Shown here: positions 1 to 64,000 of the stretch, in pieces | How the letters are laid out: each line of letters opens with the position of its first letter | Position numbering within the stretch: the stretch's first letter is position 1 | NCBI GenBank assembly: GCA_050950505.1 | Contig: JBMNHS010000001.1 | Location: forward strand, 960,001-1,024,000 | Origin: Candidatus Methanomethylophilaceae archaeon | Lineage (GTDB): Archaea; Thermoplasmatota; Thermoplasmata; Methanomassiliicoccales; Methanomethylophilaceae | DNA length: 64,000 nt | Direction of reading: 5' to 3' | Notes under the pieces: model-generated | The model's database searches: none | What the model saw: only the letters and a program-made list of their open reading frames with translations | What the model was told of the DNA's origin: nothing | Program-made: the position numbers and the translations under genes

Positions 1-381
1 TTGGATGACGGCAAAGTTCCCGTGATATACCCAATAGGTTCCGACGGAAAAGAACGGCTGAACGTAAACGCGGACACCATGGCTGCGGGCATAGCCGCGG
101 CAATGAAATGTGACGAGATGATAGCGGTCACCGACGTTCCAGGGGTTTTAAGAAACGTCAATGACCCTTCGTCTCTGTACGGCCGCCTCACGGTAAAAGA
201 AGTCTATGCGTTGATAGAAGACGGCACGATTCACGGAGGCATGATTCCGAAAGTGGAAGCCTGCGTGAACGCGGTGCGCGCGGGTGCCCGCGCGGTCCGC
301 ATGGTGAACGGCAAAGATCCGAATAAAATATTGTCCGACATAACTGACGGACGGGACAAGGGCACAGTAATTACGGAGTGA
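1..381 (+). CDS. argB: Acetylglutamate kinase, C-terminal part (5' truncated by the window)
   Basis: LNVNADTMA, TDVPGVL and GGMIPKVEAC motifs of the amino-acid kinase family; directly upstream of argD. Confidence 0.9.
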   Translation: MDDGKVPVIYPIGSDGKERLNVNADTMAAGIAAAMKCDEMIAVTDVPGVLRNVNDPSSLYGRLTVKEVYALIEDGTIHGGMIPKVEACVNAVRAGARAVRMVNGKDPNKILSDITDGRDKGTVITE

Positions 382-387
382 TTGAGG

Positions 388-1563
388 ATGAACATGGAAG
401 AAATAAAGAAAACAGGGGAAAAGTACCTGTTTCAGAACTACGGACGTCAGAACATAGCGTTCACCCACGGAAAAGGATGTTATCTTTACGATACCGAAGG
501 CAACGAGTATCTGGATCTGGTGGCCGGAATCGCAGTGAACGCGTTGGGATACGCACATCCCGATTGGGTCAAGGCCGTCACCGAACAGGCCGGACGTCTG
601 GTTCACACCTCAAATCTGTATCATGTCAAGGAGCAGGCCGAATTGGCGGAAAAGATAGCTTCCGTATCTCCGGGAAGTCTTGACCGCACACTGTTCGTGA
701 ACAGCGGGGCGGAAGCCAACGAAGGAGCGTTGAAACTTGCCGTGCGCTACACGGGAAGGAACAGAATAATCTCAGCTTTGAACAGTTTTCACGGCCGCAC
801 CGCCGCATCCCTCGGAGCCACGGGTCAGACGAAATATCAGAATACTTTTGAATCACTGATCAGCGGAGCTTATGACTATTATGATTACGGCGACGAAGAG
901 TCCGTCAAATCCGTAATCGGCAAAGACACCGCCGCGTTGCTCGTTGAACCCATTCAGGGGGAAGGCGGAGTCGTGACCGCACCGAAAGAATTCTTCCGTG
1001 CCGTCCGCGACATATGCACCGACAACGGAACTCTGATGATTGTCGATGAAGTGCAGACGGGTATCGGACGTACCGGAAAATGGTTCGGAATCGAGAACTA
1101 CGGCGTGATTCCCGATGTGATGACCCTCGCCAAAGGATTGGGCGGAGGAGTTCCCGTAGGGGCCGTTGTCACCACCGAAGAAATATCGAAGACCATGACC
1201 CCGGGTTCCCACGGAACAACCTTCGGGGGAAATCCCCTGGTATGCGCCGCGGGTTCCGCCGTAATCGACGTAATGAAACGGGACAACATCGTGGAGAAGG
1301 TCGCGGACCTGGGAACACGTTGGATGAAGGAACTGGAATCCGTCAAATCTTCGAAAATATCGGAAATCCGCGGTTGCGGACTGATCATAGGCATAGAAAT
1401 GAAATCTCCCGAAACCGCTATTGAGGTTCAGAAACACTGTTTCGACAACGGTGTTCTTGTCAACGTATGCCACGGAAACGTCGTGCGTCTGATACCTCCG
1501 CTGATAGTGAACGATGAAGAGAAGGACAGATTCACTTCGTTGTTCGCGGAGATTGTCGGTTGA
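388..1563 (+). CDS. argD: Acetylornithine aminotransferase (class III PLP enzyme)
   Basis: NSGAEANE, FHGRT, EPIQGEGG, DEVQTGIGRTG, AKGLGGG and HGTTFGGNP motifs; start could be 382, 388 or 394. Confidence 0.92.
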   Translation: MNMEEIKKTGEKYLFQNYGRQNIAFTHGKGCYLYDTEGNEYLDLVAGIAVNALGYAHPDWVKAVTEQAGRLVHTSNLYHVKEQAELAEKIASVSPGSLDRTLFVNSGAEANEGALKLAVRYTGRNRIISALNSFHGRTAASLGATGQTKYQNTFESLISGAYDYYDYGDEESVKSVIGKDTAALLVEPIQGEGGVVTAPKEFFRAVRDICTDNGTLMIVDEVQTGIGRTGKWFGIENYGVIPDVMTLAKGLGGGVPVGAVVTTEEISKTMTPGSHGTTFGGNPLVCAAGSAVIDVMKRDNIVEKVADLGTRWMKELESVKSSKISEIRGCGLIIGIEMKSPETAIEVQKHCFDNGVLVNVCHGNVVRLIPPLIVNDEEKDRFTSLFAEIVG

Positions 1564-1813
1564 ACCTGCGGTCTTCCGAATTCGGAAAATACACAAAGAA
1601 CTCCGGACGGACGGGACGGGTAAACTCAGAAAAACCATTTTGGTTTCCGATGCTTCGGAAACCGTATCCCGCCGTTCCGGACATCATGACACAAGAAGAC
1701 GGATGTTCTGTGAATCCGGAGATTAAATTCCCGGCCGGACGAAAACCGTCCCGGTGTGCATCATCACCGTTCTGAATATCGAATCGACATCCTGCCGCCC
1801 GGATATGCCCGAT

Positions 1814-1902
1814 TTGCAATCCCCGCGGGTGCGTGCCTATTCGTTTGTGTGGGAATTTTCTGGTGCACACCTCCTTGCAATCCCCGCGGGTGCGTGCTTA
1901 TT
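1814..1902. repeat. Two direct repeats (23 bp identical, about 28 bp with one mismatch) at 61-bp period; CRISPR-like mini-array candidate
   Basis: TTGCAATCCCCGCGGGTGCGTGC at 1814-1836 and 1875-1897, each followed by YTATT; 33-bp unique spacer at 1842-1874. Confidence 0.75.
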
Positions 1903-2058
1903 GTTATCAAATGAATATTAAGAGAATTCCTGCAGATTTTATTCAAATGATCGCAATGACTGAAAATCCTTAGCAACAATAAGGACAGGGTTCGCAAATT
2001 AATGTTTTCATTGAAAGGAAACGATCTTTTCAATCACTGATGCAGATTAAAATTTTTG

Positions 2059-2099
2059 TTAGGATAGCCTAAATTTATATACTATTTAGGTATTCCTAA
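2059..2099 (+). promoter_or_regulatory. feo promoter: TATA box flanked by two TTAGG-N4-CCTAA palindromes (DtxR/IdeR-like metal-repressor boxes)
   Basis: TTAGGATAGCCTAA 2059-2072, TTTATATA about 2074-2081, TTAGGTATTCCTAA 2086-2099, just before the feoA ATG at 2104. Confidence 0.75.
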
Positions 2100-2103
2100 C
2101 TTT

Positions 2104-2418
2104 ATGAGAAAAACGTGTAACGGACACTGCGGTTCATGCGGCGGATGTCCTGTCGAAACAGAATTCGTGGAAACCGCGCCCGTTGCCGGAGGCATACCTC
2201 TGGCGACAATGGGAAACGGTGACTGCGGAAAGATTGTCCGTGTTGCGGGCAAAACTGAACAGAGAAGATTCCTTTCCGATCTCGGGCTCGTGGCGGGTAC
2301 CGACATATCCATCGTGAACACTGTATCGGGAAACATTCTTCTGGACGTCAAAGGCACGAGAATTGCCATGGACAGATCCATGGCATCGAGAATATTCATC
2401 GTACCCGGGGTATGCTGA
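2104..2418 (+). CDS. feoA: FeoA-domain protein with an N-terminal Cys-rich extension
   Basis: FeoA pattern RRFLSDLGLVAG...VKGTRIAM; N-terminal CNGHCGSCGGC. Confidence 0.8.
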   Translation: MRKTCNGHCGSCGGCPVETEFVETAPVAGGIPLATMGNGDCGKIVRVAGKTEQRRFLSDLGLVAGTDISIVNTVSGNILLDVKGTRIAMDRSMASRIFIVPGVC

Positions 2419-2642
2419 TGATTATGACGTTGAAGGATGTGCCCCTCGGCAGTTCCGCCAAGGTGGTCAAGGTTAACGCAAAAGGCCCCATGAGGCGCAG
2501 GATAATGGACATGGGATTGACCAAAGGCAGTACGGTTTTCGTAAGGAAAGTCGCTCCTCTGGGAGATCCTCTTGAAATCTGCGTGAGAGGTTACGAACTC
2601 AGTCTTAGAAAAAGCGAAGCCGAAGTAATAGAAGTGGAGTGA
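2418..2642 (+). CDS. feoA: Ferrous iron transport protein A
   Basis: RRRIMDMGLTKG, APLGDP and VRGYELSLRK are canonical FeoA motifs. Confidence 0.93.
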   Translation: MIMTLKDVPLGSSAKVVKVNAKGPMRRRIMDMGLTKGSTVFVRKVAPLGDPLEICVRGYELSLRKSEAEVIEVE

Positions 2643-2698
2643 TTTTTCTTGTATTCATTCGAGTACGGACAGCGTGAGCTTTCGACGGAGGCGGTGCA

Positions 2699-4822
2699 AT
2701 GAGCATAACCGTCGCCCTGGCGGGGAACCCGAACAGCGGAAAGACCACACTGTTCAACAGACTGACGGGAAGTTCCCAGAAAGTGGGCAACTGGCCCGGA
2801 GTGACCATAGACAGGAAAGAAGGGGAAATAAAAGAACTGGGAGCCACCGTTGTGGATCTTCCTGGAATTTATTCCCTTTCTCCTTATTCGCCGGAAGAAA
2901 TCGTATCCCGGGATTATTTGCTTTATGACGACCCGGACGTTGTCGTCAATATTGTCGACGCGACCAACATGGAAAGGAATCTGTATCTCACGACTCAGAT
3001 TCTGGACATGGGCATTCCCACCGTGATTGCACTCAACATGATGGACGAGGTCGAAAAGCAAGGTTCCAAGATAGACATCGAAGAGCTTTCCCGCATACTG
3101 GGATGCAAAGTCGTCGGAATTTCCGCCCTCAAAGGAGACGGCATGGACGAGTTGATCGAAACTCTGAAATCCGTTCCGGAAAAACCCAAACCGATCAGAC
3201 TTGCGAAGGCTTCCGAAAACACTATCGGAAAAATATCCAAAGTTCTTGAAGGAGACGTTTCTGAAGACAAACTGAGATGGTTTGCGGTCAAAGTTCTTGA
3301 AAAAGACGAACTGGCCATCGAAAGAATCGGAGATCTCTGGAACGATGTGACGGGATTCATCGAAGAGCTGGAAGAAGCCGATGACGATGAATCCGATTCC
3401 ATTGTGGCGTCCGAAAGATACGACGCCATCGGAGAGATAGTATCCAAAGTGCTGGTTTCCAACAAAGTCCCCGGTGAACTCACCGTATCGGACAAAATTG
3501 ACAAAATCGTTACCAGCAAGTGGCTCGGGCTCCCGATTTTCGCGGGAGTCATGTTTGTTGTTTACTACATATCGATAACCACCATCGGAGGATGGGGAAC
3601 CGATTGGGTGAATGACGTGTTTTTTGCCGAAATGGTGATTCCCGGAGTGGAATCATACCTTGAAAGCATAGACGTGGCTCCGTTGCTGGTTGCCTTCGTG
3701 GTTGACGGGTTGTTGGCGGGTGTGGGCGCGGTTCTCGGATTCCTTCCGCAGATGGCCGTGCTGTTCCTGCTGCTCGTGATTCTTGAAGATACCGGATACA
3801 TGGCGAGAATTGCCTTCATAATGGACCGTGTGTTCAGAAGATTCGGTCTCTCCGGAAAGTCATTCATTCCTCTGCTGATAGGAACCGGATGCGGCGTACC
3901 CGGAATCATGGCTTCCAGAACCATCGAAAGTGAAAGGGACAGAAAAATAACGGCCATGACCACCACTTTCGTTCCCTGTTCCGCGAAGTTGCCGATCATC
4001 GCACTTATTGCCGGCGCATGGTTCGACAAGTCCGCGTTGGTCGCACTTGCATCGTATTTCATAGGAATACTCGCGGTGTTGATTTCCGGCATAATACTCA
4101 AAAAGTGGCCTTCACTGACGGGAACCCCGTCGGAGTTCATCATGGAATTGCCTCCGTACAGAACTCCCGGACCCGTTGCCGTCGTGAAGTCCGCACTGGA
4201 GAAGGTATGGTCTTTCGTTAAGAAAGCCGGTACCTTCATCATGCTGGCCTGCGGTATCATCTGGTTCCTTTCGGCCTTTGACTGGTCATTGACATTGGTG
4301 GATGACATCAACGATTCGATTCTGGCCAATTTGGGCAATGCGGTGACCTGGATATTCGTTCCCCTGGGATGGGGTACGGAATGGCAGTTCACCGTCGGTA
4401 CCATAACCGGACTCCTGGCGAAAGAGAACGTGATCGGTACCTTCGGAGTATTGTTCGGATATGCGGACATAGCCGAAACCGGAGAGGACATCTGGGGAAT
4501 AATTTCGTCCATGGTAACCCCTGTGGCGGGATTCTCTTTCCTGGTGTTCAACCTGCTGTGCGCACCGTGTTTCGCGGCAATCGGCGCCATGAGGCGTGAA
4601 CTGGGATCCTGGAAGGCCACCGGAGCGGCGGTTCTGTACCAGACAATGCTGGCTTACGCGGTGTCCATGATAATCTACCAGATCGGAGTTCTGGCGATTT
4701 ACGGAACCTTCGGACTCTGGACGGTGATATCGTTTATCACGGTTGCAGTGATGGCGTACATACTGATCAGCAAGGACCCCTTCGGTCAATACCGAAAGAG
4801 GGCCACGGAGGTTGCAATATGA
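2699..4822 (+). CDS. feoB: Ferrous iron transport protein B
   Basis: GNPNSGKT, NWPGVT, DLPGIYS and NMMD GTPase motifs followed by a polytopic membrane domain (GCGVPGIMA, PCSAKLP). Confidence 0.96.
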   Translation: MSITVALAGNPNSGKTTLFNRLTGSSQKVGNWPGVTIDRKEGEIKELGATVVDLPGIYSLSPYSPEEIVSRDYLLYDDPDVVVNIVDATNMERNLYLTTQILDMGIPTVIALNMMDEVEKQGSKIDIEELSRILGCKVVGISALKGDGMDELIETLKSVPEKPKPIRLAKASENTIGKISKVLEGDVSEDKLRWFAVKVLEKDELAIERIGDLWNDVTGFIEELEEADDDESDSIVASERYDAIGEIVSKVLVSNKVPGELTVSDKIDKIVTSKWLGLPIFAGVMFVVYYISITTIGGWGTDWVNDVFFAEMVIPGVESYLESIDVAPLLVAFVVDGLLAGVGAVLGFLPQMAVLFLLLVILEDTGYMARIAFIMDRVFRRFGLSGKSFIPLLIGTGCGVPGIMASRTIESERDRKITAMTTTFVPCSAKLPIIALIAGAWFDKSALVALASYFIGILAVLISGIILKKWPSLTGTPSEFIMELPPYRTPGPVAVVKSALEKVWSFVKKAGTFIMLACGIIWFLSAFDWSLTLVDDINDSILANLGNAVTWIFVPLGWGTEWQFTVGTITGLLAKENVIGTFGVLFGYADIAETGEDIWGIISSMVTPVAGFSFLVFNLLCAPCFAAIGAMRRELGSWKATGAAVLYQTMLAYAVSMIIYQIGVLAIYGTFGLWTVISFITVAVMAYILISKDPFGQYRKRATEVAI

Positions 4823-4956
4823 ATCTGGCAACTATCCTCGTGGGATTGGGCGTTGCGGCTTTCCTCATAGCTGCCGCATACTTCACGATAAAGGATTTCA
4901 GAACCGGCGGTTGCGCAAGTTGCAAGAATCGTGACAAGTGCAGTAAAAAACGTTGA
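4819..4956 (+). CDS. FeoB-associated Cys-rich small membrane protein (45 aa; not in ORF track)
   Basis: ATGA overlap with the feoB stop; MNLATILVGLGVAAFLIAAAYFTIKDFRTGGCASCKNRDKCSKKR gives one TM helix plus CxxC..C. Confidence 0.82.
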   Translation: MNLATILVGLGVAAFLIAAAYFTIKDFRTGGCASCKNRDKCSKKR

Positions 4957-5134
4957 CGGCGTACAAAGAGGGGATAAACTGCGGTATCTGTCCGAAACAG
5001 GGCAGTTTTTACCGTAACATCCCTTCTTCGACGGCGTTTATGTTCAATACCGTGAGTAAACTTCAATCCTAAACTTTTTCCATTATTTTTGTTTCTAATA
5101 TAACATAATATACTTAGAAAATCATCTCTGATTT

Positions 5135-5821
5135 ATGTCGAAGCAAATGACCAAAGAGAGTCTTGCGGAGAAAACCCGTGTTTATATCGACACGCATCCG
5201 AGCATCAAAGACTGTGTCGCCAAAGGATTGGTGAACTACTCTGCTTTGGCGCGGAAAATTATGAAAGACATCGGTGTGGACAACGAAGAGGCGGTAATGA
5301 TTGCCTGCCGCAGATACGCTTCGAAACTCGGCAAATCATCCAATCACGAAATGGAGATACTCAGTGTCCTCAAAGACAGCAGATTGGAGATGCGAACCAA
5401 GACTTGCATTGTAACCGCAAAGAACGATTGGTCTGTGCTTCACAAAATGGACAACCTTTTCAAAGACCTGTGGAACGAGAAATCGATTATGCAGGTGGTT
5501 CAGTCGGCTTCGGCGGTCACAATCATCGCCGACAAGATGCTGAAAGACAGAATCATGGACACCGTCGGAAGATTCAACATCATCAAGGTAAGGGAAAATC
5601 TTGTTGAAATCGTCGTGAAGTCCCCGGAAAAGATTGTGGAAACCACAGGTGTGATTGCATATCTGATCACGAATTTATCCGATGCGGGGATTAACATAGA
5701 GGAAACCGTCAGTTGTTACACCGATACGATTTTCATCGTCGACGAAGGGGATATGATCGACGCTTATTCCGTGCTGACGAAATGCATACAGTCCGCCGAA
5801 GAAACCTTCACCGAAGAATAA
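5135..5821 (+). CDS. Archaeal ACT-domain regulatory protein with N-terminal HTH-like region
   Basis: GLVNYSALAR N-terminus; C-terminal ACT-like GVIAYLITNLSDAGINIEETVSCYTDTIFIV. Confidence 0.75.
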   Translation: MSKQMTKESLAEKTRVYIDTHPSIKDCVAKGLVNYSALARKIMKDIGVDNEEAVMIACRRYASKLGKSSNHEMEILSVLKDSRLEMRTKTCIVTAKNDWSVLHKMDNLFKDLWNEKSIMQVVQSASAVTIIADKMLKDRIMDTVGRFNIIKVRENLVEIVVKSPEKIVETTGVIAYLITNLSDAGINIEETVSCYTDTIFIVDEGDMIDAYSVLTKCIQSAEETFTEE

Positions 5822-6247
5822 TCATTCTTCGACGTCGAGACCGGCGATTCTGAGTTCGTTCATGAACCGATATTTGTCCTTGGGGGAAATCACCACGGCG
5901 GAAGATGTGCCGAAGTTGATTCTCACGACGTCGCGGGACATTCCGTAATACAGTGCGGCATCATCCCGTTCCGTATCCACGGATGTGATTTTATCGAATG
6001 CCACATAAAGCGGACCGTCAACGGAATCTATCGTCACCGTGTCGGAAGTCAGGGTGTAAGTTGTTTTGCGGTACACCGTTACCGAAGCAACAAGGATGAA
6101 AACGAGAATTCCGATTGCAAGTATGCACAATAACGTTCCGATCCAACCGGGACGGACCAATATCCATGCCGCAATTACCAGTATCATCAGCATCGGAACC
6201 GACCAGAACCAGCCTCCGATACGGCTTTTGTACACAGAATCATCCAT
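5822..6247 (-). CDS. Two-TM membrane protein with bacterial PH-like domain
   Basis: Two N-terminal hydrophobic helices, then TYTLT...ITSV...VVISPKDKYRF pattern. Confidence 0.6.
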   Translation of the reverse strand: MDDSVYKSRIGGWFWSVPMLMILVIAAWILVRPGWIGTLLCILAIGILVFILVASVTVYRKTTYTLTSDTVTIDSVDGPLYVAFDKITSVDTERDDAALYYGMSRDVVRINFGTSSAVVISPKDKYRFMNELRIAGLDVEE

Positions 6248-6482
6248 GGTGATGGAATGTGGCGGACCTTTATATTATTTACATTTTTTTAACGCGCATA
6301 TATTCCGAAACAACTCAGCACCGTACAATACGAAAAAAAGATACCCAGGTTCCACAACCTCACTCAATAATTATTGAATATCGAGGAAGGAATACGAAAG
6401 GAATGTTTTGCTCACACAAATTCGATTACGATTGGAATTTGATACAATCGTAAAAATTACGTAAGAAGTTTACCGATGTCGT

Positions 6483-6659
6483 TTATTTGGAAGGTTCCCA
6501 CTTGCATCTTGCGGGAGATGTGATGGATCCGTCCGCTTTCATCTCTTTGAACGCTTTATCGATTTCTTTTTTGTCGAGGCCGGTCGCTTTCTGAACTTCG
6601 GTCGCGCTCATGGGTTTGCCCGCATCCTTCATGGCTTTCAATACAGCTTCCTTTGTCAT
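6483..6659 (-). CDS. Small winged-helix (MarR-like) protein, 58 aa (not in ORF track)
   Basis: MTKEAVLKAMKDAGKPMSATEVQKATGLDKKEIDKAFKEMKADGSITSPARCKWEPSK translated by hand. Confidence 0.78.
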   Translation of the reverse strand: MTKEAVLKAMKDAGKPMSATEVQKATGLDKKEIDKAFKEMKADGSITSPARCKWEPSK

Positions 6660-6972
6660 GTTTATCGATTCTGCTTATGAACATTCTCTTAAAAATAATG
6701 ATGGGCGCACAAGGAATGTGCAAATCCGCATTCAGTAGATTTGGCTGTATTGAAAACTCTGCCCGGGTTCACTCTAAGTAAATACCCGCCTCAATCGTCA
6801 TGATACGCGTATTTTATCAAAATCAATTGAATAAAAACAATGGTGCGGATTCAGGGCAGCATGGTTTTTTGCAACCTTAATACTTTTTAAAACGATAAAT
6901 TAAAGCAAAAATTACACTTTGCTTGATGTTATATAGATGTAATTTCCTATCAAAAACAGGGGGAAAATAAAC

Positions 6973-8019
6973 TTGAAAATGACTTCAAAGGAAAGGTCGT
7001 TGGCAGTTTTCAGAGGGGAATTGCCTGACCGTGCCCCGGTGTGTGATTTTGACAATACGTCCATGTTGTCCCATTATGGATATGTACTGAACGATTGCAG
7101 AGCCAACTCATCAGTGAGCAATGAAATAATGACAAAATGGGCAAAGGATTCGATGTCCGATCTCGTATTTGGACCGATAGAATCCAAAGGTATATTTTTG
7201 GATATTCCGGGGCTGGAGGTTAAGTTACCGGAAAACAACCAAGGTTCGCTCAAGAATGTGTACTTTAATTCTATCGAAGAGGTTGAAACAAAGGATTTAC
7301 CTAACCCTCTGGACGAAAAAGAGACTCCGAAATTTCATGAATATGTGGTAAACATGTTAAAATCCCAATGGGAAACGTTGAAAGACGTCTCGTCTCCTGC
7401 ATGGTCCGAGGGAACGTTGACCACAACCGGATTCCTTTACGGTGCGGAAACGCTTCTGATGGACATGCTTCTTGAACCGAACAATGCCATAAAAGTGATT
7501 TCAAAATGTGCCGCATATTCAGAAAAATTGGTCAGAGCCCAACTTGAACGTTTTGATGCGGATTATGTGATTTACACGGACCCCGTTGCGTCTGCGGATA
7601 TGATTGACGATGTAATGTTCCGCAAATACAATCTGAATCCTCTACGCACAAACATAACCGGCTGGAAGAGAGACTTCGGTGTCAATGCAATGCTTCACAT
7701 ATGCGGGGATACCACGCCGATGTTGAAGGACTTGGTTGAAACGGGTGCGAGAGCTGTCAGTTTGGATCACAAAGTAGATTTGGCCGAAGCCAGAAGAATC
7801 CTGGGCAAGGATGAGGTAATCGTCGGAAATATAGATCCTGTCAGAATTCTGATGAAAGGTTCTCCGGAAGAAGTCTATGCCGCATCCGAAAAATGTTTCA
7901 ATGATGCCGGAAAAGACGGAAATTTTGTTTTCGCCGCAGGTTGTGCTGTGCCGATAGGAACATCGTTGGAGAATATACGTCAGTTTGCAATGGTTTCCAA
8001 GAACAACGCGTACAACTGA
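6973..8019 (+). CDS. UroD/MtaA-family protein, probable methylcobamide:CoM methyltransferase homolog
   Basis: GELPDRAPV start, DPVAS, HICG Zn ligands, GNIDPV and C-terminal AGC; TTG start. Confidence 0.75.
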   Translation: MKMTSKERSLAVFRGELPDRAPVCDFDNTSMLSHYGYVLNDCRANSSVSNEIMTKWAKDSMSDLVFGPIESKGIFLDIPGLEVKLPENNQGSLKNVYFNSIEEVETKDLPNPLDEKETPKFHEYVVNMLKSQWETLKDVSSPAWSEGTLTTTGFLYGAETLLMDMLLEPNNAIKVISKCAAYSEKLVRAQLERFDADYVIYTDPVASADMIDDVMFRKYNLNPLRTNITGWKRDFGVNAMLHICGDTTPMLKDLVETGARAVSLDHKVDLAEARRILGKDEVIVGNIDPVRILMKGSPEEVYAASEKCFNDAGKDGNFVFAAGCAVPIGTSLENIRQFAMVSKNNAYN

Positions 8020-8031
8020 TATCAAAACAAA

Positions 8032-8075
8032 ACCGTATCCGGCATGGTCGGGTACGGTAATTTTCTCTTTATTTT
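8032..8075 (+). terminator. Hairpin plus T-tract terminator
   Basis: ACCGTATCCGGC/GTCGGGTACGGT inverted repeat followed by T-rich run after the MtaA-like gene. Confidence 0.55.
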
Positions 8076-8146
8076 TTGACGCATGTTTTCAAAACCAATA
8101 TCGATTGAAAGTGTAAGATTAAACGTTCCTTCGTTTATACCGCCAT

Positions 8147-8449
8147 ATGAGTGAATTTTTATCCATCGGGCTGATAGCGGGATTTTTCACTACGTTGGGG
8201 TATACGCCTCAGATTGTCAAGGGATACCGGACAGGCAGGATGGACGATGTTTCCATACTGATGCCTTTATTGTTGATGATAGGTCTGGGTCTATGGTTGA
8301 TTTACGGTCTTGTCATGGATGATTTTCCTATAATATTTTGGAATGCCATAGCCGTGGTTTTCAACTTTCTGATAATTGTGATGAAGTTGCATTATGATAA
8401 AAAAAGCAGAGGGGCTGAAAAGCTGCCCCCGGATGAGGATTTGTTGTGA
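8147..8449 (+). CDS. SemiSWEET / PQ-loop family small transporter
   Basis: TTLGYTPQIVK, DVSI, WLIYG and PIIFWN motifs; three TM helices. Confidence 0.85.
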   Translation: MSEFLSIGLIAGFFTTLGYTPQIVKGYRTGRMDDVSILMPLLLMIGLGLWLIYGLVMDDFPIIFWNAIAVVFNFLIIVMKLHYDKKSRGAEKLPPDEDLL

Positions 8450-9039
8450 AAAACATCCGATCCGTAGTGATGATTCAAACCCGACCGGATGCAAACCAAT
8501 CACAAACTTCAAAGATTTCTGTTCATCAATTCTTCTGAAACTATGCAGTGAACTCTCAATACGGTTTTACCGAACAAAACCGAATCACGACTTTGTGTCT
8601 TGATATTTCCTTCAGTCTTTCATCAGCAACCAAAGTATTATCCAATCAAAAATGCCCCATTTTTTCATTCTTAATTTCTCCCAGTCTGTAAGACTTGGTT
8701 AAAAATTCATTTGATTCTTTATAAAACGACTCATTTTTATTTAAATACTGAAGCAGCTCCGGTAAAATTCAAAACTGAAAACTTCTTTCATTTGTTAATT
8801 TGGATTGGGGCGGTCGGTGAATATACAGTAAGCAAATTTTCATGAATACGGATAGAAATCACGCGGGGGAAGACATTTCATCGTTACTTCTTTTTTTTTC
8901 AAATCCGATATTTGTCTTTAATTATTTCTGTAAAAATTAAAATTAACGGACATAACGGCTTTAAATACTATTGTAAAGGTTTATTTTTATTAACGTTAAG
9001 GGTATTAATATACATACTAAAAAAAACAATACTTCGCAC

Positions 9040-12000
9040 ATGGGGAACATCAAGGCATCTTTGTTTCTGGCTGTGGTGATACTGGTTGTTTTTACAGCAT
9101 TCGCATATGTTTTTACCGAAGTCGTTCCGGATGATTTTGATACCGAACAGGGTTTTTCGATATACTCTGATTCGCCGGTACCTTTGGGAAATCAGATTGA
9201 AGACATATTTGATTTTAAATACACCGATACTTCGGCAATTGTTTTAAAATACAAAGGACAGGATGAAATCGTATATGTTCCGAACATGATTGATGACAAA
9301 CCCGTTACCGGCATAGCCGACGGAGCGTTCATCAGCAACCCGACGGTAAAGGAGGTCCACCTGCCGGATTCCGTTACGGAGTTGGGGATATCGGTTTTTG
9401 AAAAATGCTCGTCTCTTGAAACGGTAACTTTGCCTTGCGGTATTAACAAGATAAGCGAAAAGACATTCTATGAATGTTCGTCCCTTAACAGTTTGGAGAT
9501 ACCGGATACCGTTCTTACCGTGGACAGACTTTCATTTTGCCGTTGTTCTTCTTTGACGCACATCACAATTCCTTACGGCGTGGTCGAATTAGGACAGGAT
9601 GCATTCAGCTATTCCGGTCTGATCACAATAGATTTGCCCGAAACGGTTTCAAAAATAGAAAAATACGCCTTTTATACCTGTTTGGATTTGAAAGAATTGA
9701 CCATCCCGGAAGGTGTCACCATGATAGGCGCAAAGACTTTCTGGCATTGCGAATCGATGGAACATATTTATCTCCCTGAAAGTCTCAAAACAATCGAAAT
9801 ATCAGCCTTCGTAAGCTGTTACTCTCTGAAAGAGCTCCATATTCCGTCAAACACCACGAATATCAGTATTTACGCCTTCGAATATTGCAATTCGCTGACG
9901 GAATTCACAGTGGGTGAAGGAAACAGCAAATACGAAAGCATCGACGGAGTTCTTTATGACAAGACCAGCAAAATGCTGTTCGCCTGCCCGGCTCTGAAGG
10001 AAGGTCACGTCACAATCGCTTACGGAACCAAGTCGATAAACGGTTTGGCATTCCACAATTGCATAAATTTGACGGATGTCACGATACCCGACACCGTCAC
10101 GAAGATAGGCGGCAGCGCGTTCAGTAGCTCTTCCCTTACATACATATGGATACCCAGCAGTGTCATCGATATAGTGGGAAGCACCTTCTCCGGTTGCCAT
10201 CAATTGACCGAGATAGAAGTCAGCAGGGACAATCCGGTTTACGGTTCGGTGGACGGTATACTGTACCGCGATAATATGGAAACACTGTTCATGGCTCCTC
10301 CCGGCAAAGGCGGGCATATAACAATACCGGACGGCGTGAAAACAATTTACGGCAACGCGTTCTATGTGAATTACGTCCTCACCGGAGTCACGTTCCCGGA
10401 TTCGCTGACCGCCATCAATTCAAGCGCTTTTTGGATGTGCCCGGCTTTGACGGATGTAATCATACCTGCAAACGTTACCGAAATAGGAAACTATGCCTTC
10501 AGTGAATGCAGTTCGTTGGAATACATAATTTTCCTCGGAAACGGCATGGAGCAAAGTTACGGCCCAATCCCTGTCGAAAAAACAATATACTATCTTGAAG
10601 GAAACACCGGTTTCGAATCTTGGAGAAACAGATACAAAATCCCCGTATCGCCTCCCGACAAAGTGACCGGCGTCTATTTTTACAACAATTCCTCCGAACT
10701 GAAATTCAGTTGGAATTATCCTGCCAACCATATCCGGGAGATAACCTCTTACACAATTTCGTACCGTGAAGCGGGTACGGACGATCCTTTCCGATATCTT
10801 GAAACTTACAGCAACATGGGCACCTCAATAGCGGGCCTGAAATCAGATACGGATTATGAACTGAGAATAGTTTCCGAAAACTTTGCAGGAACTTCCGAGA
10901 GCATTCTGTCCGGAAAAACCCTCAGGATTTATTCTGTGGATTTCAAAGCCAACGGAGGCAACGGAGTACCGCCGTCCGCAATATATGCCGACGAAGGCAC
11001 ATCTTTGACGCTTCCCGGTGCGGAAGATCTGCACATGACGGGACATTCCTTTATCGGTTGGTCATTATCGCCGTCAGGCCCTTCGCTGGAAAACAATATG
11101 ATTGTCGCGGATGACAACGTCACACTGTACGCGGTTTGGAAAACCGAAATGTACACTATTTATTTCGAGACCTCGGGCGGCGATCTCATCCCGCCGGTGC
11201 AGCAATATTACGGCACTTCCGTAGACGTTCCCGAAAATCCTTCCAGAGAAGGTCATACTTTTATCGACTGGGACGTCGCCGTTCCGGAAACCATGCCTGC
11301 CGAAAATTCCACTATATGCGCAATATGGGAGATCAACGGGTACAATATCGTGTGGATTGTGGATGATGTGAAACTCGATATCGATATTGATTACGGTTCA
11401 CGCATCAATATTCCGAGATTTAATGTCAAAGAAGGTCATGAATTCATCGGCTGGGACACAGAAATACCAGAAACCATGCCGGCCGAGGATTTGACGATAA
11501 AGGCAATCTGGTCCGTTAACACATACACATTGACCAGGATTGTCGACGGAGTTCAGTTTATCGATTATTATTCTTACGGATCTGAAATCGACACAATGGA
11601 AAATCCCGTTAAAGAAGGTCACACTTTCATCGGCTGGGACAAAAAAATACCGAAACATATGCCGGCAGAGAATCTCACAATAACCGCATCGTGGGAAATC
11701 AATCAATATGCAGTGATATTTATTCTTGGCAACGGTGAAAGCAATCTCGTAATATCCCGGGATTACGGCACAAATATACCCATTCCTGAAAATCCGAATC
11801 GGGAAGGTCATACATTCCTTGGTTGGAATATGCCGATACCGAGTACGATGCCGTCCGAAAATTTGGAAATATCGGCTGAGTGGAGCACTAACACATACCG
11901 TATTTTCTGGGTAATCGACGGTTTGGAAACCGAACAGGAATATTCATTCGGAACTTCCATATCTTCGGTTGAAAATCCGGTCAAAGAAGGTTATACCTTT

Positions 12001-13539
12001 GCAGGTTGGAATCCCGACGTACCGGAAACCATGCCCTCGGGAGATATCATTCTGCAAGCTCTTTGGAATTTGAATACATACAGAGTTTCATGGAATATCG
12101 GCGATACGGTGTTTGAGGTGAATGCCGAATACGGTTCACAGATACAGGTTCCAAAAATTATACAAAGAGAAGGTTGTGAGTTTATGGGATGGGATTCCCA
12201 GATTCCGGAAACCATGCCTGCTCACAATTTGGAAATAAGTGCATTGTGGCACACCTTCGAATATTCTGTAACTTGGATCGTCGATGATGCACGGATTGCG
12301 GAGACATACGAATTCGGAGACCGGATAATTCTTCCGGAACCTCCTGTCAAAGAAGGTTATTCCTTTATCGGCTGGGACGGTGATGTCCCGGGATCAATGC
12401 CTTCGAAAGATTTGGAAGTAACCGCATTGTGGAAAATCAATCAGTACACCGTTACTTTGATTTTAAACAACGGTGAAAATAACGTATCGATTGCTCGGGA
12501 CTATGGTGCAGAAATTCCAATTCCCGAAATCCCGGTCAAAGAAGGCCATGCCTTTGAAGGGTGGAGTGCGGAGATACCCGAAATTATGCCTGCCGAAGAC
12601 TTGACCGTATCGGCAACATGGTCCGTGAACAAGTATTCCGTCAGATGGATCGTTGACGGTATCGAATCCGTTGATGAATACGCATACGGTGAAGACATCC
12701 AAAAAAATCCCCCTGTGAAGAACGGGTACTGTTTCGATTGTTGGAGCGGAGACGTTCCCGCCGCAATGCCCTCTGAAAATCTTATGTTCGTCGCAATGTG
12801 GAATATTGAAAAATACATGCTGACTTTTGATTTGGGAAACAGCATCATGGAAATATCGGTGGATTTCGGAGCCGAAATTGATTTTGACGGAACGCCTGAA
12901 CGGCAGGGTCACGAATTCATAGGTTGGAGTTCCGAACTTCCCCTTGCGATGCCTGCGGAAAACATCACTGTTTCCGCCTTGTGGAATCCGAAGACGTATA
13001 CTGTTTACTGGGTGGTTGACGGCGAGGTTCTGGAATCTTCGGAAGTACAATACGGAAGTTTACCATCCAAACCCGTTGATGAGCCGGTCAAAGAATCCGA
13101 CGATATCCGGCATTATTCGTTCATCAGATGGTCTCCCGAACCCGATATCGTTGCATACGACACGGTGTATCATGCTGTGTTCAACGAAACGTCCCGCACG
13201 TATATTGTTGCCTATGATACAAACGGAGGTACCGGAGACACACCGCCCCCCGCGTCTCTGAATTACGGGACCGTGCTGCAACTCTCTCCCATCGACGGAT
13301 TGTACCGGGACGGCCATGTTCTCAAAGGTTGGAGCACAATGTCTTCCGGAAACGCGATGGAAAAATTGGAAGTAAAAGGCAACACGACTATTTACGCGGT
13401 TTGGGACACCGTTCCCAATCCTGAATCCGAAGATGAACCGATACCGTTGGTTATACCGGCGACCGTGGCAACTTCGGCAGTGGCTTTCTCAATGATCCTG
13501 ATATGGAGGAGAATGCGGCAATCGGGAAAGGTTGAGTGA
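9040..13539 (+). CDS. Adhesin-like surface protein: signal/anchor, BspA-type LRRs, FN3, about 13 Listeria-Bacteroides (InlB B-type) repeats, C-terminal TM
   Basis: Repeated IPxxVTxIGxxAFxxCxxL; FN3 (WNYP...YTISY...GLKSDTDYELRI); repeated KEGHTFIGW..PETMPAENLTI.A.W; hydrophobic tail followed by RRMR. Confidence 0.88.
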   Translation: MGNIKASLFLAVVILVVFTAFAYVFTEVVPDDFDTEQGFSIYSDSPVPLGNQIEDIFDFKYTDTSAIVLKYKGQDEIVYVPNMIDDKPVTGIADGAFISNPTVKEVHLPDSVTELGISVFEKCSSLETVTLPCGINKISEKTFYECSSLNSLEIPDTVLTVDRLSFCRCSSLTHITIPYGVVELGQDAFSYSGLITIDLPETVSKIEKYAFYTCLDLKELTIPEGVTMIGAKTFWHCESMEHIYLPESLKTIEISAFVSCYSLKELHIPSNTTNISIYAFEYCNSLTEFTVGEGNSKYESIDGVLYDKTSKMLFACPALKEGHVTIAYGTKSINGLAFHNCINLTDVTIPDTVTKIGGSAFSSSSLTYIWIPSSVIDIVGSTFSGCHQLTEIEVSRDNPVYGSVDGILYRDNMETLFMAPPGKGGHITIPDGVKTIYGNAFYVNYVLTGVTFPDSLTAINSSAFWMCPALTDVIIPANVTEIGNYAFSECSSLEYIIFLGNGMEQSYGPIPVEKTIYYLEGNTGFESWRNRYKIPVSPPDKVTGVYFYNNSSELKFSWNYPANHIREITSYTISYREAGTDDPFRYLETYSNMGTSIAGLKSDTDYELRIVSENFAGTSESILSGKTLRIYSVDFKANGGNGVPPSAIYADEGTSLTLPGAEDLHMTGHSFIGWSLSPSGPSLENNMIVADDNVTLYAVWKTEMYTIYFETSGGDLIPPVQQYYGTSVDVPENPSREGHTFIDWDVAVPETMPAENSTICAIWEINGYNIVWIVDDVKLDIDIDYGSRINIPRFNVKEGHEFIGWDTEIPETMPAEDLTIKAIWSVNTYTLTRIVDGVQFIDYYSYGSEIDTMENPVKEGHTFIGWDKKIPKHMPAENLTITASWEINQYAVIFILGNGESNLVISRDYGTNIPIPENPNREGHTFLGWNMPIPSTMPSENLEISAEWSTNTYRIFWVIDGLETEQEYSFGTSISSVENPVKEGYTFAGWNPDVPETMPSGDIILQALWNLNTYRVSWNIGDTVFEVNAEYGSQIQVPKIIQREGCEFMGWDSQIPETMPAHNLEISALWHTFEYSVTWIVDDARIAETYEFGDRIILPEPPVKEGYSFIGWDGDVPGSMPSKDLEVTALWKINQYTVTLILNNGENNVSIARDYGAEIPIPEIPVKEGHAFEGWSAEIPEIMPAEDLTVSATWSVNKYSVRWIVDGIESVDEYAYGEDIQKNPPVKNGYCFDCWSGDVPAAMPSENLMFVAMWNIEKYMLTFDLGNSIMEISVDFGAEIDFDGTPERQGHEFIGWSSELPLAMPAENITVSALWNPKTYTVYWVVDGEVLESSEVQYGSLPSKPVDEPVKESDDIRHYSFIRWSPEPDIVAYDTVYHAVFNETSRTYIVAYDTNGGTGDTPPPASLNYGTVLQLSPIDGLYRDGHVLKGWSTMSSGNAMEKLEVKGNTTIYAVWDTVPNPESEDEPIPLVIPATVATSAVAFSMILIWRRMRQSGKVE

Positions 13540-13775
13540 TGCTTCTGAACAGATTTTTCAAAGTCAAGTGACATGTGTTTGTGAGGGTCACAAATAATAC
13601 AGATTGAAAAAAGATTCAGAACCGCGGTCCGCGGAGATATGCCCTGAATACGGTAAATCGTAAGTTTCCGATTCAGGGCGATTCTGAAACCTATCATCAA
13701 AAATGAGAATTGAACAATGGTTTTACAGAATTTGCTTAACAATGATTATTAACCCAAAACTGCTAAAATAAACAC

Positions 13776-15419
13776 ATGTCCGGCAGGATAAAAAGTCTGT
13801 TCGCAGGGTTTGCCGCAATCCTTTTGATAACGACCTTGGCAATCCTGATAGTCACTGTCGGCACGGGAACGGTTTACTCCGTTCAGGGCACGGAGCCGGA
13901 AAACGGCACCGTCGAAGGTTACGGGGAATACAAACCAGGTGCGTGGGTGGTATTGATTGCGATACCGGACGAAGGTTACGAGTTCGTGGAGTGGTACGAC
14001 GAATTGGAAAACCGATCCCTCGGCGGATATGACCGATATTCTTTGATTGTCAGAGGCGACGAAAAGATAACTGCAATTTTCAGATTGAAAGAATTCAATG
14101 TCAGAGTGAACACAACCGGTGAGGCTGAAATAACGGGGGCGGGAACGTATCATTCCGGCGACACGGTGACACTGTCCGCCACGCCGAAAGAAAACTACAC
14201 ATTTTCACACTGGGTGTACAAAGGGGACACCTTCGAAGAATCCGTATTCACATTTGTTGTCGAAGAGAATGCCGTGATCCGGTGTGTTCTCACGGGGGAT
14301 CCCTGCGATATAACGATTGTTCCCGGAAACCACATAGAGACGGCTCCAACTTCAGGGACGTATGAATACGGTTCCAAAATCGGATTGTACGCAACTGCGG
14401 AAGAAGGTTATGTCGTAGACATGTGGAAATCCGAGGAAAAGGTTCTGGGTTACGGATCCCGAATTACTTATGAGGTTCGCGGCGATGCGGAAATATACGT
14501 CTTCTCCGCGCTTTACCTGGATGCGGATTTCACAACGACCCAGACCGGGTACGGTGAACCGTATACGTTTACCTGCAAAAGTAATGATTCCGTAACGTAT
14601 TCCAATACATGGTCTGCCAAGGGAGAAGGTGTAAAAACTAAAACACTTTACGGGGAGTATTTGTATTCCATGAATTTGGATTGCACGTACGGCGAAGATT
14701 CCAAAGGCATATGGACTCTGGAAATTCGCTATCCGAACACTATTACGGTTGAGGATATGAGGTCGATTACAATCACTCACACCGTTCATTGCGAGGGTTA
14801 CGAAAAATCGGTTTCCAACACATATTCTGCATACGGATGGAAATATTCGAACGGCAATTATTCTCTGTTCTTGAAATTGAATCCTTCGGATTATGTCAGT
14901 GCAAAGAGTTTTTCGGACACTTGGAACAAAACATACAAGATGTATTTCAATCAAAGTAATCTATGGAACGGAATTGTGGTTCAAAACAGTACGATAAAAT
15001 CCGTTGCTGATTCTTTGGATACTATAACCACAGGAATGACCCGGACGCAGAAAGCGCAATGCATCCTGGATTTCGTAACGTATACCGTCAACTATACGAG
15101 CGATCAGAGCCTGTACGGTCAAAGCGAGTATTTCGCAACCGCTTACGGGACATTGTACCTGAGAAAAGGAGACTGCGAAGATTCATCGATTCTCTTTGTC
15201 TCCCTGGCCAGTTACTGTGGTTTTGAAACCTATCTCATTTCACCGCCGGGACATATGGCCGGAGGTGTCGTGCTTCCCGGCATGGGAGGCAATTTTAAAA
15301 CGAATCCGGGATTGTATTTCTGTGAAACGACTCTGAAAGGTGCAAAAGTAGGATACATTTCCCCGTCATACACAGGCGTATCATGTACGTTGGAGACTGT
15401 GTCCGTGTATCGGTGGTAA
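13776..15419 (+). CDS. Secreted protein with divergent InlB-B repeats and a C-terminal transglutaminase-like Cys-protease domain
   Basis: N-terminal TM; GxGxYxxGxxVxLxAxPxEGYxFxxW repeats; KGDCEDSSIL, PGHMA and YFCETT (Cys-His-Glu). Confidence 0.78.
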   Translation: MSGRIKSLFAGFAAILLITTLAILIVTVGTGTVYSVQGTEPENGTVEGYGEYKPGAWVVLIAIPDEGYEFVEWYDELENRSLGGYDRYSLIVRGDEKITAIFRLKEFNVRVNTTGEAEITGAGTYHSGDTVTLSATPKENYTFSHWVYKGDTFEESVFTFVVEENAVIRCVLTGDPCDITIVPGNHIETAPTSGTYEYGSKIGLYATAEEGYVVDMWKSEEKVLGYGSRITYEVRGDAEIYVFSALYLDADFTTTQTGYGEPYTFTCKSNDSVTYSNTWSAKGEGVKTKTLYGEYLYSMNLDCTYGEDSKGIWTLEIRYPNTITVEDMRSITITHTVHCEGYEKSVSNTYSAYGWKYSNGNYSLFLKLNPSDYVSAKSFSDTWNKTYKMYFNQSNLWNGIVVQNSTIKSVADSLDTITTGMTRTQKAQCILDFVTYTVNYTSDQSLYGQSEYFATAYGTLYLRKGDCEDSSILFVSLASYCGFETYLISPPGHMAGGVVLPGMGGNFKTNPGLYFCETTLKGAKVGYISPSYTGVSCTLETVSVYRW

Positions 15420-15446
15420 ACACAATAAACCCCGGAAGTGGTAAAA

Positions 15447-15523
15447 TGGAGCCGCTTGGGAGATTTGAACTCCCGACCTGCTGATTACAAGTCAGCCGCA
15501 CTACCGGGCTATGCAAAAGCGGC
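15447..15523 (-). tRNA. tRNA-Thr(TGT), CCA encoded
   Basis: Acceptor stem GCCGCTT/AAGCGGC; anticodon arm GCTGA-CTTGTAA-TCAGC; T-loop TTCAAAT. Confidence 0.95.
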
Positions 15524-15672
15524 ACCAAGCCAGCAAATGTGTGACTTACTTTTATTACTTTCCATCGATTCGAATCAATAATACGGTCTTCCTGCGTAAA
15601 CCGATATATTTAATACGGGTTACGTATTCGCAAATCCGTTGCATATCCAACATTATCATTTGGTGATAGAAA

Positions 15673-16437
15673 ATGGCAGAAACCGACTCTAAACCTAAGG
15701 CGAAAACCGCCAAGAAAGAATCCGAAGAGAAGAAAACAATGGACATCCTCAGCCTGAGGTACTGTGCATATTTTGCCGAGGACATGACCCTTTACGATAC
15801 TACCGAAGAGGATAAGGCAAAAGAGGCAGGTCTGTATGACGAACAGTTCACTTACAAACCCATGGTGTACATCACAGGTTCCAACTCCCTTTTCCCCGCA
15901 CTTGCGCAGGCCATCGAAGAGGCAGAGCCCGGAAAACTTACCGAAGTGACCGTACCCTGCGATGAAGCCGCGGGCCCCAGAGATCCCAAGCTGATCGAAA
16001 CCTTCCGTGAAAAGGAATTCCACAAACAGGAACTCAATCCTTATCCGGGCATGAGGGTCACCCTCGGCGAACGCTCCGGTACCGTCATGAATGTCGCGGC
16101 CGGACGCATAAGGGTGGATTTCAACAGCCTACTCGCAGGTCACGATCTTGTCTACAAGTTCACCGTTTCCGAGCCCGTCAAAGATTCCGTCGAGAAGGCA
16201 AAAGCAATCTTCGAGAACGATTTCGGAACTTCCGAAGGTTTCGAATTCGACATAACCGAAGACAAGGTCGCAGTCACCGTTTCCGATCTTGCCAAGTTCA
16301 ACCAGAACTGGGTTATGGCCAGATTCAAGATTGTTGGAGATCTCAGAGCCGTCTTTAACGTAGACAGAATCGAGTTCATCGAAGTCTGGGCCTCCGGTAA
16401 GAAAAAGGAAGCCGACGAAGAGAAGGACGAAGAGTGA
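15673..16437 (+). CDS. Long-type archaeal FKBP peptidyl-prolyl isomerase (SlyD-like)
   Basis: AAGPRDPKLI, PYPGMRV and RIRVDFNSLLAGHDLVYKF motifs plus C-terminal extension. Confidence 0.85.
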   Translation: MAETDSKPKAKTAKKESEEKKTMDILSLRYCAYFAEDMTLYDTTEEDKAKEAGLYDEQFTYKPMVYITGSNSLFPALAQAIEEAEPGKLTEVTVPCDEAAGPRDPKLIETFREKEFHKQELNPYPGMRVTLGERSGTVMNVAAGRIRVDFNSLLAGHDLVYKFTVSEPVKDSVEKAKAIFENDFGTSEGFEFDITEDKVAVTVSDLAKFNQNWVMARFKIVGDLRAVFNVDRIEFIEVWASGKKKEADEEKDEE

Positions 16438-16568
16438 TTTCACTCTTCCCAAAACATCTTAAACAAATTCCTTAAATTTTCTCTGATACCGTATAATTGA
16501 TTCTCAATGTTCTTTTGCGTCCAGTGTAGAAAGATATTTAAAATGGGTTCTTATCTGTGAAAAGTACA

Positions 16569-16646
16569 GGACGGGTGGCCTAGTCAGGATATGGCAGCAG
16601 CCTCCTAAGCTGCAGGCCGAGGGTTCGAATCCCTCCCCGTTCGCCA
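16569..16646 (+). tRNA. tRNA-Arg(CCT), CCA encoded
   Basis: Acceptor stem GGACGGG/CCCGTTC; anticodon arm GCAGC-CTCCTAA-GCTGC; GGTTCGAATCC. Confidence 0.95.
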
Positions 16647-16675
16647 TTCACAACCCGGAACGTACCCGTTTCGGA

Positions 16676-17956
16676 TTATTCTTTGCCGAATATTTCATCC
16701 AACAGATACATTGTGCCTGATATGCCGTAAATGGGACGCGGCAGAAATCCGATTTTTGCAAGGCTCGGATACCCTATGTCCACTCCTTTGTAACAACGGT
16801 CGGACAGTTCCAGCATCTCTGCCGTATGTCCGTCCGCGAATACAAAATCAATCTTTTCGGGCAGCGGATCCGAACGCCAGGCGTTCTCGGCACCTATGTC
16901 CCTGAGAAAACTTCGGATTTTTGCGGCGGTGTCTTCATCGGTGCCGGGATTGGGCGTCAGTGACGCGGGAGCCATTCCAAGATATCCGAACAGCCATTTT
17001 GTCAGCGGAAGAAGCACCGATCCGTCCGCCGTTGCGGCGAAATCGTTGCCTTTGACTTTGTTCGTGTACAGGGTGCCTTTTATACGTTTGAAGACCCGGA
17101 CTTTGCGGTCGTTGATGAGGTTTTTCACTCTGTCGGCATTTCTGCCGGTTTTCGAGGCGACGGTTTCAATCCATCCTTCGGTGGCATCGAATCCCACGGG
17201 GGAGCCTCCATCGAACCGTATCGAAGGTATTCCGTATTTTTCCTCGTAATATTCTGCGGTTCTTGCGCAGTATTCGTTGCTGACAATCACATTGTATTCC
17301 GCTGAAACGGATTTTTCTATGTCCTCGCGTCCGCAACCCGCCCCGGGGGACGATACGACTTCCAACCCCGTCATTTCCAACAGATTCTTCAAATCTTCAA
17401 ACGCACTTTCCCAATCGTTGCTGGTTATCGGAAGACCCAGTATATTCACTGTTCCCGGAATGGTATCTTTCTTTTTGGGATCCATCCATTGAATCATTCT
17501 CCGTACGGTATGATCGTATCCCGAGGAAAACGGTTCGGAAATCAAAGACTCTTCAACTGCCATGGCCTTATCGGAACATCCCGCGAGCTCAATGGCATCG
17601 GTTATGTTGTCTCCGATGAGCGCGGCTCCCGGTGATTTGATGAACACGTTGAAAACATCATCATCCGCGCACAGGATGGGAAGGCATTCCTCTATCTTGT
17701 CAATGGAACCGTGAATGTAATCGTCCTCGTCCATGTAGGTGCAAGGTATTCTCGGCTGGCCGAAGAAAAAAGGAAGGGAATATTTCTCGTAATCTCCCGG
17801 TCCGGCTTTTGAATAATATTTGGAAGCCGAGAAAGAATGGTATCCTCTGCAGCCGCCGGGACCATGGAGCACTGCCCTGCCGTCCCTGAAACTTTCCACG
17901 GCCATGATTGCTCCGGTGAAACCGTCGGGAAGTACCGTCATTCCTCCAACCTCCAT
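16676..17956 (-). CDS. Nitrogenase component-1-like oxidoreductase subunit
   Basis: PDGFTGA, LHGPGGCR, CTYMDEDDYIHG, LIGDNI, VNILG and PVGFDATEGW motifs; overlaps the end of the NifH-fusion gene. Confidence 0.8.
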   Translation of the reverse strand: MEVGGMTVLPDGFTGAIMAVESFRDGRAVLHGPGGCRGYHSFSASKYYSKAGPGDYEKYSLPFFFGQPRIPCTYMDEDDYIHGSIDKIEECLPILCADDDVFNVFIKSPGAALIGDNITDAIELAGCSDKAMAVEESLISEPFSSGYDHTVRRMIQWMDPKKKDTIPGTVNILGLPITSNDWESAFEDLKNLLEMTGLEVVSSPGAGCGREDIEKSVSAEYNVIVSNEYCARTAEYYEEKYGIPSIRFDGGSPVGFDATEGWIETVASKTGRNADRVKNLINDRKVRVFKRIKGTLYTNKVKGNDFAATADGSVLLPLTKWLFGYLGMAPASLTPNPGTDEDTAAKIRSFLRDIGAENAWRSDPLPEKIDFVFADGHTAEMLELSDRCYKGVDIGYPSLAKIGFLPRPIYGISGTMYLLDEIFGKE

Positions 17957-20097
17957 CCTTCCACCGCCGGGACCAGCAGCATATTCGCAAGTTTGCGTCC
18001 GAACTTCAAAACCCCGTCCAGTCCAACGTCGGGTCTGCTGTAACTCATTATTTTGGCATCAAGGGACGTCAGACCGCTGTCAGTTAGAATGAGGTCGGGT
18101 TTAAACTTGTCAACGTCCGACTTCAAATCCAGTATGTCGTAATCTTCGGCATAGGGAATTCCCAATCCGTCATATCTCGGATCGAGACCCTCTTTCCGTT
18201 CGTGTCTCGGCCCCATGCCTATTTTGACGATTTCCACATCCAAGTCCGACAGTATTTCCAAAAGCCAGAACATGTCCGGGGTGAATCTGTTCTCGATGAT
18301 GACGCGTTTCCCTTTCAGCTTTTTCTTCAGCCTTTCCACTTCAGAAAGATATTTTCTTTCCCCCTGTTTGCAAACTTCTTCGGCTTTGTTTTCTATGCCG
18401 AAAAGATTTCCTATCTTTTTATGGAATTCTTTGTAACTTCTGAGTCCGACGGGCAGCGTCTCTTTTTCGACCCGCAGACCGGTTTTGGACTCGAAGAGAC
18501 GGACTATGCTCTTCGATTCGGATTCATCGGAAGCGGCGAAGGTAAATTTCCCTTTCTTTATGTTCTTCATGGAATCCATGGATGTTTCATACATGAATCT
18601 GCAATTTATCCGTATTCCGAGTTCGGAGAACAAATCGGCGGTGCTTTTATCCGGAAGACGTCCCCGTCTGAAGAGATATCTTTCGGCCACGGTGTTTACC
18701 GTCATGTCCTCGGAAATCACGTCATTATCCACGATGTCGAGCATAGCCTCGGCGGATGCGATGTACCCTTCACCCATGTCCCCGGTAATGTTTCCGTCCG
18801 CTTCGATGATTCTGAAATAAAGTTCAGGGTATTCGTTGCTTACGGCGTTCACGACATCCATCGCATTGTCTCCGATTATTCCCGAAGCGCAGGTCGTCAC
18901 AATAAAGAAACTCTTATGTCCCTCCAGTATCAAATCCCGTATCTTCTGTTCAAGGGATCCCGCCCCTCCGAACACCGATATGGTGTCATCCATTTCGGTG
19001 GAGTGCACGTTTGAAGACCGGAAATCCGTGCCGTGTCCTCTCTTGATTTCGGCAATGACCTTCAAAGTGTACATTATATGGGCGCAGCTTCTGGGCCCGT
19101 GAACAATAATGACGGCATCGGTGACGGACATACATCCGTACACGGCCCCGACGGCGGCACAATAGTTGATTATCTTTTTCTTGGTGGTTGTTTTTTTCCC
19201 GGTTGTCGTTTTCATGCAGGCAAGACAGCCTTCCGGCAACAGATTCGGCATTCCGCGGTTTCCGAGGACGCGTTCCCCTTTGGCTATCCTGCCCATTTCT
19301 GCATCGTCAAGCGGATAAGAGCCCAGGAGTTCGGTTTCACCGTTTTTTATACTCAGTATGTGTGACGATATCTTCTCAAACTCTTTTGCGGAATCGGAAT
19401 CGGGATAAAGTTCCGACACGGTCTTTCCCGCAGATTCCGCCTCTGCGAAATATTCACTTCTGGGAATGCGGGCGACAATCGGCAATCCCACGGCTTCGGC
19501 GAACCTTTCCACCATGTCATATTCGTTCTCCATTCCTCTGTGGTTCAGTATTATACCGGCGACTCTCGGAGTCCCCTTGTCAAAATTTCTTATCCCTTTC
19601 AGTATGTTGTTGGCGGCGTAGACCGACATGAATTCCCCGGAAGTGACCAGATAGACGCCGTCCGCATATTCGTTTCTCAAAGGTACGGCGAACCCGCCGC
19701 AAACCACATCGCCGAGGACATCGTATATTTTTACATCTAAATCCAAACCCTCCACGCCCAGATTCTTAAGGGTTTCGAATGTGCTGAGTATTCCTCTTCC
19801 CGCGCAGCCTATGCCCGGTTCCGGTCCGCCGGCTTCCACGCACCGTATGCCCCTCACGCCGTTAAGCACTATGTCCTCAAGATGTCTGTCGTACGGCGGA
19901 GTCTTTCTCATATAGTCGAGGACAGTCGTCTGCTCGTTTCCGTCCAAAAGTAGCCGTGTGGAATCATGTTTCGGATCGCATCCGATTTGGAGTACTTTCT
20001 TTCCCATTCCTGCCAGTATATAGGATATGTTGGCGGACACCGTGGATTTGCCTATGCCGCCTTTGCCGTAAACGGCAATCTGAAGGGCTCCGTTCAT
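17938..20097 (-). CDS. Nitrogenase-like fusion: NifH-type Fe protein plus component-1 (NifD/E-like) domain
   Basis: YGKGGIGKST, GCDPKHDST, GGPEPGIGCAGRG and DVLGDVVCGGF; then YCAAVGA, HGPRSC and TTCASGIIGD. Confidence 0.88.
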   Translation of the reverse strand: MNGALQIAVYGKGGIGKSTVSANISYILAGMGKKVLQIGCDPKHDSTRLLLDGNEQTTVLDYMRKTPPYDRHLEDIVLNGVRGIRCVEAGGPEPGIGCAGRGILSTFETLKNLGVEGLDLDVKIYDVLGDVVCGGFAVPLRNEYADGVYLVTSGEFMSVYAANNILKGIRNFDKGTPRVAGIILNHRGMENEYDMVERFAEAVGLPIVARIPRSEYFAEAESAGKTVSELYPDSDSAKEFEKISSHILSIKNGETELLGSYPLDDAEMGRIAKGERVLGNRGMPNLLPEGCLACMKTTTGKKTTTKKKIINYCAAVGAVYGCMSVTDAVIIVHGPRSCAHIMYTLKVIAEIKRGHGTDFRSSNVHSTEMDDTISVFGGAGSLEQKIRDLILEGHKSFFIVTTCASGIIGDNAMDVVNAVSNEYPELYFRIIEADGNITGDMGEGYIASAEAMLDIVDNDVISEDMTVNTVAERYLFRRGRLPDKSTADLFSELGIRINCRFMYETSMDSMKNIKKGKFTFAASDESESKSIVRLFESKTGLRVEKETLPVGLRSYKEFHKKIGNLFGIENKAEEVCKQGERKYLSEVERLKKKLKGKRVIIENRFTPDMFWLLEILSDLDVEIVKIGMGPRHERKEGLDPRYDGLGIPYAEDYDILDLKSDVDKFKPDLILTDSGLTSLDAKIMSYSRPDVGLDGVLKFGRKLANMLLVPAVEGWRLEE

Positions 20098-20582
20098 ATG
20101 GTGGAATATACATCCAATTTAAATAAAAGGCTTGGAATTTTTAGGCTTGTAGGGGAGTATTGGGAGCATCAGTGTTTTATGCCAAGCAATTTAAAAATTT
20201 CTCTCTTTTCGGTCACGATGCACAGATTAATTTTCTCTTTGCAAATATGAAACATTCCGAGTGCTGTGACAAGCCGGGAGCCACGTGCATGTTTTATTTT
20301 CAAAAGACTTGGTTCGACAATCATTGCAGACGTATCAATATCTTCAAACATTACACAGACGGGCCTAAAATTGTTTTTAATCCGAACAGGAGTTTTTTCT
20401 GTTAACGATTCAACATACGGATTGTTCTTTCCTGTGTCGTCGATATTTTCGACCGGTGGGTGCCTGAACGAATATTATATTATTCTTTTTACGTTTTTTA
20501 TATTTGATATAAATACAGATGAACATTTATAGTTAGATGACCATAAATGGGTAAGGCAACGCCTTACAAATTTGGTGATGTT

Positions 20583-22781
20583 ATGAGGTTAAAATCTCTG
20601 TTGGCGGCATTGATTGCTGTAGCGATGATTTCCGTACCCTTTGCGGCAGTCGTCGGAGTACAGGATGTTTATGCCGATGATGGTGAAGACGCAGGTGTCA
20701 AAGTCGGAGATGCCTGGGGATTCAGCGCGACTTTGGATTCGTTTGATGATTTTGAAGAATTCGGAGAATCTTTGGAGGAGATACTCGGAGAATTCTTCGG
20801 TGAAGAGGGTGAAGAATTCTCACTTTTGGATTTTATCATGGATATCTTAAGTCCTGATGAATATGCCGATGAAGACGACGGCGAAGGAGAAGGTTCCGAT
20901 TTTGATGAACTTCTCAGTGAAGAGGATTTGGAAATCATTTTGGATATCTTTGAAAAGTTGGCTACACTTAAGTTCAATATCGTCATTGCAGGAATCATTG
21001 AAGTCACACAGGCTGACGAAAACGGATACACCGTGTCTGTCGATGCAGGCGTCAGCGCTGATGTTTCATTGAAAGTGGACATCAACAGTCTCGAAAAGAT
21101 GTATGAAGAGATAGCGGAAATGATTCCCGAAGAAGGCGAAGGAGACTACAGCGAAATCTGGGAGACGATTGAACACATTCTTGAAATGGCACCCGACTAC
21201 ATCGGAGACGGCAAACTGTTTGTCAAACTCGATCTCCTGCTCGCTTTGATGTTGTCCGGGACTGTCATGTATGATTCCGATTGGGAATTAAAGAACGCAG
21301 ACATTTCCACCGATCTTGTCGGTACGGTCGGACTTGAAACGAATGTGGATATAGTCGGAACAATCTTTGAATTTATATTCAATGAAGATGATTCCTCGTT
21401 ACCCACGTCCCTGCTCCAATATTTGGATGACGGAGAAAGGGATGTCTACAGCGTCACGGTCGGATTATCCTTCGATAATACCGTGTATACCGTCGGTGAT
21501 TCCGTTCTGGATACTGTCGTTATGGGCATAACTGTCGATGCGGAAGCACCGGTATCCTTGCTTGTTGCGCTTAAATTTATACTCGAGATTCCGAATGAAA
21601 TATACCGGACGGGATCGAATCTGCAATTTAGTTTGGCTGATGCAAATGTAAGTTATGAGTACGGTTATGATGAAGCAATTCCTTTGCTCTATATCGTCGA
21701 TGAAGCCATCTATCTAACAGTTATCAAAGCTGATGAGGCGGATGATGCTGACGGAGACAAGTCTGTACTTTTCCTGGAAGGACCGGATAAGACTGCCGTT
21801 CGCAACGATTTCAAGAAAGTCAAAAACACATACAACGGCATGGTTTCCAAGGTTGGTCCTTCCAATGTAACATTATATGGTCTGGAATATGACGAAGAAG
21901 AGGACGAATTCGAATTTGTCGTGTCGGAGAAAATTGAGGTTCCCTTTAACAAGAGGATGACGAATCTCCCGGTCCTGGATAATCTTGTTCTCGGAGAAGA
22001 AGATGAGTATGTTGAGTACAAGCATGTCGGATGGGGGTGCATCAATACGGAACCCGGAGACGTCGTGGAATACGACGACTACGAGGATATGACAATCTGG
22101 AATCCTGCCTGGAAAGTAAAGGGAGACCTAAAACTGTATCCGATATATGCATACGTATACGAAGATTTAGAAGATACGCTCGGTTACTTGAGTTCCATTT
22201 TCTACTTCGATCTTGTTTATGTCAAAGTAGATATCAACGAACTTGATGATGTCGGCTTGGATTTCGAATCTGGAGCACTTCTGTATATCGACGTGTACGA
22301 TGGAGACAAGTTCCTTTACACATGGAAGATAGGCAGTCCCAATGGAATATGGGGTGGAGAGATAACCAACTTCAGGATTGGAGTTTTGAATGAAGGAGAT
22401 CTTTTCAATGAAGCCAAGAAAGAACTTGACGGATCCGTTCTGTTCCTGAACTTCAGTTCATCGGGAACGACACCGTTTGGGACCACCGTGAGCTACAACG
22501 TTGAAGGAGTGTTCAGCGACGGCACGGAACTGTATGTGTATCTTGTGCTCGAAAACGAGGAAGGAAAATTCCTGGGATTGGAACCCATGGGTATTTACGT
22601 TGTTGACGGCAACACGGTTCTGTTCAATGTACCTCACTGTTCCGTATACGCATTGAGCGCAATACCCCAGTCCTCTTCATCCGATGGCGGGTTGTCCACG
22701 AGTGTATACGCAATAGTTGCCGTGGTCGCAATCCTTCTGGTTGCGGGTGTGGCGTACGTCATGTTCAGCAGGAGGGGCTGA
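20583..22781 (+). CDS. Highly acidic secreted surface protein with C-terminal TM anchor (paralog A)
   Basis: GGTGAT RBS before MRLKSLLAA signal peptide; D/E-rich; VPHCSVYAL, Ser-rich linker, TM helix, SRRG. Confidence 0.8.
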   Translation: MRLKSLLAALIAVAMISVPFAAVVGVQDVYADDGEDAGVKVGDAWGFSATLDSFDDFEEFGESLEEILGEFFGEEGEEFSLLDFIMDILSPDEYADEDDGEGEGSDFDELLSEEDLEIILDIFEKLATLKFNIVIAGIIEVTQADENGYTVSVDAGVSADVSLKVDINSLEKMYEEIAEMIPEEGEGDYSEIWETIEHILEMAPDYIGDGKLFVKLDLLLALMLSGTVMYDSDWELKNADISTDLVGTVGLETNVDIVGTIFEFIFNEDDSSLPTSLLQYLDDGERDVYSVTVGLSFDNTVYTVGDSVLDTVVMGITVDAEAPVSLLVALKFILEIPNEIYRTGSNLQFSLADANVSYEYGYDEAIPLLYIVDEAIYLTVIKADEADDADGDKSVLFLEGPDKTAVRNDFKKVKNTYNGMVSKVGPSNVTLYGLEYDEEEDEFEFVVSEKIEVPFNKRMTNLPVLDNLVLGEEDEYVEYKHVGWGCINTEPGDVVEYDDYEDMTIWNPAWKVKGDLKLYPIYAYVYEDLEDTLGYLSSIFYFDLVYVKVDINELDDVGLDFESGALLYIDVYDGDKFLYTWKIGSPNGIWGGEITNFRIGVLNEGDLFNEAKKELDGSVLFLNFSSSGTTPFGTTVSYNVEGVFSDGTELYVYLVLENEEGKFLGLEPMGIYVVDGNTVLFNVPHCSVYALSAIPQSSSSDGGLSTSVYAIVAVVAILLVAGVAYVMFSRRG

Positions 22782-22795
22782 AATAAACTCTAAAA

Positions 22796-22826
22796 CCGGG
22801 GCAATTCCCCGGTAATTATTTTTTTA
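22796..22826 (+). terminator. Hairpin plus T-tract terminator, nearly repeated after paralog B (about 25540-25571)
   Basis: ACCGGGG-CAATT-CCCCGGT followed by a T-run. Confidence 0.65.
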
Positions 22827-23328
22827 TTATGATGCTTTTGCGTCATAGAGCGGACGTTCGTACGCTATGAAATATGACCGTCACTGACGTATGCGTAAGA
22901 TTGTGACACGGTATTTTTGATTATTGGTATCGTCAATCACCCTGTGATAAAAATTTCCATTTTCGGTTTCATGTGTTATGGAATTTTCGTTGTCCGTGAC
23001 GGTGTAAAACGCAACGTTAATTCAAGCATCTCAAATCCCTGCATATCAATGACGAATGTTTCTTTTGAATCCTATCTTAAAATATCTGAATTATGCCTAA
23101 TTTAAAACGGTTATCTTATGATTATTTCATAAACGGTTCAACTTGGAATGATGCCGTCATACGCATGGACGCGATCGGTTTGCGTTGACACACATATTAT
23201 ATAGTATTGTTTTTTAATATTATTATATTGCGAAAAGAATATAAATTAGCATTTATAGTTAAATAGCGTTAACACAATAGGGTAATGCCTTACAAAATTT
23301 GGAATGTCTTATGAGGTTTGGTGATGTT

Positions 23329-25525
23329 ATGAGGTTAAAATCTCTGTTGGCGGCATTGATTGCTGTAGCGATGATTTCCGTACCCTTTGCGGCAGTCGTC
23401 GGAGTACAGGATGTTTATGCCGATGAAAGTGAAGAGTTAGACGTCAAAGTCGGAGATGCCTGGGGATTCAGCGCGACTTTGAATTCGTTTGATGATTTTG
23501 AAGAATTCGGAGAATCTTTGGAGGATATACTCGGTGAATTATTCGGCGAAGGTTTCACTGTTACAGATCTTCTGGAAATGATTCTCGGTTCCGGTGACGA
23601 TGATGACGATGACGAAGACGATTTTGATTTCAGCAGTCTTTTCGATATCGGCGAAGATGACTTGAAAATTCTTTTGGAAATCTTTAATGCGTTGGAAATA
23701 ATTGATTTCAATATCGTCATCGCAGGAATCATTGAAGTCATACAGGCTGACGAAACTGGATACGCAATTGCTGTCGATGCAGGCGTCAGTGCTGAGGTTT
23801 CATTGAACATCGAAGAGAATCTTGTCGATATACTCGGTACCGTAGAGGATTTGGCTCCTCACGAATACGATGATGACAGTATCTGGAATAAAATCATTTC
23901 ACTTCTTGGGGAAGACAGTTTCTTCGGAACGGGCGATTTGCTTGTCGATCTCAATCTCTCGCTCGCTTTGATGTTATCCGGAATAATCAAGCTCGATCCC
24001 GATTGGAATCTAAAGCACGTAGAATTTTCTGTTGACATCGTCGGCACGGCTAGCCTTGAAACCAATATAGACCTGTACGGAACATTGGTTGGAATAATTG
24101 ACGCCTTTAATAACCTTGGAGATCCCGATTACACGATGCCCACTGTTGAATATTTGGATGACGGTACAGACGTTTTCAGTTTCGAGATTAGATACTCCAC
24201 CGATACTGCCACATATTTTGGTAAAGATATCATAAACAGATACTAATGTCATGGGCTTCACCATTGATGTGACTGCACCGGAGGCAATACTTTCGATTTT
24301 ATCCCTTATTACGGGCAAATTGTGTGATGAGGGAGAAACATCCCTGGAATTCAGTACCGCAAACGTGGAAACCCAGTACGGTGTCCAAGATTCTTCGGAT
24401 AGTTCCGAACTCGAATTTATTCGCTCTATAGTGAGCCTCGGTAATGAGTCCGGTCTTTTCCTGGAAGACACGGGAAAGACTGCCGTTCGCAACGATTTCA
24501 GGAAAGTCGAAGACGCATATAGTGGTCTGGTTTCCGAGTTCGGCCCCTGCAAAGTGACCTTTTGTGACATTGCGTATGATGAAGATACCCCGGATGAACC
24601 GGATTTCGTTGTGTTGAGTGAAATTGATGTTCCCTTTAATGGAAAAATTACAGGTTTTCCCGTTTTAGATAATGTCACTTATGACGAGGGAGCCACAATG
24701 TACAAGCATGTCGGATGGGGGTATGTTCCAGTTGAATACAGGGATTGTGATTACGGAGAGTATTATAATTTCATGATAAACTGGAATCCTGCCTGGAAAG
24801 TAAAGGGAGATGTGAATCTGTACCCCATATTCGCAAAGATACACACAAGTCTGGCTGATGCGCTCGATGAGTTAGGGAATGATTATGAGCCGTTCCATTA
24901 TGCCAAGGTTGACATCAGCAATTTGACAGATGATGGCGAATATCTCTTTGATGCATACGGAACTCTGTTTGTTGAAGTGTACGATGGCAACAAGTACCTT
25001 TACACCTGGATTATATCGGGCGACGAATCGGACGAGGACGATGGATTGATAACCAACTTCGGAATCAACACTCTGGAAGAAGGGAGTCTTTTCAATGACG
25101 CCATGGGCGAATTTGACGGATCCGTTCTGTTTCTGAACTTCAGTTCGTCAGGACCGACGCCTTCGGGAACTGCCGTGAGCTACAACGTCGAAGGTGTGTT
25201 TGAAGACGGTATGGAAGTGTATGTGTATCTGGTGCTTGAAGACGATGACGGTGCCTTCCTTGGATTGAAACTTATGGGTGTTTACGTCGTCGACGGCAAC
25301 GCGGTTCTGTTTAACGTGCCTCATTGTTCCGTATACGCACTGAACGCAATACCTCAGCCCTCTGACCCGTCCAACGACGGTCCGTCGACCGATGACAATC
25401 CGCCCTCCGGTGAAGGTTCATCATCCGATGGCGGTTTGTCCACGAACGTATACATGATAGTCGCTGTGGCCGCAATCCTTCTGGTTGCGGGTGTGGCGTA
25501 CGTCATGTTCAGCAGGAGGGGCTGA
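23329..25525 (+). pseudogene. Paralog B of the acidic surface protein, split by a one-base frameshift near 24234-24236
   Basis: ORFs 23329-24246 and 24251-25525 match consecutive parts of paralog A; removing one A from ATAAACA restores GKDIITDTNVMG (paralog A: GDSVLDTVVMG). Confidence 0.8.
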
Positions 25526-25560
25526 AACAAACCCTAAAAACCGGGGCAAGTCCCCGGTAT

Positions 25561-26046
25561 TTATTCTTTTTTCAATCTTGATATTTTTCTGAGCTGGCCG
25601 ATATACAGTTCGTGCATCTCATTGGATTTCTTTTTCAGCGCGACGGCTTCCTTTTTCAGCCTGTGTGCTTCTCTGTTGCACTCATCAATCATTCTTTCGA
25701 ATTTTATCCGGTCCGATTCGGCTTTCTTTTCTTTCATGCGCATGCTTTTGGCCGCTTGGGAATACATGTTGATCTGATTCCTCTCGGTGGTCAGGTCCAA
25801 AGCGTTTTTGCCTTTCCGTTCATCATGCCGAGTCCTCCAGGATTCGGCTTTGTTCTCGGAATCCATGGCTTCCCTGGAACACTCATCCCTCATCTTGGAG
25901 GAATTTCCGGCTTTGGAAGACAGGGTTTTGACTTTTTTCACAAGAGCTCTGTGTTCGTCCATCATACGTTCCGATGCGGTGATGAGATTTTCGGCTTCCG
26001 ACCGGTACTCTTCTGCCAACCTTTCCGTTTCGGCAATCTCTTCCAT
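25561..26046 (-). CDS. Hypothetical charged coiled-coil protein
   Basis: 161-aa ORF rich in E/K/R/A, all-helical character. Confidence 0.65.
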   Translation of the reverse strand: MEEIAETERLAEEYRSEAENLITASERMMDEHRALVKKVKTLSSKAGNSSKMRDECSREAMDSENKAESWRTRHDERKGKNALDLTTERNQINMYSQAAKSMRMKEKKAESDRIKFERMIDECNREAHRLKKEAVALKKKSNEMHELYIGQLRKISRLKKE

Positions 26047-26120
26047 GTTCCGTTATATTTGTGTCTGATTTAATCCTGTGCGGGAAAAATGTATATCCTC
26101 GGTTCTGATTAACGGCATTC

Positions 26121-26369
26121 ATGTCCGATGAGAGTTACAAAAAATGCAGAACCTGCCGTTTCTGCGATCACGCCGACAGCAAGTGGATTTGTCGGTTCAC
26201 CGGCGAAAACAACGATTCCGACGGAACCTGTAATAAGTACAGGCCCGGAATCTGTGAAACATGCAACTCTTATTACATCGAAGACGGAAAAGAAATGTGC
26301 GGTATGAATTCCCGGGAAACCTTCGGACTGGATGTCTGTTCCATGTACGATCCCGGATATTCAGGATGA
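26121..26369 (+). CDS. Small Cys-rich protein with two tandem C-x2-C-x11-C-x12-C-x2-Y-x-PG repeats
   Basis: Identical Cys spacing in both halves of an 82-aa ORF. Confidence 0.75.
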   Translation: MSDESYKKCRTCRFCDHADSKWICRFTGENNDSDGTCNKYRPGICETCNSYYIEDGKEMCGMNSRETFGLDVCSMYDPGYSG

Positions 26370-27347
26370 ACTTTTTTCGGCTTTGCGTCTGTTCAGGGAG
26401 TTTTTGACGCTGGATTTGGCATTGCTTCTTCCCATAAGGACATTCTTTGCCGTTTCCGGAATTCCAAGCATGACTATATTGTCCGTAACTCCGACGCAGG
26501 ATTCCATTTCTTTTCTGACCTGCGAATAGGAATTTTGCAGATTGCCGATCACGGAATTCATGATACCGGTTATCTCGTAGAGATTTTCATTGACGAAATC
26601 ATCTCTGTTTTTGAATTTACCGGAACATCGACCTGAGTTGCATACCGCATCTCCGTAAGCGGCGTCAAGTCCGCCGCGGTCTTCCATAAAATCGGAATAC
26701 CGTGCCAAAAACGGATTGTAGGTTCCGTCCAGATAATCATCGTTCAGATCGTCAACGGCATCCATAATGTACACTATGGAAGTCAAATGTTCAAACAGAT
26801 CCGCGGTGTGTTCGCTGAAACCTCCGCCGGATATGTCATCGAGAGGACGGGAAAGTGTTCTGCCGAATTCGGTGCCCATTCTGACGGCGTCGGTACATCC
26901 GTCCAATTCCATCTCCCTGAGCCTTCTGTATCCTTCGCCGACTATTCCGTCATATTCGGGATACAGCTCTTCGGCTTTCCGAATGGCTCGGTTCATGGCC
27001 AAAGAAATAAGTTTGGTTCTCGGGGAAGGTTTGTCGTAATCGTCGTCAACTAATTCCCATTTGGTAAGCAACACGGTATACCCCGCCATTTTTTGCATAA
27101 GATCCGATTTGGCATAAGGACCTCTGAAAACGCAAAAACTCGTTTTCGTGGATTCGAAATCCGTTATATCGCCGTATATGGAATTCAGCACTATGGTGTT
27201 GAATGTCATGTCGTAGTTCACGGCGGCCGTGGATATCAGGCCGAAGGAATCCCTCAGTCCGTGACAGGCTTCACAGTAATACCTACGGTAATCTATGAGG
27301 TCGTTGGCTGACAAACGGGGATACATAGGCAGTGTATATCCAAACAT
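26361..27347 (-). CDS. DUF5685-like protein with two Asp-rich motifs
   Basis: MFGY start, YRRYYCEACHGL, NYDMTF, ELVDDDYD and YIMDAVDDLNDD..GTYNPF. Confidence 0.72.
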   Translation of the reverse strand: MFGYTLPMYPRLSANDLIDYRRYYCEACHGLRDSFGLISTAAVNYDMTFNTIVLNSIYGDITDFESTKTSFCVFRGPYAKSDLMQKMAGYTVLLTKWELVDDDYDKPSPRTKLISLAMNRAIRKAEELYPEYDGIVGEGYRRLREMELDGCTDAVRMGTEFGRTLSRPLDDISGGGFSEHTADLFEHLTSIVYIMDAVDDLNDDYLDGTYNPFLARYSDFMEDRGGLDAAYGDAVCNSGRCSGKFKNRDDFVNENLYEITGIMNSVIGNLQNSYSQVRKEMESCVGVTDNIVMLGIPETAKNVLMGRSNAKSSVKNSLNRRKAEKSSS

Positions 27348-27437
27348 TCAATCCACCCCTAAACGGTCAAACGTTTAATATATTCGTATACGGTACCAGA
27401 TGATTATTTACGATACAGAGTATCGTCCGGTGAAATC

Positions 27438-27779
27438 ATGTCATGTGCATCAAAAGCTGATAAAAAAACTGCGGCGAAGACCGAAGTTGAACTAGAATCC
27501 GATGTTGTTGAAGAAACAGTCAAAGACAATCGGGTATTGATGACTAACAAAGTATACACGCGTCAGATGCCTGATGTGTTGCCGGAGAATTATAACGAGG
27601 CAGAGGACGAACGTTCGCTTCACGGCAACAGAAAATGTTACGATTGCTGCACGGACGAACACGGGTGCTGCAGTCCCGGCTGTACAATCTGTCTTGTGGG
27701 TGTGGCGGCCGTATGCTGCTTGCTCTGTTGCTACACAACAGACGGTTTCAACGGCATCTGGACTTACTGGCCGAACTGA
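27438..27779 (+). CDS. Cys-rich peptide; candidate radical-SAM substrate or RiPP precursor
   Basis: GGTGA RBS; charged 66-aa N-region, then 11 Cys in CYDCC..GCC..GCTIC..VCCLLCC and a WTYWPN terminus; 34 bp upstream of the SPASM enzyme. Confidence 0.72.
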   Translation: MSCASKADKKTAAKTEVELESDVVEETVKDNRVLMTNKVYTRQMPDVLPENYNEAEDERSLHGNRKCYDCCTDEHGCCSPGCTICLVGVAAVCCLLCCYTTDGFNGIWTYWPN

Positions 27780-27813
27780 TGGTGTTCCATCCACTGTTTG
27801 AAACGGTGGTCTC

Positions 27814-28956
27814 TTGAAACCGTACATCGCGGTCATGATCAAACCTACGCTTCAGTGTGAACGGTCATGCCGCCACTGTTATCATTTGCCTGAAGAGCGC
27901 GGGCAGGATCGAATTTCCCTTGAACGACTCGAGAAAATTTTCAAACTCGTTTCGGAGGAATACCGATCGGCATGGTTCATATGGCACGGCGGGGAGCCTC
28001 TCGAACTCCCGTTTTCCTTTTATCGCAAAGCTTTCGATCTCCAAAGCAAATATTTCGGAAAAGATTCTCAGAGAATCGGCAACACGATACAGACCAACGG
28101 AGTGAACCTCAACAAAAGATTCATAAGGTTTTTCGATTCCAACAAAGTCAACGTCGGAATCTCTTACGACGGGCCTTACAACAATGTTCTCAGACGCATG
28201 ACGGAAGAAACCGAAGATGCCATACGGTCAATGCAGAATCATAAAGCCAAATTCACCGTAAGTTGCACGTTGTCGGACGAAACCGCCGATAAGCAGGTCG
28301 AACTTTACAGATATTTCAGAGATTTGAACATATCTCCGTCTTTCTCGCCAATCGTTCCCAAAGGTTGTGCCGCCAAGGACACATCTTTAGTCCCTGACCC
28401 CGAAAAATACATTAAATCAAGTATAGAGGTTTTCGACGAATGGCTTTATGACACGGAAACCGAAGTCCCTCTTCTCCCCCATTATCTGTACATGCTGAAC
28501 GCGATAGGGAAACCCGCTTTTGCCGATTGCGCCCACACTTCCTGTCTGGGCAGATGGTTATGCATATACCCGAACGGAAATCTGTATCCCTGCGCGAAAG
28601 GATGTCCCGAGAAATATCTTCTGGGTAACATCGATGACATCGATTCCGTCGAAGATGCGTTTATGAGCGACGGGTTCGCTGACATTCTCGAAGGCAGTGT
28701 GGTACGCAGGGACAAATGCGCCGATTGCGAAATTTACCGTTACTGCGCCGGCGGATGCAGCATAGACGCCGAATGCGAAGTCGGTCTGGAAAACAACGAC
28801 GGAGCCTCCTGCAGGATATACAAAGCCGTGTTTACCCACGTTAAAAACGTAATGGATTCCATTTTGGAAGACAAACCCGATATGTCCCGTTACAACATGT
28901 TCGTGAGGGACGCGATACTGGGCAAACTGATAAATCCCGGGATAATGAACGTCTGA
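27814..28956 (+). CDS. Radical SAM enzyme with SPASM domain (anSME / peptide-maturase-like)
   Basis: KPTLQCERSCRHCY (CX3CX2C), WHGGEP, IQTNG, GISYDG; SPASM C..GNLYPC and CADCEIYRYCAGGC...C. Confidence 0.92.
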   Translation: MKPYIAVMIKPTLQCERSCRHCYHLPEERGQDRISLERLEKIFKLVSEEYRSAWFIWHGGEPLELPFSFYRKAFDLQSKYFGKDSQRIGNTIQTNGVNLNKRFIRFFDSNKVNVGISYDGPYNNVLRRMTEETEDAIRSMQNHKAKFTVSCTLSDETADKQVELYRYFRDLNISPSFSPIVPKGCAAKDTSLVPDPEKYIKSSIEVFDEWLYDTETEVPLLPHYLYMLNAIGKPAFADCAHTSCLGRWLCIYPNGNLYPCAKGCPEKYLLGNIDDIDSVEDAFMSDGFADILEGSVVRRDKCADCEIYRYCAGGCSIDAECEVGLENNDGASCRIYKAVFTHVKNVMDSILEDKPDMSRYNMFVRDAILGKLINPGIMNV

Positions 28957-28959
28957 GAT

Positions 28960-29886
28960 TTATTTTTTCATGCTTCCGATCTGAGTTATGTCGTAAGGTG
29001 TCACCTGGTACACATAGTAGTTCAGCCAGTTGGTCATGAACAGTGTGGCATGACCCCTCCATCTCATGATGGGGTCGTTTCTGGGATCGTTGTCGGGGAA
29101 ATAATTCTGGGGTATTTCAGGATTCATTCCTTTTTCCATATCCCGTTCATATTCATACGCCAGTGTTTTTCTGTCATACTCCATGTGTCCGGTGACGAAA
29201 ACCTGGTTAGATTCCGAAACAACAACGGAAACACCGGATTCGGGTGCATGTGCCATTATGTGCAGGTGGGGATTTTTCACTATGTCTTCCGCTCTGACTT
29301 CCGTCCATCTTGAGTGGGGCATAAGATATTCGTCATCGAACCCGCTGAACAGCTGGTCGTTGTAGGGCAACACTTTGACGGGGAAAATCCCCGTGAGTTT
29401 CTTTTCAAGGGGGTACTTCGGTATGTCGTAAAGATGATACAGCCCGGCCTGTGCACCCCAGCATATGAACAGGGTGGAAACAACATTGTCGACGGACCAA
29501 TCCATGATTTCTTTAAGCTCGTCCCAATAATCGACTTCTTCGAAAGGAATGTTTTCCACGGGTGCGCCCGTTATGATCATACCGTCAAAGTTTCTGTGTC
29601 TCACATCATCGAAATCGATGTAAAAACGGTCAAGATATTCTTTGGGGGTATTTTTTGATTCATGGGTAGCGGCCCTGAGCAGGAAAATGTTGACCTGCAG
29701 AGGGCTGTTGCTCAGCAGACGCAGAATCTGCGTCTCCGTCTCCACCTTCGTGGGCATGAGGTTCATGATAAGAATGTCCAACGGTCTGATGTCCTGTGTA
29801 ACGGCACGTTTCTCTGTCATGATGAAAACATTTTCAGATTCCAGCGTGGAAGCGGCCGGCAGGTTATCAGGGATGTTGATCGGCAT
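28960..29886 (-). CDS. metA: Homoserine O-acyltransferase, MetA family (acetyl type predicted)
   Basis: [41 protein letters not shown] and TGHMEY. Confidence 0.93.
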
Positions 29887-29889
29887 TTC

Positions 29890-30792
29890 TCAATACCTTC
29901 CATAAATTCCCGTACTGAGGTATTTTTCCCCTCCGTCGGGCAGAATTGCTAGTATCTTCCTGCTTTTATTATGTTTGCTGAATTCCACTGCGGCAAACAC
30001 TGCGGCCCCGGAGGATATTCCGGCAAAGATGCCTTCTTCGCGGGCAAGCCTGACGGTCATTTTCTCGGCGTTCTCCGAAGAGACCGTCACCACACCGTGC
30101 AACAATCCGACATCAAGGCATTCCGGAATGAAATTAGCTCCGATTCCCTGTATTCCGTGAGGTCCCGCGGTACCTCCCGACAACAAAGGACTTTCTTCGG
30201 GCTCCACGCCGATCACTTTGGTTTTTGCGCCGGCATCGGCGAAAGACTGAGCGATTCCGGTTGCGGTGCCTCCCGTACCCACGCCGGCGAACACGAAATC
30301 CAAGTCGGGAATGTCCCTCAGAATCTCCTTCCCGGTGCCGGTGCGGTGAGCCAGAGTATTGCAGGGATTCGAAAACTGTCCGGGAACGAAAGCGTTTCTT
30401 TCTTTCGCGAGCTCGTTGGCTTTGTCGACGGCGCCCTGCATGCCCTCGTCACCGGGCGTAAGAACTATTTCGGCACCGTAGGCCCTCATGTAAGCCAAAC
30501 GTTCCTCGGACATGGTGTCGGGGATGACTATGACGGTCTTGTATCCCTTGGCGGCGGCGACCATACACAAAGCGATTCCGGTGTTTCCCGAAGTGGGTTC
30601 TATTATGGTTCCGCCGGGTTTGAGCAATCCTCTCGCCTCCGCATCCGCTACCATGGATACGGCGGCACGGTCCTTGATTGAACCGCCGGGGTTGCCTTTT
30701 TCGATTTTCACATAGACGTTCCGGGAAATATTCCCCAATCTGACTATGGGAGTGTCCCCGATACATTCCAGAATGCTGTCGTACACTGCCAT
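29890..30792 (-). CDS. cysK: Cysteine synthase (O-acetylserine sulfhydrylase)
   Basis: NPGGSIKDR, EPTSGNTG, GVGTGGT, HGIQGIG, GISSGA and PDGGEKYLST. Confidence 0.93.
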   Translation of the reverse strand: MAVYDSILECIGDTPIVRLGNISRNVYVKIEKGNPGGSIKDRAAVSMVADAEARGLLKPGGTIIEPTSGNTGIALCMVAAAKGYKTVIVIPDTMSEERLAYMRAYGAEIVLTPGDEGMQGAVDKANELAKERNAFVPGQFSNPCNTLAHRTGTGKEILRDIPDLDFVFAGVGTGGTATGIAQSFADAGAKTKVIGVEPEESPLLSGGTAGPHGIQGIGANFIPECLDVGLLHGVVTVSSENAEKMTVRLAREEGIFAGISSGAAVFAAVEFSKHNKSRKILAILPDGGEKYLSTGIYGRY

Positions 30793-30829
30793 ATTTTTAC
30801 GGAATACGTATCTCAACACTTAATTGTTA

Positions 30830-31372
30830 TCAGTACTCAATACCCCGTCTGGCACCGATTCCTTTATCGAAGGGATGCTTGATCATGACCATCTCGGTCA
30901 CGAGATCCGCGTATTCGATGATTTCATCGGGAACCCCCCGTCCGGTCAGAACGACTTCGGTGTTTTCCTTTCTGCCTTCCAATACCTCGATCACTTCTTC
31001 CGAAGTGAGAAGATTCCAGGACATCGCAACATTGATTTCGTCGGCAATAACCAAATCATATTCACCGGATTTCAAAACATCCGAGAAATATGCCAGAGCT
31101 TTTTTAGCGAGACGTATGTCTTCGTCCCGGGTCACATCGGAAACCATGTGATCTATGCCCATGGACACAATATCGAAACCATCGAATCTCTTGGCGGCAA
31201 TTTGTTCTCCGTATTCCTCGGAAGGCTTCAGGAATTGAATCATCAGCACTTTCAGTCCGCTGCCGGATGCCCTGAATGCCAGGCCCAAGGAAGCTGTGGT
31301 CTTCCCTTTTCCGATGCCGGTATAAACGTGTACCAAACCCAATTTCTTTCTTACATTCTCCATCTTGACCAT
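30830..31372 (-). CDS. cobO: Cob(I)yrinic acid a,c-diamide adenosyltransferase
   Basis: YTGIGKGKTTA, IQFLK, ADEI, LTGR, ADLVTEM and KHPF..G..ARRGIEY. Confidence 0.92.
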   Translation of the reverse strand: MVKMENVRKKLGLVHVYTGIGKGKTTASLGLAFRASGSGLKVLMIQFLKPSEEYGEQIAAKRFDGFDIVSMGIDHMVSDVTRDEDIRLAKKALAYFSDVLKSGEYDLVIADEINVAMSWNLLTSEEVIEVLEGRKENTEVVLTGRGVPDEIIEYADLVTEMVMIKHPFDKGIGARRGIEY

Positions 31373-31449
31373 AAGACAGCCATGACATTATCAAAATTAA
31401 AATTTACTTGTGCAACCGTTCAAATAAAAGATACCGTATGAAGTGAGTT

Positions 31450-32850
31450 ATGGCCCATATGACCAAGTCCGAGAGACGGACTCTTCTCATCGCTTCTTGT
31501 ACCGCATCCGCGGTCACCCCCATGACTGGGTCGATGATGAATCTGAGTCTTCCCGGAATTGGGGAAGCCTTCAGCGTGGGAGCCCACTCTCTGGCTTATG
31601 TCAATACGATATTTCTTTTATCGTCGGTCATATTCATGGTGCCGGTTTCCAGAATCGCCGATATCTTCGGCAGAAAGAAACTTTTCATGTTAGGACTCGC
31701 GGTTCATATCATCGCATCCATCGGAGGCTATTTTTCCGTGTCATATCCGATGTTGCTGGGTTTCAGATTTCTGATGGGTCTGGGCACTGCGGGCATGGCA
31801 ACCACGGCCATAACCATGCTGACGGACGCCTTCCCTCCCCACGAGAGAGGCGCCGCAATCGGATTGAACACCGCCAGCGTCTATCTGGGACTCTCCATAG
31901 GTCCGGTCCTGGGAGGTTTTATCAATGACTTGTTCAGCTGGAGAGAAGTTTTCCTGCTTACGATTCCTTTGATTTTCATGGCGATTATAGCCATAAGCAG
32001 AGTCAAAACCGATACGATTGACAGTGGAAGCCGCAAATTCGACGCCGTCGGCACGCTGATTTACGTTACCGCGGTGACACTCACGATGGTGGGACTCATT
32101 AATCTCCCGGACTTGAAGTCCTTCCTTTCCATGGCAATAGGATTGATGTTCTTCATTGTATTTTTCAAGTATGAAAACCGTGTGGAAGAACCTGTTCTGA
32201 GTGTCAGGATATTTTCCAACAAAGTGTTTTCCAGATCAAGTCTTGCATCTTTTCTGGTAAATACCGCCAACTTCTCGGTTCTGTTTTTCATATCCCTGTA
32301 TCTTCAGGAAATAGGTGCTCTCACGGCATCACAGGCAGGTTTTGTGATATTGTCGCAGCCTCTTGTGCAGACGGCATTTACCGCATATTTCGGGAAACTC
32401 CATGACAGGATGGCGGATAAGCGCATATTACCGACGGCAGGGGTCATGATAACACTGATTGCCGTTATGCTGATGACCTCGCTGTCTTTGGAACTGAATC
32501 TTCATCTTGTGATTGCATCATTGATGCTGTTCGGGATGGGTAATGCGATATTCAACGCTCCGAACACAACCACCATGATGTCTTCCGTTTTCCCCCGGGA
32601 CAGGGGTTCCGCATCCGCCACCGTCGCAGTTGTGAGGCAGATGGGGATGGCCACGTCCATGGCGATCGCCATGGGGGCCATATCCATAATCATGGGCAGT
32701 TTGGATGTTCTGGGACCTGCCACGTATCCCAAGTTTATGGAAGTCATCCATGTGTCGTTCGTCATTTCTGCGTTTATGTGCGTATTGGCGATGCTGGCAT
32801 CATGGTTCAGAGGCAACTGTCCCATGGAAACTTTTGACATACCTGAATAA
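31450..32850 (+). CDS. MFS transporter, DHA2 (14-TM) type
   Basis: Motif A (SRIADIFGRKK), ERGAAIG, GPVLGG and WREVF; many TM helices. Confidence 0.88.
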   Translation: MAHMTKSERRTLLIASCTASAVTPMTGSMMNLSLPGIGEAFSVGAHSLAYVNTIFLLSSVIFMVPVSRIADIFGRKKLFMLGLAVHIIASIGGYFSVSYPMLLGFRFLMGLGTAGMATTAITMLTDAFPPHERGAAIGLNTASVYLGLSIGPVLGGFINDLFSWREVFLLTIPLIFMAIIAISRVKTDTIDSGSRKFDAVGTLIYVTAVTLTMVGLINLPDLKSFLSMAIGLMFFIVFFKYENRVEEPVLSVRIFSNKVFSRSSLASFLVNTANFSVLFFISLYLQEIGALTASQAGFVILSQPLVQTAFTAYFGKLHDRMADKRILPTAGVMITLIAVMLMTSLSLELNLHLVIASLMLFGMGNAIFNAPNTTTMMSSVFPRDRGSASATVAVVRQMGMATSMAIAMGAISIIMGSLDVLGPATYPKFMEVIHVSFVISAFMCVLAMLASWFRGNCPMETFDIPE

Positions 32851-32903
32851 GACGGTTCCGAGTCCCTGATATTTTTAATACAATAACAAACATAGCGGAA
32901 CCG

Positions 32904-33917
32904 ATGTCCGGCATATCCGGCCCTGGGGAAAATTTCCGATTCCAGACGATAATAGTGTTTGTCGGCGGTTTGCTGATGGTATCCAAGTTCATCGCTTACT
33001 TCATGACCAATTCGGTTGCCATTTTCACCGACGCCATGGAGAGCATAGTGAACATTCTGGCAGGGTCCGTCGGACTGTATGCTTTGTATATTTCTCCGAA
33101 ACCTCCGGACGAAGACCATCCTTACGGTCACGGCCGTGCCGAAGTGATTTCCGCTGCATTCGAAGGTGCACTGATTCTTGTTGCCGGCATAATCATCGTC
33201 TGGTCCGCAATACGGGGTCTGCGTTCCCCGCCGGAAATATCCGATCTCGACTTCGGTTTGGTTATCATATTCCTTGCGGCCATCGTCAATCTGATAATGG
33301 GAAGGGCCGCAATCAGAATAGGGAAAAAGAACAGGTCCCAGGCATTGGTAGCCAGCGGCAAACATCTCTGTACGGACACCTTTGATTCTTTCGGGATAAT
33401 CATCGGACTTCTGGTCGTCTACGCCGGCATGCATTTCGGATACGATGTCGCATGGATGGATCCCGCAATCGCATTGCTGTTCGGATTGGTCATCATGAGT
33501 ACCGCATACAAAGTTCTGAAAGGAACCGTGGACACAATCATGGATCGCGTGGATCCCGAAGTGGTATCGGAAATTGCCGACAACATAATAGAAAACAGAC
33601 ATGAAAACTGGATTGACATCCACTGTCTCAGAGTCAAAAAATACGGTACTGATTATTCTGTGGATCTTCATGCGACGTTCCCGAGATACATGACCGTCGG
33701 TGAAATAGAGAAAGAAACGAAACGTCTCAATACTTATCTGAAAAACGAATTCGGTCAGGGGTCGGAACTTACTGTAAAAGCGGAACCCTGCCGTGATTTT
33801 TCCTGTGTCATATGCGCATTGGAGTGTCCCATAAGAGTCTCAGAATTCGTCAAAGCCTTGGAATGGTCCGAAGAAACCATGGTAAAGTCCACGCAGCACA
33901 GGCTCAATGACGAATAA
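32904..33917 (+). CDS. Cation diffusion facilitator family transporter
   Basis: DAMES, KPPDEDHPYGHGRAE, HLCTD and DPAIA; Cys-rich C-terminal tail. Confidence 0.9.
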   Translation: MSGISGPGENFRFQTIIVFVGGLLMVSKFIAYFMTNSVAIFTDAMESIVNILAGSVGLYALYISPKPPDEDHPYGHGRAEVISAAFEGALILVAGIIIVWSAIRGLRSPPEISDLDFGLVIIFLAAIVNLIMGRAAIRIGKKNRSQALVASGKHLCTDTFDSFGIIIGLLVVYAGMHFGYDVAWMDPAIALLFGLVIMSTAYKVLKGTVDTIMDRVDPEVVSEIADNIIENRHENWIDIHCLRVKKYGTDYSVDLHATFPRYMTVGEIEKETKRLNTYLKNEFGQGSELTVKAEPCRDFSCVICALECPIRVSEFVKALEWSEETMVKSTQHRLNDE

Positions 33918-34521
33918 TTTAATACGGACCCCCCGATTACGGAGTATGATTTTAAACAGGGGCGTTCCGAAGGAAATATCCGCGGTAAAACTTAAAAAAT
34001 GGTTTAAATCACTTGACGAAAGAGACGGAAACAGAATCTCCAGATATGCTTCCGGCGCGGACACTTCTTCTCAGATTGCCTTTATCACGGACATCATGTC
34101 CAAAGCCAACGCCGAAGAAAATTACGCCGTTGCCCTGATAGCGGGGGAATTCGGCAATTCCCTGGATATGAACGAGGACGAAAGATTCGATTTTTTGAAT
34201 GAATACATAGAATCCCTTTTCTTTTCCGGTGATTCCTGCCGCGCCAAAGATCTCTGTCACGAAAATCTGGAACTCGTTCCGAAGGTTTTGACTTCCATGA
34301 CTGCAGAGGGAATACCCGAACGCATGCCCTGCCGCAACAGACTCATCGACATACTGGTGGGCGTCGAAGGCGATTACGACGGAGCCAATGAAATGTTGGT
34401 CCGTTTCAACGAGATGAACATACTGTCCGACGAAGATTTGGAATTCAGAATCCAGAGTCTGAGGATTCACAGGCTCCAGAGAACTTTCGATTCGGTTTTC
34501 ACTCTCAAACCCCGCGAGTGA
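33907..34521 (+). CDS. Hypothetical protein (helical)
   Basis: 204-aa ORF overlapping the CDF gene end; no recognisable motif. Confidence 0.6.
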   Translation: MTNNLIRTPRLRSMILNRGVPKEISAVKLKKWFKSLDERDGNRISRYASGADTSSQIAFITDIMSKANAEENYAVALIAGEFGNSLDMNEDERFDFLNEYIESLFFSGDSCRAKDLCHENLELVPKVLTSMTAEGIPERMPCRNRLIDILVGVEGDYDGANEMLVRFNEMNILSDEDLEFRIQSLRIHRLQRTFDSVFTLKPRE

Positions 34522-34852
34522 AGCCTTTCCACCCGTACATGGGTATGACATCTATCGCCGGCTCTTCGTAAGGATGCACTGACAGGATGGTATTTACCAC
34601 GTCCTTCAGGTACCGTTCCCTGACAGAGAATTCCACTTTGATTTCTTTTTCGACGGAAATTTTGCCGGTGTCTCCGATGAAAGGATTCGAACCTTCCAAA
34701 GGCCTCCACATTCCGGTTACTTCAGTCAAAGAAAACACCATATCGTAACCGGGATAAAGCGGCTCCATGGAATCATTGATTTTCGCCGTCAGTTCATCCA
34801 CATATTCTTCGGGGATGCATACCGCGATTTTGTAAACGTCATTCATGCACAT
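34505..34852 (-). CDS. YqfO/NIF3-insert (PII/CutA-like) domain protein
   Basis: GMWRPLEGSNPFIG and VHPYEEPAIDV motifs. Confidence 0.8.
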   Translation of the reverse strand: MCMNDVYKIAVCIPEEYVDELTAKINDSMEPLYPGYDMVFSLTEVTGMWRPLEGSNPFIGDTGKISVEKEIKVEFSVRERYLKDVVNTILSVHPYEEPAIDVIPMYGWKGFTRGV

Positions 34853-35002
34853 CCAAACAAATCAAGTCGTATTAAATCCAACCCTGCAGTTCGGTGCCTT
34901 CGCAGATTCGGTAACTTGAAACCCGAAACGGTACGACAAACCGCAGTTGTTCCGATAGGAAAACGCAACCGAATCCCGGTTCCGATGCCGCAGTGCCGTA
35001 AT

Positions 35003-35986
35003 TCAGATGCTTAGATTGGCGGTGTCACCCGTTCCGGTGTCGGCAGGGGCTTCTATCATCAGTCTTTCGACATTCGCAAGCCTCTCCTGTTTACTTCTGT
35101 TCATCTTCTTTGCATTTTTCTTGAGGAACGATGTGCTGAGCCATGTGGCTATGAAACTCACCGGGGGGATTACGTAGAAAACACCGGCGACTATGCCGGT
35201 GGCCTTCTTGAGTTTAGTCAGACTGTTGATTTTCTTTACCAGGGGTTTTTCGTCATCGGCGGGCAAACGGTGAATGATGGAGCGGTACATCATGTGCTGG
35301 CCTCCCCATACCACTTCCATGCTCCATTTCAATTCATTGAACACCGGGGCCGGCACGCCGACGGGAATCGTGGTTTTGTTAAGGACGGCTCTTCTGAAAT
35401 CTTCGGCGGTGTTGCCTTCGAATTCGGTCCAGTTGAATCCAGTGGTATGTACGGAATGGGCATCGCTGCCGGAAATGGGCGCCCATCTTCCGGGATATCT
35501 GTCCATGACGGCTTGAGCAAAGGCATTGGAATAATTGTCAACGTGACCTCCGTTGATGACTTCGAAACCGTCAATGTCGAGTGAGAATATTTTTTCCTGA
35601 AGCCCGTCGACATGGAAGCTGAAAGGATGGGGTGCGATGGTGATTCCTCCCTGTGAGCGGATGATGTCAACGGTCTCTTCGACGGAAAGTCCGTCGGGTA
35701 TCTTTTCGTTCAAAAACAGTCCGATTATTTCTCCGTCGGCCGTGGTGACTTCCTCACCGATGACGACTTCGATGTCATCGAACCGTTTTGCATACTCTTG
35801 AGCTTTGAAGGCCCCGATGACTTCATCGTGATCCGTTATGCACAAAACATCCATTCCGTTTTTCCGTGCGCGGTCCACATGCTGTTCGGGTGTAGTCACG
35901 GATTCGGGAAATTTAAGAGCGCCGAGTCTGGCGATTCCTGAATATTCGGTATGTACGTGTGTGTCCACCCTCCCCATCTCCGACAT
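35003..35986 (-). CDS. PHP-domain metal-dependent phosphoesterase with C-terminal extension
   Basis: DTHVHTEYS, ITDHD, GEEV, APHPF and GSDAH; start uncertain (ORF open to 36064). Confidence 0.85.
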   Translation of the reverse strand: MSEMGRVDTHVHTEYSGIARLGALKFPESVTTPEQHVDRARKNGMDVLCITDHDEVIGAFKAQEYAKRFDDIEVVIGEEVTTADGEIIGLFLNEKIPDGLSVEETVDIIRSQGGITIAPHPFSFHVDGLQEKIFSLDIDGFEVINGGHVDNYSNAFAQAVMDRYPGRWAPISGSDAHSVHTTGFNWTEFEGNTAEDFRRAVLNKTTIPVGVPAPVFNELKWSMEVVWGGQHMMYRSIIHRLPADDEKPLVKKINSLTKLKKATGIVAGVFYVIPPVSFIATWLSTSFLKKNAKKMNRSKQERLANVERLMIEAPADTGTGDTANLSI

Positions 35987-36075
35987 ACTTAACCTCAAAA
36001 CCATAAACAACGCTCTTTCTTTAATAATGCTGGTATTAACGAGTATATTCTTTGTGAACAACAAGCACCGTATGT

Positions 36076-37842
36076 TCAGGCGTAGTAATATTCTCCGGCG
36101 GATTTCTGTTCACGGTCAAGTCTGGAACCCGATTTGTTGATTCTGGGCCGGTGACTCTCCGCGTCTCTTCTGAAGGTTATATCGACGGCGGAAAGGAATT
36201 TGTTCATTCCGTCTCTCATGTCGAAGGGGCCCTCCCCTATACCGTGAACCCCGGGTTCTCCCCCGAAAACCATCATGGAATCGGAAACCATGTCCAGGAA
36301 ATAAATGTCGTGATCGACGACCATGCCGCTCCGTCCGGTTTTTTCCATCATTCTCCTTATGGTGCGGGCGGCGTTCATTCTCTGATTTGAATCCAAATAT
36401 GCGGAAGGTTCGTCAAACAGGTAGATATCGGCGTCGGCCAGCAGGCATTGGGTTATGGCGACCCTCTGCAATTCCCCTCCGGACAACGTGTCCACGTCTT
36501 TGTCCATCAGATGTTTGACGCCAAGAGGTTCTATCACTTCCCCTTCGAATAAACTGGACGTCGCTTTTTCATAATTCTGGCGGTAGAGCAGATCTCTGAC
36601 GCTGTCATCGAAATCTCCGGAAATATACTGGGGTTTGTAGGACACCTTCACGTCTCCGTCTATTTTGCCGCCGTCGGGTTCAATCACGCCGGCCAGCATT
36701 TTAACGAAAGTCGTTTTACCGGTGGCGTTGGGACCGACCACACCGACGGTTTCCCCCATTTTGATGGAACCGCCGGTGACGTCAAGTTTGAATTCTCCGA
36801 AATCTTTGCTCAGCCTGTCAAAAGAAAGCAAATCCGCCGTGACCCAATCATCCCTGGGCGGCGAAGCGAAGAATTCGATGGGGCGGTCTCTGAATCTGAT
36901 GTTTTCTTCGGGCAGGTATCCGTCCAGATAAACGTTTATTGCGGTTCTTACCTGTCTTGACTGTGTGAAAACTCCGTAGGCTCCTTCGGAACCGTAGACC
37001 ACGTTTACGACATCGGCCAGAAAATCCAAAATGGCCAGGTCGTGTTCGATGACCACAACCTGCTTTTCTTCGCTGAGTTCTTTGATGACTCTTGCGATTT
37101 TGACCCTTTGATAAATATCGAGATAAGAAGTGGGTTCGTCAAAGAAGTATACGTCCGCGTCTTTCATCATGGTGGCGGCCATTGCGACTCTTTGCATCTC
37201 TCCCCCGGACAGTTTGCTGATGTCTCTGTCAAGCAGCCCTTCGAGGTCGAAAACCGTCGCGGCTTCATCCAGCGTCATGCGTCCTTCCACGGTGGACAGC
37301 AAATCTTTTACGGGTCCGGATGCCGCTTTCGGAATAAGATCCACATACTGCGGTTTTATGGCTGTTTTGACTTTTCCGTCATAAACTTCAGAAAGATACG
37401 CTTTGACTTCGGTTCCGTCGTAATGCGTCAGAACTTCTTCCTTTGAATACGGTTCCCCGTAATTGCCCAAGTTGGGTATGAGGTCCCCGGAAAGCACTTT
37501 GATTGCGGTGGTTTTGCCTATTCCGTTCGGACCCAAAATACCGGTGACCACGCCCTTTTTCGGGATGGGTATGCGATAAAGTCTGAATGAATTTTCCCCG
37601 TACTGGTGCACCATCTCGGAACTCAGTTCGTCAGAAAGTCCGATGATTTTTATGGCTTCGAACTGACACTTGTTCACGCATATCCCGCAACCTTGGCAGA
37701 GAGTTTCGGAAATTATGGGCTTGCCCTTCTCTCCGAACACAATGCATTCAACTCCGGTTCTGACCAAGGGACAGAACTTGTAACACTCTTTGTTGCATTT
37801 TATATTCTGGCATCTGTCCTGCAGGACGACGGCTATACGCAT
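36076..37842 (-). CDS. Ribosome recycling ATPase ABCE1/RLI
   Basis: N-terminal Fe-S Cys clusters, GPNGIGKTT, GPNATGKTT, two LSGGE signatures and RPRINK. Confidence 0.96.
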   Translation of the reverse strand: MRIAVVLQDRCQNIKCNKECYKFCPLVRTGVECIVFGEKGKPIISETLCQGCGICVNKCQFEAIKIIGLSDELSSEMVHQYGENSFRLYRIPIPKKGVVTGILGPNGIGKTTAIKVLSGDLIPNLGNYGEPYSKEEVLTHYDGTEVKAYLSEVYDGKVKTAIKPQYVDLIPKAASGPVKDLLSTVEGRMTLDEAATVFDLEGLLDRDISKLSGGEMQRVAMAATMMKDADVYFFDEPTSYLDIYQRVKIARVIKELSEEKQVVVIEHDLAILDFLADVVNVVYGSEGAYGVFTQSRQVRTAINVYLDGYLPEENIRFRDRPIEFFASPPRDDWVTADLLSFDRLSKDFGEFKLDVTGGSIKMGETVGVVGPNATGKTTFVKMLAGVIEPDGGKIDGDVKVSYKPQYISGDFDDSVRDLLYRQNYEKATSSLFEGEVIEPLGVKHLMDKDVDTLSGGELQRVAITQCLLADADIYLFDEPSAYLDSNQRMNAARTIRRMMEKTGRSGMVVDHDIYFLDMVSDSMMVFGGEPGVHGIGEGPFDMRDGMNKFLSAVDITFRRDAESHRPRINKSGSRLDREQKSAGEYYYA

Positions 37843-38298
37843 GCTTCCGCTATTCTCACGTTAGATATAATCTTTGGCGGTCGTCCCGTTCTGTTTGATA
37901 ACCCGGACCGATGTCAAAGGCAGTCCATAATGCCGTATCCGTCTGACGGCGGGAATTACGTTCAGACTATGTCCACGATATTCGATCTGTACACGTTGAA
38001 CTGTAATCTCCCGGAAATCTGACGGAACATGTCCTTTTTCGATGATGCAGTCACTGTTTCAGGAAATACATGCTCAAAATCCAAAAAACACATTTCCGCT
38101 TCCCGCCGGAGAATTCATGCCGCTGAAAAACAATTCATTCCCGACACTAAAAGAAACGAAGGACAAGCAAAAAATCAGCCCAACCGCATTAAAATCGGAT
38201 TACTGGACGCGATTGCAACCGGTCGGAATTTCAAATGCAGTAAAACAAACAGTCACGGTTTTAAATGAGTTCGTATATCAGAGAGGCGAGGTTATCGA

Positions 38299-38463
38299 AT
38301 GGTATCCGTAAATGAATCAGAATGCACCGCCTGCGGTGCATGTGCAGACGTGTGCCCCGAAGAAGCCATCACCGTTGAAGACGTGGCCGTCATCGATGCT
38401 GAAAAATGCATCGAATGCGGTCTCTGCGTCGACGAGTGTCCGGTTTCCGCAATCGAGGAGTAA
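38299..38463 (+). CDS. 2[4Fe-4S] ferredoxin, 54 aa (not in ORF track)
   Basis: MVSVNESECTACGACADVCPEEAITVEDVAVIDAEKCIECGLCVDECPVSAIEE has two CxxCxxCxxxCP motifs. Confidence 0.93.
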   Translation: MVSVNESECTACGACADVCPEEAITVEDVAVIDAEKCIECGLCVDECPVSAIEE

Positions 38464-38606
38464 ACGTTTCAATCGAACCCTTTATCCTTTATCATTCCGA
38501 ACGGAATTGCAATCTCAATGGTCATTCGACAAAGATTTACATCTTTCATATTCGGTGACAGGCAAGGACGTCCGTATAATTCGCAACTGTACGATAGGTG
38601 TATCTG

Positions 38607-39956
38607 ATGAACATAATAATCATAGGCGCCGGTAATGTGGGATTTACTTCCGCCGAGGTTCTTGCGGAAGGTCATAACGTTCTTGTGGTGGAAAACGACA
38701 GAACCAAGGCCGATTCCGTCAAAGATCTGTTAAACGTGTCTGTGTTGTACGAGGACGGAACAAATCCCAAGATTTTGGAATCCGTTATTGACGAACATGA
38801 TGCCGAACTTGTTGTCGCCACCCTCCCGGAAGACGGACTCAATCTGTTCGCATGTATGATTTGCAAAAAATACAAGCCTTCCGTCCGGACCGTTGCCACG
38901 GTGAAGAATCAGGATTTTATCATCGATACGTCCGAAGAAAACGGATTGGGGGTGGACATGATAATTTCTCCGGAAGTCATCATTTCCAAAAAAATGTTCA
39001 AATTGGCGATTTTGGAAAACGCTGTTGATTACGAATCGACGCATTTTCTGGATCTGGCCATAGCCACGTTCAAGATAGTTGACGGCCACGATATTGTCGG
39101 CAAAGCCGGCATGAACCTTGAGATTCCGGAAACCTGCAACATCGTCTGCATTTACAGGGACGAGGAAGTCATCACCAACGTGGAAACCACCGTGATTCTT
39201 CCGGACGACCGCATATCCGTAATCGGCAACGAAGCGGGAATCGGATTGTTCAACAAAATGATGGGGGCCGGGAGAGAGAACGAAGAATTCGTTATCATGG
39301 GGGCGAATGCCGTGGGACTCAATATCGCAAAAGCTTTGGATTCCATGGACAGAAAGGCCCATATAAAAATTATCGACGAGAATCCGGATCTTTGCGTCAA
39401 GGCATCCCGTGAACTTTCGAACGCCGTCGTCGTCAATGCGGATGTTGTGGATCCCAATATGCTTAAACTGGAAAACGTGGGTCGGGCGGATGTTTTGATC
39501 AGTGTAACAAATTCCGACGAAAAGAATCTGCTTGCGTGTATGGCCTCACTTAAATTCGGTACGGGAAAAATCATATCCCGATATTTGACAAAACAGTACG
39601 GGGAAATTTTCAAATATACCGGTATAGAAACCATTTTCGGATACCATCTTGCGATAGCCAATGAGATTACCAAAGGGCTTATTTCGGACGAGGACGCGAT
39701 ATTGAGGATGAAACACGACGGAGAATACTTTTTCAGTGTCGTGACCGACAGTCATTCCCCATTGCTGGGAAAATCCTACGGAAATCTGTCTTTGCCGGAA
39801 GGGGTGCGTTTTGTTACTGTGATACGCAACGAATGCACCGTGTTCCCGAGATACGACACCGTTTTCGAAGAAGGGGACCGTGTCTTGGTTTATACTTACA
39901 AAGTGAAGAGAGGGGCCGTCAGAAAGCTGCTCGGTAAAAAAGTAATGGAGATATGA
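38607..39956 (+). CDS. trkA: Trk K+ uptake NAD-binding subunit
   Basis: Two RCK_N/RCK_C pairs (IIGAGNVG, IMGANAVG); upstream of trkH. Confidence 0.9.
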   Translation: MNIIIIGAGNVGFTSAEVLAEGHNVLVVENDRTKADSVKDLLNVSVLYEDGTNPKILESVIDEHDAELVVATLPEDGLNLFACMICKKYKPSVRTVATVKNQDFIIDTSEENGLGVDMIISPEVIISKKMFKLAILENAVDYESTHFLDLAIATFKIVDGHDIVGKAGMNLEIPETCNIVCIYRDEEVITNVETTVILPDDRISVIGNEAGIGLFNKMMGAGRENEEFVIMGANAVGLNIAKALDSMDRKAHIKIIDENPDLCVKASRELSNAVVVNADVVDPNMLKLENVGRADVLISVTNSDEKNLLACMASLKFGTGKIISRYLTKQYGEIFKYTGIETIFGYHLAIANEITKGLISDEDAILRMKHDGEYFFSVVTDSHSPLLGKSYGNLSLPEGVRFVTVIRNECTVFPRYDTVFEEGDRVLVYTYKVKRGAVRKLLGKKVMEI

Positions 39957-41491
39957 TTGTGTCCAATCCGGAATCCTTGTTGCGGAACGGTCTCTACAAA
40001 AGTACTGTTTTGAGATATGCCGGCTTTCTTATTGTTTCCATAGGGCTGTTGCTTATTTTCCCCGCTATACTGGCTATGTTCCTGAATGAGAACTATTGGA
40101 TGTTTCTGATTCCCTCGGCAATCGCTATTCCGATCGGATTGACCATTCTGGTTTTGTTCAGAGAAAACAAAGAAGGAATACGGATCACGTCCGGTGTGCT
40201 TATGATAGGCGGAACATTTCTGATTATGCTGTTGATGGGTTCCGCCCCTTATGTTGTATTCGGGATGAGCGTGATTGATTCGATGTTTGAATCCCTGAGC
40301 GGCTTCACAACAACCGGATTTACCATGGTAAATGATTTTGAAAGGTTTCCCGACAGTCTCTTTGTTTGGCGTTCTTTGACGCAATGGGCGGGCGGTATAT
40401 CGGTTTTGCTTATTTTCATGTACATGCTTCCGGTCATGGGTCTCGGAAGCAGAGGTTTTTTCATAAACGAAATGTCGGGTTCCGGCACCGGAAACCTTTC
40501 GGTCAGGCTAAAAGATTCTGTTGGAAGTTTTCTTAAAATTTATATGGCCCTGACTTTGATTCAGGCGATACTTTTGATACTTTTGGGAATGAATTTCATC
40601 GATTCCCTCTGCATTACCTTCTCAACCGTATCCACCGGCGGTTTTGCAACGAATCCCAACAGTCTTACGGAGTATGGATGGGGGATAAAAGTACCGGTTA
40701 TGATTTTCATGTTCCTGGGCGGGACGAACTTTTACCTTCATTACAAGGGGTTGCACAAGAGGATGTACAAATCTTATGTCGGAAACACCGAATTCAGATG
40801 GACGGCGAGCTGGTATCTCGTCATTGCGGTTCTGATTGGAATTCTTCTGACATTTGCGGGCAAAGTCGGAGTCCTGAACAATTTCGGAGAATCCCTGTTC
40901 TCCGTGATTTCCGCCGGAACCTCCACGGGATTTGCCGTTACCGATTACGCCGATTCGGGCGTTTGGCCGGCGCAATTATGCATGATGCTTCTTTTGCTGG
41001 TGGCTTTCATCGGCGGCATGAGCGGTTCCACTGCGGGAGGCGTGAAAATGTACCGGATTGTGATTATCGTCAAACACGTCAAAAACAGCATTTACAAAAT
41101 ACTCCATCCCATGGCGGTTTACGATATCAAAATGGATGAACACAGTGTGGAAGAGTCTTCGGTTTCCGGGGCATTTGTGACTGTGGCTCTGTTTGCGATG
41201 ACGGTGACGATAACTTTCATAGGCCTGATGATGACCGGTATATTGCCGGCCGATTCAATCGGTTTGGCAGTATCTTCGGTCAGCAATACCGGAGTCGTCA
41301 TCGGAGGACACGGATCCTTTTCCGATTTGTACATGTTAAGCACTTCCGCAAAAATCATCATGATGTCGGCAATGTTTTTGGGCAGGTTGGAGATTGCGAC
41401 TGCTCTGTTGCTGTTTATGCCGGGTTTTTGGAAAGAAGTCAGAAGGAACATGAAATCCGACAAATCACGGGGACACGCCGATTCCGAATAA
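39953..41491 (+). CDS. trkH: Trk K+ uptake membrane subunit
   Basis: FESLSGFTTTG, QWAGG, STGGF, STGF, GSTAGG and GRLE. Confidence 0.92.
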   Translation: MIVSNPESLLRNGLYKSTVLRYAGFLIVSIGLLLIFPAILAMFLNENYWMFLIPSAIAIPIGLTILVLFRENKEGIRITSGVLMIGGTFLIMLLMGSAPYVVFGMSVIDSMFESLSGFTTTGFTMVNDFERFPDSLFVWRSLTQWAGGISVLLIFMYMLPVMGLGSRGFFINEMSGSGTGNLSVRLKDSVGSFLKIYMALTLIQAILLILLGMNFIDSLCITFSTVSTGGFATNPNSLTEYGWGIKVPVMIFMFLGGTNFYLHYKGLHKRMYKSYVGNTEFRWTASWYLVIAVLIGILLTFAGKVGVLNNFGESLFSVISAGTSTGFAVTDYADSGVWPAQLCMMLLLLVAFIGGMSGSTAGGVKMYRIVIIVKHVKNSIYKILHPMAVYDIKMDEHSVEESSVSGAFVTVALFAMTVTITFIGLMMTGILPADSIGLAVSSVSNTGVVIGGHGSFSDLYMLSTSAKIIMMSAMFLGRLEIATALLLFMPGFWKEVRRNMKSDKSRGHADSE

Positions 41492-41649
41492 TCGGTTTTT
41501 AAAACCGTTGGAGCATTATGGACTGCTTTTGACATCGGTCCGAATTATCGAACCGAGTGCAGTCATCTCGACCAAGAAAACTACCGGGTACCGAAACGGA
41601 GAAGAAAACAACCAACAGAAATTATAACCGCCGGGAGTATTGTCGTTTC

Positions 41650-43032
41650 ATGATTCCCGGAGCAGTATCTCTTGCAGGCAGTTCTTCCGAGAATCTGTTC
41701 GGAGATCCGAAACGGGCCGTAATCCGAATGTCTTTGCCGATTGCTTTGGCATTGTTGGTACAGTATCTCAACAGCGTTGTGGATATGTTTTGGGTGTCCG
41801 GGCTCGGCGCGGATCATATTGCGGCCGTCAGCGTAACGGCGCCGATTTATTCCGCCATTGTCAGCATCGGCACCGGCATAGGGATAGGCGCTTCTTACGC
41901 AATATCCAAACGTATCGGCGGAAGGGACGCAGAATCCGCCGTCAGAGCATCCTCACAGGCTTTTGTCATGATGATCATTGCCGGCATCATCACGATACCG
42001 ATTCTGTGTTTAACCATCGGTCCGATGATAAATTACATGGGTGCCGCAGACATCTCCGATCTTTGCAATGCCTACATATATCCGATAATATTGACGTCGC
42101 CCCTTCTCATGGCCGGGGGACTTCTTGCCGGCAATCTTCGGGGAGAAGGCGCCGCGACCAGGGCAATGGTCGTGCTTTCCGTTGCCGCCGTCCTCAACAT
42201 GATTTTGGATCCCATTTTCATTTTTACGCTGGGATTCGGCATTGCGGGCGCGGCATACGCAACGGTGATATCGGCGGCCGTATCCATGATTCCAGCCATA
42301 TACTGGTATTCTATCAAAAAGGATGTCGCGGTTCCCATAATCCTTAAAAAATTCAGATTCACCGGCAACGAAGTAAGATCCATTTCGGAAGTCGGCATTC
42401 CGCAGACGGCGGAACTCATGTTCATGTCGTTGATTTCCGTTGTTTTCGTAAGATACATAGCATTTGCCGGCGGAACCGATTTGGTGGCGGTTTTTGAGAT
42501 CGCTTGGAGAATCGCAATAATTCTGATGGTTCCCGCACATGCAATCAGCATAGCCTTCGTTCCTATGCTGTCGGTGTCCTTCGGCATGAAAAATCTCAAA
42601 CGGGTAAAAGAGATTTTGATCATAGGGTTCAAAATCTCGTTGTCGGTAATGATTGTGCTTGCAGTCATAACGTATTTCACGGCGCCTTATATGGCGCAAA
42701 TCATGACTCTTTCCGAGGATTCGGCAAGACTGAGGGGGCCGATCGCGGAAATGCTGAAAGTCTGTACGCTGACGTTCCCCGCATTTACTCTGGTCCATTC
42801 CTCGGCGGCGTTGTTGCAATCAATGGGCAGAGGCATGACTTCGCTGTTGGTCACCGTTGTCAGAAATCTTTCCATAGCCGTCGTTTACGCAGTCATTTCC
42901 GTCGAACAGGTCGCTTCGCACATGTGGTGGGGATTTACTCTGACCGAGGTCGTTTTCGGATTTGTGGGAATAACCGTCGCGATGACGGCCTTCAAAGTTT
43001 ACGGCAGGAAGCATGGAATGAAATTTTCATAA
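41650..43032 (+). CDS. MATE family efflux transporter
   Basis: VDMFWVSGLG, LRGEG and NMILDPIFIF..GFGIAGAAYAT. Confidence 0.9.
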   Translation: MIPGAVSLAGSSSENLFGDPKRAVIRMSLPIALALLVQYLNSVVDMFWVSGLGADHIAAVSVTAPIYSAIVSIGTGIGIGASYAISKRIGGRDAESAVRASSQAFVMMIIAGIITIPILCLTIGPMINYMGAADISDLCNAYIYPIILTSPLLMAGGLLAGNLRGEGAATRAMVVLSVAAVLNMILDPIFIFTLGFGIAGAAYATVISAAVSMIPAIYWYSIKKDVAVPIILKKFRFTGNEVRSISEVGIPQTAELMFMSLISVVFVRYIAFAGGTDLVAVFEIAWRIAIILMVPAHAISIAFVPMLSVSFGMKNLKRVKEILIIGFKISLSVMIVLAVITYFTAPYMAQIMTLSEDSARLRGPIAEMLKVCTLTFPAFTLVHSSAALLQSMGRGMTSLLVTVVRNLSIAVVYAVISVEQVASHMWWGFTLTEVVFGFVGITVAMTAFKVYGRKHGMKFS

Positions 43033-43065
43033 TTTATATATACAAGTTCAATCTAACTTCGGAAT

Positions 43066-44472
43066 ATGTCAGAGGGGGCCACCAAAGGTACTGAGTTACT
43101 TCTCGGAAATCCGAAAAAAGCCATGATAGGCATGATGGTTCCCGTGATCGTCGCACTCACGTTTCAAAGTCTCAACAGTGTAATTAACTCAGTGTGGGTA
43201 ACGGGATTGGGCCCTGACGCTTTGGCGGCCGTGGGTATCGTTTTCCCTCTGTTTATAATCATACTTTCTGTAGGAAACGGCATAGGCATAGGTGCGTCAC
43301 AGACCGTCGCTATGTACATAGGGATGGAGGACAAAAAAGGTGCGGATCGGGCAGCTGCCCAAGCTCTTGTCCTGACTATAATCGGCGGTATCGTAATGGC
43401 GGTCGTCCTTACGATATTCCTCAAACCCATTTTGATACTGATGGGCGGGGAAAGCATCATCGATGTGTGTTACAGCTACGCGTTCCCGATTGTGTTGTTC
43501 GCGCCTGTGATGATGTTCAGCGCATTGTTTTCCAATCTGCTCAGAGCGGAAGGCGCTGCCAAAAAATCCATGGCCATTCAGATATTCGCCGCCGTGGTAA
43601 ATCTTATAATCGACCCCTTCCTGATTTACAAACCCTTCGGATTCGGTCTTGGACTGGGTATATCCGGTGCGGCTTACGGCACCGTGATCGCGATGTTGGC
43701 AAGTATGTGTATGGGACTGTACTGGTTCAAAAAGAAAGACGGAACCTATCTTACGCTGTCCCTCCGGGGGTTCAAATTCGATACCTTAATTTGCAGACAG
43801 ATTTTCAAAGTCGGAATACCGGCGAGTCTGGAGATGATGATAGTGTCCCTGGTTTCCATAGTCATGAACAACATTCTTCTCTGGGCGGGAGGATCCGATG
43901 CCGTTGCCATTTATGCCAACAGTTGGCGTATAATCAATATCCTGATGATTCCGTTGATGTCGACGGGAAGCGCCATGATTCCCGTCTGCGCCGCGGCGTT
44001 CGGAGCAAAAAGGTTCGACAGGGTGCAGGAAACTTATCGGTTCACCCTCAAATTGGTTGTGACGATAATGATCATAATCAGCATATTCACACTGTTTACC
44101 GCCAAGTACATGGTGGCCATAATATCTTACACGCCGGAGACGGTGCATCTGAGGGGACCGATGTCCCATGTGATGTATGCCGCCTGCCTGTTCCTGCCTT
44201 TTGCAAGCTGGGGTTCCACAGCCTCTGCGCTGTTCCAATCATTGACTCTCGGAACATACTCTCTTATCTGCACGCTGATAAGGAACCTGATGCAACTGCC
44301 CCTATGCATTTACCTGTTCAATTTCGGCGGAACCCTGGATTATATCTGGATGGGAATCGCCGCGGGACAGATTCTGGGTTCTCTGGTGGCAGGTATATGG
44401 GGAGAATTCGTTCTCAGGCATTTTGTCAAGAAGGCGGATGCTTACCACCCCAGAAAAGGTTCGGTCGGATGA
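43066..44472 (+). CDS. MATE family efflux transporter (tandem paralog)
   Basis: LLGNPKKA, WVTGLG, LRAEG and NLIIDPFLI..GISGAAYGT. Confidence 0.9.
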   Translation: MSEGATKGTELLLGNPKKAMIGMMVPVIVALTFQSLNSVINSVWVTGLGPDALAAVGIVFPLFIIILSVGNGIGIGASQTVAMYIGMEDKKGADRAAAQALVLTIIGGIVMAVVLTIFLKPILILMGGESIIDVCYSYAFPIVLFAPVMMFSALFSNLLRAEGAAKKSMAIQIFAAVVNLIIDPFLIYKPFGFGLGLGISGAAYGTVIAMLASMCMGLYWFKKKDGTYLTLSLRGFKFDTLICRQIFKVGIPASLEMMIVSLVSIVMNNILLWAGGSDAVAIYANSWRIINILMIPLMSTGSAMIPVCAAAFGAKRFDRVQETYRFTLKLVVTIMIIISIFTLFTAKYMVAIISYTPETVHLRGPMSHVMYAACLFLPFASWGSTASALFQSLTLGTYSLICTLIRNLMQLPLCIYLFNFGGTLDYIWMGIAAGQILGSLVAGIWGEFVLRHFVKKADAYHPRKGSVG

Positions 44473-44525
44473 GGGCGTTCTGTTCATGTTTTTATATTCG
44501 GCATGTATTGGCTTAAACCGGTAAC

Positions 44526-46772
44526 ATGTCAAAAGTCTGTATAAACATAGCCTGGCCTTATGCCAACGGGAAAATACATCTCGGGCACGTGGCCGGATCT
44601 CTCTTACCCCCGGATATATTCAGCAGATACAACCGCCTTCTCCGCAACGAAGTTCTCATGGTCGGCGGGTCCGACCAGCACGGGACGCCGATAACCGTCA
44701 CGGCAGAAAAGCAAAAAACCACCCCTGAAGCGATTGCGGAAAAATATCATGAACTGAACAAGAAGGCCATTGAGGATCTCGGCATAGAATACTCACTTTA
44801 CAACAAGACTTACTGTGACACCCACTACGAAGTCGTCAGGGAAATGTTCCTGAAACTTCTCGAAGAAGGCTATCTTTACAAAAAAGAAACCAATCAGTAT
44901 TTCTGTGAAGAATGTGACAGATTTCTTCCCGACCGATATGTGGAAGGGGTATGTCCGTCCTGTTCCGCCGCGAAAGTCAGAAGCGATCAGTGCGACAGCT
45001 GCGGAACCACCTTCGAACCCGGGGACATTATATCCCCGGTCTGCATCCAGTGCGGAAAAACTCCCGAAATCAAAGGAACCGAACACTTCTTCCTGAAACT
45101 CAGCGCTTTCGGGGAAAGATTGAAAGAGTTTATGAAAACCAAAGATTTCTGGAGATCCAACGTAAAAACCTTCACGATGAACTGGCTAAACGAAGGTCTT
45201 CAGGACCGGGCAATAACCAGGGACATGTCCTGGGGCGTTCCCGTTCCCGTCGAAGGCTGGGACGGAAAGGTAATCTACGTCTGGTTTGACGCGGTGATAG
45301 GATACCTCAGCGCATCCGTGGAATATTCAAGGATGTGCGGCAAACCCGATCTCTGGAAAGAATATTGGCTGAACCCCGAAGTCAAACATTACTATTTCAT
45401 CGGAAAGGACAACATACCTTTTCACTCTATAATCTGGCCGGCCATGCTTATGGGCAGCGGAGACTACAATCTGCCTTATGACATTCCCGCAAACGAATAT
45501 CTTATGTTCGACGGCGGAAAACTGTCCAAGAGCAGAGGTGGCGCAATCGATGTTCTTTCCGTGCTGAAGAAATACGATGCGGATCTCGTAAGGTATTATC
45601 TGTCGGTCAACATGCCCGACACTCATGATACGGACTTTTCATGGGAAGATTTCATGATTAAGATAAACAACGAGCTTGTGGCGGTTCTGGGAAACTATTA
45701 CCACAGATGCCTCAGTTTTACCCACAAGAACTTCGGTTCCGTGCCCGAACCCGCTTCCTACGAAGAGTCAAAGGAAGTCATTGACATGATTTCTTCGGTG
45801 TTCGAAAGATACGACGGATATCTTTCCGACTGCGAATTCAAGAAAGCTCTCAGAGCGATGATGGAACTGGCTCATTTCGGAAACAAGTATTTTGACTCGT
45901 CAAAACCATGGGCACTCATAAAGACCGATAGGGAGGCCTGCGGCAGGGTCATGAACACCAATCTGCGCATCGTCAAAGCCCTGGCGGTCATGGCTTGGCC
46001 CTTCCTTCCCAAATCTTCCGAAAAAATCTGGGAATATCTCGGATCCGAAGGAACCGTCGAAGAATGCGGATATGACGGAATGACGGAACCTCTCACGGCA
46101 GGCACCGTAATCCCCGAACCGGTTCCGGTGTACAAAAAGGTCGAATTCGAAGAAGAGGACAAGAAACGTAAAGAAAAAATCAAGGAACCGGAAATCACCG
46201 GTCCCTTTGCGGAGTTCAGAAAACTCAATCTGAAATCCGCCACGATTCTGGAAGTGAACAATCATCCCGACGCGGACAAGCTCTACGTTATGAGGGTCAG
46301 CGTCGGAGAGGAGTCGCCCAGACAGATTGTCGCGGGATTGAAAGACTACTATTCTAAAGAAGATCTTACAAACAGAAATGTAATCGTTGTTTCCAACCTG
46401 AAACCGGCCAAACTGAGAGGCATTGAATCCTCGGGCATGCTGCTTGCGGCGGACGATGAGGATCTGGGCGGAAAAAGCGTACTGTTGCTGACTCCTTCCG
46501 CGGAAGTCCCGGACGGCACGGTTTTCGCTTCCGGATTCGAACCTTCATCTTCACGTTTGGAATACAAGGATTTCTTGAAAGTAAATATGAAAGTGACTTC
46601 GGTCAAAAACGGCAAACTTGCCGTCGGCCCCGAGGGAACGGAAATTCCCGACGGAAGTCCGTCTCCCGTCGTGGCGGTCATTGACGGAGAGGAAGCGGTT
46701 CTTCTCGGTGACGGAAAAGGTACTTTCGCAACTCTTGACAAGGACATCACGGACGGTGCCGGCGTAAGATGA
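44526..46772 (+). CDS. metG: Methionyl-tRNA synthetase with C-terminal tRNA-binding domain
   Basis: PYANGKIHLGH, Zn knuckles, YVWFDA, GKDN, KLSKS; Trbp111/EMAP-like domain (HPDADKL, RQIVAG, NLKPAKLRG). Confidence 0.96.
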   Translation: MSKVCINIAWPYANGKIHLGHVAGSLLPPDIFSRYNRLLRNEVLMVGGSDQHGTPITVTAEKQKTTPEAIAEKYHELNKKAIEDLGIEYSLYNKTYCDTHYEVVREMFLKLLEEGYLYKKETNQYFCEECDRFLPDRYVEGVCPSCSAAKVRSDQCDSCGTTFEPGDIISPVCIQCGKTPEIKGTEHFFLKLSAFGERLKEFMKTKDFWRSNVKTFTMNWLNEGLQDRAITRDMSWGVPVPVEGWDGKVIYVWFDAVIGYLSASVEYSRMCGKPDLWKEYWLNPEVKHYYFIGKDNIPFHSIIWPAMLMGSGDYNLPYDIPANEYLMFDGGKLSKSRGGAIDVLSVLKKYDADLVRYYLSVNMPDTHDTDFSWEDFMIKINNELVAVLGNYYHRCLSFTHKNFGSVPEPASYEESKEVIDMISSVFERYDGYLSDCEFKKALRAMMELAHFGNKYFDSSKPWALIKTDREACGRVMNTNLRIVKALAVMAWPFLPKSSEKIWEYLGSEGTVEECGYDGMTEPLTAGTVIPEPVPVYKKVEFEEEDKKRKEKIKEPEITGPFAEFRKLNLKSATILEVNNHPDADKLYVMRVSVGEESPRQIVAGLKDYYSKEDLTNRNVIVVSNLKPAKLRGIESSGMLLAADDEDLGGKSVLLLTPSAEVPDGTVFASGFEPSSSRLEYKDFLKVNMKVTSVKNGKLAVGPEGTEIPDGSPSPVVAVIDGEEAVLLGDGKGTFATLDKDITDGAGVR

Positions 46773-47425
46773 AAGCTGACCTGCATATCCATACCACGTT
46801 TTCCAGTGACGGAAGCATAGACCCCTACGAAGCGGTGGAGCTTGCCGTCGAACGGGGTTTGGGGTGCATAGCCATTGCCGATCACAACAGCTTTGAGGCC
46901 TACGATCTGATAAAAGATGACGGAAGGCTTATCGTGGTTCCGGCCGTCGAAGTTTCTTCATCGGAAGGCCACATCCTGGCTTACGGCATCGACAGAGAAA
47001 TCGAATCAAGACTTTCCGCAAAAGAAACCATAGAGGACATCCATGATGCGGGAGGTTACGCTTTCGCGGCACACCCGTTCAGATGGTGGTCCGGACTGGG
47101 CAAGGAAGTCACTTTGGCAAATCCCTTTGACGGCATCGAGGCCGCAAACGCAAGATCGTATCGAAGGGACAACCGCAGCGCGGCGGCTCTTGCAAAAAAG
47201 ATGGACTGCCCCGTTTCCGCAGGTTCCGATGCCCACACGGCGGATCAATTGGGAAAAGGATATCTTGTTTTCCCCGACAATCTGAGAACCTGGCAGGAAG
47301 TCGTCGAAACGATGGTGTCGTCACCCATGGAAGCGGTGAGTGCCAACCGTTCCGTCATCAGCACGTTGAAATACGGAACAAGAGCAATCGGACTTTGGAT
47401 ATCCAGAGGTTTCAGAAGAATGTGA
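46769..47425 (+). CDS. PHP-domain phosphoesterase
   Basis: DLHIHT, ADHN, AAHPF and GSDAH; ATGA-coupled to metG. Confidence 0.87.
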   Translation: MKADLHIHTTFSSDGSIDPYEAVELAVERGLGCIAIADHNSFEAYDLIKDDGRLIVVPAVEVSSSEGHILAYGIDREIESRLSAKETIEDIHDAGGYAFAAHPFRWWSGLGKEVTLANPFDGIEAANARSYRRDNRSAAALAKKMDCPVSAGSDAHTADQLGKGYLVFPDNLRTWQEVVETMVSSPMEAVSANRSVISTLKYGTRAIGLWISRGFRRM

Positions 47426-47427
47426 AA

Positions 47428-47455
47428 CGGCGGGAAAACCCCGCCGATGTTTTGG
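47428..47455. terminator. Hairpin between convergent PHP and tbp genes
   Basis: CGGCGGG-AAAAC-CCCGCCG followed by ATGTTTT. Confidence 0.55.
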
Positions 47456-47462
47456 TTAAAGT

Positions 47463-48002
47463 TTATCTCATCAATCCGACGGATCTGAGTTCGGCCGCTA
47501 TTTTATCGACGGCACGGTTGACGTCCGGAGGAACCTTCGCACCGGTGCAGACCATTTTACCGCTGCTGAACAGCAGTACGACCACCTTCGGGTCATCAAG
47601 TCTGTAAACCAAACCGGGGAACTGTTCGGGTTCGTATTCGACCTTTTCAAGTCCCAGGGTTATGGCAACGGTATTCAGGTTCACTTCCTGACCGAGGTCT
47701 GCGGAAGCAACAATGTTCTGAACTTCGATTTTGGGTGTTATGGTAATCTCGATGCCGGCTTTCTCAAGATCTTTGGCTACGGTGGTCACGGCTCTTACGA
47801 CATCGTCATAATTTTTGGCTCCGGTACAGACAACTTTACCGCTTCTGAAAAGCAGGGTGGCTGTTTTCGGATCCTTGAGTCTGTAAACCAAACCGGGGAA
47901 TCTCTTGGGATTGTATTCGGCACCTTCGAGAGAAGTCTCGATAACATTCAAATCAAGTTCTCTTCCGAGATAACTCGATGCTACAACATTCTCAATTTTC
48001 AT
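47463..48002 (-). CDS. tbp: TATA-box binding protein
   Basis: Two repeats of NVVAS...[13 protein letters not shown]..PK...LLFxSGKxVCTGAK. Confidence 0.97.
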
Positions 48003-48192
48003 GATGCACCTAAAATTGCTATATAAAGCGTATTTAAATAGATTGTGTATGTTTTAAAATATCGGAGTCGGACGGGTCCGACCGTTGTACGGCGGAATGA
48101 CTGAGCGTATCCGTTCCGAAACGGGATTCAGACTCCGGAGCACAATCGGCAAAACGGATAAAACCGTAATTGCAAATCACCTTTCTTATACG

Positions 48193-48723
48193 TCATTTGA
48201 ACAGTTTATTGTAATTTTCCAAACTATGTTCTATTATCTCCACCACTTCTCCGGATCCGATCACTTCATCAACCGCAGTATCTTTTTTCTCAAGTGTTTT
48301 GTAAACGGAGAAGAAGTGAGCCATCTCGTTGAAGATGTGTTCCGGAAGATCGGATATGTCCCTGAAAGAATTATAGGTGGGATCTCCGAAAGGTATTGCT
48401 ATGACCTTTTCGTCATTCTCGCCGCTGTCAATCATTTTTATGGCGCCTATTGGATAACATCTCACCAGCGTCATGGGCGTCAAGGGCTCCGAGCAAAGCA
48501 CCAACGCGTCAAGAGGATCCCCGTCATCCGCAAAAGTCCTGGGAATAAAACCGTAATTAGCGGGATAATGCGTCGAGGTGTAAAGTATCCTGTCAAGCAT
48601 CAACATGCCGGTTTCCTTATCCAGTTCGTATTTGTTTTTGCTGCCTTTGGATATTTCCACGACCACTATGAAATCATCGGAGGATATTCTGCCGGGGTCG
48701 ATGTCATGCCATATGTTTCTCAT
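48193..48723 (-). CDS. ppa: Inorganic pyrophosphatase, family I
   Basis: EISKGSKNKYE, YPANYGFIP, DDGDPLDAL and DEKVIA. Confidence 0.95.
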   Translation of the reverse strand: MRNIWHDIDPGRISSDDFIVVVEISKGSKNKYELDKETGMLMLDRILYTSTHYPANYGFIPRTFADDGDPLDALVLCSEPLTPMTLVRCYPIGAIKMIDSGENDEKVIAIPFGDPTYNSFRDISDLPEHIFNEMAHFFSVYKTLEKKDTAVDEVIGSGEVVEIIEHSLENYNKLFK

Positions 48724-48958
48724 GCCCGGGGTATTGACGGGACAATAATTAAGGGTGCTTCCGTTTTTGAAAGATATATCCGCATATATCGGAGGCCGAT
48801 GAAGAAACCAAGATGCCGCGGCAGATGTTTTATGCAGGCGCCCTCAACCGATCCGATGTATGAGACACTGTATCGGCAATACAGTACTGGCATGTTTTAA
48901 AAAGTATTGTTTTACCGATTCACAAAAGAGGGAAATCGACCGAACGGTCGTGATGAAG

Positions 48959-49032
48959 TGGGGTCGGGAGGGAGATTTGAACTCCCGTATGCGGATCTGC
49001 AGTCCGCCACATAGCCTCTGTGTTATCCCGAC
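48959..49032 (-). tRNA. tRNA-Cys(GCA), CCA encoded, discriminator base C
   Basis: Acceptor stem GTCGGGA/TCCCGAC; anticodon arm GCGGA-CTGCAGA-TCCGC; T arm GGGAG-TTCAAAT-CTCCC; ends C-CCA. Confidence 0.93.
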
Positions 49033-49116
49033 AGCCAGACTCTCCAATGATTTGATATATTAAACAATTTCGCAGAGGGCTTATGATAACGGTTATTATC
49101 CTCTTTGTGATACACC

Positions 49117-49953
49117 GTGTTCATGCATTGCAAGGACATATCCGTCCTCGAAGCCGATTTTCCTTTGACGGAAGAAGGAATCCGCGAAGGTCTCGTCGGA
49201 CACAGGGCCTACGTAAGGGCGAAATACGCGGTATTGTCCAAAGACGGCGAATACGCCGTAGCGGAACAGCATCTTTCCGAAGGAAAAGGTCTATTCCGCA
49301 CGATTGAGTCCGTTGATATCATAGCCCTTCCCGATGAAACCGTGTTTGTGAATCTGCCGACGGCCGACGTTCTGAACGAACCCGACAGGGCACGGATCCA
49401 AAAAGAACATCCCGGGAAAACCGTCATCGTTCAGGGGATGTTTTCCCACATCAGTTTCGTAAAAGACGTGGATTACAAAATATTGAGAATCGTTGACAGC
49501 GTTCCCCCGTACCCTTCGAAAACCGATGTGTTGGTAAGGAAGGCTCTGGGTTCCGGGTTCATCGATATTCCCATCGTGACCGAGAATCTCATCATCGATT
49601 ACAAAGATCTGCTTCCGGAAGTGAAAACCGAAGGAGTGGTGTTCCCTTGTGTCGTATCCGGTCTTGAAGCGAACATGCCGCATTACTATCTTGACACGTT
49701 TCCGGACATAGAACACGAAGTCACTTTGATCGGCTGTGAAACATCGAGAAGAATATTCATGGAACTGTACGGCCGTGACGTTCCTTTGTTGAACACCTGT
49801 CCCAAAGACCTGTGTCCCAAGGACGGTGTCAAGACCATAGCCAGATGCTGTAAAATAAAGAAAAATCACATCATCGAAGGCGATGTTGCTTTGGTGCCTT
49901 GGGGCGTCACTGTTCCGGAGATAACCGAAGCAATCAAAGATTTGTTTTCCTGA
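49117..49953 (+). CDS. Hypothetical protein with scattered Cys (FPC, IGC, TCP, RCC)
   Basis: 278-aa ORF with typical codon usage; function not recognised. Confidence 0.7.
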   Translation: MFMHCKDISVLEADFPLTEEGIREGLVGHRAYVRAKYAVLSKDGEYAVAEQHLSEGKGLFRTIESVDIIALPDETVFVNLPTADVLNEPDRARIQKEHPGKTVIVQGMFSHISFVKDVDYKILRIVDSVPPYPSKTDVLVRKALGSGFIDIPIVTENLIIDYKDLLPEVKTEGVVFPCVVSGLEANMPHYYLDTFPDIEHEVTLIGCETSRRIFMELYGRDVPLLNTCPKDLCPKDGVKTIARCCKIKKNHIIEGDVALVPWGVTVPEITEAIKDLFS

Positions 49954-50340
49954 TCAAAACTTTTTCCGCCCCTTGGAAAAAGCTTTGTATCCTTCTTCGG
50001 CACGTCCGATTTTGCAAAGGAGTTCTCCAAGAAGATACCAGGAATCGGAATCTTCGGGATTCAGAATCAGCATGTTCTCAAGATGCGTTATCGCTTTTTC
50101 GGTATGGCCTTTCTCTTCCAGATGGCGTGCGGCGGAACGTCCCGAAGTTTCCTCGTCTAGAATTTGAGACATTTCTCTGGAAGCCCTCTCCATAAGGACG
50201 TTCACGGAATTCTCGGTAAGCCAGGGATATCGGTTCATAATCATCTCCCTGAAGGGAGCGGCTCTTTCCGGAACTACGGTTCCGGTGCCTCTTTCGAAAA
50301 TGCTCCGGGGGACCATCACAACGAGATTTCCGTGATGCAC
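49954..50340 (-). CDS. TPR-containing protein
   Basis: C-terminal TPR pattern (NPEDSDSWYLLGELLCKIGRAEEGYKAF). Confidence 0.75.
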   Translation of the reverse strand: MHHGNLVVMVPRSIFERGTGTVVPERAAPFREMIMNRYPWLTENSVNVLMERASREMSQILDEETSGRSAARHLEEKGHTEKAITHLENMLILNPEDSDSWYLLGELLCKIGRAEEGYKAFSKGRKKF

Positions 50341-50371
50341 CTCGATATGCCCCTTTGGGACCTGCAGAAAA

Positions 50372-51136
50372 TCACCTCAGATTTATGATGCATCCGCACT
50401 CGTCTCTTTTCCTGCTGCCGAAATCCGAAAGTCTGTCCAACTGTTCGGAATCGAACACGGGACCGTCTTTGCAGACCCTCTCCCCGTCAATGACGCAGCA
50501 TCCGCACACTCCGGTTCCGCATTTCATATGCCTTTCGAGAGAAAGCAGACAATCGACACCGAGTTCTTTGCAGGCTTTGTGCAAAAAGAAAAGCATTATT
50601 TCAGGACCGCAGCCGATGACCAAATCATATTTTCCGGAAATTATTTTTTCCTTGGCCAATTCCACGGCGTTGCCGTGGAATCCTCTGGAACCGTCATCAG
50701 TGGATATCCAGAGATTTTTTACGTATTTTTTTACCGGTCCGTCAAGTATTATCTCTTTGTCCGAACGGGCGCCGATGATGGTGTCACATCCCGTTTCGGC
50801 GATGGCGGGCAACAGAGCCGCGGCACCCACACCGCCGGCGACGGCAAGGATTTTCTTTTTTCCCTCAAGGTTGAACCCGTTTCCGTAAGGGCCTCTTATC
50901 CGCAGACAATCCCCCTCGTTCATCTTGTGAATGGCATTCGTGGCCTCACCGATTCCTTTTACGGTGATTGATTTGATTTTGCCGGTTTTGGACAGCGACA
51001 TTGGCACCTCGTCGACACCCGGCACCCAGACCATGACAAACTGTCCCGGCACGGCAGAAACGTCCAGTTCGAAATCAAAGGTGTAGGTGTCATGGCTTTC
51101 TTTTGTTTTCTTGATTATTCTGACAACGTTAATCAT
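50372..51136 (-). CDS. pyrK: Dihydroorotate dehydrogenase electron transfer subunit
   Basis: PGQFVMVW, RGPYGNGF, AGGVG, CGPE and MKCGTGVCGCC...CKDGPVF. Confidence 0.92.
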   Translation of the reverse strand: MINVVRIIKKTKESHDTYTFDFELDVSAVPGQFVMVWVPGVDEVPMSLSKTGKIKSITVKGIGEATNAIHKMNEGDCLRIRGPYGNGFNLEGKKKILAVAGGVGAAALLPAIAETGCDTIIGARSDKEIILDGPVKKYVKNLWISTDDGSRGFHGNAVELAKEKIISGKYDLVIGCGPEIMLFFLHKACKELGVDCLLSLERHMKCGTGVCGCCVIDGERVCKDGPVFDSEQLDRLSDFGSRKRDECGCIINLR

Positions 51137-52034
51137 GGGCAACACCCACCATGTCTTTAACGGATCCGAATCCCTGTTCATCCATGAAAGCCGAAACACC
51201 TTTGTTGACTTTATCGAAGATTTCGGTGCCGACGGTACCTACGGCGCTTCCTATTTGGAAAGCCGAAGCTCCGGCCATTACGTATTCGACGGCGTCTCTC
51301 CAGTCGGTAATGCCTCCCACGCCGATTATCGGTATGTCAACGGCATTGTAAAGATCGTAAACCGCACGGACTCCGACAGGTTTCACCCCGGGCCCGGACA
51401 AACCTCCGAATTTGTTGCTCAGTACGGGTTTGCGCAGTTCCGGACATATCACCATGGCTTTCAGCGTGTTGATTGCGACCAGGGCATCGGCGCCTCCCCT
51501 TTCCGCGGCCCGGCCCAGAGCGGGAACCGAATCGGTGTTTGGCGTGAGTTTTGCCCAGACCGGAATATCGACGGAAGATTTGACTTCGGAAACCACGGAA
51601 GTTATCATTTCGGGGACCGAACCTATTTCTGCGCCGTAGCCCGCGGCATGGGGACAGGACAGATTCAATTCAACGGCAACCGCGCCGTATTCTTCCATTT
51701 TGGAAGCCAGATATGCAAATTCTTTTTCATCGCCCCCGAACACAGATCCCACCACGGGACCTTCGGCGGAGGCCATTCCGACTTCTGCTTCAAACAAATC
51801 GATGCCCGGGTTCGGCAATCCCATGGCATTCACGTATCCGCATCCGACTTCCGTGAATGTCGGATTGGCATGGCCGGGGCGGGGTTCGGAACCGATGGAT
51901 TTGGTTACCACCGCTCCCGCGCCGGATTTAAACATGCGGACCATTGAATCTCCCGTTTCATCCATTATGCCCGATGCGACGATTCCCGGAAACCTGAAAT
52001 TCAGTTTGCCGACGGTTACTTCCAATTTTCCCAT
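51129..52034 (-). CDS. pyrD: Dihydroorotate dehydrogenase, family 1B catalytic subunit
   Basis: VVTKS, NAMGLPNPG, ELNLSCPH, KLTPN, INT and GGLSG; real start near 52034 rather than 53192. Confidence 0.93.
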   Translation of the reverse strand: MGKLEVTVGKLNFRFPGIVASGIMDETGDSMVRMFKSGAGAVVTKSIGSEPRPGHANPTFTEVGCGYVNAMGLPNPGIDLFEAEVGMASAEGPVVGSVFGGDEKEFAYLASKMEEYGAVAVELNLSCPHAAGYGAEIGSVPEMITSVVSEVKSSVDIPVWAKLTPNTDSVPALGRAAERGGADALVAINTLKAMVICPELRKPVLSNKFGGLSGPGVKPVGVRAVYDLYNAVDIPIIGVGGITDWRDAVEYVMAGASAFQIGSAVGTVGTEIFDKVNKGVSAFMDEQGFGSVKDMVGVAHD

Positions 52035-52112
52035 TGGCACGGGATATGCCTTCCACATTAAAAACCCGTTCAGATGCATAAATGTAAAGAACAGGAGTAT
52101 CATGGCCTTTTC

Positions 52113-53324
52113 ATGGACCTGACGGCACTCCGCGGAGACTTCCCTACCATGAGGGACGGCAAAGGCGTCTACTTGGACAGCGCCTGCCAATCCCTGCGTC
52201 CCGACAAAGTCATTCAAGCCATCACCCGGTATTATGAAGAAACCCCCACCTGCGGAGGCAGAAGCGTTCACGGCATGGGTTCCAAAGTATCCATAACCGT
52301 TGACGAAACAAGGGAGACGTTGGCGGAATTCTTCAACACCGACGATTCCGGCTGTTACTCTTTCTGCAGAAACACCACCGAAGCGCTGAACACCATAGCT
52401 TTCGGACTTCCTTTCAACCCCGGAGATGCCGTGATGACTTCCGATTCGGAGCACAACTCCAATCATGTTCCCTGGCTGATACTGGCGGAAAAGAAAGGAT
52501 TGAAAAGAAGATACGCCAAAACCACCGAAGAAGGGGAATTCGATCTGGAAGCTTTCAAGGAATCCATGGACGGCAGCGTCAAAGCGGTGTCCGTGCAACA
52601 TGCCAGCAACGTGACCGGGTGCACCATGCCAGTCAAAGAAATCGTTGAAATCGCACGGGATTACGGAGCGGTTTCCATCATTGACGGGGCGCAGGCGGCA
52701 CCTCACATGAAAGTCGACCTGAGCGACATAGATCCGGATTTTTATTGCATGTCCGTACACAAGATGCTCGGACCTTCGGGGATGGGCGTGATGTACGGAA
52801 AGTCCGAGTGTTTGGAAAAACTCAGTCCGTTGATTTACGGGGGCGGAACGGTAGGGATAACCACATACGAATCTGTCAGACTGGCACCCCATCCCGAGAA
52901 GTTTGAAGCAGGATTGCAGGACTATGCGGGAATCGCAGGCACCAAAGCCGCGTTGGAATATCTCATGGACGTGGGAATGGAAAACATAGAAAAACACAAC
53001 AGGATGCTGATGAGAAAAATAGATTCCGGCACCGAAGGCATCGAAGGACTGAAAGTGCTCGGTCCGAAGAATCCAGACAGACGGGGCAGCGTGTTCTCCT
53101 TCAACGTTGACGGAATGTCCCCTCATGACATAGCCGTCATTCTCGACGAAATGGACGGAATCATGATCCGTTCCGGTCTGCACTGCGCTCATCCGATGTT
53201 CGAAGGCAAAGGAATCAAAGGCAGCGCCCGGGCTTCGGTTTATCTCTACAACAATGAGGAAGACATCGAACGTTTCTGCAACGCATTAAGAAAAGCCGCA
53301 GAAATATTCGGCGACAAATCATAA
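52113..53324 (+). CDS. Cysteine desulfurase, SufS/class V aminotransferase family
   Basis: YLDSA, EHNSN, HASNVTG, DGAQ, SVHKMLGPSG, RSGLHCA and RASVYLYN. Confidence 0.9.
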   Translation: MDLTALRGDFPTMRDGKGVYLDSACQSLRPDKVIQAITRYYEETPTCGGRSVHGMGSKVSITVDETRETLAEFFNTDDSGCYSFCRNTTEALNTIAFGLPFNPGDAVMTSDSEHNSNHVPWLILAEKKGLKRRYAKTTEEGEFDLEAFKESMDGSVKAVSVQHASNVTGCTMPVKEIVEIARDYGAVSIIDGAQAAPHMKVDLSDIDPDFYCMSVHKMLGPSGMGVMYGKSECLEKLSPLIYGGGTVGITTYESVRLAPHPEKFEAGLQDYAGIAGTKAALEYLMDVGMENIEKHNRMLMRKIDSGTEGIEGLKVLGPKNPDRRGSVFSFNVDGMSPHDIAVILDEMDGIMIRSGLHCAHPMFEGKGIKGSARASVYLYNNEEDIERFCNALRKAAEIFGDKS

Positions 53325-53684
53325 CCGGACAAGAACGCCGTCAACGACTTTCAACCGAATCTCTTCGTTGTATCCCAACGTAAGACGGGAGACGTTCAGA
53401 GTATGGGATACGTATTCGCCCTTTGAATTTTTAAGAATGACTTCGTGACCTTCCGCGATCAGGCCGCAGTCCGAACCCGGGAGAACATCCCATCCCCTGA
53501 TTGTGAACTCATCCGCATCATAACCGTGCAGACTGTCCAGCATCCAGGCGATTCGGTCCGCATTTTCGCTCATCAGCACGTCTTCGTTTGAAGAATACAT
53601 TCCCGTCAGGGGAATGCCGACGGAGGCCAACAACGCTATGCCGCAGATGCAAAGCGTCACTCTGGAGTACGTGAATTCAATCAA
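53319..53684 (-). CDS. Pilin-cluster protein with N-terminal hydrophobic helix
   Basis: TTG start overlapping the upstream TGA; MIEFTYSRVTLCICGIALLASVGIPL. Confidence 0.55.
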   Translation of the reverse strand: MIEFTYSRVTLCICGIALLASVGIPLTGMYSSNEDVLMSENADRIAWMLDSLHGYDADEFTIRGWDVLPGSDCGLIAEGHEVILKNSKGEYVSHTLNVSRLTLGYNEEIRLKVVDGVLVRL

Positions 53685-54112
53685 AGCACACTCACCCTGA
53701 CAGCCGCCCCTCCGTCGCAGGAAACACATTCGAATTCAAGCGTAAGAATTCCTGAAACGGAAACGGGTTCGGCGAATCGGACCGGAGGCCGTTCCATAAA
53801 GACCCTTCCCACTTCTTCGTCGGAATAAACCATCCTTATCTCATAAGCGTCGGAACCTTCCCCGCCTATATCCAATCTGCAACCGGTCCCGATGGAAACA
53901 TCGGCGGTGAAAACACCGCCGATTCCGGCGTAATATGTTTTTTTGGCAGTATCGGACACCGTTTTTGCCTGAATCAGAAGATCGGAGACTTCCGTGTCTT
54001 TGCGGAAATCCCCGATAAAACCCACCGCCACGGGAACGATGAGGGCCAATATCAGGAAAACAACGGTAAGCCGTATCGGCATTCCGATAACGCCTTTGCG
54101 GTCCCGTCTCAG
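53681..54112 (-). CDS. Archaeal type IV pilin-like protein (class III signal peptide if started at CTG 54112)
   Basis: In-frame RRDRKG-VIGMPIRLTVVFLILALI upstream of and through the ATG at 54082. Confidence 0.6.
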   Translation of the reverse strand: MRRDRKGVIGMPIRLTVVFLILALIVPVAVGFIGDFRKDTEVSDLLIQAKTVSDTAKKTYYAGIGGVFTADVSIGTGCRLDIGGEGSDAYEIRMVYSDEEVGRVFMERPPVRFAEPVSVSGILTLEFECVSCDGGAAVRVSVL

Positions 54113-54579
54113 GCTATCACCGGAATCCTTGTGCTGTTGTGTTCCCCGTATTCCGGTGCGGAGACATTGACGGTAATATATCCTATGGGGCTGTGTTTCA
54201 TTATGATTCTCAACTGGGTAAACGAGACGACTCCGGCATGATTTGTGGTATCGTACGGAACGTCACCGTCGTCTGTGCGGATTCCGAGACCGGTAAGAAC
54301 GACGGAAGCGTTTTCGAGGGGATTGCCGTCCTGATCAGTGACGGTCACCGATATCATGGCATCCGTGATTATCCCGTTCTCCAATTCTATGCTCGGAGTG
54401 TGGACCTGAACCCCGCCGATGTACTTCGGACTTTCGATATTACCCATCCAACCCAGAATGATGCCGGCCCCGATGGTTGCAACCATGATGATTATTATCA
54501 GTTGCAGCGGAAGTCCCTCGATTCCGCCTCTTCTGTCTTTCGACATTCCTCCTTTCATGAGACGCTTGATTATTCTCAT
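54109..54579 (-). CDS. Archaeal type IV pilin-like protein with Ig-like C-domain
   Basis: KDRRG-GIEGLPLQLIIIIMVATIGAGIILGW class III signal; VTVTDQDGNPLENASVVL Ig-like motif. Confidence 0.7.
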   Translation of the reverse strand: MRIIKRLMKGGMSKDRRGGIEGLPLQLIIIIMVATIGAGIILGWMGNIESPKYIGGVQVHTPSIELENGIITDAMISVTVTDQDGNPLENASVVLTGLGIRTDDGDVPYDTTNHAGVVSFTQLRIIMKHSPIGYITVNVSAPEYGEHNSTRIPVIA

Positions 54580-54645
54580 GATTCCAAGATTCGGAATGTG
54601 CCCGTATAAGAACGGATATCTACAGTTAATCTTACGGTGAAAAAG

Positions 54646-55188
54646 TCAAAGATGTTTTTCGTAAATCGCTTTGTAAACGGGTCCTTCAGGTTTAAGCACG
54701 CTGCGGTATACGGTCACTTTGTCGCATTTGAAAACAAAGAACTCCCTGTCTTTGTTTTCTTCGGAGATTTTTCCCGCCAGTTCGGAACCGTTTATGTCTC
54801 TGGATCTTCCGACGGTGATGTGCGGGACGAACTTTTTTCTGTCATGGGAAATGTTCCGTTCGGAGAGATTGTCCGAAATATCATCGGCAAGTTTTTCGAG
54901 AACGCCGTGGGAATCGGCACCGATCCACAGTACTCTGGGTCCGTTTCTTCCGGGAAAGGTCCCCATGCCTTTTACGGATACTTCGAAAGAATCCAACCCT
55001 TCGGCGGCTTTGTCGAGAGCGCAAACGATGCCCTTCAACTCTTCTTCCGTAATCTCCCCTATGAAACACAGGGTGAGATGCAGTCCGTCCGGTCCGTAAG
55101 TCTTCATCTTTTTTTCGGATTTCAGAAGTGAAATCGGTTCGGCCAAAGATCGGTTTTCGGGAATTCTTATTGCGATGAATGTTCTCAT
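54646..55188 (-). CDS. thpR: RNA 2',3'-cyclic phosphodiesterase (2H family)
   Basis: MRTFIAI, two HxT motifs (HLTL, HITV), PRVLWIG and SVLKPEGPVY. Confidence 0.92.
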   Translation of the reverse strand: MRTFIAIRIPENRSLAEPISLLKSEKKMKTYGPDGLHLTLCFIGEITEEELKGIVCALDKAAEGLDSFEVSVKGMGTFPGRNGPRVLWIGADSHGVLEKLADDISDNLSERNISHDRKKFVPHITVGRSRDINGSELAGKISEENKDREFFVFKCDKVTVYRSVLKPEGPVYKAIYEKHL

Positions 55189-55192
55189 GTCT

Positions 55193-56302
55193 TCACTTTA
55201 TCTCAGTCAGTTTGTATTCGGAAGAGCCGAAACCCATCTTTTTTGCATGTTCAAAGGTGCTTTGCCATCTTGTTTCGGGATGGATGCAGGCAAACATGTC
55301 TTCGGGAACCTTGTGGCCGCATTTTTCGTACAATGCGCTGCCTATGACCGGCGGCTGCTTAAGGGCCAAATCAATGCAGGCTTTGTCCAAAGCCACGGGA
55401 TCGAAAGACGCCAGCATTCCCACGTCGGGAATCACCGGCGTGTCGTTCTCGGAATGGCAATCGCAGTATGGCGAGACATCCGTCATCACGGTGATGTGGA
55501 AATGGGGTTTGTCCTTGACGGCCGCCATGGCGTATTCAACTATCTTGGCGTTCAATATTTCGGCGTCCTCGTCGTTTTCAGCACTTATGGCGTCATAAAG
55601 ACAGGCGCCGATGCATCTTCCGCATCCGACACACTCATTATAGTCGATGACGGCTTTCTTTTCAATCAGGGTTATGGCATTCTGAGCGCAGTATTTCATA
55701 CACTTTCCGCATCCGACGCATTCTTCCGGATCCACGGAAGGTTTGCCCGCGGCATGCATTTCCATCTTTCCGCGGCGTGACGCACATCCCATGGAGATGT
55801 TCTTCAACGCACCTCCGAATCCTGTCAGTTCGTGGCATTTGAAGTGGGACAGGGTTACGAGTATGTCCGCATCATGAATCGCTCTCCCAATTTTCGCGGT
55901 TTTGACGTATTCGCCGTCAATGGGAATTTCAACTTCGTCGGTGCCTTTCAGACCGTCTCCGATGATTATCTGACAGCCCGCGGACATCCTGTTGAATCCG
56001 TTGTAATTGGCGGTGTCCAAGTGTTCCGGGGCGGTTTTTCGGTTTCCGACGTACAGTGTGTTGCAATCGGTCAGGAAAGGAATGCCTCCGTTGTTTCTGA
56101 CTTCTTCCGCTATTACCCGGGGAAATCCCGGTCTCAGATACGCAAGGTTTCCCAACTCCCCGAAATGCATTTTGATCGCAACGAACTTCTTGTCGCAATC
56201 CATGTTTCCGAATCCGGCTTTAAGCATCAGTCTGCGGAACTTATCGGGTATCGTGTCTCCGATCTCGGCTCGCATGTCGGTAAAGAAAACTTCGGATGCC
56301 AT
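55193..56302 (-). CDS. DUF362 Fe-S protein with inserted 2[4Fe-4S] ferredoxin domain
   Basis: KMHFGE, LTDCNTLY, HFKCH, GGALKN, two CxxCxxCxxxC motifs and DPVALD. Confidence 0.88.
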   Translation of the reverse strand: MASEVFFTDMRAEIGDTIPDKFRRLMLKAGFGNMDCDKKFVAIKMHFGELGNLAYLRPGFPRVIAEEVRNNGGIPFLTDCNTLYVGNRKTAPEHLDTANYNGFNRMSAGCQIIIGDGLKGTDEVEIPIDGEYVKTAKIGRAIHDADILVTLSHFKCHELTGFGGALKNISMGCASRRGKMEMHAAGKPSVDPEECVGCGKCMKYCAQNAITLIEKKAVIDYNECVGCGRCIGACLYDAISAENDEDAEILNAKIVEYAMAAVKDKPHFHITVMTDVSPYCDCHSENDTPVIPDVGMLASFDPVALDKACIDLALKQPPVIGSALYEKCGHKVPEDMFACIHPETRWQSTFEHAKKMGFGSSEYKLTEIK

Positions 56303-56552
56303 GACACCGTGATTACTCTCGCGATATATATCGGATGTTTACCCGACGGAGGGAAAAATTGTCGATTCCACGGTTTGTATTCAAGGGAATACCGATGTCT
56401 CCTTTGTAATATATTTGTCTCTCCGCCGACAACTTTCGGCTTCGATTGACGGTAGTCAATCCACGCCCTTTTCGGACGGAGGCATTACTTAAAATACGGG
56501 AATAAATTAACACTGTTCTGACGGAAATTCATTTCTGTCGGAGGAATAAAAA

Positions 56553-56978
56553 ATGTACACAATGAGTCCCTATTCCGGAAAGCTTCTCGACGATAAAGAA
56601 GCCATAGAAAAATATAACGCCGAGAAGCAGTGGGGCCTTCTCGTTTCCGTCGATTTGGGCGGTTGCGACCACGATAAAATATCCAGCAAAGATCACATCA
56701 CGCAGTTTGCCGTGGATCTTGCCAAACACATCGATATGAAAAGATACGGGGAACCTCAGGTGGTCTTCTTCGGCGATGAGCCCAAAGTACAAGGGTATTC
56801 TTTGGTTCAGCTGATAGAAACCTCGATGATTTCCGGTCACTTCGCCGAAGACACCGACCGTGCATTCATCGACATATTTTCCTGCAAGGAATTCGGCCCC
56901 AAAGACGCCGCCGAATTTTCCCAAAAGTTTTTCGGTGCCGAAAAAATGGAATACTCCGTCTCTTTCAGAGACATATGA
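56553..56978 (+). CDS. S-adenosylmethionine decarboxylase-family proenzyme
   Basis: VDLGGC, GYSLVQLIETSMISGH and DIFSCK. Confidence 0.8.
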   Translation: MYTMSPYSGKLLDDKEAIEKYNAEKQWGLLVSVDLGGCDHDKISSKDHITQFAVDLAKHIDMKRYGEPQVVFFGDEPKVQGYSLVQLIETSMISGHFAEDTDRAFIDIFSCKEFGPKDAAEFSQKFFGAEKMEYSVSFRDI

Positions 56979-57039
56979 AACTTCAATTCCCCTCTCCTGC
57001 GAGAGGGGTATTCTTATCCCACGATTTTTTATTTTTCAA

Positions 57040-57732
57040 TCAAAGTCTGTTCAGCGGACAGGCTTTCAGGCATAATCCGCATCTCAGCCCTTCCAGAGTT
57101 TTGAACATGTAATCCCTGCATGCGAATTTTTCAATCGTTCCGTCTTCCCCTATGGCTCCGACGGGACAGACTTCCACGCATATGTTGCAATCTTTGCAGA
57201 GATCGCTGATGAATTTTGTTTCATGGGATTCGTGAGGAATTTCCAGGTCCGTGAGAATGGCGATGATTCTGACCCTGGGGCCGTATTCCGGAGTTATTAT
57301 CAGATGGTTTGTCCCATAGGAACCCATTCCGGCGCACTATACCGCCCACTTTATTGAAAGGTTGGCAAGCAATGTTTCTTTGTCGGCGTACCAATAACCG
57401 AACTCGCTTCCTTCGTTGGGAACGATACTGGCCAAGAATCCCTTTTTTTCTATCCTTCTTGCGACTTTGTACGCTGCGACTCTGAGAAATGCCGTGGCGG
57501 ACATCAGCGTGTTCGTGTATTCCGCTCTGCCGGCCGGAAGAGGTTCAACCGCACCGTTGTGTACGGCTGCGGCCAACAACACCACGGATCGGATGTTTTC
57601 AAAAAAGTCCTGAGGTTTTTTTCCTGTATATTTTTCATCAAGGAAACAATTCGCATCGACAACGCCGAACAGATCCATTCCTTCGGCTTCGGCCAACTGT
57701 TTCAATTCGTTGAACAAAGTAATATCCGCCAT
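57040..57732 (-). CDS. QueG/reductive-dehalogenase-like Fe-S protein with an in-frame TAG at 57337-57339 (230 aa if read through)
   Basis: The two track ORFs share a frame: SIKWAV-TAG-CAGMGSYGTNHL; YGPRVR, CKDCNICVEVCP and CGLCLKACP. Confidence 0.8.
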
Positions 57733-58055
57733 TTTTTCACTTTCCGCGTTTATTCATAGGATTATGCACCTTTAAACCGTTTATTCACCATTTAGACCAT
57801 ATGGGCCGGTTGACACAGGGACATGGATTGTCGTTGATATTATGATATTGAAGGAAATCAAAGAATTTACAATTGGCAAACTATATCCTCATTGTATATT
57901 TTCTATATCTCTTTATCACAATGGTATTTTCAACCATCCAGCAGTTATTTTTAACATAAGGTGATTAGTAACCATATTTATCCTAATTGTATTGGATAAT
58001 CCTTATTGTGATAATTTTAGAAACCTATATATTTACCGAGGACGTCGCGTTGTAT

Positions 58056-59264
58056 ATGAAATTGAATTGGAATTTCAAAATGTGGGGAGCCGTCGGCATC
58101 GTGATGTGCCTGCTTCTCGCGTCCGGCGTTTATATGTCGGGTATTGACCGAGAATCTCAATCGGTCTCTATCGTGGCAAGGGTAAACGACGAAGGTTCGG
58201 GCATTTTCATAAAAAGTGACCGACCGGATTTGACATTGGATGATGACGAAGGTTGGGACGGTTTGACCTTCATGACCCCCGGACCGTCATCCATACAACA
58301 TATGATTCTCAATGACATAGTCACGGATTTGGGAATGAAATTTATTCAGAGAGGCACCACCGCCGAAGGCAAAGTAGTCTATTGGACCCAAGTGGCGCCC
58401 GGACAGATGACCGATTACATGTTCAGATCGGACAGAGACGTGGACGGCGGAATCGCATGGGAACCCCACTATTCTGCCGCGGTGAATTATAAAGACAATA
58501 AAAACCCCGGTGACACGTGCAAAGAGGTAATCACGACCGACGTGTACTCACCCGGGCATCCCTGTTGTGTCATAGCAGTAAACAACGGTTATCTGGAAGC
58601 CAACGAAGACACGGTCAAGAGATTCCTTGCGGCTTACGTAAAATCGGTTCAGTGGATCAACAATGCTTTGGACGATCCCGATAGCGACGAGTTCGACAGA
58701 CTCGTGGATGAAACCGTAAGGATAGGAATGCCCAGTTCCGGAGGGGAAGATCAGTCTGCGATAGATAAAAAGAAAGAAACTGTGAAAGAAGCACTGTACA
58801 ATATACGATACACTTACGAGCTCGATAACGACGAAGCGAAGCTTTCCGAGCAACTGGAGGAAATCATAGAAGTGTACAAGAAGTTGAACATCGTTCAACA
58901 GAATACTTTGACCAATGCCGGATTTGCATCATCCAAAGCTTTCACCGAGCACCTCGTTCAAGGAACTTATCTTGATGGTGTGTTTGACGGCGACGACCTA
59001 AAAACTCCCGAAGATCTGGGATACACGGGCGGAAACCTGACGACGATAAACGTTGCATATCTTGCCGCCGATATCCACCAAATGGCACTCCATATAGGGG
59101 TGTCCGAAGGATTCTTTGAGGAATACGGGATACATGTGGATCTGAAAGGACCTTATGCCGCAGGCGGAGACGTCATGAACGCCCTGCTTTCCAAACATGC
59201 AAATCTGGGATTCGTGGGATCGCCTCCGGTGGTTTCATCATCCGTCAATGCGCTGAGGAGTTGA
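58056..59264 (+). CDS. ABC transporter substrate-binding protein, SsuA/NrtA/NMT1-like, apparently circularly permuted
   Basis: N-terminal TM; EGSGIF, PGPSSIQH, WEPH and HPCCV; the family's usual N-terminal block is at the C-terminus. Confidence 0.8.
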   Translation: MKLNWNFKMWGAVGIVMCLLLASGVYMSGIDRESQSVSIVARVNDEGSGIFIKSDRPDLTLDDDEGWDGLTFMTPGPSSIQHMILNDIVTDLGMKFIQRGTTAEGKVVYWTQVAPGQMTDYMFRSDRDVDGGIAWEPHYSAAVNYKDNKNPGDTCKEVITTDVYSPGHPCCVIAVNNGYLEANEDTVKRFLAAYVKSVQWINNALDDPDSDEFDRLVDETVRIGMPSSGGEDQSAIDKKKETVKEALYNIRYTYELDNDEAKLSEQLEEIIEVYKKLNIVQQNTLTNAGFASSKAFTEHLVQGTYLDGVFDGDDLKTPEDLGYTGGNLTTINVAYLAADIHQMALHIGVSEGFFEEYGIHVDLKGPYAAGGDVMNALLSKHANLGFVGSPPVVSSSVNALRS

Positions 59265-59268
59265 AAAT

Positions 59269-60087
59269 ATGGAATTGACTGTCGAATCATTCATGTACGA
59301 TGAAGAAAACAAAATTCACCGTTACCTGAGAGCCGCCATAATAATCGCGACGTCTCTGATAGTTTTTGTTCTGATCTGGTGGAATCTCTCACTGATATTG
59401 AACAATCCCGCGATTCCCACGCCGTCGGCGGCATGGGAAGCATTGACGTATCTGTTTGCCAACGGAGACCCCGTATCGGGCATCACCATGTGGGGACACA
59501 TGAGAATAAGTCTGCTGAGATTCTTTGCAGGATTGATATTGGCTCTGGCCGTGGCCGTGCCCTTCGGTCTGTTGCTGGGATACTCAAAGACTTTGGAACA
59601 GTTCTCGTCCCCCACGCTTGAAATTCTGAGGCCCATCGCGCCCATTGCCTGGGCCCCGATTTTCATCTTTACCGTGGGATACAGCTGGGGACCCATACTG
59701 GTGGTTTTCGTCGGCATATTTTTCCCTGTGCTTTCCAACACTATATTCGGTGTGAGGAAAATAGATCCCAATTGGTTGGACGCGTCCAAAACACTGGGTG
59801 CAACCAAACTTCAGACCTTCACGAAAGTGATGCTGCCCTCTGCCGTGCCTTATGTCATGAACGGAATGAGGGTGGGTATGGGAATCGGTTGGATGTGTAT
59901 CGTCGCCTCCGAGCTTTACGCTTCATTCGGAGGGGGTGTGGGATACTTCATAAGCATCCAGGCCCAGATGGGATACTGGCCCAACGTTTACGCAGGAATA
60001 ATCATAATCGCAATTCTGGGAATACTCACGACCAGTCTCGCCGATTATATACACAAAGTCATCACTAAAAGGATGGGGATGGAATGA
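59269..60087 (+). CDS. ABC transporter permease, SsuC/NrtB family
   Basis: SLLR, LRPIAPIAWAP, EAA-like DASKTLGA and WMCIVASE. Confidence 0.9.
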   Translation: MELTVESFMYDEENKIHRYLRAAIIIATSLIVFVLIWWNLSLILNNPAIPTPSAAWEALTYLFANGDPVSGITMWGHMRISLLRFFAGLILALAVAVPFGLLLGYSKTLEQFSSPTLEILRPIAPIAWAPIFIFTVGYSWGPILVVFVGIFFPVLSNTIFGVRKIDPNWLDASKTLGATKLQTFTKVMLPSAVPYVMNGMRVGMGIGWMCIVASELYASFGGGVGYFISIQAQMGYWPNVYAGIIIIAILGILTTSLADYIHKVITKRMGME

Positions 60088-60878
60088 GCGGCAACATCGA
60101 AATCAAGAACCTGAGAAAGGTTTTCAAAGCGGACAACAAAGAAACCGTCGCTTTGGAGGATTTTTCCCTGGACATAAAAAAGGGAGAATTGGTTTCCGTG
60201 GTCGGACCTTCCGGATGCGGAAAGACGACCATGCTCAGAGTGATCGCGGGTCTGTTGGAACCCACTTCCGGCGAAGTCATCATCGACGGCAGGAAGTGCG
60301 AAGGCCCCGGTCCCGACAGAGGCATGGTTTTCCAGGAATTCGCTCTGTTTCCCTGGCGTTCGGTGAGAAAGAACGTTGAGTTCGGTCTCGAAATCGCAGG
60401 GGTTCCCAAAGAAGAACGCAGAGAAAGGGCTTTGAGGTACATCAAAGCCGTGGGATTGGACGGTTTCGAAGACCACAGGGTTCACGAACTGTCCGGCGGT
60501 ATGAAACAGCGGGTCGCACTCGCCCGTGCGATGGTGACCAAACCCGCCGTTCTTCTGATGGACGAACCCTTCGGCGCTTTGGATGCCCAAACAAGGAACA
60601 TAATGCAGATGGAACTGCTGAGGATAGTCAAGAGAACGAGTACGACGATAGTATTCGTGACTCACTCGGTGGACGAAGCGGTGTTCCTGTCGGACAGAGT
60701 CGTGATTCTTACGAAACGTCCCGCCAAAATCAAGGAAATCGTTGATATCGATCTTCCCCGCCCGAGGGACAGAGCGTCTCCCGAATTCATCAAACTGAGA
60801 AGGCACATCCTCAAAGAACTTGAGGATGAGAATATCAAGATGAGTGTCGACGAAAGTTTCCTCAAGGATACGGATTGA
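60084..60878 (+). CDS. ABC transporter ATP-binding protein, SsuB/NrtD family
   Basis: GPSGCGKT, LSGGMKQR, LLMDEPFGALD and VTHSVDEA. Confidence 0.93.
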   Translation: MSGNIEIKNLRKVFKADNKETVALEDFSLDIKKGELVSVVGPSGCGKTTMLRVIAGLLEPTSGEVIIDGRKCEGPGPDRGMVFQEFALFPWRSVRKNVEFGLEIAGVPKEERRERALRYIKAVGLDGFEDHRVHELSGGMKQRVALARAMVTKPAVLLMDEPFGALDAQTRNIMQMELLRIVKRTSTTIVFVTHSVDEAVFLSDRVVILTKRPAKIKEIVDIDLPRPRDRASPEFIKLRRHILKELEDENIKMSVDESFLKDTD

Positions 60879-60910
60879 TTCCTGTCGGAACCGTTGAAAC
60901 ATTTTAATTG

Positions 60911-60969
60911 AAAAAAAGGGTCAGCCCCCCCCCGTAAGAGGAGGGCTGACCTCTTGAATTTGTTTTTTT
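60911..60969. terminator. Bidirectional-looking hairpin between the convergent ABC operon and ramA
   Basis: A-run, then GGTCAGCCC...GGGCTGACC, then T-run. Confidence 0.65.
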
Positions 60970-60973
60970 GCTT

Positions 60974-62593
60974 TCACGCAAGTTTGAGGGTGTCGAATTT
61001 CATGACCTTTTCAGGGCAGGCGTACTGACACCTGTAGCAGGCGGTGCCGAGACAGTTCTTGGTCATCACGGTGATGGTCTTGTCTTTGGAGACGGTGAGT
61101 GCGTTCTCCGGACATTCCCTCTCGCAGGCTTTGCAGCCCGTGCAGCCGTCCATTTTGCCGACCAGATCCGTTCCGAGATCGTGCAGTATATGCAATCCTC
61201 TTTCTCCCAAATCGGCGATGTCACGTTTGGATATCCTTATGATTTTGGGCACCCCCCTCGGACGGGGTATGGTCTGTCTTCCGGTCATTTCAAGATTTTC
61301 GTTGTACGTGAACATACTCATGCCCTCTTCGCAGTGGGCGAGTTCCTGAACGTAAATGTCTTCGAAGACAGGGTCTCCGGCGAACATCACGTGGTTTGCG
61401 CGTATGTCGTTGGCGACGGACTGAAGTTCATCCAGCATTTCGGGATTCATCAACAAATCTGTGGCCAAAGCCAACGAGGTGTTTCCGTACTGATAGATGG
61501 TATTGCAGGTGGGCGGAAGCATTCCTATTTCCCTGGCTTTTATGGCATCCACATAGGTACCGGAAGCTCCGGTCATGTACATGGTTTTCAAATCATCGAA
61601 TTTGATTCCAGCATGTTCTATGAGGGTGTAGTGACCCGCCCTCATGGCACCTACGGCCTTCATTGCTTCAACAATATCTTCGGTGGTAATGTATACTCCG
61701 TCCTGCAGGTGCATTTTGCCGTCCGGAGTATGCAATTTGCTTTTTCTGAACAGTCCCGTTTGCTTGGCGACGGCAATCGCGGCTATGACTCCGGTACCCG
61801 TGATTCCTTTGGCTTTGCCGTGCATGGGTCCGTATTCATCTGCGGTTCCGAGAATGAAATCGAATTTGTCCCCGTTCTGAGGCATCAGATTTTCATCCAA
61901 AACTTTGCAAATCCATTGGAAATCATATTCAAGATCGCTTATTGCACCGGGAGCCGCCAACATTCCGTGTTTTATGGACTGACCCTCCATAGCGGGACCT
62001 GCGGCCGCAGATCCGGTATATATTTCGTCGCCGACTTTGAGAGCCATTTCCGCATTGGTTCCGTAATCGGTAACGAGGCAGGTTTCTTTCTCTTCAAGGA
62101 AACCGCTTTTGTACATCATCGCCAAAGCATCGGCACCTATTTCGTGCCGGATTGCGGGAGGCACGTAAAGTTCGGTTCCGTCGGGAACTTCGATGCCGTA
62201 TTCCACGGGATCGAAAACGCCCGCGTCACGTTTCTGTTCAACAATTCCTTTCACTCTTCTGGCGTTTTCTCCCGCAAAGGCAAGATCGTCAATAGGTATG
62301 TTTTGCGCAATCGACAATTGTATCGGATTTCCGCACAAACTCATTCTGACAACGTCCTTGAGGTCTATTCCCAAGGTTTTGATCAATTTGTTCACCGTGT
62401 CGATTGCGACACCGTGGGCCACGTCAAGTCCGACTCTTATGCTGAAGGTCAGGTGGTCCATAATGTTGGCACCCGGCAGCGGATGACATTCCGTGATGGA
62501 GGTTGAAATTATTTTTTTGTTTTTTAAATCAACTGCGTGTGCACGGAACCCGCTAGTTCCTAGGTCCAATGATATTCCGTATTCCATAGACAT
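60974..62593 (-). CDS. ramA: Methyltransferase corrinoid protein reductive activase (RamA/RamM type)
   Basis: DLGTSGFR, HPLPGANIMDHL, DYGTNAEM, GSAAAGPAMEGQ and C-terminal 2x[4Fe-4S]; start near 62593 (ORF open to 62677). Confidence 0.88.
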   Translation of the reverse strand: MSMEYGISLDLGTSGFRAHAVDLKNKKIISTSITECHPLPGANIMDHLTFSIRVGLDVAHGVAIDTVNKLIKTLGIDLKDVVRMSLCGNPIQLSIAQNIPIDDLAFAGENARRVKGIVEQKRDAGVFDPVEYGIEVPDGTELYVPPAIRHEIGADALAMMYKSGFLEEKETCLVTDYGTNAEMALKVGDEIYTGSAAAGPAMEGQSIKHGMLAAPGAISDLEYDFQWICKVLDENLMPQNGDKFDFILGTADEYGPMHGKAKGITGTGVIAAIAVAKQTGLFRKSKLHTPDGKMHLQDGVYITTEDIVEAMKAVGAMRAGHYTLIEHAGIKFDDLKTMYMTGASGTYVDAIKAREIGMLPPTCNTIYQYGNTSLALATDLLMNPEMLDELQSVANDIRANHVMFAGDPVFEDIYVQELAHCEEGMSMFTYNENLEMTGRQTIPRPRGVPKIIRISKRDIADLGERGLHILHDLGTDLVGKMDGCTGCKACERECPENALTVSKDKTITVMTKNCLGTACYRCQYACPEKVMKFDTLKLA

Positions 62594-63037
62594 ATCCCCG
62601 GTAACGCAATATTGACTCTGAAGGTTGATAATAGGTTCTATGAAAAACATCTTCGGTTCCCGTAATGGTAATTTCACGGAGGCTGAGATTTATTTTGATG
62701 AATTACGTCAAACGTAGAAAATGCCTTGAGAACTACTTTTATATACAAAGATAATACCAAATTGTAATTTTTAAAATTACAGACCTGTTAATTTCTATTA
62801 AAATAAATTTTAGAAAAAATAGTTTTGAAACGGCGCAATTCAGTTTTTAATTATTACTGGCTATGTATTCAAACACACCCCTCGTTGTTGGAATACGAAG
62901 GATCGATATTAATTTTTGAAGTTCAATTTTGACACGAACTTCTGTATCTTCACGGAGATATCATCCATCCATTATAGCCATTTTAATACCTGCAAATCGA
63001 TGAAAATACGGGTAAAAACCCAAAGGAGAAACTGAAC

Positions 63038-63823
63038 ATGTTAGACAGCAAAGGAGTAGACTTCGGCATGATTCTCAGACGGTACGACGTCGAACTCGAG
63101 GTTGAGGCCACCCCTGAGGAAATGGCAAAGAGCCTGCTTCCCAAAGACCCTATTTTCAAAAAGGTCGCGGAAGAGGTTCTGTACATGAAGTTGAAAACGG
63201 TTATTCCTACTGTAACGGAGGCACTGAAGGAGAAAGACCCTTTGAAGGTTATCAACGAAGGTCTCGTAGTGGGAATGGAAATTGTGTCAAAACTGTACTC
63301 GGAACATGTGTATTACCTGCCTGAAATAATGATGGCGGCAAAAACCATGGAAATGGGGATAGCTTTGGCAGAGAAACAGCTGGAAGGCGGAAAGATGAAG
63401 ATGAAGGCCGATGTGATCATGCACACCGCCGAAGGTGACGTGCACGACATCGGAAAGAACATTGCGGTCATCATGACCCGCGCCGCAGGTTATGAAGTCA
63501 TCGACATGGGTAAGGACGTACCCGTCGACGATGTTGTGGCCAAGACGGTAGAAGTCAAACCGCTCTTCGTATCGGGTACCGCATTGATGACAACCACAAT
63601 GTCTGCATTCCCGAGGATTGCCGCGAAATACGTGGAGAAGGGACTCAAGACCCCCTTCATGGGTTGCGGCGGTGCTGTGAACAGGGAGTATTCCAACTCT
63701 TACGACCTGGGAATATATTCGGATAAAGCGTCTCAGACCCCGCTCATCGCGGAAAAGCTGCTCTCCGGATATGACTGGAAGAAGGTCAGGGAAGAGTGGG
63801 ACAGCATTGTGAGAGGTGAGTGA
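63038..63823 (+). CDS. mtaC: Methanol corrinoid protein
   Basis: EGDVHDIGKNI B12-binding motif, GTALMTTTM and GGAVN; directly upstream of mtaB. Confidence 0.9.
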   Translation: MLDSKGVDFGMILRRYDVELEVEATPEEMAKSLLPKDPIFKKVAEEVLYMKLKTVIPTVTEALKEKDPLKVINEGLVVGMEIVSKLYSEHVYYLPEIMMAAKTMEMGIALAEKQLEGGKMKMKADVIMHTAEGDVHDIGKNIAVIMTRAAGYEVIDMGKDVPVDDVVAKTVEVKPLFVSGTALMTTTMSAFPRIAAKYVEKGLKTPFMGCGGAVNREYSNSYDLGIYSDKASQTPLIAEKLLSGYDWKKVREEWDSIVRGE

Positions 63824-63824
63824 A

Positions 63825-64000
63825 ATGTCGGTAAAAAGATACACGAAAATGGCTTATGACAACGCCGATGATTTGATATTCGGACGCGCTAAGCACCCCA
63901 TATCCTACGGATACGGAATAAAATTGGGTGCGGGCAAAGTCATAACCGAAATCAACTATGCGCCCCGTCCGGGAACGGAAAAAGATCCCGCAACCCTAAG
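63825..64000 (+). CDS. mtaB: Methanol:corrinoid methyltransferase, N-terminus (3' truncated; not in ORF track)
   Basis: MSVKRYTKMAYDNADDLIFGRAKHPISYGYGIKLGAGKVITEINYAPRPG resembles the MtaB N-terminus; GAGGTGA RBS. Confidence 0.88.
   Translation, partial: MSVKRYTKMAYDNADDLIFGRAKHPISYGYGIKLGAGKVITEINYAPRPGTEKDPATL

Follow-up and report, generated by a model that had tools for sequence, protein, structure and literature searches.

The 64,000-nt window analysed here, a stretch of DNA from a Candidatus Methanomethylophilaceae archaeon, carries two overlapping ORFs (Table 1) that are best explained as a two-gene operon encoding a putative nitrogenase-like (NFL) ATP-dependent reductase. The original prediction had described a 719-aa fusion of NifH with a NifD/E-like domain, together with an overlapping partner. 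Both ORFs lie where it placed them and contain every motif it listed: the P-loop, both NifH Cys, the CLAC/Lys-Thr linker, YCA, RSC and TTC in the fusion, and HGPGGC, PDG and KSP in the partner. Hereafter the fusion gene is termed HD, its partner K and the pair HD-K.

Table 1. Features of the HD-K locus and two further genes in the window.
Feature	Position	Strand	Description	Basis
K gene	16676..17956	(-)	426-aa NifK/BchB-like partner	ORF, Pfam, C36 conservation, PDB profile match
HD gene	17938..20097	(-)	719-aa fusion, NifH-like ATPase/[4Fe-4S] domain and NifD/E-like domain	ORF, Pfam, AF2
H domain (aa 1-275)	19273..20097	(-)	P-loop, switch I, C98, C133, C-terminal helix	
Tether (aa 276-309)	19171..19272	(-)	Lys/Thr-rich, predicted flexible	
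CxxC in tether (C291, C294)	19216..19227	(-)		Conservation counts
D domain (aa 310-719)	17941..19170	(-)	C313, C338, C403	Alignments to VnfD and others, conservation, fold search
TATA-like A/T box TTTTATTTAAATT	20116..20128	(-)	19-31 nt upstream of HD start codon	Sequence read directly
HTS/MetA	28960-29886	Opposite to HD-K		
PALP enzyme	29890-30819	Opposite to HD-K		

The HD protein contains a Fer4_NifH domain (PF00142, residues 6-251, E 9e-91) and an Oxidored_nitro domain (PF00148, residues 313-707, E 2e-48), and its AF2 model has a mean pLDDT of 83. The H domain possesses the P-loop GKGGIGKS (aa 11-18), the switch I motif CDPKHDST and the cluster Cys C98 (CAGRG) and C133 (VCGGF), and ends in a conserved C-terminal helix, PLDDAEMGRIAKG; these features are invariant columns across 38 sequences. 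Its fold matches that of M. acetivorans NifH (Z 37.6, rmsd 2.0, 269 aa, 46% identity). The tether that follows is modelled at pLDDT below 50 over residues 282-309, varies in length and composition among relatives, and contains C291-L-A-C294, then KTTTGKKTTTKKK. Within the D domain, C313 (YCA), C338 (RSC) and C403 (TTC) occupy the three alpha-subunit P-cluster/NB-cluster Cys positions, and C499 is kept among close relatives. A fold search with this domain returned MarD, NifEN, BchN/B and NifE tied at Z 26-28, with no discrimination among them.

Oxidored_nitro also covers residues 13-422 of the K protein (E 8e-38). The HD and K ORFs overlap by 19 nt, and a second ATG at 17941, as an alternative K start, would form an ATGA overlap with the TGA stop of HD; K is predicted to be translationally coupled to HD. 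The sole P-cluster Cys kept by K is C36 (HGPGGC); where the other two would lie, K has D11 (PDG) and P109 (KSP). C36 is present in all 13 homologues compared and falls on residue 36 of BchB, which is changed in 3aet_B and 3aeu_B, and a K profile search of the PDB gave BchB as the best match and MarK as the second. Moreover, C98, C133, C313, C338 and C403 are invariant in all 105 fused homologues, and the tether Cys are retained in 98 (C291) and 89 (C294) of these. By group, the tether CxxC is found in 37/41 archaeal-type fused loci, 1/17 Firmicutes loci and 0/4 others. The Cys motifs are therefore beyond chance, being conserved in fused homologues and in K homologues. Upstream of HD, the A/T box TTTTATTTAAATT is a possible promoter of its own, which would give a short leader or none.

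That the fusion is an assembly artefact was ruled out, since contigs from four independent studies bridge the HD junction and the same H-D-K order is present in relatives. Related loci were found with an alignment of 10 close D sequences. The order recurs in Methanomassiliicoccales, Bathyarchaeia, Acidobacteriota, Smithella, Syntrophobacteraceae and rumen Firmicutes, and H-H-D triple fusions occur too. H and D are fused in frame in 62 of the 79 family loci, and K follows D in 75. Eight fused genes had appeared to be K-less in the first ORF calls, a reading we rejected as tblastn placed K directly after D in 20 of 21 loci. Of 121 genomes of the order, at least 43 have a full-length fused protein among the matches listed; within one genus the distribution is patchy (2/6 genomes). 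The D-domain profile retrieved 288 cluster representatives at E <= 1e-30, with fused forms making up about half of the best 150. Its members are frequent among anaerobes of the gut, the rumen and digesters.

Phylogenetic analysis placed the HD-type D domains in a single clade (SH-aLRT 100) apart from NifD/E/VnfD, BchN/Y/B/Z and CfbD. K likewise forms a clade (SH-aLRT 99), the H domains form one apart from CfbC, and the H and D trees have subclades in common. The family also lies outside the Sulfitobacter BchN/B/Y/Z and BchL/X sequences in these trees. The window's D falls in a seven-member clade (SH-aLRT 99) with the CbiZ-linked loci L068 and L078. With H and D in one frame, K directly downstream and one clade each for D and K, the window's pair belongs to the HD-K family. 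The Treponema saccharophilum pTS1 locus, which has a split NifH, two component-1 genes and an importer, was considered as a split HD-K and rejected; its D and K fall outside the HD clade on very long branches, and its H clusters with CfbC. We treat it as a different NFL.

All NCBIfam equivalogs (nifH/D/K/E, vnf, anf, bchL/N/B/X/Y/Z and CfbC/D) scored far below their cut-offs, including nifH (308 vs 394), nifD (68 vs 654), nifK (18 vs 427), CfbC (320 vs 402) and CfbD (27 vs 268). The best NCBIfam match of the H domain was CfbC, at 320 bits. In alignments the FeMo-co ligand positions of the D domain (Cys275 and His442, A. vinelandii NifD numbering) are occupied by neither Cys nor His, in line with the original prediction, and the VnfD cofactor Cys aligns with a Ser in the window's D, in a non-conserved column of the family profile. 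The six-Cys P-cluster set is incomplete, with three in D and only C36 in K. These four Cys are the only conserved cluster ligands of the acceptor, which suggests a DPOR/COR-type [4Fe-4S] cluster.

Across the whole genome PF00148 occurs in five places (two fused D, two K and CfbD), and this search found no nifEN. The original prediction reported neither nifB nor nifEN nearby, which is true for the window, where no radical-SAM NifB-like gene adjoins HD-K, but the genome carries a NifB over its curated cut-off, approximately 234 kb away. We rejected this NifB as a sign of an L-cluster enzyme, as the D domain is without the ligand Cys and NifB is needed for the MCR activation complex, whose L-clusters are given as the explanation of NifB in methanogens in the relevant passage of PMC12176620. 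No P-II family member was found among the scanned window ORFs of at least 110 aa. As HD-K has one of three K P-cluster Cys, is without FeMo-co ligands and misses the curated cut-offs, its sequence indicates that it is not a nitrogenase. The original prediction of an uncharacterised ATP-driven reductase that does not fix N2 agrees with this. Moreover, a separate, canonical cfbC-cfbA-cfbE-cfbD-cfbB cluster, for which that prediction had proposed looking, is present on contig 2, and HD-K is therefore not CfbCD. The pair is thus neither the genome's sole CfbC/D copy nor an artefact absent from relatives, the two outcomes that would have told against the prediction.

The neighbours of HD-K in the window are adhesin-like genes, FKBP, DUF5685, a SPASM radical-SAM gene, MetA/HTS and a PALP enzyme, with no corrinoid signal among them. 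FeoB (ferrous iron) is also encoded in the window. The closest relatives (L065 and L067) have MarR and ABC exporter halves, and no importers. Elsewhere in the family, HD-K is neighboured by BtuFCD/FecCD-type importers, ABC-2 exporters, CbiZ and CobN/ChlID. Among 21 loci from 12 genomes of the order, 16 have an importer and 5 have CbiZ/CobN/ChlID. Among the 34 archaeal loci whose flanks reach 9 kb or more, which are related loci and not independent samples, importers are found in 21, ABC-2 in 22 and CbiZ/CobN/ChlID in 10; random 19.2-kb windows of the genome analysed here gave 10.8%, 2.5% and 3.6%, respectively. The importer baseline is not negligible because the genome has 10-12 FecCD genes. 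CbiZ lies immediately upstream of HD in four loci (L068, L077, L078 and L082), and CbiZ-D-K operons with a 4-nt overlap exist. A Smithella locus reads SBP-HD-K-FecCD-ATPase-amidase-rSAM on one strand, and one Acidobacteriota locus contains CbiZ, TonB, HD, K, an ABC-2 exporter, CobC, CobU, CobT and a CobD-CobQ fusion. None of 13 rumen Firmicutes loci with good flanks has an importer, and some loci in this group adjoin PALP or sulfite-reductase-like genes. Every specific NCBIfam model for the neighbouring transporters scored below its cut-off; the SBPs and ATPases gave weak matches to haem (IsdE, haem ATPase), siderophore and BtuF/BtuC models. FecCD/Peripla_BP_2 transporters carry siderophore and haem cargo as well. 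A scan of seven loci, including a bacterial one, with Rfam at the gathering threshold returned nothing, and no cobalamin riboswitch.

Taken together, we consider it somewhat probable that HD-K uses ATP to reduce a corrinoid or tetrapyrrole obtained by salvage. For the window copy the substrate is inferred from relatives: it has lost the corrinoid-related neighbours, those it has are uninformative, and the assignment draws on clade mates that retain them. In the mechanism we propose, two HD chains would pair via their H domains, holding a bridging [4Fe-4S] cluster (C98/C133) and the ATP sites, and ATP hydrolysis would gate electrons to a single inter-subunit [4Fe-4S] (C313, C338 and C403 of D with C36 of K). 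This cluster would reduce an organic or metallo-organic substrate in the D/K cavity, and the enzyme would have neither a P-cluster nor FeMo-co/L-cluster. The substrate, a corrinoid or related tetrapyrrole, would be imported by a BtuFCD/FecCD-type system and processed along with CbiZ and a CobN/ChlID chelatase, with HD-K catalysing Co(II) to Co(I) reduction, or ring or ligand reduction, in cobamide salvage or remodelling. cbi genes are present in L011 and the genome appears to make corrinoids de novo, so salvage would not be obligatory.

DPOR (BchL/BchNB) and COR (BchX/BchYZ), of Group V, likewise pair a NifH-like ATP-dependent reductase with a heteromeric D/K-type acceptor without FeMo-co, and class-I chelatase genes also occur near HD-K in relatives. 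Their inter-subunit [4Fe-4S] is held by three N/Y Cys and one B/Z residue, and the HD-K ligands fit this pattern at position 36, a likeness of working and not of membership. The fourth ligand is Asp in DPOR, whereas HD-K would use Cys. HD-K falls far below the BchL/N/B/X/Y/Z cut-offs and outside the Bch branches, its Fe protein is fused to D, its hosts are non-phototrophic, and its context is import and salvage. CfbCD (Group IV-B, the Ni-sirohydrochlorin a,c-diamide reductive cyclase of F430 synthesis) shares the type of organism and a simple [4Fe-4S] chemistry on a tetrapyrrole, and CfbC and CfbD are described as forming a stable complex. However, CfbD is a homodimer without K, whereas HD-K has a K partner, scores under the Cfb cut-offs and lies apart from the cfb cluster. 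MarHDK (Group IV-C) and IsrHDK (IV-F) are HDK-type NFLs like HD-K, and MarD ties as the best D fold match (Z 27.8). MAR is reported to need MarB/NifB and to carry, besides a P-cluster, an [8Fe-9S-C] cluster on Cys270/His429; HD-K is without two of the three K Cys and a Cys at the Cys270 position, has no adjoining B gene, and its Fe protein is not separate as in MAR. The Group VI NFLs of Elusimicrobia, as described by Meheust et al. 2020, resemble HD-K in retaining no more than four of the six P-cluster Cys, in having no link to NifB and in a predicted tetrapyrrole substrate. By the same description they differ in that the subunits are separate and that radical-SAM genes adjoin them in place of importers, CbiZ or CobN.

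The original prediction had allowed for a tetrapyrrole or a sulfur substrate, of which the former, as a corrinoid, is better supported by the relatives' neighbours, and sulfur becomes a minor rival. HD-K would then reduce C-S bonds of organosulfur compounds to acquire sulfur, in the manner of methylthio-alkane reductase or isethionate reductase, a role that we regard as unlikely. HTS/MetA and PALP lie 9-10 kb from HD-K in the window, an arrangement that is syntenic in genome G034, in one rumen Oscillospiraceae locus the gene immediately after K is a PALP gene, and a sulfite-reductase-like gene lies upstream in a Paralachnospira locus. Moreover, Group IV NFLs are described as generally co-located with sulfur genes (in a passage of PMC13753814), and ISR is predicted to use a simple [4Fe-4S] (in one of PMC13474568). 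However, the MetA and PALP genes are on the opposite strand with unrelated genes intervening, no NifB/MarB-like gene adjoins HD-K and the MarD Cys270 position is without Cys. The loci of the archaeal clade, Acidobacteriota, Smithella and Bathyarchaeia are tied to importers and cob genes, not to sulfur genes.

Equally improbable, in our view, is that HD-K uses ATP to reduce chelates brought into the cell, for example haem or a low-potential ferric siderophore, and so frees their iron or another metal, with the ABC-2 pump exporting the emptied ligand. The importer and ABC-2 counts in archaeal loci, where the two flank HD-K in pairs in many cases, point in this direction, as do the haem and siderophore matches of the transporters and the position of the divergent split NFL of Treponema pTS1 in an 'iron ABC transporter' operon. 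However, the CbiZ, CobN/ChlID and CobC/U/T/D/Q neighbours would go unexplained, and the window has FeoB for ferrous iron. We know of no precedent for such a reaction.

A reading of HD-K along NifEN/NifE lines, as suggested in the relevant passage of PMC3464626, seems very unlikely. NifEN and NifE are among the top PDB matches of the D profile, NifEN ties in the fold search and NifB is encoded in the genome; however, the cofactor site is without ligands, NifB is remote and accounted for by the MCR activation complex (PMC12176620, as above), and K is at least as BchB-like as NifN-like. We give as little credence to a role as reductase in the biosynthesis of a modified, endogenous tetrapyrrole cofactor, for example an F430 derivative, in place of salvage. 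Such a role would suit an enzyme class shared with CfbCD, DPOR and COR, the pairing of class-I chelatase with an NFL is the bacteriochlorophyll pattern (as in a Sulfitobacter plasmid locus), and for Group VI NFLs the synthesis of a novel tetrapyrrole has been predicted, as described in 10.1101/765248. Against this, the family extends to organisms that are not methanogens (Acidobacteriota, Smithella and Firmicutes), has a patchy distribution within one genus, and most commonly neighbours importers, not biosynthetic genes. Lastly, an alternative (Nfa-like) nitrogenase fixing N2, to which the NifH/D/K homology and the genomic NifB might point, is already contradicted by the ligand pattern, along with the lack of nifEN in the genome and the missed curated cut-offs.

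The HD-type fusion itself is already in print (Dos Santos 2012; Borrel 2014; 'Fusion/fission protein family identification in Archaea' 2024). The passages concerned report nifH-nifE-like fusions in Archaea, Firmicutes and Deltaproteobacteria (Dos Santos 2012) and also in Ca. M. intestinalis and as Methanomassiliicoccales cluster 443. There the fusion is noted only as 'data not shown', as filtered from a phylogeny or as a table entry, and these passages contain no ligand analysis, neighbourhood analysis or function for it; the classic phylogeny explicitly left the family out. The locus is not discussed in the Bathy-6 genome paper, nor is the family a subject of the proteomics papers on pyrite-grown methanogens. 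It is absent from a 2026 review, a passage of which names the functions of the remaining NFL clades as the field's main challenge.

Nitrogenase-like enzymes form a small group that uses ATP to drive very demanding reductions, namely those of N2, chlorophyll rings, F430 and C-S bonds. If HD-K is consistently linked in genomes to the uptake and remodelling of corrinoids, the B12 ecology of methanogens and syntrophs would gain a new step. We tentatively suggest, as a possible but doubtful extension, that HD-K and its H-H-D forms are a naturally tethered nitrogenase-type machine and the low-potential, ATP-driven reductase so far missing from cobamide salvage in anaerobes, providing for example Co(I) corrinoid for adenosylation or a macrocycle reduction that enables CbiZ/CobN-type remodelling. 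The tether would then show an Fe protein cycling without dissociating from its partner. The naturally occurring H-D and H-H-D fusions are relevant to whether the Fe protein must dissociate in this superfamily, and may serve as templates for engineered single-chain systems.

The HD protein of the window, in which a NifH-like domain (H) is joined to a NifD/E-like domain (D), carries every motif that had been read from the sequence. In HD these are the P-loop, C98 and C133 of the NifH part, C313, C338 and C403 of the D part, and a Lys/Thr-rich linker containing C291-L-A-C294; the NifK/BchB-like partner subunit (K) retains C36 in HGPGGC, and D11 (PDG) and P109 (KSP) stand at the exact spacing of the other two Cys. 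Pfam assigns residues 6-251 of HD to Fer4_NifH, 313-707 to Oxidored_nitro and residues 13-422 of K to Oxidored_nitro. The HD stop overlaps the K start, which is either the ATG at 17956 or the ATG at 17941, the latter giving an ATGA overlap. A putative TATA-like A/T-rich box lies 19-31 nt 5′ of the HD start codon. An AlphaFold2 model of HD (mean pLDDT 83, pTM 0.58) has two confident domains connected by residues 282-309 at pLDDT <50. At sequence level HD-K combines a tethered H module, a ~28-residue flexible tether, a 3+1 Cys site and a coupled K subunit. In fold searches the H domain matches M. acetivorans NifH (Z 37.6, rmsd 2.0, 269 aa), and for the D domain MarD, NifEN, BchN/B and NifE tie at Z 26-28. 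The tether CxxC is specific to the archaeal clade, being found in 37/41 loci of that clade versus 1/21 elsewhere. Coordinates are collected in the table.

Coordinates of HD-K genes and of other features in the window, in its genome (G000) and in relatives
Feature	Sequence	Position	Strand	Remark
HD gene	window	17938-20097	minus	719-aa ORF
K gene	window	16676-17956	minus	426-aa ORF, overlaps HD gene
URO-D/MtaA-like methyltransferase	window	6973-8019
Adhesin-like paralogues	window	20547-25525		no Pfam match
Second adhesin-like copy	window	23299-24246, 24251-25525		two ORFs, different frames
DUF5685 protein	window	26361-27347		Cys-rich
RACo/RamA-like reductive activase beside B12-binding corrinoid protein	window	60974-63823		activase with ASKHA + ferredoxin domains
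NifB	G000 contig 1	724850-726061
FecCD-type permeases, several, around CobN/ChlD locus	G000 contig 1	857-877 kb
Second HD-K pair (L010)	G000 contig 2	126735-134370		solo NifH-like, substrate-binding protein, FecCD permease, ABC ATPase, HD (714 aa), K (422 aa)
CbiZ-D-K operon	L080	7853-11498
CbiZ-D-K operon	L081	7715-11498
CbiZ-D-K operon	L100	7620-10254
Split nitrogenase-like system	L050 (Treponema saccharophilum plasmid pTS1)	10650-18306		NifH + two component-1 genes
Heliorhodopsin gene	L067 (Methanomassiliicoccaceae contig)	539-1312

An assembly artefact was one explanation of the fusion to be weighed and can be dismissed, as independent assemblies span the H-D junction without indels. A landfill-metagenome contig (X5 record 17) covers the entire 3.6-kb HD-K stretch, a wastewater contig (X7 record 28) covers window 16620-20200, and two further independent contigs cover 16617-19693 (X13 record 3) and 17465-20200 (X2 record 16); these differ from the window by 1-20 substitutions and 0 gaps. 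Moreover, Fer4_NifH and Oxidored_nitro occur together in all of the best 120 HD homologues, whose named sources include Methanomassiliicoccaceae, Methanomethylophilaceae, Methanoplasma, Methanogranum and ISO4-G1. By our count of the matches listed, at least 43 of the 121 sampled genomes of the same order contain a full-length HD match in one open frame. Several of these 121 genomes hold 2-5 paralogues, and only 2/6 genomes of the window's own genus carry HD.

The family extends beyond this order. A scan with the D domain, using one genome per species, recovered 582 relatives, and 79 of the best 80 loci were examined (L096 was dropped, having no D hit). H and D lie in one frame without a stop in 62/79, no H could be reached in 13 because the contig ends or the form is unfused, and a stop or frame change separates them in 4. 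K follows D in 75/79 loci, and the contig runs out in the remaining 4. Carriers among the 79 are mostly Methanomassiliicoccales/Thermoplasmata, with Bathyarchaeia, Acidobacteriota, Smithella, Syntrophobacteraceae and 19 rumen/gut Firmicutes loci in addition. Searching 1.84 billion cluster representatives with a D profile gave 288 matches at E <= 1e-30; among the best 150 of these, 66 are 650-999 aa with one P-loop motif, 65 are <500 aa without a P-loop, and 1 has two H domains before D (H-H-D). H-H-D proteins (P0044, P0051, P0054 and P0098; ~1080-1106 aa) comprise two complete tandem NifH domains, each with P-loop and both Cys, followed by a D that nests within the fused-D clade. Eight loci (L080, L107, L109, L111, L113, L118, L121 and L140) come from 'cleanbin' MAGs labelled Bacteroidaceae, Lachnospiraceae, Ruminococcus sp., Dialister hominis and Bacteroides ovatus. 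In identity (H domain 62-65%) and in synteny these loci are of archaeal type, and their HD-K contigs may be mis-binned archaeal sequence.

The original prediction held that the pair is an uncharacterised reductase and not a system for N2 fixation, and this view is borne out. HD and K miss every curated NCBIfam equivalog by a wide margin, the nif models included. In the H domain the columns of the P-loop, of the two switch regions and of the two cluster Cys are invariant, and the three alpha-type cluster Cys of the D domain are kept in 105/105 homologues. The window D has a Ser at the cofactor-Cys position, and alignments reveal no His at the cofactor-His position. In K, C36 is the only cluster Cys kept (13/13 sequences). 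Profile matches of the K family are led by BchB of DPOR (79 bits), then MarK (74) and NifK (57). C36 aligns to BchB residue 36, which varies among deposited BchB (3aet_B, Cys; 3aeu_B, Ala; 3aek_B) and which we take to be the Asp ligand of the DPOR NB-cluster. In COR, a Cys is predicted at the equivalent position. An Asp ligand in DPOR is described by Dos Santos et al. (PMC3464626). The three Cys of D and the single Cys of K argue for one inter-subunit [4Fe-4S] cluster as the acceptor, without a P-cluster and without FeMo-co or an L-cluster.

Phylogeny places both domains in clades of their own. References were NifH/D/K/E/N from Rhizobium and Clostridium butyricum plasmids, VnfD/K/E/N from a Nostoc plasmid, BchL/N/B/X/Y/Z from a Sulfitobacter plasmid and CfbC/D of G000. 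A single clade (SH-aLRT 99-100) outside Bch and Cfb unites the fused D domains; the K partners make up another (98-99), and the H domains together with the solo H of contig 2 a third (93), apart from NifH and CfbC. Among these Nif, Vnf, Bch and Cfb references, the sister of the fused-D clade is NifD/NifE/VnfD (SH-aLRT 97), in quick LG+G4 trees with SH-aLRT support only and deep nodes unresolved. The H and D trees have the same subclades, so the fusion is old.

G000 (1.33 Mb, 2 contigs, 99.6% complete) contains four NifH-like and five component-1-like genes. A role in F430 synthesis as the genome's CfbCD would be at odds with a separate cfbCD, and a canonical F430 cluster is indeed found on contig 2, comprising cfbC, cbiX/cfbA, a Mur-ligase-like cfbE, cfbD and cfbB. 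The second HD-K pair lies on the same contig; its HD is 39% and its K 30% identical to the window proteins. The solo H of contig 2 shares 62% identity with the window H domain and nests in the fused-H clade. The H domain of this second pair reads CAGHG where NifH-type proteins read CAGRG. A NifB scoring above its curated cut-off (445 versus 344 bits) is encoded ~234 kb from the window. NifB is needed in methanogens for the L-clusters of the MCR activation complex (PMC12176620); its presence in nitrogenase-less G000 is consistent with that need and is therefore uninformative on the HD-K enzyme. Taken together, HD-K is a genuine variant among nitrogenase-like reductases, widespread and uncharacterised, in which the Fe-protein module is fused and the cluster is probably of DPOR/COR type; it is neither a nitrogenase nor CfbCD.

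The fusion itself is already in print. In the available text of Dos Santos et al. 2012 (PMC3464626) fused proteins are left out of the phylogeny, and nitrogenase-like genes next to ABC transporters are noted. Borrel et al. 2014, as available, use 'fused nifH/nifE' only as a table landmark, and 'Fusion/fission protein family identification in Archaea' (2024) lists the fusion as high-confidence in Methanomassiliicoccales. The available text of a 2026 Chem Rev review of nitrogenase-like systems covers only Nfa, Cfb, MAR, ISR, DPOR/COR and uncharacterised groups, and contains none of 'fusion', 'fused' or 'Methanomassiliicocc'. A function for the HD-K family was not found in the literature, full-text searches returning no paper that gives it one or links it to CbiZ/CobN.

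Gene neighbourhoods in relatives point to corrinoid salvage. In the order sample (21 loci from 12 genomes), FecCD/Peripla_BP_2-type ABC importers accompany 16 loci, ABC-2 exporters 8, and CbiZ/CobN/ChlI/D 5. Among the 34 archaeal loci of the species scan with at least 9 kb of flank, which as related loci are not independent, importers occur at 21 (baseline 10.8%), ABC-2 exporters at 22 (2.5%) and CbiZ/CobN/ChlID at 10 (3.6%), the baseline being random 19.2-kb windows of G000 only, scored by the same detection method. CbiZ lies directly 5′ of HD in L068, L077, L078 and L082. In three other loci (L080, L081 and L100) a CbiZ-like gene, overlapping D by 4 nt in L080, precedes unfused D and K, and these D domains nest within the fused archaeal clade. 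One CobN exceeds the NCBIfam cobaltochelatase cut-off. On a Smithella contig HD-K sits within an importer operon whose genes, all on a single strand, abut or overlap (substrate-binding protein, HD, K, FecCD, ATPase, C-N hydrolase, radical-SAM). An Acidobacteriota chromosome has the order CbiZ, TonB, HD, K, ABC ATPase, ABC-2 permease, CobC-type phosphatase, CobU, CobT and a CobD-CobQ fusion, and this locus is a cobamide nucleotide-loop and salvage operon. Importer components match BtuC, haem/corrinoid ATPase and IsdE/BtuF-type models best, all below cut-offs, and transporter class by itself names no substrate. Importers were found at 0/13 well-flanked Firmicutes loci, where neighbours include an OYE-type flavoenzyme, a PALP enzyme, a sulfite-reductase-like protein and a DraG-like hydrolase; this subfamily may have another function.

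Several minor observations concern these neighbourhoods. The CbiZ-like proteins of the three CbiZ-D-K operons are 375-419 aa long versus a Pfam domain of 191 positions, the extra part being C-terminal. The split, very divergent system on plasmid pTS1 is of a different lineage with like neighbours, namely two substrate-binding proteins, an 'iron ABC transporter' permease and an ATPase. G000 has 10-12 FecCD-type permease matches in its 1.33 Mb, an unusually heavy investment in chelate import. The heliorhodopsin gene lies a few kb from an HD-K operon.

Reduction of a salvaged corrinoid or tetrapyrrole is the best-supported function of the archaeal clade and, by descent, of the window copy, and on balance we regard it as narrowly probable. 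The H domains of two HD chains would dimerise as in NifH, and ATP hydrolysis would power one-electron transfers to the D/K [4Fe-4S] cluster and onward to a bound substrate. Each D/K half-site should need an H2 dimer, and an HD chain would give one H per D/K unit. Two HD-K units might therefore have a single H2 between them at any one time, or the dimer might be completed by a solo H such as that of contig 2; the H-H-D proteins could be a covalent answer to the same stoichiometry. A salvaged corrinoid may be reduced from Co(II) to Co(I), or the reduction may instead affect the macrocycle or a ligand. The aerobic pathway has a cob(II)yrinic acid a,c-diamide reductase that acts after CobNST has inserted cobalt; the substrate of CbiZ is adenosylated cobinamide.

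The link of the window copy to corrinoids is by descent, since its own neighbours give none and its D groups with the CbiZ-linked L068 and L078 in a clade of 7 rows (SH-aLRT 99), beside the CbiZ-D-K forms. One flank carries a BspA/Listeria-repeat surface protein, a transglutaminase-like protein and FKBP; the other carries two adhesin-like paralogues, DUF5685, a SPASM radical-SAM protein, MetA/HTS, a PALP enzyme and an MFS transporter. In G034, another genome of the order, the orthologue (58% identity) is kept together with DUF5685, K, the radical-SAM gene and HTS, and the window arrangement therefore shows an inversion and the insertion of genes for surface proteins. In the species scan, MarR and two ABC exporter halves lie 5′ of HD-K in the closest relatives, which match at 63-68% in the D domain.

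The adhesin-like paralogues separate HD-K from DUF5685, and the second copy, being split into two ORFs in different frames, is probably frameshifted. DUF5685 is also found near HD-K in L024 and L066, both of the window's subclade; it is adjacent and divergent to HD-K in G034 and 3.3 kb upstream in L066. The RACo/RamA-like activase, the corrinoid protein beside it and the URO-D/MtaA-like gene of the window are usual equipment of methylotrophic methanogenesis.
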